DNA of 64,000 bases. Source: a virus. Taxonomy: Duplodnaviria; Caudoviricetes. Position numbers and translations under genes: made by a program. The stretch lies in IMG/VR virus record IMGVR_UViG_3300020577_004280, positions 1 to 64,000 of that record; one strand, written 5' to 3'. This document shows, one piece after another, positions 1 to 64,000 of this stretch; positions within the stretch are counted from its first letter, which is position 1, and each line of letters begins with the position of its first letter. The notes under the pieces are model-generated. The model did not search any database and had not been told where the DNA came from. It worked only from the letters and a program-made list of their open reading frames with translations.

Positions 1-221
1 ATTACTATGGTAGAAAGTGTCTTATCTCAATTGCTACGATAGCAATCCATACTACAACGACATTAGTATCTGCCGGTAGAGATGGTATTTTTGATACGTC
101 TGATGATATCCTAAAATATAAGGTTAACTATAATAAAAGTCGTATTATTGGTAGATGGGTTGGTCGCAAGAGTAAACAATTCGGTAAGGGTTTAATCGAA
201 GGGTTGCAAAATGAAAACTAA
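1..221 (+). CDS. 5'-partial protein with GspG/pseudopilin-like C-terminal motif
   Basis: Open frame from position 3 to TAA at 219-221 reads ...YYGRK...LVSAGRDGIFDTSDDI..., resembling the SAGxDGxxxTxDDI motif of T2SS-G-like proteins. Confidence 0.5.
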   Translation, partial: YYGRKCLISIATIAIHTTTTLVSAGRDGIFDTSDDILKYKVNYNKSRIIGRWVGRKSKQFGKGLIEGLQNEN

Positions 222-354
222 AGAAATAGTATGGTATGTTGTGCTTTTCGTAGCAATTGTTATAGTCACGTCTTTTGTGCGTGATTATGAACGTGTTAAA
301 ATGGCAGACGTAATCATTAACAGAATGATTGAACGTGGTATTATTAGAAAGTAA
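211..354 (+). CDS. small membrane protein (47 aa)
   Basis: MKTKEIVWYVVLFVAIVIVTSFV..., one hydrophobic stretch, overlaps previous stop. Confidence 0.5.
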   Translation: MKTKEIVWYVVLFVAIVIVTSFVRDYERVKMADVIINRMIERGIIRK

Positions 355-360
355 ACTATC

Positions 361-1302
361 ATGAAATTTTCCTTATATATTACTGGCGGTGGTACTGGTG
401 TAATTCCACTACTCTTGGATAAAGGTGGTGCATCAAAATATCTATATGATATTCAGGTGCCTTATAATTGCGAGGCTGTTGACGAACTAATCGGCCGTCA
501 GCCAAAATATTGTTCCGAAGATGTTGCTAGAAAATTAGCGTTCGCGGCTTATAATAATATGTTATACGACCGCGTAAATTTTGGGATTGGGGTTACAGCA
601 TCGCTAAGAAAATCAAATGAAAGAGAGGGTAGAGAAAATCTGGGTTATGTATGCGTGGTGGATAATGACGGTGTTTTTATGTACAAAAAACTTATATTCA
701 CCCAGAAAACAAGAAAAGAACAAGAAGATGCCTTAACAAATTTTTTATATGAAATCATTTTACTATCAGTTTTTCACAAGTATAGATATACGCAGGAAGT
801 ATTTGACGCGTTTAATAATGGTGGGTGCTATTTTATTCCAGTAAATAACCATACGCCTTGCGGCGCTATCTATTCCGGTTCGTTCAACCCATTACATGAT
901 GGGCATAGAGCTATTATAAATCATCATGTTAAACACTATGGACCATTAGATATAGAGATTTCTTATGATAATGCCGATAAAGGTCAAATCTCATTCTATG
1001 AATTATTAGAGCGTGTGCAACAAGACTTTGGAAATATTAACGGTATTTGGCTAACTAATATTCCTAAGTTCGTGGGCAAATATACATATTTAGAATTTAA
1101 TGGTATTAGACCAGATTTTGTTATGGGTTCAGATACATATAACAGAATTCCAGATGATGAATTGCGACTTCTAGGAAATACGCACATTTATATTTACGAA
1201 AGAAGTAATGTATATGTTAAAAAGATAAATAACGATAGGCATCGAATAGTAAAGAATTTTCTCGGTGTCAACATTAGTTCAACAGAATTGAGGTCGCAAT
1301 GA
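361..1302 (+). CDS. CinA-like / nicotinate-nucleotide adenylyltransferase (NadD-like) fusion
   Basis: N-terminal GGAS...CSEDVARKLA CinA-like region; C-terminal SGSFNPLHDGH (HxGH), MGSDT and ISST motifs. Confidence 0.7.
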   Translation: MKFSLYITGGGTGVIPLLLDKGGASKYLYDIQVPYNCEAVDELIGRQPKYCSEDVARKLAFAAYNNMLYDRVNFGIGVTASLRKSNEREGRENLGYVCVVDNDGVFMYKKLIFTQKTRKEQEDALTNFLYEIILLSVFHKYRYTQEVFDAFNNGGCYFIPVNNHTPCGAIYSGSFNPLHDGHRAIINHHVKHYGPLDIEISYDNADKGQISFYELLERVQQDFGNINGIWLTNIPKFVGKYTYLEFNGIRPDFVMGSDTYNRIPDDELRLLGNTHIYIYERSNVYVKKINNDRHRIVKNFLGVNISSTELRSQ

Positions 1303-1427
1303 TATACACAACCTGCGTCATGCTTGCTATTGTCATAATTTTGTCTTTTGTGTTTACGCTCATCTATAATGAGAGAAATTGAGATGTATGATAAAATTGT
1401 GTATAATGATACAAGAAAGGTAGATTA

Positions 1428-1817
1428 ATGAAATACTACAAAGTAGTTAAAAGAAACGGTAAACAATTATACTCAGTATCAGCTAGTATGTGGAGTGATA
1501 TATTTATCACTAATCCACAACGGTTTAACTTAGAGTATACGGTTGGAAAATTAGTATATCCTAAAGTTGATGGTAGTAAGATTTTCTGCTTTTCCAAGCT
1601 TGATTCCGCGAAACAGTTTCTTAGCGAGAACCATCGTTGTGAAATTTATGAGTGTTTGGTTTTAAATCCAACTAATAAATCATATTACTGCTCTAGCCTA
1701 GGTCGTATTGACGATATATTTGATAAGAAGAAAGATATAGGATTCGAGGATATCAGTATAGTGTACCCGAATACTATTTTTTGTGATGCTGTTTGTTTAG
1801 TTAAGCGAGTGGTATAG
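1428..1817 (+). CDS. phage protein, YYKVV paralog family
   Basis: YYKVV...KIFCFSKL...IYECL...FCDAV motif shared with five other ORFs in the window. Confidence 0.6.
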   Translation: MKYYKVVKRNGKQLYSVSASMWSDIFITNPQRFNLEYTVGKLVYPKVDGSKIFCFSKLDSAKQFLSENHRCEIYECLVLNPTNKSYYCSSLGRIDDIFDKKKDIGFEDISIVYPNTIFCDAVCLVKRVV

Positions 1818-1819
1818 CT

Positions 1820-2683
1820 ATGAGTAACGCTTCATACTTCGAAAAATTTAAACTAGGTAATAGTATCCCGTCGTTTGTTGAAACCAATACACAGTATCTA
1901 ACTATTGGTGGTAGCTACAGTTACGGTACTAATATGGACTTGTCCGATATTGATGTTACAGGATTTTGTATTCCGCCGAAGCAATATCTGTTTCCAGAAG
2001 TTATATACGGTTATGACTCTATTCCTATTTTTGATGAATGGCAACAACATCACGTTGAATATAAAGATAGAAGCTATGACTTTAAGGTATTCTCTATAAC
2101 TAAACTCTTCACGTTACTGCGTAATGGTAATCCGAATATTATTGATATGATGTATACAGATAGGGACTGTGTATTGTACAGTACACCAATAGCCGAAATG
2201 GTTAGAGCTAAACGGGAAATTTTCCTTTCTAAGTTATGTGTACCAAAGTTTAGAGGATATGCTTACGCGGAGCTAAAAAATGTACACAACAAAAAGACTG
2301 GACAACGTAAAGAATTGGTAGAAAAATTCGGATTTGACACGAAAAACTGTGGACACGTAGTTCGCCTATTGTTAGAATGTGAACAAATTCTACTTAATCA
2401 TTATCTTGATTTACGCCGAGATAAAGAGTTTATTAAGAATATCAGGCAAGGCAACTGGACTTTACAACAAGTACAGGATTTCTTTAACTCTAAGGAACAA
2501 TATCTAATTGAGTTAGAGCAAAATAGTAAACTACGTGATAAACCAGATGATGTGGCTATTCGTCAGCTATTAATTGATTGCTTAGAACAACACTACGGTT
2601 CAATTTCCAAATACATTGGCGTAGCCAATGATAAATACGTTAACGCGATAAAAGATATTCAGAGGATTGTAAATACCTTATAA
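1820..2683 (+). CDS. Pol-beta superfamily nucleotidyltransferase (RlaP/YcgL-like)
   Basis: GSYSYGTNMDLSDIDVTG (GS...DxD), GNPNIIDM, HVVRLLLE. Confidence 0.8.
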   Translation: MSNASYFEKFKLGNSIPSFVETNTQYLTIGGSYSYGTNMDLSDIDVTGFCIPPKQYLFPEVIYGYDSIPIFDEWQQHHVEYKDRSYDFKVFSITKLFTLLRNGNPNIIDMMYTDRDCVLYSTPIAEMVRAKREIFLSKLCVPKFRGYAYAELKNVHNKKTGQRKELVEKFGFDTKNCGHVVRLLLECEQILLNHYLDLRRDKEFIKNIRQGNWTLQQVQDFFNSKEQYLIELEQNSKLRDKPDDVAIRQLLIDCLEQHYGSISKYIGVANDKYVNAIKDIQRIVNTL

Positions 2684-2744
2684 TATTTACTTATATAGGA
2701 GTCTTATTAACAACTATTACTCTAGATTAGGAGATTTATCTACT

Positions 2745-3563
2745 ATGGAACCAACTTTACTCGGTTTTAAAAACGGTACAAAATTTTATCTCAGTACAAA
2801 CAAAGAATCATCTCGTATACTTAAATATATTGACGGAAAATGGCAAATGTGGAATGATAAAATTCTAATTGACTGTTTATCTGATATTAAAGAATCACAA
2901 TGTGAAAAAATTGATAATAATTTATCTATTAGATATGGTTATGGTCTATCGGTAAGCGATACCTATATTTCGATTATAAGGAAGTATAACATGTATTACA
3001 AAGTTCTTACAAACACTATGGAATCAATCGCTAGTAAGTATACACATACTCCAAGTTATTCCCATAAGGTACGCTATTCATTAAATACTTGGACATTCCC
3101 AACTAAACTAGGTAGTGGATTATTTGTATTTAATACACTTGAAGCAGCCGAACAAGCTATTGAAGAAAACGATTGGGATAATGGTGGCTGTCAAATCTTT
3201 GAGTGTGAATGTCATGGTGAAATCTCTAAAGATACACTAGATGTAGACGCTTGGAAACCAAGTCATATTAATTCTGACATTATGAAAAACAGTAGTATAT
3301 TCTTAGGTGTTAAACTTATCAAAAAGGTTGTGAAAGAAGATAAAATTCTTAGAGAAGGTGATAAGTTTATCTGGACTTCGGTTGGTGATTCTAATGTTGT
3401 ATTGGCACAGTCTAGCAAGAATAAGTTTATGGTATTTCAGTCTTGTGATATGAATAGTATAACCACAGATACTATCGACGGTGAAAATTTTACTCACGGT
3501 GTTTCTTGGTCTAGATTGGAAGAGTTTGCTAAAAACCACAACGCTACAATTAGAAAGGAATAA
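2745..3563 (+). CDS. phage protein with internal YYKV paralog domain
   Basis: MYYKVL...WTFP...LFVFNTLEAA...IFECEC. Confidence 0.55.
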   Translation: MEPTLLGFKNGTKFYLSTNKESSRILKYIDGKWQMWNDKILIDCLSDIKESQCEKIDNNLSIRYGYGLSVSDTYISIIRKYNMYYKVLTNTMESIASKYTHTPSYSHKVRYSLNTWTFPTKLGSGLFVFNTLEAAEQAIEENDWDNGGCQIFECECHGEISKDTLDVDAWKPSHINSDIMKNSSIFLGVKLIKKVVKEDKILREGDKFIWTSVGDSNVVLAQSSKNKFMVFQSCDMNSITTDTIDGENFTHGVSWSRLEEFAKNHNATIRKE

Positions 3564-4561
3564 TGATGACTTCAACACATGAAGTACCAGTAATGGTTTT
3601 AGACGTAATCGAAAAACATCCTAACGCGGACAAGCTTGGTATATTTCGACCATTCGGTAGTTATACTGTAGTTATCGCGTTGGATTGTTGGAAAGAAGGT
3701 GATTTGGTAGCTTATATACAACCTGATAGTATTGTGGATACTTCACGCCCAGAATTCGCTTTCCTTGCTGTAGAAGGTAAGGATAAAATGAGACGGGTGA
3801 CGGTAAAGAAACTACGTCAAGTATATAGTCAAGGTTGCCTTGTACCTGCACCAGAAGGTAGCAAAGTTGGTGATGATGTTGCGACTATTCTTGGTGTAGA
3901 ACATTGGAATCCACCAGAAGAAGTTGGTGGTACAAAAGGTAATATTGATTCTACGCCAAAAGAATTTGCGTATCTAACTAAGTATGACTTGGACACATAC
4001 CACAAATACTGGAGAACAATGGTAGATGGAGAAATTGTAAATGTAACAGAAAAACTCCACGGCAGCCAAATGAAAATTGGTTGTATTAACGGAGAGGTAT
4101 ATGTTGGTGGTAGAAATTTCTGGATGAAAGAAGACGTTGCTAATATCTACTGGACAGCGTTCAACAACGACCAATCACTAAAAGAATTTATCCTTAATAA
4201 CCAGAACGTAGTTCTGTATGGTGAAGTCTATGGTAAAGTACAAAAGAATTTCCATTACGACGCTAAACCCGGTAATGTAAAATTCCGAGCGTTCGATATA
4301 CGTAGACCAGATGGTACATACCTAGATGTTGCACAATTACATGAGTTATGTATTGAATATAGTGTTCCTTTAGTGCCACAGCTAGGAAATATACCATTTA
4401 ACAAGGATGAGATGGAAAAGTTAGCTGAAGAACCCAGCTTATTGGGTAACTGCCCATGTCGTGAAGGTATTGTAATTAAACCGATAGTAGAACGCGCCAA
4501 TAAGTGGATTGGTCGCACTATTCTTAAACTTGTGTCAAATAAATATTTGGAGAAATCATAA
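3563..4561 (+). CDS. RNA ligase, DRB0094/Rnl5 family
   Basis: N-terminal HPNADKL OB-like domain, motif I TEKLHGS, YGEVYG, FDI, REGIVIK, LKLVSNKYL. Confidence 0.88.
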   Translation: MMTSTHEVPVMVLDVIEKHPNADKLGIFRPFGSYTVVIALDCWKEGDLVAYIQPDSIVDTSRPEFAFLAVEGKDKMRRVTVKKLRQVYSQGCLVPAPEGSKVGDDVATILGVEHWNPPEEVGGTKGNIDSTPKEFAYLTKYDLDTYHKYWRTMVDGEIVNVTEKLHGSQMKIGCINGEVYVGGRNFWMKEDVANIYWTAFNNDQSLKEFILNNQNVVLYGEVYGKVQKNFHYDAKPGNVKFRAFDIRRPDGTYLDVAQLHELCIEYSVPLVPQLGNIPFNKDEMEKLAEEPSLLGNCPCREGIVIKPIVERANKWIGRTILKLVSNKYLEKS

Positions 4562-4941
4562 TGGATACAATTATTGCTTATAAAAAATTAATACGCGGAA
4601 ACCAATCACTTAATGGAGTTTATGACTTTACGCTTAATTACTCATTAAATGAATGGGTTTATCCAGTCAGAGGTACAGACGGGTTATTTGTATTCGATAC
4701 ATTGGAAAATGCAATAAATTTTAGATATGGAACATATATATATAAATGCGAGATTCTTAATCCTAGAAAGATTAAAATGATTGTCGATGTTCCTAATACC
4801 CGATTGGAAAATATAGATAAAGCAATATTGGATTTTTGGCACATGAGAAAAAAGAAACAAAAATATGACGTATGTAGCACGTATGTGCCAAAAGGCACTT
4901 TGTTGTGTGATGGTGTAAAATTACTAGAACAGGTGTATTAA
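4561..4941 (+). CDS. phage protein, YYKVV paralog family
   Basis: AYKKL...WVYP...LFVFDTLENA...IYKCE...LCDGVKL. Confidence 0.6.
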   Translation: MDTIIAYKKLIRGNQSLNGVYDFTLNYSLNEWVYPVRGTDGLFVFDTLENAINFRYGTYIYKCEILNPRKIKMIVDVPNTRLENIDKAILDFWHMRKKKQKYDVCSTYVPKGTLLCDGVKLLEQVY

Positions 4942-4985
4942 TTAAGAGTAATCTTACTAATTTTGCTAATTTTTCCTTAATAGGC

Positions 4986-5014
4986 TTGACATTCTACCGC
5001 TTTCATGGTAAGAT
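4986..5014 (+). promoter_or_regulatory. sigma70-type promoter
   Basis: TTGACA-17 nt-TAAGAT with TG extension; upstream TAATTTTGCTA element shared with the promoter at 37229. Confidence 0.7.
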
Positions 5015-5089
5015 GGTGAGACCGACGCGGAAATTCTTGTTGTTTTTCGTCTGGTATCGCAAATAATTTTTGTTATAAGGAGAGTAAAA

Positions 5090-5431
5090 ATGAATATTGA
5101 TGAACTTCGTAAGAATGGTAATCGTGTGCGTGTATGTCACTTGCGACGTGTATTGACTATGGAAATCCATCGTAATAAGTTCCGACAAGTAGAACGGTTT
5201 ATGAGTCGTAGTGAAATTGAAGAACTAGAAGCTCGTAAGATTCCACATATTGTATCTTTGTTTGGTGGTTTTACACGAGTGGAGATTACATCACCAGATG
5301 GCGATGCTTATATTGGTACAGCGATAGAATCCAGGCGATATCAATTTAATCGTAAGATTGCATTGAAAACCGCTGTTGGTCGTGCTATGAAGAAAATGTC
5401 AGCAACTACGCAACTTGCAGTTGCAAACTAA
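5090..5431 (+). CDS. hypothetical protein
   Basis: 113 aa ORF with AAGGAG RBS downstream of promoter. Confidence 0.7.
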   Translation: MNIDELRKNGNRVRVCHLRRVLTMEIHRNKFRQVERFMSRSEIEELEARKIPHIVSLFGGFTRVEITSPDGDAYIGTAIESRRYQFNRKIALKTAVGRAMKKMSATTQLAVAN

Positions 5432-5470
5432 TTAAAGATACGTTTCGCGATGTTCGTATAAATCGCATAT

Positions 5471-5560
5471 ACCCCAATAGCATAACAGTAGTGCAGCCGA
5501 CTTATAATCGGTTTAAGTTCTGATAAAGCCAAGGTCTCCGTGCAACTCGGAGTTGGGGGT
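5471..5560 (+). tRNA. tRNA-Ile(UAU) with long variable region
   Basis: acceptor ACCCCAA/TTGGGGG, anticodon arm GCCGA-CTTATAA-TCGGT, T arm CTCCG-TGCAACT-CGGAG. Confidence 0.8.
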
Positions 5561-5592
5561 ACTTTCTTTAAAATTATAAAGATTGGAAAGAA

Positions 5593-6111
5593 TTGAGAAT
5601 GCAATTAGCTTACGAAAATCTAACTAAGATTACACCGTTTTATTGTGGAGTATTTTCTAACTGGTATCGTTCGGGTGATTTTTATTACTATTTTCTCTTA
5701 CAGCCGCATACATATAACGTTGTAAACTGTGCCGAACAGGGTATGATGCTTAGTAAAGCTGAGTTGTTTAAAGATTATGAAACATATGATAAAATTAGAC
5801 AAGCGAAACATCCTAGAGAACAAAAAGCATTAGGTAGAACAGTTAAAGGTTTCGACCAAGCAAAATGGAACGCTGTCGCTCGACATATTATGTTCTCAAT
5901 TTGTTATCAAAAGTTTTTACAAGTCGGTATCCAAGACGATTTATTTAAAACTCGCGGTACACTTCTAGTAGAAGCCAGTCCTACAGATTGTATCTGGGGA
6001 GTAGGTTTAGCAGAAGATAACCAGGATATTTATGATAAGTCTAAGTGGCGTGGTACTAATTGGTTAGGTGAAGTTTTAACCGACGTTCGTATTTCGATGA
6101 TTGGAGCATAG
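5593..6111 (+). CDS. NADAR (YbiA-like) protein
   Basis: FSNWY, AEQGMM..KAELF.D, KALGRTV.GFD, LVEASPTDCIWGVG, WRGTNWLG. Confidence 0.92.
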   Translation: MRMQLAYENLTKITPFYCGVFSNWYRSGDFYYYFLLQPHTYNVVNCAEQGMMLSKAELFKDYETYDKIRQAKHPREQKALGRTVKGFDQAKWNAVARHIMFSICYQKFLQVGIQDDLFKTRGTLLVEASPTDCIWGVGLAEDNQDIYDKSKWRGTNWLGEVLTDVRISMIGA

Positions 6112-6113
6112 TA

Positions 6114-6512
6114 ATGTACAAAGTGGTCTGTAATATCGATGGTAAACTTAACTCGGCTTATGTTCATAGTATTAATGAACTGAATATTGAATACGAGGTT
6201 GGCAAATGGACTTGGCCCAAGATTGATAATACTAAAATATTTGTATTTAGTCAGTTATTGGACGCTCGCAGATTTACTTATCACAATTCATGGCAGTTAA
6301 CTGGTTTACAAATTTATCTTTGTTCAACATTAAATCCAGTATACCATTATAATAAATACGCTAAAGGATTACAAAAACTAGAAAACTTTATCTCTTTATG
6401 GAAATCTCAAAATAAACGTGCGTTAGTAGAATATCTGGAACATAATAATGAGAATTGTGCTTGGAATACAGCGTATTGTGATGCAATTAAATTAATCAAA
6501 CGAGTTGGATAA
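6114..6512 (+). CDS. phage protein, YYKVV paralog family
   Basis: MYKVV...GKWTWP...KIFVFSQL...YCDAIKL. Confidence 0.6.
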   Translation: MYKVVCNIDGKLNSAYVHSINELNIEYEVGKWTWPKIDNTKIFVFSQLLDARRFTYHNSWQLTGLQIYLCSTLNPVYHYNKYAKGLQKLENFISLWKSQNKRALVEYLEHNNENCAWNTAYCDAIKLIKRVG

Positions 6513-6934
6513 TGAAAATTATTGACAATTCAATACAACTAGCAAAATCCTTGTTTTCCAACGCGTATGCTAGTAAGCGTGGGTATCAATCATTTCACTT
6601 CTGTTTTGCCTACGAGCGTAATAAATTAGTATCTATTGGTCAAAATATCACTCACTGTCACAATATTAAAGCAATTAAGTTTGCTAATAAATTTGGATGT
6701 GTGGAGCCATATAGAAAATATTTTCTTCACGCTGAGATTGACTGTATATCTAAGATGTATGGTAGGCACTATATCAGTAGTAGAACAAAATTTATTGTTC
6801 TTCGCCTGAACAGTTCAGGAGAACTGTGTAATAGTAAGCCGTGTCCAAACTGTCAAATAGTGCTTGACGCTTTTAACGTTGGTAGAGTTTGGTATTCAAA
6901 CGAGAAAGGTGAGATTGAATATATTTGTTCTTGA
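6512..6934 (+). CDS. zinc-dependent cytidine/nucleotide deaminase-like protein
   Basis: LHAEID...SKPCPNC. Confidence 0.8.
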   Translation: MKIIDNSIQLAKSLFSNAYASKRGYQSFHFCFAYERNKLVSIGQNITHCHNIKAIKFANKFGCVEPYRKYFLHAEIDCISKMYGRHYISSRTKFIVLRLNSSGELCNSKPCPNCQIVLDAFNVGRVWYSNEKGEIEYICS

Positions 6935-7406
6935 CTTAGACCATAGAACTAACGTATCATATTACATAGACAAACATATAGTTAAACAAACATTGGAGGC
7001 GGCACAGTTATTGTGTTCTGCTCGTAATGTAGTGGGTGATGGTAAAGGTCAATATAAAACCGCACACAAAAATCATCCATGTACTATATGGGCTAGAACG
7101 TCATCAGCTAACTATCGCTGGCTATGTGAGTTAGGAATAGAGATAGGCAATGAATATACTTTTAGGTACGGCAAACGTCACAAATCTCTCGATGTTATCC
7201 TCGATTGTTATTGTAATATACCTAGTGTGGATGGGTTATTCACACTACCGCCGTCATGTATGAAGCCAGAATTTATTATTGGTGACAACGTAGTTGAGAA
7301 CTACAGAAATTATTACATAAAAGGCAAACAAATTGATAAAAATGGTAAGTCTATGTTAAAATGGACAAAACGAGAAAGGCCGTGGTGGTATACATGTACG
7401 AACTAG
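6915..7406 (+). CDS. pyrimidine-dimer DNA glycosylase / DenV-like protein
   Basis: MNIFVLD (TTG start), DKHIVKQ.LE.AQLL, HKNHPCTIWAR, RYGKRH, WTKRERPWW. Confidence 0.8.
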   Translation: MNIFVLDLDHRTNVSYYIDKHIVKQTLEAAQLLCSARNVVGDGKGQYKTAHKNHPCTIWARTSSANYRWLCELGIEIGNEYTFRYGKRHKSLDVILDCYCNIPSVDGLFTLPPSCMKPEFIIGDNVVENYRNYYIKGKQIDKNGKSMLKWTKRERPWWYTCTN

Positions 7407-8326
7407 ACTACATTAAAACAGCTATTCCTAAGATTGAAGCTTTACTTATAAGTAAGGATGCGGAAATTGCCAAGCTAAAGAACAGTGATTTTGGGAAGTT
7501 TAAGAAGTATGTTAGTAATTCTGGTGCTTGGTCTGAATACAAAGGTATCAATGAGGTTACTGCCGGATATTGGTTAGGTAAGAGTAGACCATATAGTAAT
7601 CCAACAGAAGCTTTAGAGGCATTAGAATTAACTTATATTAAAGCACAAGAAATAGACAACAAAAACATTGAAATTAGTCAGCATAATAATTTACTACGCG
7701 AAAAACTGATTATGTTGTGCGAGTCTACAGGACTCAAAAAAACCAAACGGCAACTAAAAAAACGTAGTTATACTAAGTATGAAGATGTGGACGAGGCGTG
7801 GTATGCTGGATTAAGACATGCTGGTATCAGTAATGGTAATACCGGGCATAGAGATAGTAAGGTTTTTTATACAAACGAAAAAGCTAAAATTGAAAAATGG
7901 AAACAAGAAATAGAAGCTGAAAGACTAGCTAAGGAAAAAGAAGAGGCTGCTAAAAAAGCTGAGAGAGAGAAAAACCTGAATCTAGGATATTTAATTACTA
8001 AATATAAACTGGATAAAGATTGCGAAGAGTATGAAATTCTGGATACTATCTTAGATAAGTGTAAATATCTTAAATTAGCCCATTATCTACAAAAAAATAG
8101 AAATGACTGGAATGATGGGCCAGATTATGCTCAACTCGGATTAGCTGGTTTTACAGCTAGTTCATCAACAGATGAAGCTATTTATAGAGAAATTTATAGA
8201 TTGATTAATGATTGGGATGGTGACGGTAGGTGTTTTAAAGATTATGAATGGAATTACAGTAAATTGTTCGCTATGGTAGATGAAGATTTGTTTTCAGATT
8301 ACACCAAGGCTATCGCGTTGGTGTGA
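7361..8326 (+). CDS. hypothetical protein
   Basis: 321 aa ORF with a coiled-coil segment. Confidence 0.7.
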   Translation: MDKTRKAVVVYMYELDYIKTAIPKIEALLISKDAEIAKLKNSDFGKFKKYVSNSGAWSEYKGINEVTAGYWLGKSRPYSNPTEALEALELTYIKAQEIDNKNIEISQHNNLLREKLIMLCESTGLKKTKRQLKKRSYTKYEDVDEAWYAGLRHAGISNGNTGHRDSKVFYTNEKAKIEKWKQEIEAERLAKEKEEAAKKAEREKNLNLGYLITKYKLDKDCEEYEILDTILDKCKYLKLAHYLQKNRNDWNDGPDYAQLGLAGFTASSSTDEAIYREIYRLINDWDGDGRCFKDYEWNYSKLFAMVDEDLFSDYTKAIALV

Positions 8327-8961
8327 GAATAAGGAGAATAAAAATGACAAATAAGAAATATTACAAAGTTGTGTATAAAAATAAATACAATGTTTTAAGG
8401 GCTTATAATCGGAGTTTTGAGTATAAACCAAAAACCTGGCATGATAAGTCAGAAACAGTAAATAAGACGGCGTTTTTTGTATTTACTACACTAAAGGCTG
8501 CGGAAGAATTTGATAGTGGAGAAGAAACAAAAGAGATATGGGAATGCCAAATTGTTAATCCTCATGAATATGAATCGATATTAAAACGATATATTTTATC
8601 GTATAAAACCGATGCTGTTTTCTGCGATAAAGTCAAACTAACTAATCGTATACCAAAAAGTACTGCGTTTCCTCAGATTGAACTAGAAAACGGAATGATA
8701 TTTCGTATCAAGGGTAAGAAACAATATTTACAATATCTAACGGATGTTCCTACAGAATCAATTGGATTACACTATCTTGGCGGTAAAAGTCACGGATTAT
8801 TATATCACTCAATTCCAGACTGGGAAAATGTGGGCGATATTTTATACGGTTATTGTAATGGTGATTTGGTATACTGTCCGGGATATAAGGCCAGAGTTAC
8901 AGTTGATATTATCAAGCCTACTCCGAAGGCTAGTAAATCGGTTGGGAAAGTGAAAAAGTAA
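8323..8961 (+). CDS. phage protein, YYKVV paralog family
   Basis: KYYKVV...FFVFTTLKAA...IWECQ...FCDKVKL. Confidence 0.6.
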   Translation: MRIRRIKMTNKKYYKVVYKNKYNVLRAYNRSFEYKPKTWHDKSETVNKTAFFVFTTLKAAEEFDSGEETKEIWECQIVNPHEYESILKRYILSYKTDAVFCDKVKLTNRIPKSTAFPQIELENGMIFRIKGKKQYLQYLTDVPTESIGLHYLGGKSHGLLYHSIPDWENVGDILYGYCNGDLVYCPGYKARVTVDIIKPTPKASKSVGKVKK

Positions 8962-8962
8962 T

Positions 8963-9217
8963 ATGCTATTAGAATGTGGATGTACCCCAAACTCATACTT
9001 AAGCGGTAAACCCGTATGTGCTATCCATTTACAACTTACTACCGGAGCTACAAAGCTAGTAGAAGAAATTCCTACAGAATTACTAACCCGTATGGCTAGA
9101 TGTGGATACTGTGGTTCAGAAGCTGCAAGTAAAGATTACAAAAATTTAGCTTTTTTCCAATATAAGCCAAATCAGAAAACCGATAACTACTATTGTGGCT
9201 GTCGTGGTTTTGATTGA
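8963..9217 (+). CDS. small Cys-rich (zinc-binding) protein
   Basis: CGC, CAIH, CGYC, YCGCRGFD. Confidence 0.6.
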   Translation: MLLECGCTPNSYLSGKPVCAIHLQLTTGATKLVEEIPTELLTRMARCGYCGSEAASKDYKNLAFFQYKPNQKTDNYYCGCRGFD

Positions 9218-9528
9218 CGTTTTTGTCTGTCTGGCATAGCATCGATAATATACAAATATTGGATTTATGTATGCAAGAATATTTTTGTATAGAAGATATT
9301 ATCTATCGCGATAAACCAAACTACGCGTACTTTACTGGATTAACTATCTCAAACAATATGAAACGTCACCATAATATAGATGGGTGGCTATGTATTTCTG
9401 GAGTATTACCAGATGGTAGGACTATTCAGTTATATGATATATGGTGTGGTTTTCATTATAAATATCGCGACAATATCGAGTTAATTTTATTAAAAACCTG
9501 TCAAGAGATTGGAGTTGAGTTAAAATGA
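9214..9528 (+). CDS. hypothetical protein
   Basis: 104 aa ORF, coupled overlaps with both neighbours. Confidence 0.55.
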   Translation: MTFLSVWHSIDNIQILDLCMQEYFCIEDIIYRDKPNYAYFTGLTISNNMKRHHNIDGWLCISGVLPDGRTIQLYDIWCGFHYKYRDNIELILLKTCQEIGVELK

Positions 9529-10028
9529 TTAGCTATCACAAGGGTAATTTGTTCGATAATCTTAGTAAAGATAAAAAGAACGTGGTATTGCATGTCGTGA
9601 ACGACCACGGTGGATTCGGCTCGGGATTCGCCGGGGTCACAGCTAAACTATATCCATCTGTACAACAAGCGTATTACGAGTTAGCTACAAAAGGAAAGTA
9701 CGGTAATGTTACATTTAAACTAGGTCAGGTACAATTTGTCAAAACTAAAGAAGATTCTAATGTAGTGTTTGGTAATTTAATCAGTCAGTCCGTTCCGGGA
9801 GGTCATAAATTTAACATCAATGGACAAAAGGTATACTATCCGCCGTTTCGCCCAGACAGCTTTAGAGAGTGTATGTATAGGGTTGTAGAAGCTTGTCAAG
9901 GTAAAAATTTAAATATCGTTTGCCCTTTAATGGGATGTGGACTATCTGGCTCTACAAAAGAAGTGGTATTTGGCATTGTGGAAGAAGTGTGTAGTAAGGA
10001 GTTAGACATAACAGTATATGAAATTTAA
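9525..10028 (+). CDS. macrodomain (ADP-ribose binding/hydrolase) protein
   Basis: KGNLF...HVVNDHGGFGSGFA...PLMGCGLSG. Confidence 0.85.
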   Translation: MISYHKGNLFDNLSKDKKNVVLHVVNDHGGFGSGFAGVTAKLYPSVQQAYYELATKGKYGNVTFKLGQVQFVKTKEDSNVVFGNLISQSVPGGHKFNINGQKVYYPPFRPDSFRECMYRVVEACQGKNLNIVCPLMGCGLSGSTKEVVFGIVEEVCSKELDITVYEI

Positions 10029-10746
10029 TTTAGAACAAATACAGCAAGCCGCCGCAAAATCAGATTCTTATATATCAGTGGGTAACACTCTCAATATTAA
10101 TAGAAAACAAGCGTCGGAACTATGTAAGAAATACGGTGTAGATACTTCACATTTTAAACACCGTTCTGCCGAATTTTATATCGGTGCTAAGTACGGAAAG
10201 CTAACTATTTTAAAAGTCAAAACAAAAACGATACAAAAAAGAAGCTATTGTGAGTGTTTGTGTGATTGTGGTAAAATAATAGAACTTAGAACCGACGCCG
10301 TTAAATCACTAACTACTCTTTCTTGTGGCTGTTTTCATAGAAACAAAATTAGTCTATTAGGATGCAACAATCCAGCTTATGCTGGTTTTCCAGATATTAG
10401 CGGTTCATATTTCTCTCAATTAAAAAAGTCCGCTGTTACTCGAAATATTATATTCTCGCTTTCAAAAAAATATTTACAAACTCTTTATGAAAAACAGAAT
10501 AAAAGATGTGCGTTAACAAATATACCTATTAGTTTTGGGATTAAAAACAGTAGTTGTACAGCGTCTTTAGACCGAATTGACAGTCTAAAAGGATATATAG
10601 AGGATAACGTACAATTTGTGATTAAAGATATCAATTTAATGAAAAGAGACCTAGATGAAAAATATTTTATTTATCTATGTAATTGCGTAGCGTTGGTCAA
10701 ACCAACAACAATAAACGAATCAGACATCAATATTTGGGAGCTATAA
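10018..10746 (+). CDS. putative homing endonuclease (HNH-like)
   Basis: CLCDCG and SCGC repeats, CALTNIP, ASLDRIDSLKGYIEDNVQFV.KDIN.MK. Confidence 0.75.
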   Translation: MKFNLEQIQQAAAKSDSYISVGNTLNINRKQASELCKKYGVDTSHFKHRSAEFYIGAKYGKLTILKVKTKTIQKRSYCECLCDCGKIIELRTDAVKSLTTLSCGCFHRNKISLLGCNNPAYAGFPDISGSYFSQLKKSAVTRNIIFSLSKKYLQTLYEKQNKRCALTNIPISFGIKNSSCTASLDRIDSLKGYIEDNVQFVIKDINLMKRDLDEKYFIYLCNCVALVKPTTINESDINIWEL

Positions 10747-10959
10747 AATGGAAACAAAGAAATATAAACTTGATATTAGATTGATAGGTCGTGAGACAAC
10801 AATTAGAATTGAACACAATGTATCAATTACACAATCTATCGATAATTATTTATTTGGTGAACTAAACGATAGTGTTAAATTCTGTAATTTACAGGGATTA
10901 TGGCTCAATAAAAAGAAGATTGTGAAAATTAGTAGTCAGGAAGTTAAGTAATTTTATAT

Positions 10960-11508
10960 ATGGTAATGAAAGGAACTAAAATGTACTATAAGGTTGTTAA
11001 AAAGAATTTGTGTTCGTCTTCTCCAAACTGGCATAATAAAAATCAGCAATATCAAGAAAACAAATACGTATACTGTGAAACTCCCGGAGAATATCTTTTT
11101 TGCTTTAAAACTTTAGAGACAGCGTTAAAATTCATGGGCGATTCGCCAGAATTAACAGTATATGAATGTGAAGTACAGGGTGTACACCCAGACCCAATCT
11201 CATATTTAAGTCATGTGCGGCTTGGAGGTAATTGTAATCCACAAGATATTGTGTTGGCTTATGGCGTTAAATTAATCAAGTCATCCGAATCAGAAGTCAT
11301 GCTAAGAAATGGGAGTAGATTAAACAATGGTGTTTATAACGCAATGTTAGTTCGTGGAAAGGGAATATGGGAAATCGTACATTTAGATACTGGGATTTTT
11401 GGTGTCTATAATCTATCAGAATTAAACGATTTATCTACGTTTTCTCTCTCTCAACTAAATGAAATAGCTAAGAAGCAATTATTTCGCCAGTTTACTATTC
11501 TAAAATAG
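10960..11508 (+). CDS. phage protein, YYKVV paralog family
   Basis: MYYKVV...YLFCFKTLETA...VYECE...YGVKLIK. Confidence 0.6.
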   Translation: MVMKGTKMYYKVVKKNLCSSSPNWHNKNQQYQENKYVYCETPGEYLFCFKTLETALKFMGDSPELTVYECEVQGVHPDPISYLSHVRLGGNCNPQDIVLAYGVKLIKSSESEVMLRNGSRLNNGVYNAMLVRGKGIWEIVHLDTGIFGVYNLSELNDLSTFSLSQLNEIAKKQLFRQFTILK

Positions 11509-11522
11509 AAAGATAAATAATG

Positions 11523-12605
11523 TCATATACGCTTCCATAGGAAACCGTGACTTTGTTTAGACTTACCAGATAGATTTTGCCATATACAAGAAGGGTCAAT
11601 GTTATGACATTCTGCGGCATATTTGACGCTTGGATAACTTTTAATTAGTTTGTTTGTTTTTAAATTAAATTTACCGACAGATACCCTTTTATCTTGTGGG
11701 ATTTTACCAAAAATAGTATTGTATTCACCAACATAAGCCCAAAAATATCCTCCGGCAGTAGAAGCATTAGTAACAGACTGTGTTGCGGCGTTAATAATAC
11801 TTTGTTCTGGTATATTTGTAGACAATGAGGCACCGGCTACAGATTTAAATATATGTAGAATTTTAAAAGTTTTGACATCTATTTGGTATATTCGTTTTCT
11901 ATCATTTTGAGTAAATAGTCTACGTTGTTCAACTATATTTTTTAGTTCTTGAAATTTACGAAATTTGCGTTCTAAATAAATATAAGAATCTTCATATAAC
12001 CAATTAAGAAAGGCAATGATATTATCATTACTATTTAATCTAAGATTAAAGTTATTTTTGGCGTCTTTATGACGTTTATCAATATAACAATTAAAGTCAA
12101 ATTTTGCTTTTATTAGCTTTTCTAAAGAACTACAAAATTCTAATGTAGATACGAAGCAACAAGATAGTCTAATATACCCGGATTTATGCGTGTGACTACT
12201 GATTGAACCATCACCATCAAAATAACCACGAATAAAATGTTTAATTAGTTTATACGGAACTTGTTTTTCGGTTGGAAATTTTAAAATAAAAGTTTTCTGT
12301 GGTGGACAACCCCGTTTAATCAAAGTTTCACATACGTGTTTGCTATTAATTGTTAACTTACACACATCGCTATGATTAGCTATCTTAGCTTTAGTATAAG
12401 ATAGGTGTCTATTGGTTTCTAAATATCGGTTGAACCTTTTAAGTATTTCCTCGTCTTTCTTTTGTAACGATAAATAAATATTATTAGACTTAGAATTAAA
12501 ATAGTTACACCCATCAGCATATAATAAGCCAAGAAAATATGCCTTGTCTTCCGTATCGATACTATCAAAATAGTGATGATTTAACGTAAATTTACTTTTG
12601 TACAT
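11523..12605 (-). CDS. LAGLIDADG homing endonuclease with C-terminal NUMOD1-like repeats
   Basis: AYFLGLLYADG and FIRGYFDGDGS motifs; GGYFW/HGFLWK C-terminal modules. Confidence 0.88.
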   Translation of the reverse strand: MYKSKFTLNHHYFDSIDTEDKAYFLGLLYADGCNYFNSKSNNIYLSLQKKDEEILKRFNRYLETNRHLSYTKAKIANHSDVCKLTINSKHVCETLIKRGCPPQKTFILKFPTEKQVPYKLIKHFIRGYFDGDGSISSHTHKSGYIRLSCCFVSTLEFCSSLEKLIKAKFDFNCYIDKRHKDAKNNFNLRLNSNDNIIAFLNWLYEDSYIYLERKFRKFQELKNIVEQRRLFTQNDRKRIYQIDVKTFKILHIFKSVAGASLSTNIPEQSIINAATQSVTNASTAGGYFWAYVGEYNTIFGKIPQDKRVSVGKFNLKTNKLIKSYPSVKYAAECHNIDPSCIWQNLSGKSKQSHGFLWKRI

Positions 12606-12654
12606 TACCGCTCCTATTATTATTGTAAAATGATATCACTATTACCTCATGTGT

Positions 12655-12663
12655 TTATACACG
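12655..12663 (-). promoter_or_regulatory. CGTGTATAA phage promoter-like motif
   Basis: 50 nt upstream of the minus-strand endonuclease start; same motif at 38449 and 51930. Confidence 0.55.
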
Positions 12664-12695
12664 AAAACTTCAAATTTTTATTAGAAAGACCAAAT

Positions 12696-13166
12696 ATGTT
12701 TACCTACCCTTTTGAAATGATGTCAACTAGTGTGGATGGGATAATTATCCAAGAATCCCAAGATATGACGCAAGATAAACTATTATTAATCCAACGGAAG
12801 TTTGACCCATATAAGGATATGTGGGCGTTGGTTGGTGGATTTATTGAGCAAAAAGAATTAGTTGAAGACGCCTTATTACGAGAAGTGAAAGAAGAGGTAT
12901 CGTTAGAACTCGATAGAGAAGAGATTAGCTTTTTTAAATTCGTGGATACACCCCTAAGAGACCCAAGACAACGTACAATTTCGTTTGTTTATGATGCGTA
13001 TATCACAGAAGAAAAGGCTAAAAAGGCTATTGCGGCAGATGATGCTAAGGAACTTGCTTGGTTTGATATTCGTGATATTGTTGATGGAAAGGTAAAGTTG
13101 GCGTTTGACCATGAAAAAATTCTCAACGAATATTTCAAAGAATCGGGATATCTTAATTATAATTGA
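12696..13166 (+). CDS. Nudix hydrolase (ADP-ribose pyrophosphatase-like)
   Basis: WALVGGF...ALLREVKEEVSL Nudix box, RDPR, AADDA, LAFDH; probable start MFTYPF. Confidence 0.9.
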   Translation: MFTYPFEMMSTSVDGIIIQESQDMTQDKLLLIQRKFDPYKDMWALVGGFIEQKELVEDALLREVKEEVSLELDREEISFFKFVDTPLRDPRQRTISFVYDAYITEEKAKKAIAADDAKELAWFDIRDIVDGKVKLAFDHEKILNEYFKESGYLNYN

Positions 13167-13587
13167 TGCCCAATATGGATTTATAGGATATGAACACACC
13201 AGATTGATTTATAATTTAGTTAAACACACGAAATTATTCCGAAATAAAGGATGTCATATTTGTGTAGTAGAATATGCTAATTGTGGTAAACTATTAAGTG
13301 GAATTACGAATGAATTAGTTTACTATAAAAATCAATCATTAATTACCAAATATCGTACATCGGCGGGTCCATATATTTTGAAAAATTTCTATACTCAGTT
13401 AAATCAAGTGAACTTTCATCTTATAGGTGTTAATTGGACACAGTGTTTATTTCAAACAGCTAAAGATTTAGTACAAGCTGGACAAAATGTTGTAGCATAT
13501 AGAAAAGCGTCTAATCCTAGTTATAGGAGATGTCCCAAAATTTGGGATGATTTATCTAAAAATGAAAGGTTGGTTATAAATGGCTAA
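13105..13587 (+). CDS. cysteine hydrolase (isochorismatase/nicotinamidase-like)
   Basis: IIIDAQYGF...K...GVNWTQCLFQT. Confidence 0.65.
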   Translation: MTMKKFSTNISKNRDILIIIDAQYGFIGYEHTRLIYNLVKHTKLFRNKGCHICVVEYANCGKLLSGITNELVYYKNQSLITKYRTSAGPYILKNFYTQLNQVNFHLIGVNWTQCLFQTAKDLVQAGQNVVAYRKASNPSYRRCPKIWDDLSKNERLVING

Positions 13588-14029
13588 AACATTGATTTTG
13601 ATGTGTTCTTGCTCGGGGTCAGGAAAAAGTACATTAGCAGAAAAACTCAAACATCATTATACTACAGAAGGTTATAGTGTAGTAATTTGGTCAACCGATG
13701 ACCGATTTATGGTAGAAGGTCAGTATAAATTTGACCCAGCTAAACTTGGTTTTTATCATAATAAAAATAGACAAGCTGTTGAAGATTCCATGAAGAATGG
13801 TGTTGAATACGTAATTGTCGATAATACCAATCTAACAAGGAAAGAACGTAAACCTTACATTGAACTAGCAAAAGCTAATGGATATACGGTAATGTGTATT
13901 GAACCAACAACAAGTTGGAAACATGACGCCGAAGAGTTATCGAGAAGGAATAAACATGGTGTACCACTAGAAGCTATCCAGCGTATGTTAGATAGGTACG
14001 AGCCATTTAGTAAGGAGGAATTGAATTGA
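13580..14029 (+). CDS. P-loop kinase (AAA_33 / polynucleotide kinase-like)
   Basis: SGSGKSTLA, STDD, IVDNTNL, RNKHGVP. Confidence 0.85.
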   Translation: MAKTLILMCSCSGSGKSTLAEKLKHHYTTEGYSVVIWSTDDRFMVEGQYKFDPAKLGFYHNKNRQAVEDSMKNGVEYVIVDNTNLTRKERKPYIELAKANGYTVMCIEPTTSWKHDAEELSRRNKHGVPLEAIQRMLDRYEPFSKEELN

Positions 14030-14508
14030 AAGCGTTGTGTATTATAGATGTACAAGATTATTTTATGCAACCATCTTATCCTTGGTATGATAAAGTTGTG
14101 AATAACACGCTTACTCTAATTGATAAACAAAAAAGAAAAAAACATCCGATTATTCTCGTTGAGTTTGATGACCCGGTATATGGTTCTACGATACAAGAAG
14201 TGATGGAAAAAATTGGTGATTATCCATATAATTTAGTTAGAAAGAACGACAGGTCTGGCGGATACCAAATAGAAAGTGTCGTATCTAAACTAGCTTGTCC
14301 ACGCCAAGTCATTCTAGCTGGTGTAAACTATCATCAATGTGTTGTTGCTACAGCAGAGACATTACTACGTGCTAACTTTCAAGTAGACGTATATAAAAAC
14401 GCTTCTAATCCTAAGTTTGCTACTTACGAAAAAGATAATTGGAAGAATATTAATAATCACACTGATTTAAAATTTAAATACGTAAAATCAAAGGTAAAAT
14501 CATGCTGA
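14026..14508 (+). CDS. cysteine hydrolase (isochorismatase/nicotinamidase-like)
   Basis: IIDVQDYF...K...GVNYHQCVVAT; paralog of 13105. Confidence 0.7.
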   Translation: MKALCIIDVQDYFMQPSYPWYDKVVNNTLTLIDKQKRKKHPIILVEFDDPVYGSTIQEVMEKIGDYPYNLVRKNDRSGGYQIESVVSKLACPRQVILAGVNYHQCVVATAETLLRANFQVDVYKNASNPKFATYEKDNWKNINNHTDLKFKYVKSKVKSC

Positions 14509-15599
14509 AGACTCAAGAATTCCTACGTCAGTACGATGATATAGATAAAGCTTTAGCTTCTCTGGAAGCGAAGTATGCTATCAGTAATACTTGTCATCCT
14601 ACCGATGGTCGAGTTATTCTTAATTATAGTCAGATAGATTCTCCTAAAACCCACGAGATAGTACGTGAATGTAGAGGTTTGGTATTGGATAGAAATAACA
14701 ACTGGAAGTTAGTCGCTAGAGCGTTTCCTAGATTTTTTAATTGGGAGGAAGCTGGTAAATCTACAACCGGATTATTTAAATGGAACAACTGCATATGTCA
14801 AGATAAGGAAGATGGTAGTCTGGCAATAGTTTACTTCTATAATAATGCTTGGCATTTTAATACTCGCGGTTCATTTGGTAGTGGCGAAGTCAACGGTATG
14901 GGTATTACGTGGCGTCAGCTATTTGAATTAGCGATGAAAAATACTGGATTTGATTATAGTATATTAAGTACTAATTTTACATATATATTTGAGTTATGTT
15001 CAAGATACAATAAAGTAGTTAGAGATTACCCAAACCCAATTGTATTTTTACTTAGTGTTTTCTCTGAAGAAGATGAATTAGATTGGTATGATATTAAAAC
15101 TATATACCCAGAACTAAATCCTGTTGGTGATAAATATTTTTGTGGTATTGATAGAGTAAATGAATTTCTCAAAAAACATTCAGAAACAGACCCAACATTT
15201 GAAGGTGTAGTTCTACGCGATAAGAATAATTTACGTTTTAAGGTGAAATCAATCAAGTACGTGGAGTTACACAGATTACACAATAACGGTAACTTGGCTA
15301 CACCTAAGAACTTAATTGGTTTTATCATGGGTGGCGAAGAGGATGAAATTATCGCTTATTGGCCAAATCTAGAACCAACTATTTTAGATATGAAAGCTAA
15401 GATTACCGATGCGTATACAGAATTAGAAGCGGCGTGGGAATCTCATAAAAATATTGAAAATCAGAAAGAATTCGCAGAAAAGGTCTTGACAGCGACAAAG
15501 TTTTCTGGTATGCTATTTACTGCACGCAAGACAGGTAGGTCAATTTCTGATATATGGCGGGAGTCTAAGGAAGTTATTTTGAAGAAACTATTTACTTGA
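14502..15599 (+). CDS. RNA ligase, T4 Rnl1-like
   Basis: ECRGLVL, AFPRFFN, KEDGSL, TRGSF, FEL, EGVV, FKVKS. Confidence 0.88.
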   Translation: MLKTQEFLRQYDDIDKALASLEAKYAISNTCHPTDGRVILNYSQIDSPKTHEIVRECRGLVLDRNNNWKLVARAFPRFFNWEEAGKSTTGLFKWNNCICQDKEDGSLAIVYFYNNAWHFNTRGSFGSGEVNGMGITWRQLFELAMKNTGFDYSILSTNFTYIFELCSRYNKVVRDYPNPIVFLLSVFSEEDELDWYDIKTIYPELNPVGDKYFCGIDRVNEFLKKHSETDPTFEGVVLRDKNNLRFKVKSIKYVELHRLHNNGNLATPKNLIGFIMGGEEDEIIAYWPNLEPTILDMKAKITDAYTELEAAWESHKNIENQKEFAEKVLTATKFSGMLFTARKTGRSISDIWRESKEVILKKLFT

Positions 15600-15612
15600 A
15601 AGGGTGTTATAG

Positions 15613-16545
15613 ATGTGGAATGATATTCGTAAACTAGTAAGTTCTGATAAAAACGTATTGAAATATGTCTTTGAAAAGGATGACGCTGCTGTAGAGTCAG
15701 TATTATATAAGTATCCTACATATGAAGATAGAACAGTTATTTGTTGTTCTACTCAATCTGGTTGTCCTATTGGTTGTAGGTTTTGTGGCACTGGAGAATA
15801 TTTTGTACGTAGTTTATCAGCAGAAGAAATAGTTTCACAACCAGTTCACCTACTACAAGAGACTGGTGTAGATACAAAAAATATTCAACGTCTACAAATT
15901 ATGTTTATGTCTATGGGTGAGCCTATGATGAATATTAAAAATCTCATTCAGGCCATGCGTGAACTACATAAACTGTATCCACAAGCTATGTTACTAATTA
16001 GTACGTCTGGTCCAAAGGTAGATTATACATCACTAATTGAGGTATCCAAAGAAATTCCTACAATTGGATTACAATTTAGTGTACACGAATCTACAAACGA
16101 AGCTAGAGAAAAACTAATTCCTTTCAAACAAAAACTCACGTTGGAAGAGATTGCTAATAAAGGTTGTGATTGGTTTGAAGCAACTGGTAGAACGCCATTC
16201 TTTAATTACTGTGTCCATCCTAATAATAATACTGATGATGACGTAGAACGTCTGCATAAACTATTTCATCCTAATATCTGGCAAGCTACTATTTCTGTTA
16301 TTTGTGAACGAGATGAAACTATTTCGGTAGCACATCAACGACAAAAAGATATGGCTAATGAATTTGAACAAAAGTTACAAGCTAAGAATTATAGAACCAG
16401 AGTATTTGACCCCGCTGGACAAGACGATATTGGTGGAGGATGTGGTCAATTAATTTGGATTCAAAAATGGATGAAAGAAAACCCAGAATTAGCTAGACCA
16501 ACAGCGGGATATGGTTTACCGGTAGTACATACACCACAGGCATAA
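15613..16545 (+). CDS. radical SAM RNA methyltransferase, RlmN/Cfr-like
   Basis: STQSGCPIGCRFC, MSMGEP, C-terminal GGCGQL catalytic Cys motif. Confidence 0.85.
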   Translation: MWNDIRKLVSSDKNVLKYVFEKDDAAVESVLYKYPTYEDRTVICCSTQSGCPIGCRFCGTGEYFVRSLSAEEIVSQPVHLLQETGVDTKNIQRLQIMFMSMGEPMMNIKNLIQAMRELHKLYPQAMLLISTSGPKVDYTSLIEVSKEIPTIGLQFSVHESTNEAREKLIPFKQKLTLEEIANKGCDWFEATGRTPFFNYCVHPNNNTDDDVERLHKLFHPNIWQATISVICERDETISVAHQRQKDMANEFEQKLQAKNYRTRVFDPAGQDDIGGGCGQLIWIQKWMKENPELARPTAGYGLPVVHTPQA

Positions 16546-16876
16546 AGGATATTCATCATGACATTATTTGAAATTAACTGGTTACTTGCTTCGATTGGTT
16601 GTATTCCAGTGATACTTGCTACTGGTTGGTTAAAATCGCTATTTTTGGTATGCAGTTGGGGGCATTATTATTTGAAGGAATATTTAGTGAATATAAAGCT
16701 ACGCGGGTTATATTAATAGTATGTAGTATATCCATACTTTGTACTGCAATTTATGTAAAACCAGAACGTTGTTTTCTATTGACACTTGGAATATTTATTA
16801 TATATATTGTTAATACTGTTCTAGTACATGTTGGCGTAAAACAAAATACACTTGAAAATTAATAAGAAAGATAATA

Positions 16877-19018
16877 ATGGAACTATTAGAACGTAAACGT
16901 AAAGTAACTGTTAGTGAAGAGTTGGAAACCAACGCTTTCACAATTAAGGCTTCGCCGAAAGCTTTTCGTATTCTATCTTCTGGTCTTTACTCAGATAAGA
17001 TTAAAGCGATTATACGAGAACTAAGTACAAACGCGTATGATGCTCATATTGTAAATGGTAATAAGTCACCATTTGAAGTACATCTACCAACAAAAGATGA
17101 ATCCAGTTTTTATATTCGTGATTATGGTCCTGGTATTGCTCCAGAAGATATCCTGAATATCTATACTAAGTATTTTGAATCTAATAAAACCGGAAGCAAT
17201 GATTTGGTTGGATGTTTAGGTCTAGGCTCAAAGTCACCATTTTCTTATGTTAATGACTTCGTAGTAACCTCAATTCACGACGGAGTTAAATATACATATA
17301 GTGCGTTTATTGGAGCTAATGAGTACCCATCTATCGCCAAATTAGGAGAAGAATCTACATCTGAGCCTAGTGGTCTTAAAGTAGAATTCTTGGTTAAATC
17401 TCAAGATATTAGTAATTTTGTTATGAAGGCGAAGGAAGTATACAAATATTTTACCGTATTACCTCAGTTTATTGGTTTAAAACTAAATATTGAACGACAC
17501 CAACAAGATAAAAATTTACCATCTGGACCAGACTGGTATTTTTGTAAGGAAACCAGTAAGGCGTTGGCTATTATGGGCAACGTAGCTTATCCAATTAGTC
17601 TTACAGACGCAAACTTAACTGAAGCACAAATTCAACTACTAAACTCTCCATTATGTATTAATTTTAAGATTGGTGACGTTGATATTGAGGCTTCACGTGA
17701 AGGATTAGGTTATGATAATCGTACCATTCTGAATATCAAATTAAAACTACAATCAATTATTGATAAACTTAAAACAGATATAATTGGCGCTATAGATGCT
17801 TGTGTCTGTGAATGGGATGCTATGGTATACCGTAATTCTGTAATTACCAAATTGAATAAGGCTATTGGACATTTAATTGATAATATTAGCTACAAAGGTA
17901 AACCTCTCAATTCTCAAAAGTATATTGCTCAACAGGGAGGATGGCAGTTAAGCTATCACTCATTTAAGAAGAAATATAGCTGGTCATCAGACCATATATC
18001 TCGTAGCGATAATTTCAGTTATTTATATCCAGATGCAAATTTGAAATTCTATGTGTCTGATATTAAACGTGGTTCTATCGAACGTATAAAACAGTATATG
18101 AAAGCTGAATTAGCGAACGGTAAAGAAATTGAAATATTTTTAGTTCAACCAAATGACCAGTATCCACAAGAATTTACGAATCTATGTGCAAAAATTGGAG
18201 TACCAGAAGATAGGTTTATCAAAACCAGCACACTACCAGCAGTAGTGAAAAATACACCAAGTAGAACTGGTATTAAAGGTGATACTGATACTGTATTAAA
18301 ATTTATTTATAATAGTTATGCGGCTAAATCTTGGGTGGGATTTGACCATACTAAACTACCAAAAGATGCTGTATATCTCCCAATTTCAAATTGGGCGGGT
18401 GTAGATAGAGACGGTAAAAAGATTATTGACCACGAAAAGATTAAAGAGTTAATTCAGGCTATTCAAATATTGACAGGTAACACAATTGATATATACGGAG
18501 TCAGAGCTAGAAAGGAAGAATGGCTTCAAGAAACATATGATGTGATTAATTTGTTTGATTACATTAAGAAAATGACATATTTATATAATGTGCCAGAATT
18601 ATCTAGTTTAGAGGAACTGAAATATAAATTTGACACCATACAAGGATGCCAAACAACTAGAATATTTCGTAAATTTAATTTTCCCAAAAAATACACAAAT
18701 TTTCTTAACTTGCTTGACTCTATGAAAATAAAATATTATACTAATAATAATCTCGACTTAAAAAAGTTGCAAAACGCTTGGAGATTGGTGGAATGTTATA
18801 AACAGAATCCGCCTGCTAACATTTATCATATTAATATACCTGACTCTAACTCTAACGCTGTACAGGATTTAAGACAACAGATTACTAAATTAGAATCAGA
18901 ATTAATCAAACTTAACACGCCGTTATTACTATTAGTAATCTCTCATTGTGAGAGATATCAATATGGTGGAAATAAAGATTATAAAGAACTTACAGAACTA
19001 TTAACTTACCTATCCTAA
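16877..19018 (+). CDS. rIIA: rIIA-like protein (GHKL ATPase N-terminus)
   Basis: LYSDKIKAIIRELSTNAYDAH, IRDYGPG, GCLGLGSKSPFSY, SREGL; followed by rIIB-like gene. Confidence 0.85.
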   Translation: MELLERKRKVTVSEELETNAFTIKASPKAFRILSSGLYSDKIKAIIRELSTNAYDAHIVNGNKSPFEVHLPTKDESSFYIRDYGPGIAPEDILNIYTKYFESNKTGSNDLVGCLGLGSKSPFSYVNDFVVTSIHDGVKYTYSAFIGANEYPSIAKLGEESTSEPSGLKVEFLVKSQDISNFVMKAKEVYKYFTVLPQFIGLKLNIERHQQDKNLPSGPDWYFCKETSKALAIMGNVAYPISLTDANLTEAQIQLLNSPLCINFKIGDVDIEASREGLGYDNRTILNIKLKLQSIIDKLKTDIIGAIDACVCEWDAMVYRNSVITKLNKAIGHLIDNISYKGKPLNSQKYIAQQGGWQLSYHSFKKKYSWSSDHISRSDNFSYLYPDANLKFYVSDIKRGSIERIKQYMKAELANGKEIEIFLVQPNDQYPQEFTNLCAKIGVPEDRFIKTSTLPAVVKNTPSRTGIKGDTDTVLKFIYNSYAAKSWVGFDHTKLPKDAVYLPISNWAGVDRDGKKIIDHEKIKELIQAIQILTGNTIDIYGVRARKEEWLQETYDVINLFDYIKKMTYLYNVPELSSLEELKYKFDTIQGCQTTRIFRKFNFPKKYTNFLNLLDSMKIKYYTNNNLDLKKLQNAWRLVECYKQNPPANIYHINIPDSNSNAVQDLRQQITKLESELIKLNTPLLLLVISHCERYQYGGNKDYKELTELLTYLS

Positions 19019-19039
19019 ATATAAAAGAAAGGTCTTATT

Positions 19040-20041
19040 ATGCACAGTATCCTATTAGACTCCTCATTAACCGCGATTATTAACAACACACCATATCAGG
19101 CTAATAAACAACATCCTTATTATGCTGAATTGCGTGAAGCTGTTAAAAATAAGGACGAAGCACAATTTCTAGAATATTACGACAAACGCAACACTGTACA
19201 AGCAGCAGTAGAACGTACATGTAATGAAAATGCTACTTATGTAGACGGTCAGGTTTATTATAAGGGGCAACCAGTACACGACTCTTTAGCTAATCGTGTC
19301 CAACGTTATGCTGAAGAAGGATTAGATTTCAATCCACTGCTTAAGTTCTTGGATAATTTAATGCAGAATCCAAGTTCATCTTCTGTTAATGAAGGGTTCG
19401 ATTTCCTACAACATAAGGCTCTACCAATTACAGAAGATGGCTGTTTTATTGCGTATAAAGCTGTACGCGAAAACTATCTAGATAAACATAGTGGCACTGT
19501 GAGTAATCACATTGGTGCTATTGTAGAAATGGAACGTAATAAGGTGGATGATGACCGACGTAATGAATGTTCTTATGGTTATCATGTTGGAGCGTTGGAC
19601 TATTCCGGCCCAGGTGGTTCATTCTATAATAATGGAGATAAGTGTATTATTGTCAAAGTTAATCCAAGGGATATCGTAGCGGTACCCAAAGATTATAATT
19701 GTCAAAAAATGCGTGTATGTCGATATGAGGTTATTGGTGATTATATTGCTCCTCTAAATGCTGCTTTATACACAGCTAGTGGCGACAAGGTTTCTACAAA
19801 TACATATAATCATACTGTATTTTTTGAAACATATGAAATCGAAGTTGGTGATAATATTTCCTTCCAGTATAATAAAGATGGAGAAATTACACAACGCGAT
19901 AATTGGGATGTTTGCGAAGTTGAGGATGATTTTTTCAGATGTTATAATGCCGAGATTGGTTATCGCACATATCATGTAGACGGAATGGATAATATTGTGA
20001 TTAATTCTCAATATGAAGAAGATGTAGAAAACGATTGGTAA
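19040..20041 (+). CDS. rIIB: rIIB-like protein
   Basis: FLDNLMQNPS, ITEDGCFIAYKAV, MERNKVDDDR..CSYGYHV, VKVNPRDIVAVP.DY...KMRVCRYEV. Confidence 0.88.
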   Translation: MHSILLDSSLTAIINNTPYQANKQHPYYAELREAVKNKDEAQFLEYYDKRNTVQAAVERTCNENATYVDGQVYYKGQPVHDSLANRVQRYAEEGLDFNPLLKFLDNLMQNPSSSSVNEGFDFLQHKALPITEDGCFIAYKAVRENYLDKHSGTVSNHIGAIVEMERNKVDDDRRNECSYGYHVGALDYSGPGGSFYNNGDKCIIVKVNPRDIVAVPKDYNCQKMRVCRYEVIGDYIAPLNAALYTASGDKVSTNTYNHTVFFETYEIEVGDNISFQYNKDGEITQRDNWDVCEVEDDFFRCYNAEIGYRTYHVDGMDNIVINSQYEEDVENDW

Positions 20042-20069
20042 GATAACTAATCGTAATGATTATAGTAAT

Positions 20070-20099
20070 GCCGGGGAGGATTAAATCTCCCCGGTTTTT
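20070..20099 (+). terminator. rho-independent terminator
   Basis: GCCGGGGAG-loop-CTCCCCGGT followed by a T run. Confidence 0.8.
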
Positions 20100-20127
20100 G
20101 TATGATTAGTAGTTATGAAAGGAAATC

Positions 20128-20658
20128 GTGCCATATATTAGTAAAGAACAAAGGGAAATTGTAGACCCATACATCAGCACACTGATGGCGGTTATTGCCG
20201 AAAGATTTAATGATGATGAAAAAGAAGGTGTATTAAACTACACTATCACTTCTATACTGGAAACCTTAGCCCGTCAGGATAATAAAACAACTTGGAGGTA
20301 CCGATATATTAATCGTGCTGTTGGCGTACTTATGTGCGTATTACAGGAGTTTTATAGGAGGCTCGCCGGACAATACGAAAACGAAGCTATTGAGAAAAAT
20401 GGAGACCTTGGTATTTACATCAAAAAACAAGATGTTAAAACAGATGGAGTATACGAAATTTACCAAGAAGGATGTATGATTCAAGGAATGGATTCCCCGG
20501 CTAAAAGTCACTTTGTTGCTCAAGTGAAAGCCGATTCATTTCAAAAGGCTTGTGATAAGCACTTTGCTAATGATAGAAACTATAGTAGCAAGCATCTATC
20601 AGTATGGGGATGTAAGTTATATCCAACTGCTGAAGAAGCTAGAAAGTTATTTGGATAA
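20128..20658 (+). CDS. conserved phage protein (MPYI... family) with C-terminal extension
   Basis: MPYI...GVLNYTIT...EFYRR...YE...NGD. Confidence 0.6.
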   Translation: MPYISKEQREIVDPYISTLMAVIAERFNDDEKEGVLNYTITSILETLARQDNKTTWRYRYINRAVGVLMCVLQEFYRRLAGQYENEAIEKNGDLGIYIKKQDVKTDGVYEIYQEGCMIQGMDSPAKSHFVAQVKADSFQKACDKHFANDRNYSSKHLSVWGCKLYPTAEEARKLFG

Positions 20659-20686
20659 CTCATGGGATACAAAGAAGCATTAGAAT

Positions 20687-21331
20687 TTGCAGAGTGCAAA
20701 TATGAGTTTAACTAAAAAATGTAGCGGATGTCTGCTTGACTTACCGTTTGAAAAATTCAATAAATGCAAACAAGCTAGTTTTGGAATACATAATCACTGT
20801 AGGGAATGTCAGAAAAAGACTAGAAGAAACTGGTATCTAAAGCATAGAGAAGAGGAGTTAGAAAAATCTTGTGCTTACGGTAAAACCACTGAGTCTAAAG
20901 CTGCGGCCAAAAGAAGATATGAGTCCGATAAAGAAAATATTTTAAAAATTAATAGAGAAAGAAGAAAAACTGACTCCGCTAGAAAATTAGCTAACCGAGC
21001 TAGAACAACTAGATATTACGACAATCCACAACACAAAATTTCTACAGGTTTAAGACAAGAATTGCGACTATATTTATTCACTAAATATAAATGTAAAAAA
21101 ATAACGTCTTTAATCGGATGTTCTCAAGAGGAATTAAGAAATTATTTTGAATCTAAATTTGCGAATGGTATGACTTGGAAAAATTATGGCTATGATGGAT
21201 GGCATATTGACCATATAGTTCCATGTATAAAATTTGATTTAACTCAACCGTCGGAACAAGCTAAGTGTTTTCATTATACTAACTTACAACCGCTTTGGAA
21301 AAACGATAATTTGTCTAAAGGAACTACATGA
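20687..21331 (+). CDS. HNH endonuclease
   Basis: CSGC/CREC zinc finger; MTWKNYG..WHIDHIVP...CFHYTNLQPLW..DNLSK. Confidence 0.85.
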   Translation: MQSANMSLTKKCSGCLLDLPFEKFNKCKQASFGIHNHCRECQKKTRRNWYLKHREEELEKSCAYGKTTESKAAAKRRYESDKENILKINRERRKTDSARKLANRARTTRYYDNPQHKISTGLRQELRLYLFTKYKCKKITSLIGCSQEELRNYFESKFANGMTWKNYGYDGWHIDHIVPCIKFDLTQPSEQAKCFHYTNLQPLWKNDNLSKGTT

Positions 21332-21777
21332 AGACATTTGATACATTCTATAAGTTTTGGGATTTGCACTTAGATGACCAATACGCTATAGTCGGGAAGT
21401 CGTTTAAAACCAAGAATAGAGAAGATTTATACTTTCCTGTATGCCTAGCTGATAGATATGAAAACTACGGATATGAAATCGGTTTGATTATTGTTCTAGA
21501 TATACGCAAAGCGTATAAAAGTGACGGTTATTGGTTTAAGTATGGTGTTGCGTCACCAGATGACGATGATAGACAAGTTGACTTGACAGGACATCATTTG
21601 ACAAAGTATAGAAAAATAGTTATTGAATATATGAAGTCGTTGCCAGACACCATAAAACATCCTACTAGTATTAGCGATTTATTGAAAAATATTACTGTAG
21701 AAATCAAACCCTATCTTAAAGAAGACGTTAAACTTGACCATAGTTATGCTTTCCCTAAATGGAACTTTAGCTCATGA
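21328..21777 (+). CDS. hypothetical protein
   Basis: 149 aa ORF, ATGA-coupled. Confidence 0.6.
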   Translation: MKTFDTFYKFWDLHLDDQYAIVGKSFKTKNREDLYFPVCLADRYENYGYEIGLIIVLDIRKAYKSDGYWFKYGVASPDDDDRQVDLTGHHLTKYRKIVIEYMKSLPDTIKHPTSISDLLKNITVEIKPYLKEDVKLDHSYAFPKWNFSS

Positions 21778-22259
21778 AATACATTCAATGTCCAGATGAC
21801 TACAATCAAATCTATAATTCAAATATTGTTGGTGTACATCAACAAAGTTTATTTCTTGCTGGTGGTATTACTGGATGTGGTGATTGGCAAAGTGACGTTG
21901 CAAGTAAATTAACAGGTAAATATCTGATTGTGGTAAATCCTCGCCGAAAGGTATGGGATGATAAAATTACAACTTTGGAACAGGTTACTTGGGAATTTGA
22001 GGCTATATCACGTTGTAAGAATATTCTATTTTGGTTTACTCCACCTACGATGAATCCAATTACTCTATTAGAGTACGGAAAGGTTCTAGAGAATAGAGAA
22101 CAGTTTCATGGACACAACATTTTTGTTGGATGTCATCCAGATTATGTTAGACGTGAAGACGTTATTGTACAAACCAAACTAGCTCGTCCAAAATCCAAGA
22201 TAAAAGTCTACGACAATTTAGATGAAATGATTAAGGTGATTAATGACAAATTCCGCTAA
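21774..22259 (+). CDS. nucleoside 2-deoxyribosyltransferase-like protein
   Basis: LFLAGGITGC.DWQ, NPRR, EQVTWE, PITLLEYG. Confidence 0.85.
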   Translation: MKYIQCPDDYNQIYNSNIVGVHQQSLFLAGGITGCGDWQSDVASKLTGKYLIVVNPRRKVWDDKITTLEQVTWEFEAISRCKNILFWFTPPTMNPITLLEYGKVLENREQFHGHNIFVGCHPDYVRREDVIVQTKLARPKSKIKVYDNLDEMIKVINDKFR

Positions 22260-22560
22260 AGCGATTTATAAAATTGGTGATAAAGTAGCCGCTTGCTATG
22301 ATGGTAAATGGTGTAGAGCGAAGAAGGCTACGGTTATTAAAGTATTTGAAGATGTTGTAACTGTATCATTCGTGCCTTGGACTACAGAAGAAAATTTAGT
22401 AGAGTTGGTTTGTAAATACGATGAAGAAAACGATAATTGGGGCGGGTGGTTAACTGGTGTTGGAGAAGTTGGAATACTACGGTCATTGGGATGTCAAGGT
22501 GATTGGTATTCTTTAGTACCGGTCAATTTATTAGAGGAATCTGGATATGAAGTCAAATAA
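22243..22560 (+). CDS. hypothetical protein
   Basis: 105 aa ORF. Confidence 0.55.
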   Translation: MTNSAKAIYKIGDKVAACYDGKWCRAKKATVIKVFEDVVTVSFVPWTTEENLVELVCKYDEENDNWGGWLTGVGEVGILRSLGCQGDWYSLVPVNLLEESGYEVK

Positions 22561-22828
22561 GGAGTTAGATATGGTAACATCTGAGATGGTGGTTAAAGTT
22601 TTAAATGAGATGTTAGCTCTAGACAGAGAGGCTACGCAAAATTTATTCGCATATAGAGCGCTTGTGAATAATGAATTAGCCGAACATCCTACAGTCCAAG
22701 TCAGACAGAACAATACCGTGGGTATCATTGGTGTTATTAATGGTATGCTTGGTGAAGGTGGTGAACCTTTAATTTGTGTTGATAGTGATGATGTTACAGA
22801 TGAGATTCGGGAGTTTAGAGTATTATGA
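22547..22828 (+). CDS. hypothetical protein
   Basis: 93 aa ORF. Confidence 0.6.
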   Translation: MKSNKELDMVTSEMVVKVLNEMLALDREATQNLFAYRALVNNELAEHPTVQVRQNNTVGIIGVINGMLGEGGEPLICVDSDDVTDEIREFRVL

Positions 22829-23235
22829 GAGATATTGATTGTCCACATTGTAGCTTTGCACAATCTAAGAAAACCATAAAAATGGTCCGAGAACTTACAA
22901 TTATAGAAAAGAATTATTCCGGTTGTGGAGTCGATATCGGTTATTGTAAAGATTGCAACCGTAAGTTTCAAATTTCTTATAAGGTAGATAAAATACAGGA
23001 GATTAAAAATAATGGCTAAAAAGGAAGAAGCAAAGTACAAGTATCCAAGTAGATTTGGCTCCCATGCAAGTATGGTTGATAAAATTAAGACTGAGATATT
23101 AGGTAGTGTTGATAAGGTTGTCTGTGTTGATGAATATGGAGATTATATAACATATCGCGATAGGCTTGATAATGGAATGATGGATTCTTTAAGAGCTGAT
23201 GGTAGTCGGGTAAAATATGAAAAGGAAACAAAGAA

Positions 23236-23622
23236 ATGATTGAACTAATCAAGAGTATGTTGGTTAATAATACGCCGGAACAAGTATATAAAATTATGAT
23301 ATCAGAACATTCGCTGATTTCCAACCAATATATAAGTAGTTGGACTATGTTTTATATCTTGTTGGCTGTATTTAGTCTACTGTTTTTTATAGGTAGTAGT
23401 ATATTCTGTTATTGTCATGCTGAAGAAAATTGTGGCGACCCTTCACCAATAATAATTCCAAATGTGTTCAGCGTTTTTATTTTCGCTGTATCTTTAAGTT
23501 GGGCGATATATTGTGGTAATTATGGTAATATTATAATATTGAATAAAATTCAAGAATGTCAGAATGAACGTATATATGCTCAAACAATTCTAAATGGTGG
23601 AACACCTAGGAGACCAAATTGA
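23236..23622 (+). CDS. membrane protein
   Basis: two hydrophobic segments. Confidence 0.55.
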   Translation: MIELIKSMLVNNTPEQVYKIMISEHSLISNQYISSWTMFYILLAVFSLLFFIGSSIFCYCHAEENCGDPSPIIIPNVFSVFIFAVSLSWAIYCGNYGNIIILNKIQECQNERIYAQTILNGGTPRRPN

Positions 23623-24767
23623 GTTATCTGTTTAGCCAAACATTGTATAAAAAAGACCAAATCTGGATATGTAAAGTAATTGATTGTGGTACTTATTCGG
23701 CGATAGATGTCACCTTTGGTAAAATTGGTGGCAAAATGCAAACCAAGAGGACAGTGATAGATGGTGGAAAAAATATCGGAAAATCTAACGAGACTACACA
23801 TCAACAGCAAGCTGTAAGTGAGGCACAATCTAAGGTTAACAAACAGAAAGATAAACTTTACGTAGACGACAAAAATATGATGAGGTCTAGAATTATTCCT
23901 AGACCAATGCTGGCTCATACCTATGACAAACATTCTCATAAAATCAAGTTTCCATGTTATGTCCAACCAAAATTAGATGGTGTGCGTTGTCTAGCGTTAG
24001 ACCCAGACCTATCAGTAGGTCCACCAAATAGACCATACTCTCCAGTATTTCTTTCAAGACAAGGTAAAACTTTTGCATCACTAAAACACCTTACTGAAGA
24101 AGCCGGAAACCTACTACAAGAAATTTCTATTTTAGTCAACTCTCCTGTTAAAGCTAGTGTTTGCCTTGATGGTGAGTTGTATAGTGATAGTCTAGAATTT
24201 CAAAAAATAATTTCTGCTGTGAAGCGTGACGAACCAAACGAACTAACTCATTACATTCAATACCACGTATATGATTTAGCGGCTAGTAGATTAACATACA
24301 AAGAAAGAATGGATGTTTTGACTCAAGCTTTCACTAAGGTACAACCAAAACTAATCGTTAACGTACCTACTTATGAAATTGACTCACCAGAATCGGTGAC
24401 TGGTTTTCATGAATATTACGTTAAACACGGTAAAGAAGGTATTATGTTACGTAATACCGATGGGTTGTACACAAAAGATAAACGAAGTTACGACCTACAA
24501 AAAGTAAAACAGTTTGATGATGCCGAGTTTGAAATCACAGACTACAGTATTGATAAAAATGGTCACGCTGTCTTTCAATGCGTAACTGAAAATGGAGCGT
24601 TGTTTGAAGTTAAACCTCGTGGAGACAATTCAACTCGCGAGGATTATACGGATAATGCAGATAATTTAATCGGTCAGTTCATGACTGTTAAGTATTTTGG
24701 TATGACTACCGGTGATAATCCTGTGCCTAGATTTCCAGTTGGAATCTCTATAAGGTCTTATGAGTAA
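23619..24767 (+). CDS. lig: ATP-dependent DNA ligase
   Basis: PMLA, QPKLDGVRC, SRQGK, LDGELY, YDL, EGIMLR, LQKVK, PRFPV. Confidence 0.92.
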   Translation: MSYLFSQTLYKKDQIWICKVIDCGTYSAIDVTFGKIGGKMQTKRTVIDGGKNIGKSNETTHQQQAVSEAQSKVNKQKDKLYVDDKNMMRSRIIPRPMLAHTYDKHSHKIKFPCYVQPKLDGVRCLALDPDLSVGPPNRPYSPVFLSRQGKTFASLKHLTEEAGNLLQEISILVNSPVKASVCLDGELYSDSLEFQKIISAVKRDEPNELTHYIQYHVYDLAASRLTYKERMDVLTQAFTKVQPKLIVNVPTYEIDSPESVTGFHEYYVKHGKEGIMLRNTDGLYTKDKRSYDLQKVKQFDDAEFEITDYSIDKNGHAVFQCVTENGALFEVKPRGDNSTREDYTDNADNLIGQFMTVKYFGMTTGDNPVPRFPVGISIRSYE

Positions 24768-25209
24768 AGGACTTACAATAAATATGATGAATCTATATCC
24801 GGCTATTAAAGCTCATTTAATGAGTGCTATTTTATCTCAAGATGAAACAGCAAAAGGAATATTACGTGTGGTTCTTGGTGAGCTAGACAACATCGCGGCT
24901 AAACGAGATGTAACACACGATGATTGTCTTAAGGTAATTAAAAAATGTGTGGAATCTAATAACGAAATTATTAAACTAAAACCTTCTGATAAACTTTCTG
25001 AAGAAAACGTTATTCTTACTGCTTACTTACCAGATGAACTAACAGTTGAAGAAATCTTTAATCATATTAAAAATATAGAATTAGGTAATAATCTTGGTAA
25101 AGCTATTAGTGTGGTTGTTAAATATATTCGCGAAAAAGGACTGTATGCAAACGGAAAGGATATTCGTGCTGCTGTAGAACAAAAACTGGAGGAAAATACA
25201 TGCAGTTAA
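24760..25209 (+). CDS. GatB/YqeY domain protein
   Basis: ILRVVLGEL...E..IL.AYLP..LT.EEI helical pattern. Confidence 0.7.
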   Translation: MSKGLTINMMNLYPAIKAHLMSAILSQDETAKGILRVVLGELDNIAAKRDVTHDDCLKVIKKCVESNNEIIKLKPSDKLSEENVILTAYLPDELTVEEIFNHIKNIELGNNLGKAISVVVKYIREKGLYANGKDIRAAVEQKLEENTCS

Positions 25210-26267
25210 ATTACTGTGCGCCAATAAATCAAACTGGTTACGGAGTAGCTGGAATAGAAATATTATCTGCGTTAATGAATAATGGTGTAGATGTAGCTCT
25301 ATTCCCTATTAATCCTCATAATATGACTGCTGATTATCGACACCATCAAAATATTCATCAAGCGTTAAGAGGATGCAATATATTCAATTATCTAGCACCA
25401 ACGCTTCGTGTATACCACCAATTCTCTATGGCTGAATCTATTGGTAAAGGAAAGCGTGTAGGTCTACCATTTTTTGAATTGGACCAATTTAACATTACGG
25501 AAAAACATCATCTGCTGTCATTAGATGTTGTATTGTCTACTTCCAAATGGGCAGCGGACATAGTTAAAAAAGAATGCGAAATCATTTCTCCAATAACACC
25601 TTTAGGTGTAGACACTTCTATATTCAAGCCAACTCCAATTTCTAAAAATCAAGAAACAATATTCATCTGTGCTGGCAAATGGGAAAAGCGTAAGCATAGT
25701 ACAATTATTGAAGCTTTTGAAAAAGCATTTAAACCAACTGATAAATATAAATTATGGTTATTCTGTGATAATCCTGTTAAACCAGATGAAAACGCTATCT
25801 GGGAAGCAAAATTTAAACAATCAAAAATCGCCGATAAAGTAGTATTCATTCATAGACAAGAACAACATACAGATGTTTACGAAATAATGAAACACGCCCA
25901 CTTTGGTCTATTTCCTACTCGTGGCGAAGGTTGGAATCTTGAAGCGTTGGAGATGTTATCTATTGGCCGATATATTGTGGCTACTAACTATTCAGCCCAT
26001 ACGGAATTTTTAAACAATGAAAATTCTATCTTACTAGATGGTGATGGTCTAGAACCAGCTAACGATGGTATCTGGTTTCATGGTCAAGGGAATTGGCTTA
26101 GTTTAGGTCAGAATTTTATAGATAAATTCGCTGATTCTCTACGCACACTATACGACCGCCACCAAAGCGGTCAAGATATATTTAATCACGCTGGTGTATC
26201 TACAGCAAATAAATTCACTTGGAATAACACAGCATTGAAAATTATTGACGTACTAAAGGAGGTATGA
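25200..26267 (+). CDS. glycosyltransferase family 4
   Basis: TGYG, GVDTSIF, GKWEKRK, PTRGEGWNLEALEM, FTW. Confidence 0.88.
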   Translation: MQLNYCAPINQTGYGVAGIEILSALMNNGVDVALFPINPHNMTADYRHHQNIHQALRGCNIFNYLAPTLRVYHQFSMAESIGKGKRVGLPFFELDQFNITEKHHLLSLDVVLSTSKWAADIVKKECEIISPITPLGVDTSIFKPTPISKNQETIFICAGKWEKRKHSTIIEAFEKAFKPTDKYKLWLFCDNPVKPDENAIWEAKFKQSKIADKVVFIHRQEQHTDVYEIMKHAHFGLFPTRGEGWNLEALEMLSIGRYIVATNYSAHTEFLNNENSILLDGDGLEPANDGIWFHGQGNWLSLGQNFIDKFADSLRTLYDRHQSGQDIFNHAGVSTANKFTWNNTALKIIDVLKEV

Positions 26268-26767
26268 TGGAAGAACTTACATTATCAGAATATTTAGACC
26301 TAGCACAACGTGTCATCAAAAAATATGCTAAATCTTTACTCAAAGACCATGAAAATATAGGTGAAGTAGCTAGATTTATGATGATAGCAGATAAAAAATT
26401 TAATGGAAAGGGCATTAGACGTGCTTTTCGAGTGTATTACGCAAAATTTGCTATAAGAATTCTGTTAAACAAAATTAAACGTAAAAAAGAAAAACCAGCG
26501 ATATTCACATTAGACAATAATATGATACCGATTGTAAATACTCGTGAGTCAGTTAAATATAATGTTAACGATTTAATGAAACATTGTCCAGAAAAATATC
26601 GAGACACAATCACTGGTTACTTTTTTGATAAAATGACTATTTATGAATTGGCTAAAAAAGAAAATATAAGTCCGCAAGCTATTAGTTTAAGAATACAAAC
26701 TTGTACTAAAAAAATGAAAGAGAGTTTAGATGAAAATAAACTTACAATTAATGATTTTATCAATTAA
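26264..26767 (+). CDS. sigma-70-like factor (region 4 HTH)
   Basis: MTIYELAKKENISPQAISLR HTH. Confidence 0.6.
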   Translation: MMEELTLSEYLDLAQRVIKKYAKSLLKDHENIGEVARFMMIADKKFNGKGIRRAFRVYYAKFAIRILLNKIKRKKEKPAIFTLDNNMIPIVNTRESVKYNVNDLMKHCPEKYRDTITGYFFDKMTIYELAKKENISPQAISLRIQTCTKKMKESLDENKLTINDFIN

Positions 26768-27086
26768 TCATTCGACTCCTAATGCAAGAATATATCAGGT
26801 ACTAGTTTCACAAGGGAAAATACCATCTGTATTATACAATGGTGAAAACTCACCAGAACAAGAAGTTTTGAAGTTAGCGGAAGAATATATTGAGTTTAAT
26901 AGTTCTGTATATAAAGTTTCTTTACTTAACGTACTAAAAGAGGATGATAGTCTAGCAGTGCTATATGGTCTAATGATACCTGATTTATTTAAAATCAAAG
27001 AGGGTGGATGGAAAAGAATGGAGGATTTAGTTAACGATGAACTGGTTTTACAAAAATACTGTCAATACATCTATAGAATCAACTAA
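26730..27086 (+). CDS. hypothetical protein
   Basis: 118 aa ORF. Confidence 0.55.
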   Translation: MKINLQLMILSINHSTPNARIYQVLVSQGKIPSVLYNGENSPEQEVLKLAEEYIEFNSSVYKVSLLNVLKEDDSLAVLYGLMIPDLFKIKEGGWKRMEDLVNDELVLQKYCQYIYRIN

Positions 27087-27405
27087 CGCTTCACCAGAAG
27101 TATATATAACTTTTTATAAAGATGGTGATGTATTTAGAGTCTCTTGCGGATGTCCTACGGGACAAGAAAACAGGTTTGCTGATTTATGGTTAGTTTTAAC
27201 ATGTGGTAAAAATAGCGATGATATTTTATCTGCTATAAAATTAAACGTTAGTGACGAATCTTATAATAAAATTTTAGATGAGATTAATAAAATCACAGAA
27301 CTAATAAAATCTCTACAGAATTGTACTCCTAGTAAAACATCAGAACCACTTGTCAAACCAAGTGATGTATTTAGGAATATTGAAAATGCCACTAGAACTC
27401 GATAA
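27037..27405 (+). CDS. hypothetical protein
   Basis: 122 aa ORF. Confidence 0.55.
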   Translation: MNWFYKNTVNTSIESTNASPEVYITFYKDGDVFRVSCGCPTGQENRFADLWLVLTCGKNSDDILSAIKLNVSDESYNKILDEINKITELIKSLQNCTPSKTSEPLVKPSDVFRNIENATRTR

Positions 27406-27934
27406 TCTGATAGTTACCCATAACGCGCTAAGAAATCCATCGGCAATTAATAATATTCTAAAAAACGAGAATGTTATTGAATTGATTAAGCGTAAACCTA
27501 TACCCATCATGAAAATACAACAGATTAGGTTTTATAAACCATATGATATGTATTTCATCAGGGATGGCCACCATTGTCTCATTTCTTATTATCATTTCAA
27601 ATTAATTAGTAATTTACCTTTACAAATTGAAGATGATGGATATACTATAGAAGAGAGAACTTTTAGTGAATTGTGGACACCGAATCCAGACGTTGGTTGG
27701 GTCACTCCATTTAATCCTATCACTCATGTACGTAAGCCAAATTTCATATCTTATAAGAAAAGGATAATGGAATTACGTCAGTCAGAACCCACAGTAGATT
27801 TATATCCATTAATTTTGTCTTCTACAGAAGAATACTCAGAAATCAGAGAAGTCTTTACTTTAAAAGACCTCTATTTAAAACATAAGGAGCAAATTACGAA
27901 TGAAAAAAATATCTTGGGAATCAATGCATATTGA
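27350..27934 (+). CDS. ParB-like nuclease fold protein (tentative)
   Basis: YFIRDGHH motif. Confidence 0.4.
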   Translation: MSNQVMYLGILKMPLELDNLIVTHNALRNPSAINNILKNENVIELIKRKPIPIMKIQQIRFYKPYDMYFIRDGHHCLISYYHFKLISNLPLQIEDDGYTIEERTFSELWTPNPDVGWVTPFNPITHVRKPNFISYKKRIMELRQSEPTVDLYPLILSSTEEYSEIREVFTLKDLYLKHKEQITNEKNILGINAY

Positions 27935-28460
27935 TGATATCGAAGAAAATTCAGATATAATTGATGAAGATGATATTCCTGAAGAAGAAATGGATGAATT
28001 TGTCCCGCTAGCCGGTAAACTAATTAATACCCCTATGGGTCTATTTAATATAGATGATAAATACAATCCTTTACGACAATTCGAGCTAAGAATTGGATAT
28101 ACAAATTTTGATATTACCAAAGATACCGCAGAGATTATAGAGGAGTCTCCAGGTGTAGAAGCATTTGCTGTATTAACCAGATATAGATTTATCATTGGAA
28201 TTGGTAAATTATTTACATTTGAAACAGTAAGAAAATCTATTGAGAGTAAGCTGCTAGATAAACCGTTAGATGTTGGGTTAATGGAGGCTTCTAAAAACAT
28301 AAATAAAAACAAAGCTTATTGGGCATTATATCAATTTCCAAACGGTGAAGTTGATACATTAGAAACAGATTCTAAAGATGAATATGATGAAAAAGTCGCA
28401 TTATATAAAGAGGCTGAAACATTATCTGGTGGCGAATTATTAACTTCGGAGGAACTATGA
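27900..28460 (+). CDS. hypothetical acidic phage protein
   Basis: 186 aa ORF. Confidence 0.65.
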   Translation: MKKISWESMHIDDIEENSDIIDEDDIPEEEMDEFVPLAGKLINTPMGLFNIDDKYNPLRQFELRIGYTNFDITKDTAEIIEESPGVEAFAVLTRYRFIIGIGKLFTFETVRKSIESKLLDKPLDVGLMEASKNINKNKAYWALYQFPNGEVDTLETDSKDEYDEKVALYKEAETLSGGELLTSEEL

Positions 28461-28632
28461 ATGATACAGAACTAGAAAGATTAGAAAATACTAAATTATT
28501 GCAAGAGTTTAGAAAATATTTATCAGATTCAGTTTATGATAGTACAGAATACTACGAAGAATTTATGCAAGAATTAGAACGAAGATTAAATCTATTAACA
28601 GAACTACAAGAATTGGAGAAAGTAAGAAGAAC

Positions 28633-29589
28633 ATGGTAATTGATAAGTATTTCTCCGTTTTAGACAAATATGGGTTTTGTGCATTAAAAGGTGTGTTTGG
28701 TGATGATTCAGATATTGAGCTTGCCGCCAGAACTAGTTATGGTAAGGGAACTAGGGGAATATCTGATACAAGAAATCTATTAAGGTATTTACTTAGACAC
28801 CATCATTCTTCGCCCTACGAATTTGTTCAATTTAAATTTCATATTTCGTGCCCTATCTTTGTCGCCAGACAGTGGATAAGACATAGAATGTCCAGTACAA
28901 ACGAATTAAGCGCGAGATACTCAGTATTACCAGAGTGTAATTATTTTCCAGAATACGAACAAATGTCAGTTCAGTCTAAGAATAATAAACAAGGCAGGTC
29001 AGATGACTTACTTGATTTAGACTATTATGAAGAAGAAATAATGGGTATTCAATCTAATACATCTGAGGGATGGTATATCTATAATTCTCTTATTAATAGT
29101 GGTGTAGCTAGAGAAATCGCCCGCACGCATCTCCCATTATCAACATATACAGAATTCTATTGGTCAATCGACCTTCATAATCTATTACATTTCTTAAAGT
29201 TAAGATGCGATAGTCACGCACAATGGGAAATCAGACAATACGCTAATATCATCGCTGGTATAGTTAAGGAATGCTGTCCGTTAGCTTTTGAAGCATGGTA
29301 TGATTATAGCTTTAAATCGTTTAATTGGACTAGGTTAGACCAAATTTTATTGCACCAAACAAAATCATTCATTTTTAATGATTCTCCTGATACTAAAAAA
29401 AGTGTATTAAATATTGGTGAGTCTATCGGTATGAGCAAACGTGAAGTTGAAGAATTTTTATTAAAGTTGAACCCGCCAACCGAACAAGATTTTACCTTGA
29501 ATTTATCTACAGCGAAAAACGCTGAACATTATCAAAAGATAAGACAAGGAATGACCGATGAGAATCAAACTGGTAGCAACACCGGATAA
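28633..29589 (+). CDS. thyX: FAD-dependent thymidylate synthase
   Basis: AARTSY, HSSPYE, RQWIRHR...NELSARY, AREIAR, NLLHFLKLR, AQWEIR. Confidence 0.95.
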   Translation: MVIDKYFSVLDKYGFCALKGVFGDDSDIELAARTSYGKGTRGISDTRNLLRYLLRHHHSSPYEFVQFKFHISCPIFVARQWIRHRMSSTNELSARYSVLPECNYFPEYEQMSVQSKNNKQGRSDDLLDLDYYEEEIMGIQSNTSEGWYIYNSLINSGVAREIARTHLPLSTYTEFYWSIDLHNLLHFLKLRCDSHAQWEIRQYANIIAGIVKECCPLAFEAWYDYSFKSFNWTRLDQILLHQTKSFIFNDSPDTKKSVLNIGESIGMSKREVEEFLLKLNPPTEQDFTLNLSTAKNAEHYQKIRQGMTDENQTGSNTG

Positions 29590-29992
29590 TCTTACTCAAG
29601 AAATAAAAGAAGTGTTAGATAATCTTGATAAAGAGCTATTTTATGGCTCGCCGCTCTTTCAAAAAAGCGGTAGTTGGTGGTGGATAGTTTATGATGGTAT
29701 AAAACCTGTAGCGTTTGCTGGTTTAACACCATATCCAGCTAATAAGACAATGTTTCTTTCAAGATGTGGTGTTCTTAAGTCTCATCGTGGTATGGGTTTA
29801 CAACGTAAATTAATCAAAAAAAGAGAAGAGTTATCAATCAAAGAAGGTTACAAACGAATTATTACATATACATCATATGATAATATTTCTAGTGCTAATA
29901 ATTTAATATCGTGTGGATATAGACTTTATACTCCAAAATGGGTATGGGGATTTAAAGACAGTTATTATTTTTGCCGTCATATAAATAATTAA
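29558..29992 (+). CDS. GNAT acetyltransferase
   Basis: V.KSHRGMGLQRKL (motif A), N..SANNL..CGY. Confidence 0.85.
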   Translation: MRIKLVATPDNLTQEIKEVLDNLDKELFYGSPLFQKSGSWWWIVYDGIKPVAFAGLTPYPANKTMFLSRCGVLKSHRGMGLQRKLIKKREELSIKEGYKRIITYTSYDNISSANNLISCGYRLYTPKWVWGFKDSYYFCRHINN

Positions 29993-30065
29993 AGTTACGT
30001 CGCTAGCGAACGTCGATTAGTCGATAGTTCGCTTTTTTCGTTTTTGGACTACGGGAAAGGAATTA

Positions 30066-30548
30066 ATGGAAAAAATTACAAGTCAGTTAATCACATCAAC
30101 TTACACAAAGTATAAGGAGTTAATCGATAAATGTGCTGCAATAGCAAGTAGAAAGTATAAAACTTTGTTTACTCAAGATGAATTAGAAAATTGTAAATTA
30201 CACGCTGTATATAAAACTTTGTCTAATTTTGATATTACTAAAAATACTAAATTTACAACCTATTTATGCAATAACATTAGATGGGAAATAGCAACTTTCA
30301 TTAAAAATGAGATTAAATATTATCAAAAACATAAATCTATTCAAGTGAGAGTTTCTTATAATGAAGATTTTAATAGCAATGATATGCTTTTAGATATCAA
30401 TGATAGTGATACTAGGGATTTGGTGCGAGATAAACTAGTCAAAGATATGACTTTCCGCGAAATAGCAAAAACTCGTAATATTTGTAAAGAAACCGCGAGA
30501 AAAAAGTTTATTACCTTTCTTGAGGAATTTAAGCAAAACAGTGTATAA
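30066..30548 (+). CDS. sigma-70-like factor
   Basis: region 2 FD...TKFTTYL...IRW and region 4 MTFREIA...KETAR. Confidence 0.7.
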   Translation: MEKITSQLITSTYTKYKELIDKCAAIASRKYKTLFTQDELENCKLHAVYKTLSNFDITKNTKFTTYLCNNIRWEIATFIKNEIKYYQKHKSIQVRVSYNEDFNSNDMLLDINDSDTRDLVRDKLVKDMTFREIAKTRNICKETARKKFITFLEEFKQNSV

Positions 30549-30549
30549 A
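30541..30549 (+). promoter_or_regulatory. GTGTATAAA phage promoter-like motif
   Basis: same core as the motif upstream of minus-strand endonucleases; heads the membrane/structural cluster. Confidence 0.45.
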
Positions 30550-30613
30550 TATATGAGGGAACTGGATAAATATATAAATTTTAGGAACTTAGGAAGAAAC
30601 CATATTCGGTCAG

Positions 30614-31168
30614 TTGGCCGTATGGAGAAGAATAATGGCACAGACAACAGTAAAAGCGGGAGCGGTACATAATAACGGTAGCACTATCTTAAATGGTGGA
30701 AACGTTACATCTTCTACAATCAATAATCTAACTATTCGTAATAGCGTTTACAAAAGCGTATACGGTTCACACCCTATGCTTGCCGTAAGCGCTGCTTCAT
30801 CTGGTAATATTGGTACACGTAAGATTGTATCTGCCGGTACTTTTGGTAAACTAACAGAAGGACAGTACAACGTCCGTCTATTGGGCACAACTATTGCTGG
30901 AGTATCAACATACGCTCTACGTAGTGGTGCTTCAGATTGGGGTGTTCGCAGACCAATCGCTAAATTAGAAAGTGGTCGTAGACTACATATTACATCTTGG
31001 AATTATGCTACTGGCGCGGCTACATTCGGCGGTTCTCGTGGTGCCTCTGTAAGTTTTGGTACTGATTATGCCGCAAGACCAAGTATGTCAGTCCCAGGTA
31101 AATTAACATTCTTTACTGGTAAACTAGTTCCATCAGCTACAGCATACGCAGCTAAATACGCATACTAA
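30614..31168 (+). CDS. putative virion/structural protein
   Basis: Gly/Ser/Thr/Ala-rich; probable start MAQTT at 30635. Confidence 0.45.
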   Translation: MAVWRRIMAQTTVKAGAVHNNGSTILNGGNVTSSTINNLTIRNSVYKSVYGSHPMLAVSAASSGNIGTRKIVSAGTFGKLTEGQYNVRLLGTTIAGVSTYALRSGASDWGVRRPIAKLESGRRLHITSWNYATGAATFGGSRGASVSFGTDYAARPSMSVPGKLTFFTGKLVPSATAYAAKYAY

Positions 31169-31184
31169 TTAGAAAGTTAGAATA

Positions 31185-31622
31185 ATGAAAACAAAGAGTG
31201 TAATTATACTACTTTGTTGTTTGCTTCTAACAATTAGTGGATGTCAGCCAGTAGACCAACAGTGGATAACTATGTTATCCAACAATGGATTAGCTATAGT
31301 TTTTGCTATGTTCTGTATTTTTGTTGTGTTTCCCGCTGTTGGATTTGGTATATGGCAAGGATGTAAATGGTTAGGTAATCGTGGCGATAAATTGTTAGAC
31401 CAACACACAAAGTGGATGAGTGAATTAGTAGAATCTAATAAAAAAATGTCAGAATGCCTTAGTCCATTGGTAGAAAAAATAGATAAACTTGTTGAATCAG
31501 AACCAGTATGGAATCAAAAAAAATTTGATAAACTCCAGATTATTCACGAGGATATTAGAAATTCACATAATAAATTAGATGATATTCATAAGGCTGTAGT
31601 ATTAAAGGTGAAACATGGATAA
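31185..31622 (+). CDS. membrane lipoprotein (holin/spanin-like, tentative)
   Basis: signal peptide with lipobox ISGC, TM segment, coiled-coil tail. Confidence 0.45.
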   Translation: MKTKSVIILLCCLLLTISGCQPVDQQWITMLSNNGLAIVFAMFCIFVVFPAVGFGIWQGCKWLGNRGDKLLDQHTKWMSELVESNKKMSECLSPLVEKIDKLVESEPVWNQKKFDKLQIIHEDIRNSHNKLDDIHKAVVLKVKHG

Positions 31623-31833
31623 ATTTAGTAAATATATTACAATAATTGTACTTATCTTGGTTGGTGGAGTTTTAGTCTTTGATAAAGTGACAGCTATTAA
31701 AGCTAGAACACAAGAAGACCAAACTAAGATTCTTAAAGAGATTAACGATAAACTGGATAAAGTTTTACAAAAAAATAATATCAAACCTGATAATCGTGGC
31801 GCGTTTCCTCCAATTGGAGCCGCTCCAAGTTAG
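31615..31833 (+). CDS. small membrane protein
   Basis: single N-terminal TM. Confidence 0.55.
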   Translation: MDKFSKYITIIVLILVGGVLVFDKVTAIKARTQEDQTKILKEINDKLDKVLQKNNIKPDNRGAFPPIGAAPS

Positions 31834-31841
31834 GTGATAAG

Positions 31842-32108
31842 ATGAAAAAAATGTTAAAAGAGTTCTTAAAACTTGTATATGATACTTTTAAAGAATCCGT
31901 ACAAGATACTTCGGAACGTAAAAAATTAGATAAAATAGATTTCGCTAAACTAGTTCGTAATGGATTAATTTATGGATTTGGAGCTTTTCTTGCATACGCG
32001 TTAGGATATGCATTAGAATTTGATTATGGAGTATGGACGCCTATTATTATTGCTATAATTTCTGGTTTACTAGATGCTGTACGTAGAGCATTTAAGAATA
32101 ATGTATAA
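31842..32108 (+). CDS. holin-like protein
   Basis: 88 aa, two TM segments, basic C-terminus. Confidence 0.5.
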   Translation: MKKMLKEFLKLVYDTFKESVQDTSERKKLDKIDFAKLVRNGLIYGFGAFLAYALGYALEFDYGVWTPIIIAIISGLLDAVRRAFKNNV

Positions 32109-32523
32109 AGAGGATAAAATGTTAAAGATTCTAAATTTTAAAACTGTAGGTTATTTAATCCTAGCTTACGCTGGTGTATCATTTGCGTTAGCTAACACAG
32201 GTGTTATTCAGGGGGTTGATGGTACTTGGTATAATAAGTTAATAATGACTATTCTGACTGGTGTTGCGTCAATCTATTTAAACGGTCAGGGTTTCACATT
32301 ACAAGGAGTGCTTGCTAAGATTTTAGCTTATTTTAAGGTTGGTCCAATTGTAGAAACAATTGATACATCAATTCTTGACGATATCAATGATATTGCCGAA
32401 GCACTAAAATTGGCTGGTGACGACGTTGGTGTCGGATTATGCAAACAACTTAACGTTCATGTGTTTGACTCAATCTACTCGACTAAAATTAAAGTTGAAG
32501 CCAGTTCAGTGGAGAAAGTGTAA
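32074..32523 (+). CDS. membrane protein
   Basis: two to three hydrophobic segments. Confidence 0.55.
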   Translation: MLYVEHLRIMYKEDKMLKILNFKTVGYLILAYAGVSFALANTGVIQGVDGTWYNKLIMTILTGVASIYLNGQGFTLQGVLAKILAYFKVGPIVETIDTSILDDINDIAEALKLAGDDVGVGLCKQLNVHVFDSIYSTKIKVEASSVEKV

Positions 32524-32525
32524 TA

Positions 32526-32999
32526 ATGAAGAAAGTAATTTTATCATTAGGATTATGTCTGATATTTACAGGATGTTTGATTCAACCATCTGATGTTAAA
32601 TTACCAAATTTCAACACTAACTCAAACAACGTCGGGAAAATCGACGACTCAAGGGGGGTGATTCCTAAAATCGTAGAGTCTCTTAAAGATGCTTCTAAGG
32701 AAGATTGCCTACACCACGCTAAGGTATTTCTAGGTTTATCAGAATTTTTGAAGAACTCGAAAGCTATCACTAAAACAACACAACTAGCACCACCGTCTGG
32801 CGTGGTGGGAAGTATTCAAAAAGATTACGGTTGGGAAATCAGTAAGAATAAAACGTTTACAGATTTGATTGAAGCTGATATGACTAATTATCTTGAGTTG
32901 AAGAAACCAAGAGATATTGATGACACACTACGTGTGAAGATGGTTGAGACGTTTAGCCTCTATGGAAAAGGGGCGTTGAAGGCTGCTTCAGGAAAATAA
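32526..32999 (+). CDS. lipoprotein
   Basis: MKKVILSLGLCLIFTGC lipobox. Confidence 0.65.
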   Translation: MKKVILSLGLCLIFTGCLIQPSDVKLPNFNTNSNNVGKIDDSRGVIPKIVESLKDASKEDCLHHAKVFLGLSEFLKNSKAITKTTQLAPPSGVVGSIQKDYGWEISKNKTFTDLIEADMTNYLELKKPRDIDDTLRVKMVETFSLYGKGALKAASGK

Positions 33000-33017
33000 T
33001 AAGGAGAAAATAGGAAA

Positions 33018-34115
33018 ATGGCAAAGGAATGGACTGAGCAAGAAATTCAGTATTTGATAAACAATAGAACATGTTTGAAAAATATAGAAATTGCTAAAAA
33101 TTTAAACAGAAGTTTGGCATCAGTTAATCATAAAATTGCAAGACTAGATTTAGATAATAAAGTTATATGGTCTGAAGATGATACTAAATTTTTAGTAGAT
33201 AATTATCAAAATATGAACAATGCTGTTATCGCTAAAAAATTGGGTTTTACCGAAACTGCGGTAGCCCATAAAGCTAATAGAATGGGTATTACAAGAGATA
33301 AAAGTTGTGTTAGAAAGTATCAATGTAATGATAATTATTTTGATAATTTTTCACATAATATGGCTTACATCTTAGGTTTTATTACAGCAGACGGGTATCT
33401 ATATAGAAATAGATATACTTCTGGTAAAAAGTCTAATACTATATGTATAAAATTGCAAGCTAGAGATATTGAAATATTAGAATTTATAAAAACAGAGCTA
33501 GAATATTCTGGAGAAATATGCACTGATATAGCCAAAAATAATGGTCGGTCATATGTTTCAATTAGAATAAATTCTAAACAATGTGCTGATAAATTAGAAT
33601 CTTTAGGAATTATTCAATGTAAGTCTGGAAAAGAGAAGTTTCCAGATATTCCGCAGGAATTCTTATATACGTATATTCTAGGGTTATTTGACGGGGACGG
33701 ATGTATATATTTTAATGAAATAAAAGAAACTTACTGCTTTTCCATAGTTTGTTTAAATAAACAATATCTAGAAGATGTGCAAAAATTTACAGGTCTTGGC
33801 AAAGTTAGAGAAGTATCAAGGAATCATTTAAGTAAGCAAACTTTACATATTTTTCGTGTTACAAAGAAAGAAGAATTAAAAGTTTTATATCAGAAATTGT
33901 ATGAAAACGCAGAATTTAAATTAAATAGAAAATATAGTAAATTTACTAATACCATTAATTTTATTAAAAATAGAGTAAATAAATTAGTTAAGTATAAGCA
34001 TTTAGAAAATGATATTCTTTTATATAGAGAAAAAGATTTTTCATTTAAACAGATAAATGAAAGGTTTGGCGTTTCTAAAACACAGTATTACAGAATTATT
34101 AAAGGTTCAAAATGA
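33018..34115 (+). CDS. LAGLIDADG homing endonuclease with N-terminal HTH repeats
   Basis: AYILGFITADG and YILGLFDGDG; two W(T/S)E...L...IAK.L repeats. Confidence 0.88.
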   Translation: MAKEWTEQEIQYLINNRTCLKNIEIAKNLNRSLASVNHKIARLDLDNKVIWSEDDTKFLVDNYQNMNNAVIAKKLGFTETAVAHKANRMGITRDKSCVRKYQCNDNYFDNFSHNMAYILGFITADGYLYRNRYTSGKKSNTICIKLQARDIEILEFIKTELEYSGEICTDIAKNNGRSYVSIRINSKQCADKLESLGIIQCKSGKEKFPDIPQEFLYTYILGLFDGDGCIYFNEIKETYCFSIVCLNKQYLEDVQKFTGLGKVREVSRNHLSKQTLHIFRVTKKEELKVLYQKLYENAEFKLNRKYSKFTNTINFIKNRVNKLVKYKHLENDILLYREKDFSFKQINERFGVSKTQYYRIIKGSK

Positions 34116-35017
34116 GTATAGAAAATTTCATTAATCTTGGTGGATGGCATAGAGACGATAGAGCGGTCGAAGAAGCTCTTAAACAATTAAGTGTGCCACG
34201 TATATGTCAGTCTCCTATTAATGGAACTGGAGAAGGTAAAGTAGCATTATTGTATCAACCTATAGTTAAATTAGCTGGTAAATATCCATTGCGCCTTCAG
34301 CGCACAGGGGATTGCGTATCTATGAGTACGGCTGGTATGGTAGATAATTTGACCGGTATACAGCATTTTATACTTGGTACTAATGAACCTTGGATAGCAG
34401 AATGTGCTAGTGAAGTTATATATGCTGGTAGTAGAGTCGAAATAGCTGGCGGTCAACTAGGCGGTGGAGCCGGGTCAAATAATATTTGGGCGGCAAAATT
34501 CGTGGCCCAATACGGAACATTAGTCAGAAAAAAATATGGTAATATAGATTTAACTACATATAGTAGTTCTAGAGCTGACCAATGGGGTATGCCTAGAAAT
34601 GGCGTACCAAATGAATTAGAACCTTTCGCTAAAGAACACTTAGTAAAAACATATTCACAAGTGAGAACGTGGGAAGAATGTAGAGCAGCTCTTAGTAATT
34701 TTTACCCGGTCACAATTGCTAGTAACCAAGGTTTTAGTAGTAATCGTCAAAAAGACGGATTTGCATCTCCACAGGGCAATTGGGCGCACTCAATGCTTTT
34801 AATAGGATGTAAAGATGATAATCGTCCCGGCGCGCTATGTATGAACTCTTGGGGCGTGTGGAATAGTGGACCAAAAGGTGATTATGATATACCTGATGGT
34901 AGTTTTTGGATTGACGCACAAGTATTAGAGAGAAACATCTTATCCCAAAATGACTCATTTGCGTTTTCAAATTACCAAGGTTTTGAGCCGCAAGATTTAG
35001 ATTTAAGATGGTCCTAA
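34112..35017 (+). CDS. papain-like cysteine peptidase (C1 family-like)
   Basis: Q..GDCVS, WAHSM, NSWG catalytic motifs. Confidence 0.8.
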   Translation: MSIENFINLGGWHRDDRAVEEALKQLSVPRICQSPINGTGEGKVALLYQPIVKLAGKYPLRLQRTGDCVSMSTAGMVDNLTGIQHFILGTNEPWIAECASEVIYAGSRVEIAGGQLGGGAGSNNIWAAKFVAQYGTLVRKKYGNIDLTTYSSSRADQWGMPRNGVPNELEPFAKEHLVKTYSQVRTWEECRAALSNFYPVTIASNQGFSSNRQKDGFASPQGNWAHSMLLIGCKDDNRPGALCMNSWGVWNSGPKGDYDIPDGSFWIDAQVLERNILSQNDSFAFSNYQGFEPQDLDLRWS

Positions 35018-35122
35018 AATAATATTAGAACACATATGATGTATTTTGGTTTTGTATTTGGTCCGCCAATTATTAGTCTATTAATTCTCTTACTCGGATT
35101 TAAAAAATAAAGAAAAACAATT

Positions 35123-35728
35123 ATGAAATTTATTTTACTTATATTATTCACTTTATCTATTATTGGTTGTAGTAAACCTTATACTAAACTCTCTACTGAG
35201 GATTTGGTTACAGCTGAGGGTTTTACTGCTATTAGTGTAGCTTTATATCAAAAAAATGAACCAGTTGCTGTAAAAGAAGAAGATATTAAAGCTGTTCAAC
35301 AAGTAGTAAATGATGTTGTAAAAGTTCTACCAACTTTAATTAAACCTGAACCAGTCAAAGTACAACCCAAAATAATTGTACCAGAGAAGTCTAACCAAAA
35401 GACATCAGAAGTTATTACACCTAAAAAATATCTACGATTACTGAGCGCTGAAGCCGGATGTGGGTCATGTATACACCAAGATATGATTTTAATTGGTTCT
35501 GATTGGATTATTTTAAATGGTGATGAGAAAGCTAACGAAAATAAAATACCATATCACGGTATTCATGAACGTGTAAAATCACTAAACGATGAAACAAATC
35601 CTTTGTGGGTAAAATATAACGCATCATCTGTTCCACATTGGGACTTAATTGTAGATGGCAAAGTTGTAAATACAGTAGAAGGAGTATTAGATAGAAGCGA
35701 GCTACGTAGATTCTATCTATCCAAATAA
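35123..35728 (+). CDS. lipoprotein with thioredoxin-like CxxC domain
   Basis: lipobox IIGC; CGSC; SVP cis-Pro loop. Confidence 0.6.
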   Translation: MKFILLILFTLSIIGCSKPYTKLSTEDLVTAEGFTAISVALYQKNEPVAVKEEDIKAVQQVVNDVVKVLPTLIKPEPVKVQPKIIVPEKSNQKTSEVITPKKYLRLLSAEAGCGSCIHQDMILIGSDWIILNGDEKANENKIPYHGIHERVKSLNDETNPLWVKYNASSVPHWDLIVDGKVVNTVEGVLDRSELRRFYLSK

Positions 35729-35732
35729 TATT

Positions 35733-36071
35733 ATGAATAAACAACAGTTTACGACATGGGCGATGCAATCTCCTGATACTAAGTCTTATACAAGTACTCA
35801 AAGTAAATTAGCGTTAGCTACATTGCCATTAGGTTATGATTGGTATGAACAAAATAAATCCAGTTTATCAACCGGTAAAGATAGAAAAGCAAAATATAAA
35901 CGTAGAGTTAAAAGCGAATGTAGAGCATATATATACGATAAGTTTAAACCTAACCCAGCAGATTACGGGTATTCTTCTGTTTTTGTCGCCTGGATTTTTT
36001 ACTGGATTCTCAGTGCAGTAATTAATTTTGTAATCAGACGACTCTTGGATGACTGGATTTTTAAAAATTAA
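35733..36071 (+). CDS. membrane protein
   Basis: C-terminal TM segment. Confidence 0.55.
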   Translation: MNKQQFTTWAMQSPDTKSYTSTQSKLALATLPLGYDWYEQNKSSLSTGKDRKAKYKRRVKSECRAYIYDKFKPNPADYGYSSVFVAWIFYWILSAVINFVIRRLLDDWIFKN

Positions 36072-36083
36072 TCAGTTGATTCT

Positions 36084-36112
36084 AGGGGTGTTAAAACACC
36101 CCTTATTTTTTG
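36084..36112 (+). terminator. rho-independent terminator
   Basis: AGGGGTGTT-AA-AACACCCCT followed by a T-rich tract. Confidence 0.8.
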
Positions 36113-36123
36113 TTTTTTATGAC

Positions 36124-36151
36124 TTGACTTCCCTTTTTTTCATTGTAGAAT
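36124..36151 (+). promoter_or_regulatory. sigma70-type promoter
   Basis: TTGACT-16 nt-TAGAAT. Confidence 0.5.
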
Positions 36152-36257
36152 AGACTTTCCATCGTAAACGACTTAGAGCGATTTTACGAATTCCGAAAAA
36201 ATTCTTTCAAAATCACTTGACATTTTTTGGATAGGACATTATTAACTTGTAAGAGTT

Positions 36258-37010
36258 TTGAAATGTGTAAAGGAGGTCTACAAAATGATAGATGAAAAGA
36301 GTTGTGAAAGTCTAACAGATGCTAACTATCAGGTGTGGTCAGTATTGATTAATGAAATAATTGAAAATGTTCAAGATATGTACATTGAGTTAGAGAAAGA
36401 ACAGGTTGGTAGAACATATAAAACTTGGAAAACAGAATATCTAGATAACTCCATTGAGAATATTAAACGCGCAAGAACAATTCTCATCCACATGAGCAAG
36501 TACACATACAGTAACAATGAACTTGTCAATCCAATCGGGATGATATCCATAGCAAAACGATACAAACGTTTACTGTATGATAACTTAGAGTTTGCTGAAA
36601 AATTTGGCTTACTTTTAATTAATACACCATTAACTCTTGGTATTCCATATAAAAGTGAAAAAGGTTTATTGGCTAATAGTGTCCAGTTAAATTCCATGTA
36701 TTTTGGTAACTTATTACCAATCAGATTATATCAATTCAATACTATCAAAAGAAGTATGGGTTTATTTTATACAAAATCGTATTATAACGTCTCGTGTTTA
36801 CGCGACTTAAGATGGTGGTGGGCTTTGACAGATAAAATTGAAGTTAGCCAAACATATATTAATATTTATCAAAAACAATTTTCTCTTACAGAAAAGCAAT
36901 TTGCTTCTAAAGTAAGAAATTATATTAAAAAACATAAAAATGTGTTACAAGAAATCAAACACGAAGAAGGTAAGTTAAAACAAAGATTATTTGACCTCAA
37001 ACTAATTTAA
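36258..37010 (+). CDS. hypothetical protein
   Basis: 250 aa ORF, AAGGAGG RBS before an internal ATG. Confidence 0.65.
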   Translation: MKCVKEVYKMIDEKSCESLTDANYQVWSVLINEIIENVQDMYIELEKEQVGRTYKTWKTEYLDNSIENIKRARTILIHMSKYTYSNNELVNPIGMISIAKRYKRLLYDNLEFAEKFGLLLINTPLTLGIPYKSEKGLLANSVQLNSMYFGNLLPIRLYQFNTIKRSMGLFYTKSYYNVSCLRDLRWWWALTDKIEVSQTYINIYQKQFSLTEKQFASKVRNYIKKHKNVLQEIKHEEGKLKQRLFDLKLI

Positions 37011-37029
37011 ATATTAATTGGAGATGATT

Positions 37030-37175
37030 ATGAGTTTAAGAAACGAGAAAGCTGATGCGTGGGGGAAAGCTAATACCTACGCTAAAAAACAGAAGAATAA
37101 ATTAGAAAGACGTAAGGCCAAACGTAATCCAGAAGAACCTCCAACTTACGGCAAATACAAAGGCTGGGTTTCATA
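37030..37175 (+). CDS. small basic protein
   Basis: GGAG RBS; MSLRNEKADAWGKANTYAKKQKNKLERRKAKRNP... Confidence 0.5.
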
Positions 37176-37228
37176 GCGTTAGTAATACTACTATTGTTAT
37201 TAATTTTGCTATAATTTTCTTCCTACGC

Positions 37229-37257
37229 TTGACATTTTATCCGCCGCGTGCTATACT
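37229..37257 (+). promoter_or_regulatory. sigma70-type promoter
   Basis: TTGACA-17 nt-TATACT with extended -10 TG. Confidence 0.75.
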
Positions 37258-37504
37258 AGTCCGTCTGATTTGGAGAAAGCCAATCTTTTCTTTGAGTTTT
37301 TGATAGTAAGGTAAAATAATATGTTCAATTGGTTGTTCAAAAAGAAACCCAAACTAACAAACGAACAGTTAGCTAACGAAATAGATAAACAAACTATTTA
37401 TCATAATATATATTTGAAGAAATGAAAAATATACCATCTGAAGATAAAAACAGATTACTACAACTATATGGATTAATATAACGTATTCAATGTTATGAAT
37501 ATAC

Positions 37505-37598
37505 GCGGAATAGCCTACATGGAGTAGGAGCGGTCTTATAAGCCGTCGGAAATTTATTGAAAAATGAATCCAAGCTGGTTCGATTCCAGCATTCCGCA
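37505..37598 (+). tRNA. tRNA-Ile(UAU) with long variable arm
   Basis: GCGGAAT/ATTCCGC acceptor, GCGGT-CTTATAA-GCCGT, GCTGG-TTCGATT-CCAGC. Confidence 0.85.
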
Positions 37599-37659
37599 AT
37601 ATAATTAAGAATTATTTATAATGGGCGAAATAAAATGTGAAGTTGTATATTGCTCTTTT

Positions 37660-37746
37660 GCAGGTTTCCCATAGTCTGGCCGATTGGGATGGTTTTGTAA
37701 ACCATTGGTGTTTATACCCGCGTAGGTTCAAATCCTACAACCTGCT
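37660..37746 (+). tRNA. tRNA-Thr(UGU) with long variable arm
   Basis: GCAGGTT/AACCTGC, ATGGT-TTTGTAA-ACCAT, GTAGG-TTCAAAT-CCTAC. Confidence 0.85.
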
Positions 37747-37779
37747 TCGTGGATATAACCGTATGGCTAAGAATTTTAT

Positions 37780-38397
37780 TTACGGCTTATTCTGTTTTCT
37801 TAATTCGTCATGTATAAGTCTATGACAATTTGAACATACCATCATACATTTATCTAACTCTTTTCTAACTGTATCTGTAAATACACAAGCTCTATGTGAA
37901 GAAATTGTAAATTCTTTTTGTGATGGGTCTCTATGATGAAAGTCATAACAAATATCAGGGTAAGTTTGTTTACATCTTTCACATACTCCACCTTTGTATG
38001 TTACATACTGAGATTTAATTTGCGGCTTAGCTTTAGATTTATAGGACGCTTGGCATGTATTACAGTAAGACTGATATCTTCCCGGTAAAGCACAATAGTT
38101 TTTAAAGCTGTGCCAAATTTTACATTTTGTACATTGTTTAGTTTCATTGATTAAATCAATAATTGGTAAATCTTTTGCTGGTCTACAGTTATAACACACA
38201 TATCTACTACCTTTATGAATATTAATAAATTCCGCTTTGCATCTTTGACATTTTTTTGACACGATTTGTTTATCTTTAGCTAGCCATAGCGAAACAGTTG
38301 ATGTAGACACCGAAAGTATCTCTGATATTTCTTTAATCCGTTTTCCGATTTTCATTAAATCCCTAGCTTCTTCCCTTAGTCTGTGTGGATATTTCAT
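37780..38397 (-). CDS. HNH endonuclease with N-terminal HTH and zinc fingers
   Basis: KGGVCERC...YDFHHRDP..K...ELDKC..VCSNCHRLIH. Confidence 0.85.
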   Translation of the reverse strand: MKYPHRLREEARDLMKIGKRIKEISEILSVSTSTVSLWLAKDKQIVSKKCQRCKAEFINIHKGSRYVCYNCRPAKDLPIIDLINETKQCTKCKIWHSFKNYCALPGRYQSYCNTCQASYKSKAKPQIKSQYVTYKGGVCERCKQTYPDICYDFHHRDPSQKEFTISSHRACVFTDTVRKELDKCMMVCSNCHRLIHDELRKQNKP

Positions 38398-38448
38398 TAT
38401 AATTCTCCTTCTCGTTCGATTGGCGTTGATAGAGACTCGTACAATATG

Positions 38449-38457
38449 TTATACACG
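38449..38457 (-). promoter_or_regulatory. CGTGTATAA phage promoter-like motif
   Basis: 52 nt upstream of the HNH start. Confidence 0.55.
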
Positions 38458-38694
38458 TTTTCTTCAAATTTGATTCAAATACTGTAATTTATTAAATAAT
38501 AAGTATAGATGTATATCTGAACCTATAAATCTTATATTGGCGACTAGGGCGTCCTTGCAAGACATAACGAAATAACGTAAACCGTTTGCGGTTGGTCGTG
38601 TATACGATTTGCTAACGTGAACTATAAGAATACTAATTATATTATCTACCAACACGAACCGTAGTATGTACTCGTTATATCTAACATAAAATAT

Positions 38695-38765
38695 GGGCTA
38701 TGAGTGTGATAGATGCACAAATCTCTTCTAAAGATTTAGAAGCCGAGCGTAACGGCTATAGCCTA
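38695..38765 (+). tRNA. tRNA-Arg(UCU)
   Basis: GGGCTAT/ATAGCCT, AATCT-CTTCTAA-AGATT; atypical T loop. Confidence 0.8.
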
Positions 38766-38769
38766 CTTC

Positions 38770-38896
38770 GACCATATAGTGTAACAGACGATAAATAAAA
38801 CAGCACATCTATTTGACAAGCCTATAAGTAGTTACGATGTAATAGATGTAACAGTTAGATGGTATGGGTGGAGAATCGGGAGTCCCATTATGGTAA
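38770..38896 (+). ncRNA. tRNA-like RNA with enlarged D, anticodon and T loops
   Basis: ACCATA/TATGGT acceptor, GTG..CAC D stem, ATCTA..TAGAT anticodon stem enclosing ~40 nt, ATGGG..CCCAT T stem with 15-nt loop. Confidence 0.5.
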
Positions 38897-39034
38897 TTGT
38901 ATATTCAATCATCACTTTATTAGTAATTGTAGTATTTTGTATATCAGTTCCATCTATAGAACAAAGTAGAGATAAAGATATCAAGTCTATGAGTTGGCCT
39001 CATAGAGCTAAAGTAGATTTTCTAATCTCTAAAA

Positions 39035-39727
39035 TTGAAGAATATTAATAAAGGAATTATTATGGAAACATTAGAACATGTAAATTTTCAGGAAATCGCG
39101 GAAAAGAATGTCTATCAAATTTCTCAAATTGACGAATCAGTATTAGAAAACGCTTTACCATTCGAGAATATTGATAGAAAACAGGTTGAACAATCAAAAT
39201 CTAGACAGAAACTATTAGACTATAAATTACTTGACCTCAGCTTCCTTGCGAAGAAAGATAAGAATGGATATCCTTTATTTAGTATCTTCCATACTAAGTC
39301 AACGCAATGCTATTATAGTGGTATTATACGCTGTAATAGCGGTCAAGTAGAATTCACAATACCTATTTCATCTGATGTGGTTTGGCGTCATGTTAAGCCG
39401 ATTATAAAAGACCTTTTAAAGAAAGCTGTTCTGAACTGTAAAAATATTATTAATACTCAAAATATTCAATTTAAATTAACTTCAAAATTTTCTGGAATTG
39501 TTCCAAAGGAAGTTCGTAATATTATTAGGGCAAATACTCACAAATTTGACCATGTTTGTATTATTTCTGAAGCAGATAACTGGACATATAATGAAACAGT
39601 AACTTACAATCCTCCAAATCCAGACCCTCTAGTAGTTGGTATTAAGGATGATTTAGCGTACTTGATTTGTACGTTTTATGTAACTAAACTTGAAAATTAT
39701 ATTAAGACTGAATTTACATGTGACTAG
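39035..39727 (+). CDS. hypothetical protein
   Basis: 230 aa ORF ending with DPLVVG motif. Confidence 0.65.
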   Translation: MKNINKGIIMETLEHVNFQEIAEKNVYQISQIDESVLENALPFENIDRKQVEQSKSRQKLLDYKLLDLSFLAKKDKNGYPLFSIFHTKSTQCYYSGIIRCNSGQVEFTIPISSDVVWRHVKPIIKDLLKKAVLNCKNIINTQNIQFKLTSKFSGIVPKEVRNIIRANTHKFDHVCIISEADNWTYNETVTYNPPNPDPLVVGIKDDLAYLICTFYVTKLENYIKTEFTCD

Positions 39728-39980
39728 TCGTCATGTTGGAGAAATCTGATGTTAGTAGAACTTGTTGTCTATTTAAGCACTGTTATTGTAAGCTACATCT
39801 CCATTTTATGGATAAGACTAATCTATAGTAAAAAATTATATACATCTAATCTCAAATCAATAATAGTAGATATATTTATACTAGAATTAATATTATCGTT
39901 AATACCGATACTAAATATAATATATATAATATTCGGAATATTAGAAATCACTAAATCTAGTTCTATTAGACGAAGACTGA

Positions 39981-40021
39981 TAGAATCAGTAGAATCAGTA
40001 GAATCAGTAGAATCAGTAGAA
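39981..40021 (+). repeat. 9-bp tandem repeat (TAGAATCAG) x4.5
   Basis: direct repeats encoding ESV units at the end of ORF 39749-40036. Confidence 0.9.
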
Positions 40022-40032
40022 GAGAGCTATGA

Positions 40033-40503
40033 ATGATTCTTAACTTAGCTGAAGAAGGATTGAATGGCGATAAAAAATTCACTTTAAGTGAATTAAAGCA
40101 GATTATCGGTAGACTAAATGCAAAATATGGCGATAACGCTATTATTGGTTTCGATGCGGGATATAATAACGTAAATGCGTATCTCGCTACATCTGAACAT
40201 AAATCAGAAAATCTTACGTCTTTTAAAAAATGTAATGGTACCGGACAAATCTCCGAATATGTAGAAGTTGAAGCTAGAAATGCGTGTGATTGTGAGGCTG
40301 GCGTAAAACCAGCACAAAACAATGTAATTATTGGATACATGGATAAAATCGATTTCGATTGTGAAGTTGGCGGAAATCCAAACGGTAATATTTTCTTTAC
40401 CTCTATTGAGGATTTACAAAGGGAAAGAACATGTAGTGAATTTTGTGGTATTGTAGAGATTGAAATTAGACTAAAACGAGTAGTACAGGAATCAAAAGAA
40501 TAA
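40033..40503 (+). CDS. hypothetical protein
   Basis: 156 aa ORF. Confidence 0.6.
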   Translation: MILNLAEEGLNGDKKFTLSELKQIIGRLNAKYGDNAIIGFDAGYNNVNAYLATSEHKSENLTSFKKCNGTGQISEYVEVEARNACDCEAGVKPAQNNVIIGYMDKIDFDCEVGGNPNGNIFFTSIEDLQRERTCSEFCGIVEIEIRLKRVVQESKE

Positions 40504-40523
40504 ATAAACCGCTTTGCTGATAT

Positions 40524-40595
40524 GGGATTCGAGTGTGATGGATAGCACAGCAGTCTACGAAACTGCAAGACAAAATTCGATTTTTTGGTTTCCCG
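40524..40595 (+). tRNA. tRNA-Arg(ACG), imperfect acceptor stem
   Basis: GCAGT-CTACGAA-ACTGC; T loop TTCGATT. Confidence 0.7.
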
Positions 40596-40810
40596 CTTAA
40601 TATTAAGGAATCATTATGTTCGCAAAACTAATAGCAAGAATCTTAGCTAGACTAATCGGTGGAGCGTTTGTTTTTATTGGCACACTTGGCTTAATGGTTG
40701 TGAAAGATGTTTTCAGTAACCATCTAATTCTGATAGGTCTAAGTATTGTTTGTTTAATTACCGGCGGATTAATTGCTTGGTGTGGATTTAGAAAGTAAAG
40801 AACATAAAAT

Positions 40811-40898
40811 GGAAGTAAGCTACCTGTTGGTTCGGTAGAATAGTCTGCTAAACTATCCGTGAGAAATCGCGGCGAGAATTCGATTTTCTCTACTTCCG
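40811..40898 (+). tRNA. tRNA-Ser(GCU)
   Basis: GGAAGTA/TACTTCC, G73, ATAGT-CTGCTAA-ACTAT, long V arm. Confidence 0.9.
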
Positions 40899-40903
40899 CT
40901 TAC

Positions 40904-40975
40904 GCGTCATTCGTATACCGATTAGTATACTAGATTGCCATTCTAGGGGAATCAGTTTAATTCTGATATGACGCA
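40904..40975 (+). tRNA. tRNA-Gly(GCC)
   Basis: GCGTCAT/ATGACGC, CTAGA-TTGCCAT-TCTAG. Confidence 0.85.
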
Positions 40976-40993
40976 TTTAATTGGAAACTCGAT

Positions 40994-41392
40994 ATGAAAT
41001 CTATAGGCTCATTAAGATATGGAAATTCATCTTGGTATGCTGTATTGGATTGCTGTCCAGAGTTAGGTAGGTTATATAGAGAGCTATTTTATAGGTCTGT
41101 ATACAAAACTCGTAAGATACAAGCTACATTATGGGGTTCACATATCACTGTTATTCGTGATGAAGAACCAGTTAATAAAGAATTATGGAAAAAGTATGAA
41201 TGTGAATTGATAGAATTTACATACTCACCTATAGCTGAGTGTAATAGATACTATCACTGGATTCCAATAATTTGCCCTAGACTTGATGAAATAAGAACAG
41301 AGCTAGGTCTACCAAGTCCAGAGTATCCTTATCATTTGACTTTTGGTAATGAAGTGGTAAAACCTATAGATTATGAGGAAAGACCGAATTAA
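40994..41392 (+). CDS. 2H phosphoesterase-like protein
   Basis: two HxT motifs (SHITV, YHLTF). Confidence 0.65.
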   Translation: MKSIGSLRYGNSSWYAVLDCCPELGRLYRELFYRSVYKTRKIQATLWGSHITVIRDEEPVNKELWKKYECELIEFTYSPIAECNRYYHWIPIICPRLDEIRTELGLPSPEYPYHLTFGNEVVKPIDYEERPN

Positions 41393-41616
41393 TATGATAT
41401 ACTAAATTTTAGCGTTAATTGTTTTATACATAATTCCGGTGATTGTTGATGTATTTTGTCTTTTCAAAAGAAAAGGGTTTTCTGAATTTTACATATTATG
41501 TTTTCTACCAGTGATTAATATCATGTTAATGATTGATTGTTATAAGCATTATTATGAATTATATATTATGAAACGAGATATGATTAAAAATATTGAGGAC
41601 TATAAGTAAATATAAA

Positions 41617-41668
41617 GGTCTGTTAGTATAAGAGTAGTACGCTAGACTGTCTATCTTGAGGCGCGCGG
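41617..41668 (+). pseudogene. truncated tRNA-Asp(GUC), 5' portion only
   Basis: GGTCTGT, D arm GTA..TAC, CTAGA-CTGTCTA-TCTTG; no complete T arm or 3' acceptor strand. Confidence 0.6.
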
Positions 41669-42209
41669 AGAATTAGAAAGAAAATATCTAGAATTATTTG
41701 ATAAATTTTACAGAGATATCTACTGTGATGCAGAGTTGTTTATTAGACCATCCAGCGGATACAAACTCTTTACCGGCCAAATTATTAGTTACGATAATTT
41801 TGAACGAGATTTTCAGAGATTAGGATATAGCCCAATAGATTCAAACAAGATAGTTATTCTTTCATATCCTAAAAACATAGCTAAAGAATGACGAGTAGTC
41901 ATAGTTGATGGTAAAGCTATAACCTCTAGTGTGTATAAAGATAGAGGATACGCTATATCTAGTCCAACCCATACAGAAGATATTGATGAATTACATAAAT
42001 TTGCCGAAATGATAGCTAAGGAATATTCGCCAGAACCAATATTCTGTATTGATATCGGAGTATGTAGAAACCAAAACGAGTTAAAGTTAATAGAAATCAA
42101 TTCGTTTTCTTGCTCTGGACTTTACAAGTGTGACGAAACTATTATAGTTAAAGAAGTATCAGAACATTGTTGGAGGGAAAGTGAAATTCAAATTTGGCGA
42201 CAGAATTAA
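41667..42209 (+). pseudogene. ATP-grasp (DUF4343/R2K-like) gene remnant
   Basis: no start codon; GELERK...LFIRPSSGYKLFTG...KE*RVVIV (in-frame TGA at 41889)...IDIG...IEINSFSCSGLY. Confidence 0.7.
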
Positions 42210-42921
42210 AAACTCAAATCTTAAAGGCACTATAGTTTGTGCTGAATTCGGAGCAGGATTAGAGCTATATGTGATATGTGCCGATAAACCATCAACACGT
42301 TATACATTTAAAAATATACAAAAACTAGCAAAAAAGGTTCCAGGCGATACTTGTACTGATAAAGAAGAACTAAGAAAATCTAGAGAACTTTGCGGGCTAA
42401 TTAATATTGGAGAAACCAAATATTGTCATCCTATTGTTAGTAATCAAACAGATTTTCAAGATTTTAAAAAAATTGGAGAACAACCAGTTATTGAATCCAA
42501 ATTTAAACTTGGAGACAAGGTTGTAACTAATAAAACTGGACCTATCAATGTAGGTGAAATTATTGGATATGTAGATTTATATAAATACTACACTTCTGTA
42601 TCGTGGGAAAAATTATATCCACAATGTTATTATAAACTATTATATTTTATCAAATTAGATACTCCAAATAAAAGTCTAACTATAGATGAGTTTGTTAAAG
42701 GACAATTACATAATTTAGATGGTATAGTATCTAAATTACCAAAAAATATTGTAGATATAGTTAAAAATAATTTAGAGGTTAACCCATCACTATTAGTCGA
42801 TGTAAATGAAGATTTAAAAGAAGTTTATCAAACATTACCAAACGTTTTTTCAATTTGTGCCCCAGAAGATGATTTGAGTTATGCTGACGGCGGTAATATC
42901 ATAGACAGTCTTTTAGACTAG
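42181..42921 (+). CDS. hypothetical protein with two KFK.GD.V repeats
   Basis: 246 aa ORF. Confidence 0.6.
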   Translation: MKFKFGDRIKNSNLKGTIVCAEFGAGLELYVICADKPSTRYTFKNIQKLAKKVPGDTCTDKEELRKSRELCGLINIGETKYCHPIVSNQTDFQDFKKIGEQPVIESKFKLGDKVVTNKTGPINVGEIIGYVDLYKYYTSVSWEKLYPQCYYKLLYFIKLDTPNKSLTIDEFVKGQLHNLDGIVSKLPKNIVDIVKNNLEVNPSLLVDVNEDLKEVYQTLPNVFSICAPEDDLSYADGGNIIDSLLD

Positions 42922-43169
42922 AGGAAAAGAAATATGGAAATCGCCACCCAAATGAATATATTGATTGTTTATTGCGTTTTATCATATATAATTAGCCCGT
43001 TTATCATTATTTATTGTCTTCGTATGGATATAAATAAAAATCAAACCGAACCAGAACAGGTTGGGTTTGTATACTGTATATCTCCTATATTTTGTTTTAT
43101 TATGATTCCAGCTATAATATTTAAGACATTCGGAGAATTATTAGAATCTACTGCTCGTGGTAATAAATT

Positions 43170-43766
43170 ATGAGGGTATTGATAGCTTGTGAATTTTCAG
43201 GAGTAGTAAGAAGAGAGTTTGCTAAATTAGGACACGACGCTTGGTCTTGTGATTTACTTCCTGCGGAAGATAATGATAAAAACCATTTACAATGTAACGT
43301 ATTAGCAGTATTATCCCAAGACTGGGATTTAATGATTGCTCACCCACCATGCACATATTTATGTTCTTCTGGATTACATTGGAATACAAAAGATAAATCT
43401 CGTGCGGCACAAACAGAAATAGCTCTATATTTTGTACAAACATTACTAGATGCCCCAATTCATAAGATTGCTTTAGAAAATCCAATTGGATGTATCAGTA
43501 CAAGAATTCGCAAACCAGACCAGATTGTACAACCCTATCAATTTGGTCATGACGCGAGTAAAGCAACCTGTTTGTGGTTAAAGGGATTGGATAAACTAAT
43601 CCCGACAAAATATATTGAACCTAGAATCGTTAACGGTAAGAAAAGATGGGCGAATCAAACTGATAGTGGACAAAATAGATTACCACCATCAAAAGATAGA
43701 TGGGCGTTACGCAGTATAACGTATCAAGGTCTTGCGGAATGTATGGCAAATACTTGGGGGCAATAA
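43170..43766 (+). CDS. DNA cytosine methyltransferase-like protein
   Basis: MRVLIACEFSG, WSCDL, IAHPPCTYL, LENP, A.CMANTWG. Confidence 0.8.
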   Translation: MRVLIACEFSGVVRREFAKLGHDAWSCDLLPAEDNDKNHLQCNVLAVLSQDWDLMIAHPPCTYLCSSGLHWNTKDKSRAAQTEIALYFVQTLLDAPIHKIALENPIGCISTRIRKPDQIVQPYQFGHDASKATCLWLKGLDKLIPTKYIEPRIVNGKKRWANQTDSGQNRLPPSKDRWALRSITYQGLAECMANTWGQ

Positions 43767-43848
43767 TGACAGTCTTAGGAATCTTCGGCGGAATATATTT
43801 GACGACAATTTTGGTAGAAATTCTCATAAATGGACAAAGGAGTTGTCC

Positions 43849-44652
43849 ATGAACGTGTTAATTACCGGTGGCTATGGATTTATCGGCTCATATTTATATA
43901 ACCAACTTAATAATCAGCCTGAAAGATTGAAAGATAATTGGAACATAATTCAATCCAGTAAAAATGGATTTTATAGTCAATTAGATAAAAAATTTGATAT
44001 AATCTACCATCTAGCAGCATACTCAAGAGTGCCTGGCTCTAACCTACCCGAGAATCATATATTTGAAAACAATATAGTTTCCTTACAACAATCATTGGAG
44101 TTAGCTAGACAAACTGGGGCCAAATTAGTCTTTACCTCTACGAGTTACTGCAATGTCAGTAAAAACGCAAACTATTATGCTTTTTCCAAACATATTGGAG
44201 AACAGTTATGTGAATTTTATCATAAAACTTATAACGTCGATGTTGCGGTTGTGAGACTTTTCAACGTGTATGGAAATCAAATTTCTAACTATCCCCAATG
44301 GAAACTTGGCGTAATTGACAAATTTTTGCTTGACAAATCTCTTGGAGCCGGATACATTATCAACAACACAGGTGAGCAACGACGCGACTACGTTCATATT
44401 TCCGATGTTGTCTCAGCCCTAATAATTCTTGGATTCAACAAAACTAATCCATTAAAACTGTATGAAGTTGGTACAGGAGAAACATATTCAGTCAACGAAA
44501 TAGCGAAAATGATTTTCGGCGATATGAAACCTTTAGCACAAATTAAGGTAAGTGGCGAGATTATGAATTCTCAATCATTAGGCGGTATTCAACACATGAT
44601 TGAGCTAGGATGGAAACATAAAATAAACTTGACTAATTTTTTGAAATCTTAA
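43849..44652 (+). CDS. NAD-dependent epimerase/dehydratase
   Basis: TGGYGFIG, YHLAA, YAFSK, RLFNVYG, RDYVHI; AAGGAG RBS before MNVLITGG. Confidence 0.9.
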   Translation: MNVLITGGYGFIGSYLYNQLNNQPERLKDNWNIIQSSKNGFYSQLDKKFDIIYHLAAYSRVPGSNLPENHIFENNIVSLQQSLELARQTGAKLVFTSTSYCNVSKNANYYAFSKHIGEQLCEFYHKTYNVDVAVVRLFNVYGNQISNYPQWKLGVIDKFLLDKSLGAGYIINNTGEQRRDYVHISDVVSALIILGFNKTNPLKLYEVGTGETYSVNEIAKMIFGDMKPLAQIKVSGEIMNSQSLGGIQHMIELGWKHKINLTNFLKS

Positions 44653-44670
44653 AAATTTTTTATAATCACC

Positions 44671-44699
44671 TTGATATTTTACCAATCAGTGATTATACT
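44671..44699 (+). promoter_or_regulatory. sigma70-type promoter
   Basis: TTGATA-17 nt-TATACT heading the small-ORF/TROVE cluster. Confidence 0.6.
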
Positions 44700-45670
44700 A
44701 ATGTTGTAGTTGGGAGGAAAAACAAACTATGTTCTTTTTTGGTAAAATTAATTACGCTAAACAATTACGAAATAAATTAAACTTGATACAAAATGGTGAT
44801 GATGTATGTATCAAATATAAATATAGGGATGGTCGAATAGAGGAAATTACTGGTTCTAAAGGAAGGAATTCATCTGGCTTCAGACTGCTTACTCAAGGTG
44901 ATAATGACTATAAAGAGTATAGTTACGATAATATAATTGAATTAGTATCATGGAAAGCATCAACATGATAGAATGTATACCGTTTTTACCGTGGATAATT
45001 TCGATACCAATTTTACGTTACTTGTACTCTCTTGGATACTTTGAAAGTGAAAAACAAGACCCAGCTAGTGAACAAATATTTGTATCTATGTTGTGGATGT
45101 TGTCACCATTAGTTATAATTGGTTGTATTATGTATTTATCAGCTATCAGTTTATTTTCTGTGATTTCTACACCAATGAAGTTACCAACCTTTACCACCAA
45201 AATTAAATATAAGGAATAAATTATGGATATTAAATTTAAAAGTTATGACCCAATACATAAATCAGCCGCGTCATTTGGTTTATCACTACGAAAAGCGGAT
45301 TTATTTAACAATCCGGTTGCCAGTGATACTGATTTAGTTTATAAAGGATATAAATTATGTGGACAGCTCATAACTAATGGTAATACATATACATTAGAGG
45401 TATTTAACAACGTTAATACACTTCACGCGTTTGCTTCAGATATTGAAGCTACAACTGACAAAAAAGTTATATTTAAGATTGAAGACTGATGAAAATCAAT
45501 TATAAGGTTACAAGCAGAGATTCAGAATATTTGAATTTACTATCCAAAATTCTTGAAAACTTCAGTTTACTATTAATTCCAGTATATATTTGTCTATTAG
45601 CAATAATAATACTATATTGGAAAATAATATTAGCTACATTAATTGTTGTAGTAGTAATTAAACAATTTAT

Positions 45671-45793
45671 ACCGAGATAGCTCAGGTAGCAGAGCAACAA
45701 AGTCCAGTGAATTATTCATTATTTGCCAGTAATGGATGCGGAATAATCTACATATCAATTTGTAGGTCGTAGGTGCGAGTCCTACTCTCGGTT
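45671..45793 (+). ncRNA. tRNA-Y RNA chimera (Y-like module in place of anticodon loop), copy 1
   Basis: 7-bp acceptor ACCGAGA/TCTCGGT, D arm, T arm GTAGG-TGCGAGT-CCTAC; ACAAA/TTTGT stem encloses ATTATTC-ATTATTTG-CCA-GTAA-TGG-ATGCG-GAATAAT-CTACAT. Confidence 0.75.
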
Positions 45794-45846
45794 TTATTAC
45801 ATTGTCCTTTTAGGAAACTTAAACCATCGCTAAGCGATGTAGAGGA

Positions 45847-47427
45847 ATGAAAATCATGGTAAACAAATCAATGTTCAAAACTAACACACAAACAAAGCTT
45901 GTAAAGAACGAAGCTGGTGGTAACGCCTTCAGTCTTTCTGACGAAAATGCTCTATGTCAAATGGTTGTAACCAACTGTTTTAATGGAGTATATTACTCAA
46001 GTGCCGAAGAACTATTAAATAACGTGAAAAACATCCTAAAAGGATGTAGTTCACAATTAGTAGCTAAAGCCGCTGTGTATGGCCACGAGCAAGGTAGAAT
46101 GAAGGATATGCCAGCGTATCTACTAGCTGTTTTAGCTGCTCGCGGCGAAACAAAACTAGTTAACAGAATCTTCAATAGAGTTATTACTAACGCTAAAATG
46201 TTGTGTAACTTTGTACAAATTATTCGTAGCGGTGAAACTGGTCGTAAGTCATTTGGTTCTTCAATTAAGAAACTAATCCAAAATTGGCTAAATAATAGAA
46301 CACCAGATAGATTGTTTGATGACGCAGTTGGTCACGCCAAACCATCGTTAGCAGATGTAATTAAGATGGTTCACCCAAAACCATCTACTCCAGCACACGA
46401 AGCTATGTTTGCTTACCTAATCGGTAAGGATTATAATTGGGAAGTTATGCCAGAAAGAGTACGTCAATACGAAATCTTTAAGAAAACATCTGAAGGAAGT
46501 GTACCACAAGTAGATTTTCGTCTTTTGTCCAATCTGAAGTTATCTGACCTTCAATGGCGTGAAGTAGCTCTTAATATGAGATGGGATACATTACGACGTA
46601 ACCTAAACACAATTGGTCGTAATAATGTTCTCACTGATGATAAAACAGTAAAACTACTAGCTCGTAAACTAGGAGATGGAGAAACTGTACGGAAAGTGAA
46701 AGCTTTCCCATACGAATTACTTACAACTTATCTAAACGCTACAGACTTACCACAAACTCTTAAAAACTCACTACACGACGCTCTAGAAGCTTCTGTAGAT
46801 AATATTCCTGATTTCGGTATTAAGACTGTAGTATGTGTAGATACATCTGGTTCAATGTCCTCACCAATTACTGGTAGTCGTGGTACTGCTACTAGCAAGG
46901 CAACTTGTGTACAAGTAGCATCAGTTATCGCGGCATCAATATTGCGTAAGAATAGCGAACACACTTTAGTATTACCGTTTGATACATCTGTTCACTCTAT
47001 TCAAATTGATGGTAGAGATACTATCATGACTAACTCCCAAAAATTAGCTAGAAATGGTGGTGGTACAGATTGTAGTTGTGCATTACGTCACCTTAACCAC
47101 ACAGACCATAAGGCTGATTTGGTAATTTATGTATCTGATAATATGAGTTGGGCAGATTATGCTAGTAATCGAGGAGGATGTTGGTGGGCTGGCGGGTATA
47201 ATAATATCACCGGAACTAAAGCTGAATGGCAAAGCTATAAAAAACGTAACCCAAACGCCAAATTAGTTCTTATTGACCTACAACCATATACTACAACTCA
47301 AGTTAGTGATAGTAAGGATGTACTTAATATTGGCGGTTGGAATGATGCTCAATTTACAGCAATCGAAAGATTCGTAAATGGAGAAAAATTAGATTTTACC
47401 AAGATAATAAAAGAAACCACTATCTAA
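45847..47427 (+). CDS. rsr: Ro60/Rsr TROVE-domain RNA-binding protein
   Basis: NEAGG.AF, DMPAYLLA, GRKSFG, LADVIKMVHPKP, LRRNL, FPYELL, vWA MIDAS DTSGSM, GGGTDC, SD, IGGWND. Confidence 0.93.
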   Translation: MKIMVNKSMFKTNTQTKLVKNEAGGNAFSLSDENALCQMVVTNCFNGVYYSSAEELLNNVKNILKGCSSQLVAKAAVYGHEQGRMKDMPAYLLAVLAARGETKLVNRIFNRVITNAKMLCNFVQIIRSGETGRKSFGSSIKKLIQNWLNNRTPDRLFDDAVGHAKPSLADVIKMVHPKPSTPAHEAMFAYLIGKDYNWEVMPERVRQYEIFKKTSEGSVPQVDFRLLSNLKLSDLQWREVALNMRWDTLRRNLNTIGRNNVLTDDKTVKLLARKLGDGETVRKVKAFPYELLTTYLNATDLPQTLKNSLHDALEASVDNIPDFGIKTVVCVDTSGSMSSPITGSRGTATSKATCVQVASVIAASILRKNSEHTLVLPFDTSVHSIQIDGRDTIMTNSQKLARNGGGTDCSCALRHLNHTDHKADLVIYVSDNMSWADYASNRGGCWWAGGYNNITGTKAEWQSYKKRNPNAKLVLIDLQPYTTTQVSDSKDVLNIGGWNDAQFTAIERFVNGEKLDFTKIIKETTI

Positions 47428-47448
47428 CGATAGTGTATTATGGAAAAT

Positions 47449-47513
47449 TCCGAATGCTCGTGTCGATTACATCGAAAATGATTTCACCAAAAAATCGCAC
47501 AATTTTTGTCGGA
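47449..47513 (+). ncRNA. Y-RNA-like hairpin, copy 2
   Basis: TCCGA-ATGC-TCG-TGTCGAT-TACAT...ATCGCACA-ATTTTTG-TCGGA; directly after TROVE. Confidence 0.75.
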
Positions 47514-47600
47514 TTTATCTTTTAAACTACGTTTTCATCAGAAAACGGTGTATAATACTGTGTAAGATGTTAGTTAATTAAAACGGAGATTAGAAGTATC

Positions 47601-47759
47601 ATGAAGAAAATTATTAGTTTAGTATGTGTTTTAGCTATTGTCACATCAGTTGGAATTGCTGAAGCTGGTAAAAAGGGTTGTCGTAAAGGTAAGTGTTCTG
47701 CGCAAACCTGTGCTTGCGGTGTAAACTGTCAATGCGGCGATAATTGTAATTGTAAGTAA
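47601..47759 (+). CDS. secreted Cys-rich metallothionein-like peptide (52 aa)
   Basis: signal peptide then GKKGCRKGKCSAQTCACGVNCQCGDNCNCK; GGAG RBS. Confidence 0.65.
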   Translation: MKKIISLVCVLAIVTSVGIAEAGKKGCRKGKCSAQTCACGVNCQCGDNCNCK

Positions 47760-47804
47760 TAATTAGAGTTTTGCTGTTCTCAATTATCAAAAACGGCAAT
47801 TTAT

Positions 47805-47876
47805 CGCGGGTGGTAGGTCAGCATCTTCTAACCCTCATAAGGTTAGCAAACGTCGGGCGGCACGACGACTCCGCAA
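47805..47876 (+). tRNA. tRNA-Met(CAU), initiator-like
   Basis: CGCGGG/CTCCGCA with C1:A72 mismatch, CTAACC-CTCATAA-GGTTAG; atypical D/T loops. Confidence 0.65.
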
Positions 47877-47877
47877 T

Positions 47878-47944
47878 TTCTCAAATGCTTTAGTAAACTA
47901 CATAGGCTTTTATCTAAATAACGTTTACTTGATTTTGTTGAGAA
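47878..47944 (+). ncRNA. Y-RNA-like hairpin, copy 3
   Basis: TTCTCAA-ATGC-TTT-AGTAAAC-TACAT...GTTTACT-TGATTTTG-TTGAGAA. Confidence 0.7.
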
Positions 47945-47950
47945 TTATAC

Positions 47951-48021
47951 AGCCAGTGGCAGGTAGGCATCTGGAAACCTCCCATAAGGGTTTTTAAGGA
48001 ATTCGATTTTCCAACTGGCTA
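47951..48021 (+). tRNA. tRNA-Met/Ile(CAU)
   Basis: AGCCAGT/ACTGGCT, AAACCT-CCCATAA-GGGTTT, T loop TTCGATT. Confidence 0.7.
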
Positions 48022-48132
48022 CTAATCTTTGAGAGAAAGTATGACAAAATATACACTAGATGAATTAACGAACGCTGTAAAAATAGTTTTAGTATTTCTG
48101 CTGATATTGGCAAAAACAAAAATATAGTAAAA

Positions 48133-48207
48133 GGGCTATTGGCACAGCGGCAACTGCAATAGATTTACATTCTATCCCAATCGTAGGTTCGAGTCCTACA
48201 TAGCCCA
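48133..48207 (+). tRNA. tRNA-Val(UAC)
   Basis: GGGCTAT/ATAGCCC, ATAGA-TTTACAT-TCTAT, GTAGG-TTCGAGT-CCTAC. Confidence 0.88.
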
Positions 48208-48210
48208 TTT

Positions 48211-48337
48211 TGGTCGGTAGTTTAAGTAAAATGTACAAAGTTTAACTACCATCTCTTGCTGAGGAATCAGATGCTCGGCTAGTTTACATATTCTTCTGGT
48301 AAAGGAAAGATGTGGGTATCAAATCCCACCCGACCAC
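48211..48337 (+). ncRNA. tRNA-Y RNA chimera, copy 4
   Basis: TGGTCGG/CCGACCA acceptor, T arm GTGGG..CCCAC; insert AACTACC-ATCTCTTG-CTGA-GGAA-TCAG-ATGCTC-GGCTAGTT-TACAT. Confidence 0.7.
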
Positions 48338-48728
48338 TATAATTAAGTTATGGCAACTAGCCATATAGGATTTTATCATTGTCAGAGACAATAAAGGAAA
48401 AGAAAATGCAAAAAGTAGACATGTCGGTTAAGGGACAAAATCGTAGGGTTTATCTAGAGAAGGCTATTAATAAGAATAGCTGGCTAGCTAGAGTATATGT
48501 AGGAAGCTCTGTAGTATCTGGAAAATTAGTAAAATATTCCAATGGTGCCAAGAGATTCTATCCATTAGGTAAAAATGCTAATCTAATTTAGACTTACCCG
48601 CCATGTGTGGGAAAAGATGTCGCACCGTCTCTAATACAGGCGAGGCGAATTTAATAAAACGGTTGGTGACGGTTATCCAAAATTAGCTAATGCTCCGGCT
48701 TCAAAACTAATTTAAAAACTGAAGATAT

Positions 48729-48816
48729 TCCAGTGGGGGTACTAACGGTAGTATCGTTCGGCTGTTAACCGAAAATGGGAGAAATCCCTATGCAAGTTCG
48801 AGTCTTGCCGCTGGAG
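48729..48816 (+). tRNA. tRNA-Asn(GUU) with long variable arm
   Basis: TCCAGTG/CGCTGGA, TTCGG-CTGTTAA-CCGAA, V arm GGGA-GAAA-TCCC, GCAAG-TTCGAGT-CTTGC. Confidence 0.85.
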
Positions 48817-48818
48817 CT

Positions 48819-48885
48819 AATCTGAATACTCATAAGAAGTACATATCTGTTAAATATCAATCCTTCTTATATCTCTTGTCAGATT
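48819..48885 (+). ncRNA. Y-RNA-like hairpin, copy 5
   Basis: AATCTGA-ATAC-TC-ATAAGAAG-TACAT...CTTCTTAT-ATCTCTTG-TCAGATT. Confidence 0.75.
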
Positions 48886-48909
48886 CTTCTAAATACATAG
48901 TATAATAAA

Positions 48910-49770
48910 ATGAGTCAAAACCCAAAACTTACCAAGGAGATATTATCTCCATTAATTAATAAAGGTCTGAATGGAAGAGAAATAGCAGAAACTCTAGGTT
49001 ATTCTATATCTTATATACAACATCTAATGAGCAGATTAAATCTTAAATGTATAAGTAAAGATAAATATAAAAAAGATAAAATTGAAAAAGCCGTAAAAGA
49101 TTCGTTGTGTTTTAAAGATGTCTGTAGAAATCTGGATATTTCCCACCAAGGTGGAGCCTATATTAAACTAAAAATTCTTATTAAAAAATATAACATAGAT
49201 TGCTCCCATTTTCTTGGTAGTTCAGCATACTCTGGTAAAAGAAGAAAAAATTATCAGCCCGCCAAAAACGTGTTGCACGATAAGCATGAATTTAGGGTAT
49301 CATCAGAACAATTGAGAAGCCAAATGCTTGCCAACGGATTTGAATACATATGCGTAGAATGTGGGCAACAACCAGTTTGGAATAATAAACCTCTAACATT
49401 GCATATTGACCATATAAACGGTAACAATTGCGATAATCGAAAAGAAAATTTAAGATTTTTGTGTCCACACTGTCATAGCCAAACACCTAATTTTGGAAGT
49501 AAAAATTCTAAAAGAAATAAGAAAATATATTATTGTTTATGTGGCAATAAGAAAGAGAAAAAGTCAATTTCTTGCCAACAATGTTGTGTATTAAGAAAAA
49601 ATGACAAAATTCCTAAAAAAGAAGAATTAGAAAATCTTATTTGGGTAATACCCTCTACACATATAGCTAAAAAATATGGAGTGAGTGATAGAGCTATCGG
49701 AAAATGGTGTGTTAAATATAATATTGCTAAACCACCAAGAGGGTATTGGTTGAAAAATAAAGTGGTCTGA
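48910..49770 (+). CDS. HNH homing endonuclease
   Basis: CVECG...LTLHIDHINGNNCDNRKENLRFLCPHCHSQT; HTH at both ends. Confidence 0.9.
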   Translation: MSQNPKLTKEILSPLINKGLNGREIAETLGYSISYIQHLMSRLNLKCISKDKYKKDKIEKAVKDSLCFKDVCRNLDISHQGGAYIKLKILIKKYNIDCSHFLGSSAYSGKRRKNYQPAKNVLHDKHEFRVSSEQLRSQMLANGFEYICVECGQQPVWNNKPLTLHIDHINGNNCDNRKENLRFLCPHCHSQTPNFGSKNSKRNKKIYYCLCGNKKEKKSISCQQCCVLRKNDKIPKKEELENLIWVIPSTHIAKKYGVSDRAIGKWCVKYNIAKPPRGYWLKNKVV

Positions 49771-49834
49771 GCCGGTATGGTTATGGCTTCCGCTTGAAAT
49801 CCGGAAAAAATAAGTTCAATTCTTATAGACCACA
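49762..49834 (+). tRNA. tRNA-Phe(GAA)
   Basis: GTGGTCT/AGACCAC, TTCCG..TTGAAAT..CGGAA, ATAAG-TTCAATT-CTTAT. Confidence 0.7.
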
Positions 49835-50030
49835 CTATTAGCAAAAGTAACCAACTATCGCTATTGGAGTAGACGGTGTTGTAGATTTGCTAACTCTTAT
49901 TTTACAATTAATTTCGGAGTAGTTAACCGATACGTGTTAGTTTGTAAAATATTTTCCAAGTTTAGTAAAATTTGGTGGTGGGAAGGTGCAAACACCCTCA
50001 TGTTCGGTCTAACATTAAAATAGACCATAT

Positions 50031-50103
50031 AGTGTCGAAGATTTGATAGTAAATCGGGTGGTCTGGAGCCATCAGACTGTGAGTGCAACTCTCACCGACG
50101 CTA
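50031..50103 (+). tRNA. tRNA-Pro(UGG), atypical loop
   Basis: AGTGTCG/CGACGCT, GGTGG-TCTGGAG-CCATC, GTGAG-TGCAACT-CTCAC. Confidence 0.65.
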
Positions 50104-50105
50104 CT

Positions 50106-50180
50106 ATCCGAATGTCAGTTGACGATTACATATTAAACTTTTATTTTAATCAAAAATATCGTTAACAATCCTTGTCGGAT
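50106..50180 (+). ncRNA. Y-RNA-like hairpin, copy 6
   Basis: ATCCGA-ATGT-CA-GTTGACGAT-TACAT...ATCGTTAAC-AATCCTTG-TCGGAT. Confidence 0.78.
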
Positions 50181-50189
50181 TCATTTTAA

Positions 50190-50262
50190 GGGTCATTGGT
50201 GTAATCAGGAACACGATAGTCTTGCAAACTATAGTCATCGGAGCATAACCGATATGTATCCA
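50190..50262 (+). tRNA. tRNA-Ala(UGC)
   Basis: GGG..TCC acceptor with G3:U70, ATAGT-CTTGCAA-ACTAT. Confidence 0.75.
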
Positions 50263-50271
50263 CTCAAAATA

Positions 50272-50372
50272 TGTGAATGCCTGATAGGTTTACATAGCTA
50301 AATGGTAAAGCAAAGGACACAATCCTCGATTGTAGGTTCAAATCCTACTAACAACTTATCAATTTTGTCACA
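50272..50372 (+). ncRNA. Y-RNA-like RNA with tRNA D/anticodon/T domain, copy 7
   Basis: TGTGA-ATGC-C-TGATAGGTT-TACAT-[GCT-AAATGGTAA-AGC; AGGA-CACAA-TCCT; GTAGG-TTCAAAT-CCTAC]-AACTTATCA-ATTTTG-TCACA. Confidence 0.8.
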
Positions 50373-50455
50373 ACGAAGTCTTCCAAGTGCGATTCTTGAT
50401 AGAGCGACCTAAACGACAAATGTATTGAAAAACTTATAAAAAATTAAGGGAAACA

Positions 50456-50767
50456 ATGGGATATTATACGCGATATAAACTTGAGGTTTCAGAACAACCA
50501 GAAGATTTACCAGCTAATTTTCCACAAACTTATGGAGAACGATTCTTCATAGAATTACTTAGTGGCTGTGCAGAAGAAATTAAGTGGTACGAACACGATG
50601 AAGATATGACATCTATTTCGGAACAATATCCAGATATTCTATTTACCTTATATGGAGAAGGCGAAGAGTCAGAAGATATATGGGTTAAGTATTATAAAGG
50701 CGGTAAATGTCAGGTTGAAAGAGCTAAAATAGTTTTTGGTGAATTCAATCAAGAGAAATTAAAATAA
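50456..50767 (+). CDS. conserved phage protein
   Basis: MGYYT...KWYEH..DM..IS..YP...F.L.GEGEE..D.W. Confidence 0.65.
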   Translation: MGYYTRYKLEVSEQPEDLPANFPQTYGERFFIELLSGCAEEIKWYEHDEDMTSISEQYPDILFTLYGEGEESEDIWVKYYKGGKCQVERAKIVFGEFNQEKLK

Positions 50768-51021
50768 ACACAGACTGTCTAACGGAGTTTGGTGGATTAG
50801 ATGAAAGATGTTTATGCTAATGAGAGGTTTTGCTCATGACTTATCATTAGATGAAGCAATGCAGGCTGTCGATAATGATAAATTCGTACAGAAGTTTAAA
50901 ACAAAGTTACCAGAAGTTGATAGTCTTAGACTTTTGGAAGGAACTTTTGAAGCCGTAATGTTAAAAGTCTCTATGAGATTTAGACCAAAAATGTTTGACC
51001 TAACATTAAAATAGGTCGTTA

Positions 51022-51096
51022 CACCCATTCGTATAGCTGGTCTGTTTACACTACTCTGATAAGGTAGAGAAGAACGTTCGAGTCGTTCATGGGTGA
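51022..51096 (+). tRNA. tRNA-Ile(GAU)
   Basis: CACCCAT/ATGGGTG, CTACT-CTGATAA-GGTAG, GAACG-TTCGAGT-CGTTC. Confidence 0.88.
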
Positions 51097-51182
51097 TTTT
51101 GTAGCAAACTTATCAACTACGTTGGTGAATAGCCAACAAATGACTTACGGTGGGTGGAAAAGTTGGTAAAAAACCGTACATT

Positions 51183-51269
51183 GGCTTAGTTCCACATAAC
51201 TGTCTGTAAAACAGTTGGCGTTATAATTATTGTGGTGGATGCTGTAGTGGTTCGATTCCTCCTAAGCCA
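51183..51269 (+). tRNA. tRNA-Tyr(GUA)-like, lacking a D arm
   Basis: GGCTTAG/CTAAGCC, 9-nt linker, ACTGT-CTGTAAA-ACAGT, ~30-nt variable region, TTCGATT T loop. Confidence 0.65.
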
Positions 51270-51879
51270 GATTTTTAATTTTTATTTCAATTATTTGAGA
51301 AACTTTTGACAATGCTAAATCGATTTGATTTTGTTTAGATGTTAAGTCTGTAATCACAATTAAATCAATATTCTCACGTTGACAAAGTAATTGTTTTTGA
51401 TAATCTCTATATTGTATATGCTTCAGTTTATCTTCACCATACATAGGTTGGTAGTGTATTTTACCATTCCATTCTATAGCTAGTTTTAGTTCTGGAATAT
51501 ATATGTCTAGTTCATAACCGTCCAAAATTTGTCTATTATTGAATACTAACTCTAAATCTGGAAATAATTTTTGTAGTTCTTCTCCAAATTTAATTTCAAT
51601 TTTTGAACGATTGCTGCTTTTCCTAAATTGATTATTATATTTAGCAGAACATGACGCGGAACAAAATACAAATCCACATTTAGACCTAGCTATAGCTCTT
51701 TTTTCAGCTAAAAAGATATTATCACAAAATCCGCATTTTACATTTACTCGCTTATTTTTATGTTTATTTGAACAATCTCTTGAACAGTATGTTTTTGCAT
51801 AAACCTTGTAATCTTTTGTTCTTACAAATAACTTATTGCAAAAATCACAGTTAATTTCACAAGTTTCACGTTTTCTCAT
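51262..51879 (-). CDS. zinc-finger PD-(D/E)XK (Vsr/DUF559-like) endonuclease
   Basis: CxxC/YCSxxC repeats; ELDIYIPELKLAIEWNGKIHY...RD..K. Confidence 0.8.
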   Translation of the reverse strand: MRKRETCEINCDFCNKLFVRTKDYKVYAKTYCSRDCSNKHKNKRVNVKCGFCDNIFLAEKRAIARSKCGFVFCSASCSAKYNNQFRKSSNRSKIEIKFGEELQKLFPDLELVFNNRQILDGYELDIYIPELKLAIEWNGKIHYQPMYGEDKLKHIQYRDYQKQLLCQRENIDLIVITDLTSKQNQIDLALSKVSQIIEIKIKNLA

Positions 51880-51924
51880 GGTTGACCCCTGTTTTCTATA
51901 AAAAGCGACTCACGTTTCCCACCA

Positions 51925-51938
51925 GTGTATTATACACG
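51925..51938. promoter_or_regulatory. palindromic GTGTATTATACAC promoter-like motif
   Basis: reads CGTGTATAAT on the minus strand 51 nt upstream of the endonuclease and GTGTATTAT on the plus strand before tRNA-Trp. Confidence 0.55.
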
Positions 51939-51954
51939 AAAATAATCAAACTAA

Positions 51955-52028
51955 ACCCTCCGGTAGTGTAATGATTAACACAATAGTCTCCAAAACTATA
52001 ATCTCTCGTGAAAAGCGAGACGAGGGTG
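51955..52028 (+). tRNA. tRNA-Trp(CCA)
   Basis: ACCCTC.G/CGAGGGT, ATAGT-CTCCAAA-ACTAT. Confidence 0.8.
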
Positions 52029-52114
52029 TTTTCAGCCAATAAGGCTGTATTAAGTTGGATGATAATTTCATAAGTAACGTTGGAGATGTTGACAGAAGAA
52101 CTAAATTTATTAAT

Positions 52115-52190
52115 AACTAAGTGCTAACATACAAGGCGTGTGTTCGGTCTGCAAAACCGAAAGCTTAGAGTTCGATTCTCTACTTAGTCT
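52115..52190 (+). tRNA. tRNA-Cys(GCA)
   Basis: ACTAAG/CTTAGT, U73, TCGGT-CTGCAAA-ACCGA, TAGAG-TTCGATT-CTCTA. Confidence 0.8.
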
Positions 52191-52211
52191 TCATCGCGAT
52201 TAGCGATATAT

Positions 52212-52500
52212 GGGACCGTAAGGTTTTCGACTGGTAAGATAGTTAGCTAAATGGCAAGTAGAAGAACTCATGATGGCTTCTTTAAAAACATGAGACAAAC
52301 CAAATGCAAAATTTGCTCTAGCCGCTTAGTCGGATAGGTTGCTAGTGTCCGAAGAAACACTTTCTGACTCAGATAATTCTGAACATCATATCGGCTGTAA
52401 TAAGAGGGTTTGTTATTTAACCCAACCTAATAAATAACTAAACTTGTAGATGTTTTTCTGACGGCTATACTAGGACGGGGTTTCAATACCCCCGGTTCCA
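52212..52500 (+). ncRNA. ssrA: tmRNA, tag AKFALAA*
   Basis: GGGACCG..TTCGAC 5' end; GGACGGGG-TTTCAATA-CCCC-CGGTTCCA 3' end; tag ORF 52306-52329. Confidence 0.9.
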
Positions 52501-52513
52501 CTTAAGGAGAATT

Positions 52514-52876
52514 ATGATTGATTCAGATTTAAACGGTTTTTATATCAAACCTTGGGGTCGTTATGTAGACCATTTGCGTAGTAAGGAGTTAGTTATCAAG
52601 ACACTAACTATCGTTGGCGGAAATAAAATCTCCAATCAAAAACATCTCTTAAGACATGAAAAGTGGTATATCATGTCTGGTACAGGGCAAGCATTACTAC
52701 AATACGGAAACTCAATATTAAGCATTGAGTTAAAACCCGGTGTCATATTTAATGTTTCAGAAGAAACGTGGCATCAAGTCAAAGCTGATGAGGATTCAAC
52801 TCTAGTTGTGTTAGAAATCCAAGAAGGTGAAGATTGTAACGAAGATGATATCGTCCGTAAACCTGACGTTCTATAA
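52514..52876 (+). CDS. cupin, mannose-6-phosphate isomerase type II C-terminal-like
   Basis: KPWG.Y, S.QKH..R.EKW, WH, EIQ.G..C.EDDIVR. Confidence 0.85.
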   Translation: MIDSDLNGFYIKPWGRYVDHLRSKELVIKTLTIVGGNKISNQKHLLRHEKWYIMSGTGQALLQYGNSILSIELKPGVIFNVSEETWHQVKADEDSTLVVLEIQEGEDCNEDDIVRKPDVL

Positions 52877-52888
52877 TGAGGTATAATC

Positions 52889-53086
52889 ATTAGTCGTTCT
52901 CGAAAAGGCCACAAAGGATGTGGCTACGATTATTGGTCACGCAGACCATATAGTAGTAGTTATGGATACGGTCCAGATATTAAAAAACTATGTCATCGGG
53001 CTGAAAGAATTCAGGCAAAAGAGATAGTCAATCGTGAGATTGACGAGATGGAAGAAAACGAGTACAACCGCGAAGATTTCGCGTAA
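52889..53086 (+). CDS. small basic protein with probable ATT start
   Basis: GAGGT RBS then ATT-AGT-CGT (xSRSRKG...YDYWSRRP...), 65 codons. Confidence 0.45.
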   Translation: MSRSRKGHKGCGYDYWSRRPYSSSYGYGPDIKKLCHRAERIQAKEIVNREIDEMEENEYNREDFA

Positions 53087-53122
53087 ACTTATATTAATAG
53101 GACTAAAAACAAGGAAAATATT

Positions 53123-53857
53123 ATGACAAAACTAAATCAGATTATTGCGTTAGTAAATGGTAAAAAGACCGCCGCTACCAAAGCCTTAACCGAAGTATAC
53201 AAGAAATTAGATAAGTCAGAATTATTTAATGGTATTACACGTAAGTATACACCGTTAGATGATAACGACGCTGAAAAGCTTCCGTCTGAAGCTAAGAATA
53301 TTCAGTTTACTGTTGGCGAAGCTATTAAGGAAGCCCGTAATATTATTACAGAATTATACGATATTACTCTCACACAAGACGTTGCCAACACTGAAGCTAA
53401 GGCTGATATTGTAGTTGATGGTAATGTTATCGCTGCCAATGTTCCGGTAACATATCTACTTTTCCTTGAAAAACAAGTTACAGACCTACGTACATTCGTT
53501 GGTAAGTTGCCAACGCTAGATGTTGCAGATGTTTGGAACTATGATACAAATAAGGATTGTTATGTTACTTCTCCTATTATGAGCAATCGCTCTAAGAAGG
53601 TTTACCGTAACCACGTTAAGGCAGAAGCTACGGAACATCATCCAGCACAAGTAGAAGTTTATACAGAAGACGTTAAGGTTGGTGAATGGCAAACTGTTAA
53701 ACTCAGTGGTGCAGTTCCAGCCAAAACTAAGAATGAAATGTTACTGAAGTTGACCAAGCTAGACGACGCAATCAAGATTGCTCGCGAACAAGCCAATTCA
53801 ATTGAAGTAAATAGTGCAAAAATTGGCGAAAATATCGCTAACTATGTTTTCGCTTAA
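53123..53857 (+). CDS. conserved coiled-coil protein (MTKLNQII family)
   Basis: MTKLNQIIA, VPVTYLLFLEKQ, LPTLD, ATEHHPAQV, SGA.P, AIK.AREQAN. Confidence 0.75.
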   Translation: MTKLNQIIALVNGKKTAATKALTEVYKKLDKSELFNGITRKYTPLDDNDAEKLPSEAKNIQFTVGEAIKEARNIITELYDITLTQDVANTEAKADIVVDGNVIAANVPVTYLLFLEKQVTDLRTFVGKLPTLDVADVWNYDTNKDCYVTSPIMSNRSKKVYRNHVKAEATEHHPAQVEVYTEDVKVGEWQTVKLSGAVPAKTKNEMLLKLTKLDDAIKIAREQANSIEVNSAKIGENIANYVFA

Positions 53858-53860
53858 TAT

Positions 53861-54241
53861 GTAGGTACAGTCTAAGATTGAAGTTTAGATTAAAAGTCCT
53901 GTTCTAAAGATGTTGGCTCGGTACCAACCCTCGGCACTTTAACAATTCAAGCCGAGGTAGCCCAATGTGAGGCAAAGATGGGATGCAATAAAATTTAGAT
54001 TATCACCTAAGACTAAAAATACAGTATCTTTGTTTAATCGAGTCCCGTAATAATATAAAACCATAAATGAAGGCTCATTTCCTTCCCGCTCCTCTTTTAG
54101 GAAAATCCATAACACGGAGCGGTAGTATAAAGGTATTACGATGGTTTACTAAAGCTAAAATACGGGTTTAATGGATATCGTAAACAAAAAGCTATACGCG
54201 ATACTAACATTCATGTCTGCCAGCCGGATATGCTGGCAGAC
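53861..54241 (+). ncRNA. large structured RNA with two circularly permuted tRNA-like domains
   Basis: two T-arm / closed-acceptor / D-arm modules (53897-53983, 54058-54147) on long-range stems. Confidence 0.75.
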
Positions 54242-54250
54242 GTTTTTCTT
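54215..54250 (+). terminator. rho-independent terminator
   Basis: GTCTGCCAGC-CGGATAT-GCTGGCAGAC then GTTTTTCTT. Confidence 0.85.
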
Positions 54251-54280
54251 GCTTATCAAGATTTTATTAAAGGAAACTAC

Positions 54281-54514
54281 ATGACACCAGAAAATTTCTG
54301 TTACTGGCTACAAGGTTATTTTGAAATTAACGGCGGTAAAGGCGAAACAAATAAATATGAGTTAACCCGCTCACAAGTTAATATGATTCAAGAACATTTA
54401 AAACTTGTATTTCATAAAGTGACACCTAATCCACCTATAGGAACACTATTACAACAAAATAGCAAAGGTGAATGGTCTCCGTTTAGAGAGATTAATTGCT
54501 TCGCATCATGTTAA
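54281..54514 (+). CDS. conserved phage protein
   Basis: MTPENFCYWLQGYFE...I.EHL.LVF.KVTP; AAAGGAA RBS. Confidence 0.65.
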   Translation: MTPENFCYWLQGYFEINGGKGETNKYELTRSQVNMIQEHLKLVFHKVTPNPPIGTLLQQNSKGEWSPFREINCFASC

Positions 54515-54939
54515 AAATAGTATTAGAATTTCTCAGGTGGTTATTTCGTAAACCGCCTTTTAGACCAACTAGATTAAGAGCCTATCTCAGAAAGGTAGAA
54601 AAGATGAATAACAAAGCAATAGCAACTATCGAGATTGATTGGGAATTATCACATTCCGATGATGTTATTAGACAAGATTTAACAATCATGACTCAAGAAG
54701 AGGGTCAGTCATCTCCAACAGATTTGCTTACACAATCTCTACCTCCAGACCAAAATACATTTGTATTTAAAGTACCAGAAAAAACAACTGTCTATGTGAG
54801 AATCGTTGCTTATGATGGTACATACTATTCAAAACCACTCGTAAATCAGTTCCTATGTCCAGATTTAGCAAAACCATGTCAACCAATTAGTAAGGGTTGG
54901 AAAATACTAGAAGTAGAAAATAACACACCCTGCTACTAA
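54496..54939 (+). CDS. hypothetical protein (possible Fn3-like beta sandwich)
   Basis: W..S.S.DV..Q.L...V.I.AYDG pattern. Confidence 0.4.
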   Translation: MLRIMLKIVLEFLRWLFRKPPFRPTRLRAYLRKVEKMNNKAIATIEIDWELSHSDDVIRQDLTIMTQEEGQSSPTDLLTQSLPPDQNTFVFKVPEKTTVYVRIVAYDGTYYSKPLVNQFLCPDLAKPCQPISKGWKILEVENNTPCY

Positions 54940-54942
54940 ATT

Positions 54943-55848
54943 ATGGACAAACTATACGTTATAGCCGTATTCTTCAATCCAGCGGGCTTCACTAGCCTGC
55001 TGCGTAACTACTACATATTTAAAGAATATCTCACCAGACATTCTAACATAGAACTACTAACCATCGAATTATCATTTAATGGTAAATTTCAAATAGAAGG
55101 CGAAAATGTCCACAGACTTACATCAAACAGTGTTATGTGGCAGAAAGAACGCCTGATAAATTATGGGATATCGCAATTACCGGCTGATGCAAAATATTTT
55201 GCTTGGCTAGATTGCGATATTATTTTTCTACACCAAGATTGGGTCAACATGGTTTTAGATGAGCTACAACGCTCTGACATTATTCAACCGTTTAAAAGAG
55301 TTTATTTTGGTACGAATGGTGAAACGGAGTTCACCCCGTTTTTTAAATTTCAACAGAGTGTATTTTGGCAATACAGAATTCATAAAAACTGGTTGGAGAG
55401 AAGACAAAATAAGAATCTCGGGTTTGCTGCCCCTGGCTTTGCTTATTGTGCTAAAGTAAGTCTATTTAAAGACTTAGGACTATATGATAAATGTATTACT
55501 GGTAGTGGTGATTCCGCATTAGTTGATGTTTTATTGGATAGCGATTCTATTCACGCTCATTCGTCATATTTTACTTCTGCGATGAAAGAAGATTTAACCA
55601 AATACCGGGAAAAATTACTTGACAGAAATCCGAAAGTTGGCTATATTCCCATAGATTTAATGCACTTATACCACGGAACCATCGCTAATAGAAATTACGT
55701 GGTTAGGCATGAAATTCTGCAAGATAATAACTTTAACCCAAACACTGATATCAAATTAGAAAACAACGTGTTTGAGTGGAATACTCCAAAACACGATTTA
55801 CACGAACGTCTAAATCGTTATTTTTTTGACCGCAAGGAAGATATATAA
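54943..55848 (+). CDS. glycosyltransferase-like protein (GT-A)
   Basis: WQKERLIN, AWLDCDIIF (DxD), GSGD, HLYHG. Confidence 0.7.
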   Translation: MDKLYVIAVFFNPAGFTSLLRNYYIFKEYLTRHSNIELLTIELSFNGKFQIEGENVHRLTSNSVMWQKERLINYGISQLPADAKYFAWLDCDIIFLHQDWVNMVLDELQRSDIIQPFKRVYFGTNGETEFTPFFKFQQSVFWQYRIHKNWLERRQNKNLGFAAPGFAYCAKVSLFKDLGLYDKCITGSGDSALVDVLLDSDSIHAHSSYFTSAMKEDLTKYREKLLDRNPKVGYIPIDLMHLYHGTIANRNYVVRHEILQDNNFNPNTDIKLENNVFEWNTPKHDLHERLNRYFFDRKEDI

Positions 55849-55859
55849 AGGAAAATTAT

Positions 55860-56345
55860 ATGCAACAGTGGACAGTAAGAGTAATTGATAAATTAGCTGA
55901 ACGAAACAATGCATCCTTTTTTGAAATTGCTAATAATATGTGGGTGCCCGCTACTTCAAAACAGGAAGCTAGAAAATTTATATACAATCAACTCACAGAA
56001 AAAGGTTTAATATATGGGCGTGATTTTGTTTTGGGTAGTGTTGGCCATTATACTGGCACCGGGGTGTCAGTCGGATTTGTAGGCGATGTATTTAAAACAT
56101 GTGTTCCGCATCACACATTTATCGCATATAAGCAAGTTCAAATTGAAGGTGGTAAAAAAGATGATATAAAATACGAAAAATATACACATACATTTTGTAT
56201 GAAGAAGTGTCCAGATAGTTTAGACCAACCAACATATATTTGCTCCAATGGTCAGTTTATTGTGTATGAAACTTCTGAAAAAATAGCTGAGCAAAGACAA
56301 AATGATATAGCAATGAAAAAAAACAGAAAGCGACGAGATGATTAA
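55860..56345 (+). CDS. hypothetical protein
   Basis: 161 aa ORF. Confidence 0.6.
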   Translation: MQQWTVRVIDKLAERNNASFFEIANNMWVPATSKQEARKFIYNQLTEKGLIYGRDFVLGSVGHYTGTGVSVGFVGDVFKTCVPHHTFIAYKQVQIEGGKKDDIKYEKYTHTFCMKKCPDSLDQPTYICSNGQFIVYETSEKIAEQRQNDIAMKKNRKRRDD

Positions 56346-57138
56346 TCTACTTATCTGGTCAAAAGACCGGGCTTGTCAACTAGATTTGTTATTACGTAGT
56401 TTGCCACATAATTTATTCAATGTGTACACATTGTACAAATCCTCTTCTAGCGAATATCAGCTTGGTTATGATAAATTGATTAAACTTTACCCGGAATATT
56501 TTTTTACTAAAGAATCTGATTTTGAATTACAAACACGGTTTATCATTAAATGCTCTGGAAAGTATATTTGTCTATCTACCGATGACACGGTATTCTATGA
56601 TTGTCCTAAGATTAGTGCATCAGGAATCGAAGCCGCGATGAGTGATGACGTTATAACATTTTCTTTCCGTTATGGTAAGAATACAGTATTACAAAATCAC
56701 AACACAGGCGAGATGCAGCCATCTTTAAACATATATGAAGATTGCCATGACTATATCAGATGGCGTTTTGACCAATATTATCCATTACATAACTATGGGT
56801 ATCCTTTTGGTTTAGATATGCACGTATACAAAGCTGATATTTTAACCGAATTGATAAACCAGTTTTCTTTTTCTAATACTAATCAACTTGAGAGTAATCT
56901 GTTTAAATATACTAATGTCGTACCAAAAGTAATATGCTCGGAACATATGAGTACAGCGGTCAATATACCAGCTAATAATATGAGTGGTATAACTATAGCT
57001 GGAGCGATGTATCCATTTTCTAATGAAACATTAAACAATGTTTGGCTTAGTGGAAATCAAATAGATATTAATAGTATTTTAGGTCAAAAAGTTGTTGGAT
57101 GTCATCAAGAATTTGATTTTAGGTTTGAGAAGAGTTAA
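56338..57138 (+). CDS. glycosyltransferase-like protein
   Basis: SKDRACQLDLLLRS, TDD, GYPF.LD.H. Confidence 0.6.
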   Translation: MINLLIWSKDRACQLDLLLRSLPHNLFNVYTLYKSSSSEYQLGYDKLIKLYPEYFFTKESDFELQTRFIIKCSGKYICLSTDDTVFYDCPKISASGIEAAMSDDVITFSFRYGKNTVLQNHNTGEMQPSLNIYEDCHDYIRWRFDQYYPLHNYGYPFGLDMHVYKADILTELINQFSFSNTNQLESNLFKYTNVVPKVICSEHMSTAVNIPANNMSGITIAGAMYPFSNETLNNVWLSGNQIDINSILGQKVVGCHQEFDFRFEKS

Positions 57139-57140
57139 AT

Positions 57141-57284
57141 ATGGGTAGGTCATTTAGAGGAGTTGATAAACGCGTAAAGGAAAAATGGAAAAAGAACCGT
57201 CAAAATAGACAGAAGAAATATGGTGGTTACACAGATAAACCAGTGGAAAAAAATAAAAAGGATAGAAATGACAACAATTGGTAA
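57141..57284 (+). CDS. small basic protein
   Basis: MGRSFRGVDKRVKEKWKKNRQ...; overlaps next start. Confidence 0.45.
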   Translation: MGRSFRGVDKRVKEKWKKNRQNRQKKYGGYTDKPVEKNKKDRNDNNW

Positions 57285-58659
57285 TTATATACAAATATCT
57301 AGTGTGTCAAAAACAGAACTATTATTGGCAATCAAGAATAATAATTCATATCGTGGAATCTTTGTATCATTAGGTTGTAACCCAACTACTAAAAAAGAAT
57401 TATTAATCCAGAAACTCAATCAAGAAAATATTGATTTAGAATTAATAAAAAATTTTGGTAAAAAAACTATTATTGGTCAAAAGTTTAATTTTCTAACAGT
57501 ATTGTCATCGAAAAACAGAATATGTGAATGTTTATGTGATTGTGGTAAAAAAATCGAAGTAAATGACGGATACGTAAGAGAAAAAGGACATTGTGGATGC
57601 AAAACAGATGAAGATTTAAGCGGTCAAAAAATAGGATTATTATCACTATTAAAAAAAACTAAAACACATCAACAATTCGATGCTTATGAATGTATTTGTG
57701 AATGTGGTAATAAATGTATTGTGACCGCTGGTAATATCTTAAGAAGAGGTAAGCGGGTTAGCTGCGGCTGTTTAACTGATATTAAACAACGTACAAAACA
57801 ATACCAAGGTATTGGTGATTTGTCTGGATTAAGATGGGCTACTATTAAATCATGTCAAAAGCGTAAAAGTAGAGACTTAGAATTTACAATTACTATAGAA
57901 TACGCATGGAATCTATTTATTCAGCAAAACAAAACTTGCGCGTTAACAGGATTACCTATAAAAATATGTGACACTCGTGACGGCGGTAATAATACAGCAT
58001 CTCTAGATAGAATTGATTCATCTAAAGGATATATTGAAGGTAACGTGCAATGGGTTCATAAAGATATTAATCATATTAAAACGGACTACAATCAAGAATA
58101 TTTTTTAAATTTATGTAAAAAGGTTTATGAAAATTCTAAAGACCAAAGAATACAAACTAATATTCCATCTTGGACTGATTATTTTTTAGGAATATGTTTT
58201 GCCACAGCAGAAAGAAGCCCGGATTCTCAAACCAAAATTGGTTGCGTAATCACAGATAGAAATAATCACATATTAGGTACAGGATATAATGGTTTTCCAA
58301 GAAATTTCCCAGAAGAAATGTTACCGAATACACGACCAGAAAAATATCAGTGGATAATTCACGCGGAAGAAAATGCTATTATTAATAGTAGAGATTTACA
58401 TTTAATATCTGACGGGGCTATTGCTTATATATCAAGTAGACCGTGTTTAAATTGTTTAAAAATGATGATAAATTCAAATATTAAAAAAATCATAGTGTCT
58501 ACAAAACCAACCAATACAACAGACATAGAACAACAAGAATATTTTGAATTACTCATAGCTATGAGTGGTATTGAATATGAGGTTGTATCGCCCAAACTAG
58601 ATTTTTTGGAAAACGCTATATTGGATAATAAAATCTTTTTATCAAACCGGGTATCATAA
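57268..58659 (+). CDS. HNH-like endonuclease fused to dCMP deaminase
   Basis: CLCDCG repeats and ASLDRIDSSKGYIEGNVQWVHKDIN, then PSWTDYF...RSPD..TKIGC...GYNG...HAEENAI...PCLNC. Confidence 0.85.
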   Translation: MTTIGNYIQISSVSKTELLLAIKNNNSYRGIFVSLGCNPTTKKELLIQKLNQENIDLELIKNFGKKTIIGQKFNFLTVLSSKNRICECLCDCGKKIEVNDGYVREKGHCGCKTDEDLSGQKIGLLSLLKKTKTHQQFDAYECICECGNKCIVTAGNILRRGKRVSCGCLTDIKQRTKQYQGIGDLSGLRWATIKSCQKRKSRDLEFTITIEYAWNLFIQQNKTCALTGLPIKICDTRDGGNNTASLDRIDSSKGYIEGNVQWVHKDINHIKTDYNQEYFLNLCKKVYENSKDQRIQTNIPSWTDYFLGICFATAERSPDSQTKIGCVITDRNNHILGTGYNGFPRNFPEEMLPNTRPEKYQWIIHAEENAIINSRDLHLISDGAIAYISSRPCLNCLKMMINSNIKKIIVSTKPTNTTDIEQQEYFELLIAMSGIEYEVVSPKLDFLENAILDNKIFLSNRVS

Positions 58660-58665
58660 GTCAAA

Positions 58666-59190
58666 ATGAAAATAGTCTTTACATCATTATTTGCTAATCC
58701 GTTTCATGGTGGACATTTAGCTCTCTTAAAAGCAGCCAAACAGCTTGGTGATAAACTTGTAGTTATAGTTAATAGCGATGCTCAAGTGAAAATTAAGGGA
58801 AGCAAACCATTCTTATCTCATGATGAACGCTTAGATATTATCCGAGAACTAAGGTGCGTAGATGATTGCTGTATAGCAGTAGACGAAGATGGAACTGTTG
58901 CGGAAACTCTCGCTAGATTAGTACAACATTATAATGTTCAAAGCTTATTTCAAACTGTGGTGTTTAAAGAACCAGAACACGAATATATCTTCGCTAAAGG
59001 CGGGGATAGAAAAAATACGGCAAGTATGCCGGAAAGTGAATTAATAGTGTGTCAAAAATTTGGTATTGAGATTGTATACGGGGTTGGTGGATTTGATAAA
59101 AAGAACTCATCGTCAGCTATTCTAGATGGTTTAGAGAACAATCCATCAAGAATTGTAACGCGAAGTGACCCATTACCTTTGGAATCATAA
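58666..59190 (+). CDS. cytidylyltransferase (RfaE/TagD-like)
   Basis: NPFHGGH, VNSD, KGSKPF, FAKGGDR, SSS. Confidence 0.85.
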   Translation: MKIVFTSLFANPFHGGHLALLKAAKQLGDKLVVIVNSDAQVKIKGSKPFLSHDERLDIIRELRCVDDCCIAVDEDGTVAETLARLVQHYNVQSLFQTVVFKEPEHEYIFAKGGDRKNTASMPESELIVCQKFGIEIVYGVGGFDKKNSSSAILDGLENNPSRIVTRSDPLPLES

Positions 59191-59731
59191 TATGTTAAAA
59201 GATAGAATATTAGAGTTGGTAAATAGACCGAATTGTTATAGAGTAATATTTGAACATGAGTCATATGGAGCGTATTTTTGCACATGTTATATTGATGACG
59301 GTAGAGTTATGTATAAAGGCTATGGACAAGATGATGATACAGCTTTTGAAATAGCAAATAAAAACCGTTTAATGTTTAAAGAACTATCTATATCGCTAGA
59401 TAAGATTAATTTTAAATCATATACTAGTGTAGAATTGATTAAGCAAAACGGTTTTCGTATTGCTGTGCTTTTAGATAAAAATTTAAAGCGAAAAATTATT
59501 AGAGAGATTGATAAAATTGATGAGGATGAATTTATAGTATGGAACCAACCACAACTATTGAAAAATTTTTGTATTGATAATCATATTGAATTGATTGCAT
59601 CAAACGATAATATCGGTTTATATAGATATTCTAGTAGAACACGCGGACCTTTATGTGGTTCGGGCGGTTTGATAAAAGTTGATACTCTTACACAAAGGGT
59701 TATATCTAGCAAAATGGAATGGATATCATGA
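59165..59731 (+). CDS. hypothetical protein
   Basis: 188 aa ORF. Confidence 0.55.
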   Translation: MTHYLWNHNMLKDRILELVNRPNCYRVIFEHESYGAYFCTCYIDDGRVMYKGYGQDDDTAFEIANKNRLMFKELSISLDKINFKSYTSVELIKQNGFRIAVLLDKNLKRKIIREIDKIDEDEFIVWNQPQLLKNFCIDNHIELIASNDNIGLYRYSSRTRGPLCGSGGLIKVDTLTQRVISSKMEWIS

Positions 59732-60036
59732 TTAATAAATACGTCGCAGTAATAGTAAATGATTATGACGACGGATTATATTGTATGACGATAACAGAAT
59801 ATATCCCATTTCAATCTAGATACACAAAAGATGAGATTGATATAGAATATTTTAAAAATATTTGTAAACAACCATTTAAGTCATTTAAATTGCTTGATAC
59901 AGAAATACATATTACTAATAATAATAGGCTTGAAGAAGTTTGTACAATTCAGGCATGGTTCACAGGATACGCCGTAGGCGTCAAAGACGAAACTAAAGAA
60001 GAAATGCGTCAACGAATAAATTCACAATATAAATAG
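59719..60036 (+). CDS. hypothetical protein
   Basis: 105 aa ORF. Confidence 0.5.
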   Translation: MDIMINKYVAVIVNDYDDGLYCMTITEYIPFQSRYTKDEIDIEYFKNICKQPFKSFKLLDTEIHITNNNRLEEVCTIQAWFTGYAVGVKDETKEEMRQRINSQYK

Positions 60037-60219
60037 GTCCGCTGGACAGGAGGAATAATGTGTTTACATTAAAATTAGCAAACGGTAAAGAGGCTTCTTT
60101 TGAGTCAGCTAGCGATTTAGCTAACTGGTATCAAAAGGAAAAAAGAGCATCGCTCTCATCAACTAAAGCAAACAAAACAAATAACAACTCAAAGAGTGAG
60201 AAGGGAAACGACGTAGAAA

Positions 60220-63200
60220 ATGTATAGTTATCAAGAAGCCTTAGATGCTTCTACTGAGTATTTCAGCGGTGATGAATTAGCCGCAAGAGTGTTTGTTGAT
60301 AAATATGCCTTACGAAATAACGATGATGAAATTCTGGAAAAGACGCCAGATGATATGCACCGTCGGCTTGCTAAAGAGTTTGCTAGAGTTGAAAAAAATA
60401 AATTCAAGAATCCGTTAACTGAAGATGAAATTTTTGAGTTATTTAGAGGGTTTAAGAGGATTGTTCCGCAGGGAAGCCCGATGTATGGTATCGGAAACCC
60501 TTACCAGTACGTAAGTTATGGAAATTGTTTCGTAATACCAAATCCGACCGACTCATACTTAGGAATAATGTATACTGATACGCAAATAACTCAGATTAGT
60601 TCCAGACGCGGGGGTGTGGGGTGGGATGTATCTGATTTACGTCCGGTTGGTACTAGCGTAAAAAATGCCGCTAAGAGTACAACTGGAACGATATCTTTCA
60701 TGAAAAGATTCTCTAATACGGTTAGAGAAGTAGGACAATGTGTTTGTGAAGGAGAACGCGTTTTAACTGAAAACGGCCTAAAACCAATAGAAGAAGTTAT
60801 CATTGGAGAAAAAGTATGGACAAAATCCGGTTGGATAGTAGTAAAAAACTTACATGCTAATGGTGTAAAACCAATATATGAATTGACATCTGATTTTGGA
60901 TATAAAATCAAAACCTCCAACCAACACGTATTTCTTAATGAAGAAATGAAAGAAGTGACTCTAGAAGATTTAGAAATTAATGATAAAATCGTAATTATTC
61001 CAGGTAATCACAAATTTACTAAAGAATATGTCAAGTTTAATTCCATAAACTATATAAGACATGAGTATAATAATTCAAATAGATTAGTAGAATACACACT
61101 ACCACAAATTTTGGACGAGGAGTTAGCATACTTTTTAGGATATTCTTATGGAGACGGATGTATAGATAATACCTATATATCGTTAGCCGCTACACACGAT
61201 TATCCGGAAATAGAAAATAAATTAGCACGTATCATTAAAGCCAAATTTAACTACAACGCTAAAATTAGTCAAGGCTGTGGAGCGGTCAATACCGTTGATA
61301 TATATTCAAAATATATTGTACAATGGTTAAGAGAGAACGGTATAGCGAAAGGAAAATCTGCAAATTTAGTTTTCCCAGAGAAAATCAAGCAAAGTCCAGC
61401 TTCAGTGCAAGCGGCTTTTTGCTCCGGTTATTTTGATGCTGACGGAACAGCTAAAAGTAATAAAAAAGGATATTCGGTTACTTCTATAGATTACGATTTT
61501 ATTCACGAATATCAAAATACGATAATGTCATTAGGGGTTCCCAGCAAAGAACATTTTCAGAAATCTAAAATCCAGAATTGGAAAGATAAATGGTCCATAG
61601 CTGTTACCGGCACATACGCAAAAACACTATTTAAAGAAATATTTTCTGAATCAGTTAAAGTAAAACTTGCTAATTTTACATCTAGTATAGATAAACTTTT
61701 AACCCCATATAAAGCAAAACAACTAAATATTAGTAGAAAAAAAGAAAACAATTATTGTGCTGGAGAGCCTTATTATTTAAGCTGCAACTGTCTTAAAAAA
61801 CTAAAAGAAGACGGATATAAAACACCTGAAGTATTAGTTCAAGATAGTGTTAGAAGTATAGAATATATTGGAGAACGCGAAACATTTGACCTAGAATTGG
61901 AATCAGAACATTTATTTTATTGTGAAGGGTTTTACATTCATAACTCGGGGCGGCGTGGAGCCAGCTTGCAGTCTTTAGCAGTCAACCATCCTGAAATCTT
62001 AGACTTTATTAAAGTAAAACAAGACCTTACTCAAGTTACTGGCTCTAATATCTCTGTTAAATTTACAGATGAATTCTTACAATCTGTAGAAAAAGATAAA
62101 GAGTTTGAATTAAAATGGCCGGTAGATTCTGATACTCCAAAGATTAGTAAAGTTGTAAAAGCTAAAGATATTTGGAAAGAATTTATACATTCCGCTTGGT
62201 TGATGGCCGAGCCAGGAGCTATGTATTGGGATACTGTAATCAGACGTAGTACAACTGCTCCATATAGAAAATTCGGCTACATTGAAAAGTCATCAAATCC
62301 ATGTATATTAAAAGGAAGTTTAGTTAATACTCCTAATGGATATAAAAAAGTAGAAGATATTAAAAAAGGAGATTTAATTTCTACTGTGTTAGGAAGCGAA
62401 TCAGTAGAAAATATTGATATTAATAGTAATGTACCGACGTTTAAAGTTACATTTAGTGATGGCGGCGTTCAGTATGTTACCGAATCACATATCTATCACA
62501 CTATTCCGTCGCAGAAAGTTAGGATTCTTCCTAAGAAAGTAAGTGAACTCGAAACAGGAGATGCTGTAAGAGTTTACCAATCTCCTCTTAAAGATAAAGG
62601 CACAGAAGAAGATTACAAATACGAATTAAAGCAAGGAATTTTAATTGGCGACGGGTGTTATACGCCAAAAACAGTTAAAGAAAGCTATATTTCTATTTCT
62701 TGTAATATTGATGAGCAATTGTATATTGATAATTTAAAAAAACTATTTGGAACAGAAAATTTTGCAAAAGACCAACCAGCCAAAGACGGTTCAAAATCAT
62801 ACGATTTATTGGTAAAAACAAAATCGGTATCTGAATTAATTCAAAAACCTGGATATTCTTATGAAAAATATCTTGAAATAGAAAGATATGACAACATTAG
62901 TAAAGTAATTGGAGTTTTGGATGGGATGCTTGCGACAGATGGGAATGTGAACTTAAAGTCTAATCACGCTCAAGTTAGATGGATGACAACATCTCCACAG
63001 CTTGCTCAAGATATTAGAAAGCTATTATTGACTATTGGATGTCATGGTTTTATTAGTAAATCAAATGATAAAAGCGGAAAAATTAACGGCAGACAAATTG
63101 TAAGAAAACATCCAAAGTATACTATCACAATTTCAGGAAATTCTATTCAAGCATATTGTTTATATTCTAGAATTGCAGAAATACATCCAGAAAAAGGAGA

Positions 63201-64000
63201 AAAACTTAAACGGGCACAGATTGATTTCAAACTTTCAGGTAATTGTTGGACAGTAAAAGTCAAAAATATAGAACCGTATACTGTAGGAGAAGTATACGAT
63301 TTATATTGTAAAGAGAGTGATAGCTGGATTACTGAAGGTTATGTACAATACGGATGTGGCGAGCAATATCTCCCGCCATACGCATCATGTCGCCTAATCC
63401 TAATCAACCTATATACTTACGTCAAAAACAGATTCACTAAAAAAGCGTATTTTGATTTTGAAGAGTTTGTTAAAGATGTTCGCAACATGCAACGTCTTGG
63501 TGATGATATGGTTGATTTAGAGTTAGAAGCTGTTGACCGTATTATTAAGAAGATAAAATCTGACCCAGAATCAGATGAAATTAAAAAACCCGGTCTAGAT
63601 TTATGGAAGAAAATTAAAGAATGTGCTATTAATGACCGTAGAACAGGATGTGGTTTTACAGCCCTCGGCGATTGTGTAGCTGCTCTTAATCTAAAATTCG
63701 ACTCTAAAGAATCATTGGATTTTATAGATAAAATGTCAGAAGCACTTAAAGTAGCTGCTTTTACAGAATCAGTAGAGATGGCTAAAGAATTGGGACCATT
63801 TCCGATATATGATAGTTCACTGGATATCTCTTCTGAATTTGTACAAGAGCTAAGAGATGAGCATCCAGAATTATATAAAAAAATGGTTAAATATGGTCGT
63901 AGAAATATGACATTATTAACTGTCGCTCCAGCAGGTAGTGTAAGCTGTGAAACACAAACAACATCTGGTCTAGAACCAACTTTTATGTTGGAATATAAAC
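60220..64000 (+). CDS. nrdJ: class II (adenosylcobalamin) ribonucleotide reductase with two inteins, 3'-partial
   Basis: MYSYQEAL...YFSGDELAARVFVDKYAL, PQGSPM, GNCFV, RRGGVG.D.S.LRP, GRRGA, NP/CGEQ, RRTGCG, RN..LLTVAPAGSVS. Confidence 0.9.
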   Translation, partial: MYSYQEALDASTEYFSGDELAARVFVDKYALRNNDDEILEKTPDDMHRRLAKEFARVEKNKFKNPLTEDEIFELFRGFKRIVPQGSPMYGIGNPYQYVSYGNCFVIPNPTDSYLGIMYTDTQITQISSRRGGVGWDVSDLRPVGTSVKNAAKSTTGTISFMKRFSNTVREVGQCVCEGERVLTENGLKPIEEVIIGEKVWTKSGWIVVKNLHANGVKPIYELTSDFGYKIKTSNQHVFLNEEMKEVTLEDLEINDKIVIIPGNHKFTKEYVKFNSINYIRHEYNNSNRLVEYTLPQILDEELAYFLGYSYGDGCIDNTYISLAATHDYPEIENKLARIIKAKFNYNAKISQGCGAVNTVDIYSKYIVQWLRENGIAKGKSANLVFPEKIKQSPASVQAAFCSGYFDADGTAKSNKKGYSVTSIDYDFIHEYQNTIMSLGVPSKEHFQKSKIQNWKDKWSIAVTGTYAKTLFKEIFSESVKVKLANFTSSIDKLLTPYKAKQLNISRKKENNYCAGEPYYLSCNCLKKLKEDGYKTPEVLVQDSVRSIEYIGERETFDLELESEHLFYCEGFYIHNSGRRGASLQSLAVNHPEILDFIKVKQDLTQVTGSNISVKFTDEFLQSVEKDKEFELKWPVDSDTPKISKVVKAKDIWKEFIHSAWLMAEPGAMYWDTVIRRSTTAPYRKFGYIEKSSNPCILKGSLVNTPNGYKKVEDIKKGDLISTVLGSESVENIDINSNVPTFKVTFSDGGVQYVTESHIYHTIPSQKVRILPKKVSELETGDAVRVYQSPLKDKGTEEDYKYELKQGILIGDGCYTPKTVKESYISISCNIDEQLYIDNLKKLFGTENFAKDQPAKDGSKSYDLLVKTKSVSELIQKPGYSYEKYLEIERYDNISKVIGVLDGMLATDGNVNLKSNHAQVRWMTTSPQLAQDIRKLLLTIGCHGFISKSNDKSGKINGRQIVRKHPKYTITISGNSIQAYCLYSRIAEIHPEKGEKLKRAQIDFKLSGNCWTVKVKNIEPYTVGEVYDLYCKESDSWITEGYVQYGCGEQYLPPYASCRLILINLYTYVKNRFTKKAYFDFEEFVKDVRNMQRLGDDMVDLELEAVDRIIKKIKSDPESDEIKKPGLDLWKKIKECAINDRRTGCGFTALGDCVAALNLKFDSKESLDFIDKMSEALKVAAFTESVEMAKELGPFPIYDSSLDISSEFVQELRDEHPELYKKMVKYGRRNMTLLTVAPAGSVSCETQTTSGLEPTFMLEYK
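60739..61944 (+). mobile_element. intein 1 in NrdJ (402 aa, LAGLIDADG endonuclease)
   Basis: VGQ|CVCEG...TSNQH...LGYSYGDG...GYFDADG...FYIHN|SGRRGA. Confidence 0.92.
62302..63354 (+). mobile_element. intein 2 in NrdJ (351 aa) with non-canonical C-terminus
   Basis: SNP|CILKG...TESH...GILIGDG...GMLATDG...VYDL...WITEGYVQYG|CGEQ. Confidence 0.85.

What the first reader, a model, noticed from the sequence alone, without database searches (positions are those of the whole stretch)
47449..50180. Bare Y-like hairpins carry tRNA anticodon loops (Lys, Asn, possibly Glu): candidate decoys for anticodon nucleases
Seen in the apical regions: copy 6 has ATTAAA-CTTTTAT-TTTAAT (6-bp stem, 7-nt Lys UUU loop, 50132-50150). 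Copy 5 has ATAT-CTGTTAA-ATAT (48843-48857), the same loop as the adjacent tRNA-Asn. Copy 3 has CTTTTAT (47907-47913) on a weak stem. Copy 2 has TG-ATTTCAC-CA, a Glu-UUC-like loop on only 2 bp. No true tRNA-Lys or tRNA-Glu gene is in this window. Established: tRNA-Lys(UUU) is cleaved by PrrC and PARIS AriB, and QUN tRNAs including Asn are cleaved by colicin E5-type nucleases. Inference: Ro60-held anticodon stem-loops may titrate or trap host anticodon nucleases, or recruit modification or repair enzymes. That would be an RNA-based anti-defence system.
Basis: partly seen in the sequence, partly recalled or inferred. Interest (0 to 1): 0.88.

Follow-up and report, generated by a model that had tools for sequence, protein, structure and literature searches.

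The report
Anticodon-arm look-alikes on phage Y RNAs
Four short hairpin RNA genes next to a phage Ro60 gene are minimal Y RNAs, and two of them end in a loop built like a tRNA anticodon loop; this feature recurs far above chance in related phages, but its use (a bait for tRNA-cutting defence enzymes is one idea) is untested.

Summary
The four hairpins are real, at the stated coordinates. They belong to a large family of Ro60-linked Y RNAs. My covariance model found 121 and 116 matches in two sets of Ro60 loci, all on the Ro60 strand, with strong covariation.

The anticodon-loop claim holds for two of the four.
- Copy 5 (CUGUUAA on 4 bp) fits, and copy 6 (CUUUUAU on 6 bp) fits less strictly. 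They match a recurrent class: a 7-nt C-U-N-N-N-A-A loop on the hairpin right after the conserved UUACAU motif.
- That class occurs in 15 of 105 non-redundant Y RNAs (0.56 expected from shuffles). In a second set it occurs in 10 of 97 (0.34 expected).
- The middle triplet varies widely: GUU, UUU, UGU, UGA, CCA, GCA, GUA, CAU, GAU and others.
- Copies 2 and 3 do not fit. Their best folds give 4- and 6-8-nt loops, and the loop length changes in relatives.

In the long tRNA-like Y RNAs this hairpin sits where an anticodon arm would.

The decoy idea is untested. In its favour, the phage carries a kinase plus two RNA ligases, and a similar idea is in print for YrlA. Against it, triplets are not held between close relatives and there is no Lys/Asn bias in the second set.

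This scan has noted similar anticodon-arm RNAs beside Ro60-like DUF2828 genes on other phage DNA.

The parts
45847..47427 (+). Ro60 (TROVE + vWA) protein gene, 526 aa
   Evidence: Pfam vWA_Ro60 at 2.8e-11 and TROVE at 2.4e-4. More than 6,600 homologues, many named '60 kDa SS-A/Ro ribonucleoprotein' by their source.
47447..47515 (+). Copy 2: minimal Y RNA directly after Ro60. The apex folds as GAAA-AUGA-UUUC (47474-47485) and is not anticodon-like.
   Evidence: R1 42.6 bits. Minimum-free-energy fold. The L003 orthologue (5900-5968) has a different apex.
47878..47944 (+). Copy 3: minimal Y RNA following a tRNA-like element (about 47803-47875). Its U-rich apical loop is 6-8 nt long.
   Evidence: R1 41.5 bits. 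Fold. Loop length differs in L003:6337-6403 and L004:2371-2433.
48819..48885 (+). Copy 5: minimal Y RNA starting 2 nt after tRNA-Asn (48729-48817). Its apex, AUAU-CUGUUAA-AUAU at 48843-48857, is an anticodon-arm look-alike.
   Evidence: R1 51.3 bits. The same loop sits on covarying stems in L004, L006, L009 and L027. The stem is too weak to appear in the minimum-free-energy fold.
50105..50181 (+). Copy 6: minimal Y RNA between a tRNA-like element (50031-50104) and a tRNA-Cys-like element (50190-50262). Its apex is AUUAAA-CUUUUAU-UUUAAU at 50132-50150.
   Evidence: R1 33.2 bits although it was not in the seed. The minimum-free-energy fold shows a 6-bp stem and a 7-nt loop. The L003:7283-7359 orthologue has the loop UUUCAAA.
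50270..50374 (+). Copy 7: the same Y handle enclosing a D arm, a short hairpin and a T arm in ordinary tRNA order. It belongs to the same family but is not one of the bare hairpins.
   Evidence: R1 29.4 bits, not in the seed. An Rfam tRNA hit at 50288-50356 lies inside it. Fold.
48211..48337 (+). Copy 4: a tRNA-Thr(GGU)-like body in which UUUACAU leads straight into a 5-bp stem with loop CUGGUAA, followed by a T arm. It shows where the handle joins tRNA parts.
Evidence: Read from the sequence and the fold. R1 does not detect it because the handle is permuted.
48729..48817 (+). tRNA-Asn(GUU) with a long variable arm, immediately upstream of copy 5
   Evidence: ARAGORN. Rfam tRNA 26.8 bits, below the cut-off. 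Fold.

Best explanation
The four hairpins are minimal (YrlB-like) Y RNAs, the partner RNAs of the phage Ro60 encoded just upstream.

They share a handle: a covarying 7-bp lower stem, GAAUGC on the 5' side, AUYYYUUG on the 3' side, an 8-10-bp upper stem and the UUACAU motif. By analogy with known Y RNAs, this handle is what Ro60 binds.

They lie in a tRNA array with tRNA-like genes next to them (an upstream neighbour ends 1-3 nt before copies 3, 5 and 6; a downstream one starts 7 and 9 nt after copies 3 and 6). tRNA end-processing would therefore release them (inferred).

The hairpin after UUACAU is the counterpart of a tRNA anticodon arm. In the long YrlA-type relatives it is followed by a 4-7-nt variable-loop-like spacer and a T arm.

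In copies 5 and 6, and in about 12% of the family, this arm keeps the canonical loop architecture (C32, U33, three free letters, A37, A38) while the triplet and the stem change.

My reading is that the Ro60 particle presents this arm to some protein that reads anticodon loops generically. Which protein (a nuclease, a modification enzyme or another) is not known. Copies 2 and 3 carry other caps.
For: Family and strand:
- R1 finds 121 hits in 81 sources and 116 hits in 80 independent metagenome loci, all on the Ro60 strand.
- Covariation: 82% of cells are paired against 54% in shuffles; 520 cells change on both sides against 178; the lower stem is 93% paired.

Loop statistics:
- CU-NNN-AA 7-nt loops on stems of at least 3 bp right after UACAU occur in 15 of 105 Y RNAs, against 0.56 +/- 0.74 in 1000 dinucleotide shuffles (maximum 4).
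- The second set gives 10 of 97 against 0.34 (maximum 2).
- Other hairpins in the first set of loci (the 81 sources): 0.9% CUNNNAA. True tRNAs there: 49%.
- Among 51 true 7-nt loops: C32 59%, U33 53%, A37 67%, A38 71%. CU..AA occurs 15 times against 7.5 expected if columns were independent (0 of 5000 shuffles reach 15).
- Carriers do not cluster by handle sequence. Mean identity is 0.519 between carriers and 0.525 between carriers and non-carriers.

Position of the hairpin:
- It is followed by spacers such as AAGGU, GAGGU or CGAGGYY and then a T arm in L008, L035, L049, L225 and others.
- ARAGORN calls L049:5437-5510 a tRNA-Ile.
- In window copy 4, UUUACAU precedes a 5-bp stem with loop CUGGUAA.

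Literature:
- The GNCGAAN0-1G and YUAY motifs and the 'V' stem-loop (PMC4201824).
- The model that Y RNAs arose from dimeric tRNA transcripts (bioRxiv 10.1101/312249).
Against: - No RNA data: no RNA run holds this stretch, so expression, ends and Ro60 binding are all inferred.
- Most family members (roughly 75-88%) have other apical loops, so the anticodon-like arm is not needed for Y RNA function as such.
- In the closest relative, L003, copy 5's loop has C at position 33 (CCAUUAA). Two of its five differences over 63 nt fall in the loop, so constraint in this lineage is weak.
- Copy 5's stem is four A-U pairs and is not predicted by the minimum-free-energy fold.
- Chen et al. 2014 place this hairpin as the variable arm, and in the Salmonella YrlA crystal structure the handle itself takes the anticodon-stem position.
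- The shuffle tests do not fully remove shared ancestry.
Confidence: 0.5

Rival explanations
1. Anti-defence decoy. Ro60-held anticodon arms compete with host tRNAs for anticodon nucleases such as PrrC, RloC, AriB or colicin E5/D-like enzymes, or trap them. This protects translation during infection.
For: - The loops have the canonical architecture that such nucleases read. AriB recognises the anticodon stem-loop (PMC11464382).
- The phage carries a PNK-like kinase next to an Rnl1-like ligase, plus an Rnl2-like ligase, which suggests that its hosts attack tRNAs.
- Several different apices per genome, and triplet swapping between relatives, fit a panel of baits in an arms race.
- Hughes et al. 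2020 proposed competitive inhibition by YrlA (PMC7790460).
- A Ro60-like phage protein counters the Ppl defence system (PMC11482910).
Against: - There is no direct test.
- The triplets show no bias towards known nuclease targets in the second set (GUA, GGA, CAU, UGA, UGU, GAU, CCA, GUU, GGU).
- The excess of GUU and UUU in the first set can be explained by A+T richness.
- L003 has lost U33 in its copy 5 orthologue.
- Salmonella YrlA was not cleaved by the SOS-induced nuclease (PMC7790460), and that RNA has no anticodon loop.
- A stoichiometric decoy would have to be very abundant.
Confidence: 0.2
2. Evolutionary leftover. Y handles and tRNA parts recombine often in these tRNA arrays. The anticodon-like apex is then simply what remains of a tRNA anticodon arm. 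It serves only as a stable cap and decays neutrally into other loops.
For: - The same window holds three other handle-tRNA chimeras with different wiring (copies 1, 4 and 7).
- The triplets are as varied as a tRNA repertoire.
- Near-miss loops exist: CCAUUAA, UUGUUAA, CUUUUAU, CCUUUAU.
- Most apices are not anticodon-like.
- The published model derives Y RNAs from dimeric tRNA transcripts (10.1101/312249).
Against: - CUGUUAA is kept on four different stems (AUAU, CAUU, AUUA, AUCA) in phages whose Ro60 proteins are only 43-72% identical. This argues for constraint on the loop.
- Copy 5's stem bears no likeness to the anticodon stem of the adjacent tRNA-Asn, so it is not a recent copy.
- C32, U33, A37 and A38 are enriched jointly, not just singly.
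Confidence: 0.3
3. Substrate or recruiter of tRNA modification enzymes. C-U-N-N-U-A-A matches the loop context of t6A37, and U-G-U in a 7-nt loop matches that of tRNA-guanine transglycosylase (both recalled from the literature, not checked here). Modification would either stabilise the RNA or tie up the enzyme.
For: - 11 of the 15 loops in the first set are CUNNUAA, against 0.12 expected.
- Salmonella YrlA is modified by TruB and DusA (PMC4201824).
Against: - The phage has no TGT or QueC gene.
- In the second set only 5 of 10 loops are CUNNUAA.
- There are no modification data.
Confidence: 0.1
4. Chance. These are A+T-rich apical loops that merely happen to look like anticodon loops.
For: - The window is A+T rich (the hairpins are 27-36% G+C).
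- Copies 2 and 3 are indeed not anticodon-like.
- Copy 5's stem is weak.
Against: - Two independent sets show about 27-fold and 29-fold excess over dinucleotide shuffles.
- The second set is G+C-richer and shows the same pattern.
Confidence: 0.03

Closest known systems
Bacterial and phage Y RNAs of the YrlA/YrlB type (Chen et al. 2014, PMC4201824; Rfam RF02553)
   Same: - Encoded beside Ro60, several per locus.
- A CGAA(N)G motif near the 5' end.
- A YUAY motif (here UUAC, CUAC or GUAC) opening the next hairpin.
- Long forms with a T arm, a closed acceptor stem and a D arm.
- Short forms that are long hairpins with a small loop, as described for YrlB and Yrn2.
   Different: - The Rfam YrlA model does not recognise them (best 15 bits, cut-off 69).
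- Here the 3' strand of the handle is conserved too (AUYYYUUG).
- The hairpin after UUACAU, called 'V' in the paper, often has a canonical anticodon-type loop. That paper does not describe this, and Salmonella YrlA is said to lack an anticodon loop (10.1101/312249).
Deinococcus radiodurans Yrn1 (Chen et al. 2014)
   Same: A Y RNA that can be drawn with an 'anticodon arm' having a 5-bp stem.
   Different: - The Yrn1 loop has 6 nt, and a different arm order is proposed.
- Here the loops have 7 nt with C32, U33, A37 and A38, and the triplets vary.
Thermus phage phiLo Ro60 with Yrl1 and Yrl2 (PMC12135203)
   Same: A phage Ro60 with phage-encoded Y-like RNAs that carry a CGAA motif. It forms complexes with host PNPase in vitro, and an anti-defence role is proposed.
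   Different: - No anticodon-like apex is reported.
- The proteins are distant.
- That proposal is about hijacking PNPase, not about mimicking tRNA anticodon arms.
Phage tRNAs that escape or neutralise anticodon nucleases (T5 tRNA-Lys against PARIS AriB, PMC11464382; van den Berg et al. 2023, eLife e85183, cited in PMC11482910)
   Same: Phage-encoded RNAs from tRNA arrays whose anticodon stem-loop decides the outcome of a host tRNA-cleaving defence.
   Different: - Those are whole, working tRNAs that replace the cut host tRNA and resist cleavage.
- The RNAs here have no acceptor end and could act only as baits or tethers.
Partner RNAs of Ro60-like DUF2828 phage proteins with a 'CAGCAA' handle
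   Same: Small RNAs beside a ring-shaped Ro60-type protein gene in phage tRNA clusters. They have a constant handle and an anticodon-arm-like apex, and the triplet changes between relatives.
   Different: - The protein family differs (DUF2828, against TROVE + vWA_Ro60 here).
- The handle sequence differs.
- I did not check those notes.

Membership tests
Y RNA (Ro60 partner RNA, YrlA/YrlB type) | Encoded within about 2 kb of a Ro60 gene, on the same strand | tested here: met
   Copy 2 starts 20 nt after the Ro60 stop codon, and copies 3, 5 and 6 lie within 2.8 kb. All 237 R1 hits in 161 sources are on the Ro60 strand.
Y RNA (Ro60 partner RNA, YrlA/YrlB type) | 5' motif GNCGAAN0-1G (vertebrate GGUCCGA) | tested here: inconclusive
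   Copies 2 and 6 have UCCGAAUG, so the core CGAAUG is met but the first G is not. Copy 3 has CUCAAAUG and copy 5 has UCUGAAUA. Across the family the fourth-last to last positions are G (92 of 106) and A (98 of 106).
Y RNA (Ro60 partner RNA, YrlA/YrlB type) | A stem formed by the 5' and 3' ends, supported by covariation | tested here: met
   The 7-bp lower stem is 93% paired and all 7 pairs show changes on both sides. The covariation score is 0.746, against 0.219 in shuffles and at most 0.155 when partners are slid.
Y RNA (Ro60 partner RNA, YrlA/YrlB type) | Conserved YUAY motif opening the next hairpin | tested here: met
   UACAU is invariant in the 37-sequence alignment. The window copies read UUAC, CUAC, GUAC and UUAC.
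Y RNA (Ro60 partner RNA, YrlA/YrlB type) | Match to Rfam YrlA (RF02553) at its gathering score | tested here: not met
   The best match is 15 bits (cut-off 69) at 48153-48265. No Y-type family appears at E up to 10.
Y RNA (Ro60 partner RNA, YrlA/YrlB type) | Bound and stabilised by Ro60 | not testable with these tools
   This needs pull-down or gel-shift experiments.
tRNA anticodon stem-loop (as a mimic) | 7-nt loop with U33 and a purine at position 37 | tested here: met
   Met for copy 5 (CUGUUAA) and copy 6 (CUUUUAU). Not met for copy 2 (4-nt loop in the best fold) or copy 3 (6-8-nt loop).
tRNA anticodon stem-loop (as a mimic) | 5-bp stem closing the loop | tested here: inconclusive
   Copy 5 has 4 A-U pairs and copy 6 has 6 A-U pairs. 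Family members have 3-5 bp.
tRNA anticodon stem-loop (as a mimic) | Loop architecture kept in relatives while the stem covaries | tested here: inconclusive
   Kept in L004, L006, L009 and L027 (CUGUUAA) and in L005 and L013 (CUUUUAA). The closest relative, L003, has CCAUUAA, so U33 is lost.
tRNA anticodon stem-loop (as a mimic) | The position in the tRNA-like module corresponds to the anticodon arm | tested here: inconclusive
   In long forms the hairpin is followed by a 4-7-nt spacer and a T arm, which fits an anticodon arm. The published model calls it the variable arm (PMC4201824).
Decoy or inhibitor of anticodon nucleases | Binds to, or is cut by, an anticodon nuclease and protects tRNA or infection | not testable with these tools
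   There is only context: the kinase and two RNA ligases in the window.

The most novel reading that the evidence does not exclude
Phage Ro60 particles carry a changeable panel of anticodon-arm baits. Each phage encodes several Y RNAs with the same Ro60 handle but different anticodon-loop look-alikes. These capture or compete for host enzymes that read anticodon loops, above all the tRNA-cutting defence nucleases. Ro60 shields the bait or hands the captured partner to an exonuclease. That would be an RNA-protein anti-defence system working by molecular mimicry of tRNA anticodon arms.
Probability: 0.2. Interest if true: 0.85.

Novelty: new variant of a known kind. Interest (0 to 1): 0.62.

Why it matters
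What the variable end of bacterial and phage Y RNAs binds has been an open question since these RNAs were found.

Here about one in eight phage Y RNAs ends in a faithful anticodon-loop architecture with a free-running triplet, and some consist of nothing else. This narrows the search to proteins that read anticodon loops, and it gives short, easily made RNAs to test.

It also supports the view that Y RNAs arose from tRNAs and still exchange parts with them.

If the bait reading is right, it adds an RNA-based counter-defence to the known ways in which phages cope with tRNA-cutting immunity (repair enzymes and replacement tRNAs).

Tried and rejected
- Rfam, at gathering score and at E up to 10 over 45000-53000: no Y-type family. 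RF02553 alone gave 15 bits.
- blastn of the region against cultured phages: only HNH endonuclease fragments matched.
- The first Ro60 search of IMG/VR with a single protein found nothing. The search with a protein alignment worked.
- Two Ro60 homologue contigs (P0002, P0012) came back without DNA.
- My first two pairing scripts were too loose or off by one base and were replaced.
- A DNA-pattern scan of IMG/VR for the handle gave mostly chance matches. Only 6 of the 80 loci returned (of 120 matching stretches) held R1 hits, and 3 of those hits lie on contigs already held, so I did not use it for replication.
- Picking the apical hairpin by minimum free energy alone is noisy for A-U stems, and in long forms it picks T loops. 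I used an explicit stem-loop enumeration instead.
- No RNA holder was listed among public runs.
- Laying contigs from four DNA runs showed identical sequence over the hairpins, so there was no population variation to read.
- No TGT, QueC, RtcB or CCA-adding enzyme gene is in the contig.
- R1 found no hit in the Myxococcus phage Mx1 Ro60 region (L086), the closest cultured relative at 45% Ro60 identity.
- Matching loop triplets to neighbouring tRNA genes: only the window's Asn pair matched. The loci are too short for this test to mean much.


Full report
**What is there**

The window comes from a 154-kb IMG/VR virus contig, about 82% complete. At 45847-47427 it encodes a 526-aa Ro60 protein (Pfam vWA_Ro60 2.8e-11, TROVE 2.4e-4). 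More than 6,600 homologues exist, and many are named '60 kDa SS-A/Ro ribonucleoprotein' by their source. The closest cultured relative is Myxococcus phage Mx1, at 45% identity.

Downstream lies a dense array of RNA genes.
- ARAGORN calls tRNAs for Val, Asn, Phe and Ile.
- Rfam adds further tRNA hits and a tmRNA at 52212-52503.
- Between them sit the hairpins of the finding.

Neither the window nor the whole contig has a tRNA-Lys or tRNA-Glu call.

**The hairpins are Y RNAs**

The copies share the following, in 5' to 3' order:
- a 7-bp lower stem
- GAAUGC (variants AAAUGC and GAAUAC)
- an 8-10-bp upper stem
- an invariant UACAU
- an apical part
- an A-rich 3' strand
- the upper-stem partner
- AUYYYUUG
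- the lower-stem partner

I fetched 6 contigs carrying the closest Ro60 homologues and 73 IMG/VR loci with Ro60. From 37 short copies I built a covariance model, R1.

In the window, R1 finds copies 5, 2 and 3. It also finds copy 6 (33 bits) and the tRNA-like copy 7 at 50270-50374 (29 bits), neither of which was in the seed. Nothing comparable appears elsewhere.

Over 1.05 Mb of loci it finds 121 hits, every one on the Ro60 strand. The lower stem is 93% paired with compensatory changes at all seven pairs. The covariation score is 0.746, against 0.219 in shuffles and at most 0.155 when partners are slid.

The motifs correspond to features described for bacterial and phage Y RNAs by Chen et al. 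2014 (PMC4201824):
- the GNCGAAN0-1G motif
- the YUAY motif that 'begins the V loop'

The Rfam YrlA model itself does not recognise these RNAs (15 bits against a cut-off of 69).

**The four apical loops, one by one**

- **Copy 5** (48843-48857). AUAU-CUGUUAA-AUAU begins two bases after UACAU. The identical loop sits on different stems in L004 (CAUU/AAUG), L006 and L027 (AUUA/UAAU) and L009 (AUCA/UGAU). The Ro60 proteins of these phages are 43-72% identical to the window's. The stem is too weak to appear in the minimum-free-energy fold.
- **Copy 6** (50132-50150). A 6-bp A-U stem with loop CUUUUAU is the predicted fold. The loop has U rather than A at position 38.
- **Copy 3.** The best fold gives a U-rich loop of 6-8 nt. 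Its orthologues have 7 nt (L003) and 6 nt (L004).
- **Copy 2.** The fold is GAAA-AUGA-UUUC. The 'Glu-like' AUUUCAC on 2 bp becomes UAUUUCAA in L003.

In the closest relative, L003 (Ro60 88% identical), copy 5's loop reads CCAUUAA and copy 6's reads UUUCAAA. The 7-nt size is kept, but U33 (copy 5) and the triplets are not.

**Is the anticodon likeness more than chance?**

For every non-redundant Y RNA I took the 30 nt from the CAU of UACAU. I then asked whether a hairpin with at least 3 bp and a 7-nt loop of a given form starts there.

| Pattern | First set (of 105) | Shuffle expectation | Second set (of 97) | Shuffle expectation |
|---|---|---|---|---|
| C-U-N-N-N-A-A | 15 | 0.56 +/- 0.74 (max 4 of 1000) | 10 | 0.34 +/- 0.55 (max 2 of 500) |
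| C-U-N-N-U-A-A | 11 | 0.12 | 5 | 0.05 |
| Y-U-N-N-N-R-N | 25 | 4.6 | 28 | 3.4 |

An earlier regex-based set gave 13 of 106 against 0.50. The second set consists of 80 JGI metagenome loci with Ro60, where R1 found 116 hits, again all on the Ro60 strand.

Further controls:
- Among 27,546 other 7-nt 'loops' on 4-bp stems in the first set of loci, 0.9% are CUNNNAA. Among 230 true tRNAs in those loci, 49% are.
- Among the 51 Y RNAs with a true 7-nt loop at this place, C32 is 59%, U33 53%, A37 67% and A38 71%, while positions 34-36 are mixed. The four flanking letters occur together 15 times, against 7.5 expected if columns were independent (0 of 5000 shuffles reach 15).

The triplets are many:
- First set: GUU x5, UUU x3, UGA x2, UGU, CGU, AUU, CCA, GCA.
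- Second set: GUA, GGA, CAU, UGA x2, UGU, GAU, CCA, GUU, GGU.

Several loops are letter-for-letter what I recall as the usual loops of tRNA-Trp (CUCCAAA), Cys (CUGCAAA), Tyr (CUGUAAA), Met (CUCAUAA) and Ser (CUUGAAA).

Carriers do not form a group by handle sequence. Their nearest neighbours are mostly non-carriers, often from the same genome. Mean identity is 0.519 between carriers and 0.525 between carriers and non-carriers. The counts therefore do not come from one inherited lineage.

**Where the hairpin sits**

The long Y RNAs of these phages have the YrlA order: T arm, closed acceptor stem, D arm. In them the hairpin after UUACAU is followed by 4-7 nt such as AAGGU, GAGGU or CGAGGYY and then the T arm. 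Examples are L008:6523, L035:4689, L049:5436 and L225:5034. This is the spacing of an anticodon stem, variable loop and T stem.

Two further points fit this:
- ARAGORN calls the 5' half of one such RNA a tRNA-Ile(GAU) (L049:5437-5510).
- In the window's own copy 4 (48211-48337), UUUACAU runs straight into UUCUU-CUGGUAA-AGGAA, then AGAU and a T arm.

Chen et al. 2014 call this hairpin 'V' (the variable arm). In the Salmonella YrlA crystal structure the handle takes the anticodon-stem position, and that RNA 'lacks the anticodon loop' (10.1101/312249).

The same preprint cites a model in which Y RNAs arose from dimeric tRNA transcripts. The anticodon arm of the first tRNA would then lie exactly here. 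My data fit that model. They add that in phages the arm is often still intact, and that in the 'bare' RNAs it is the only tRNA part left.

**How it probably works**

Shown: the family, its strand, its covariation, its link to Ro60, and the enrichment and position of the anticodon-type loop.

Inferred:
- Ro60 binds the handle.
- tRNA end-processing releases the RNAs. The upstream tRNA-like genes end 1-3 nt before copies 3, 5 and 6, and downstream ones start 7 and 9 nt after copies 3 and 6.
- The arm is presented to a protein that reads generic anticodon-loop features.

Points in its favour:
- The window encodes a PNK-like kinase (13580-14029) next to an Rnl1-like ligase (14502-15599), plus an Rnl2-like ligase (3563-4561). 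This is the kind of kit T4 uses against PrrC.
- Hughes et al. [quoted passage not shown]
- A Ro60-like protein of phage Bas63, encoded upstream of tRNA genes, counters the Ppl defence system (PMC11482910).

Points against it:
- Triplets turn over between close relatives.
- The second set shows no leaning towards known nuclease targets.
- 75-88% of the Y RNAs have other caps.
- Nothing was measured.

The main rival is that these arms are leftovers of frequent handle-tRNA recombination. The chimeric copies 1, 4 and 7 in this very window show that such recombination happens. However, the retention of CUGUUAA on four different stems, and the joint enrichment of positions 32, 33, 37 and 38, argue for some constraint.

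**Comparison and novelty**

Already known:
- phage Ro60 with Y RNAs (PMC4201824, PMC12135203)
- tRNA mimicry by Y RNAs
- the competitive-inhibitor idea

I did not find the following in the papers I searched:
- a canonical anticodon-type loop at this position
- its recurrence with many triplets
- minimal Y RNAs that carry nothing else

Other notes of this scan describe similar anticodon-arm RNAs beside Ro60-like DUF2828 genes, with a different handle, in other phages. I did not check those notes.

I class the finding as a new variant of a known kind. The function remains open.

Noticed in passing
window 3563-4561, 13580-14029, 14502-15599: An RNA repair kit: an Rnl2-like RNA ligase (PF09414 plus a PHA02142 OB fold), a PNK-like P-loop kinase (AAA_33/KTI12) flanked by two isochorismatase-like ORFs, and a T4 Rnl1-like ligase. 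A NUDIX gene lies at 12630-13166. No RtcB or CCA-adding enzyme is in the contig.
   Followed up: partly
window 50270-50374 and L003:7440-7540: A Y handle encloses a D arm, a short hairpin (AGGA-CACAA-UCCU) and a T arm in ordinary tRNA order. This is not the permuted YrlA order. Rfam scores the inside as tRNA (39.9 bits).
   Followed up: partly
window 48211-48337 and 45671-45793: Two further chimeras. One is a tRNA-Thr(GGU)-like body with a hairpin-closed, permuted Y handle between the D region and the anticodon arm. The other is a tRNA frame whose anticodon loop is replaced by a permuted handle. I only folded them and read them by eye.
   Followed up: partly
window 48910-49770: An ORF like an HNH plus helix-turn-helix homing endonuclease lies between copy 5 and tRNA-Phe, and its end overlaps the tRNA by 9 nt. 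It is absent at this place in L003, which instead has a LAGLIDADG ORF directly after Ro60 (L003:5200-5898).
   Followed up: no
window 48729-48817: tRNA-Asn(GUU) with a long variable arm (GGGA-GAAA-UCCC), which is unusual for tRNA-Asn. Its Rfam tRNA score is below the cut-off (26.8 bits).
   Followed up: no
window 47803-47875, 47951-48022, 50031-50104, 50190-50262: tRNA-like genes that ARAGORN misses at default settings: two with a CAU triplet, one Pro-like (UGG) with C at position 33, and one Cys-like (GCA) with an odd T loop.
   Followed up: partly
window 52212-52503 and 53123-53857: A phage-encoded tmRNA (Rfam 86 bits) and, just beyond it, a DUF7873 protein (5e-98). Other notes of this scan link DUF7873 to a double permuted tRNA-mimic RNA.
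   Followed up: no
window 47601-47759 and L003:6054-6215: A small conserved ORF (52-53 aa) with a hydrophobic N-terminus and a Cys-rich tail lies between copies 2 and 3. It is preceded by a conserved hairpin and a TATAAT box.
   Followed up: no
L017:10544-11024: Four bare Y RNAs in tandem; the last three are identical and 142 nt apart.
   Followed up: no
L049:5437-5510: ARAGORN calls a tRNA-Ile(GAU) that is in fact the 5' half of a YrlA-type Y RNA (L049:5436-5571). tRNA finders can mis-annotate these RNAs.
   Followed up: partly
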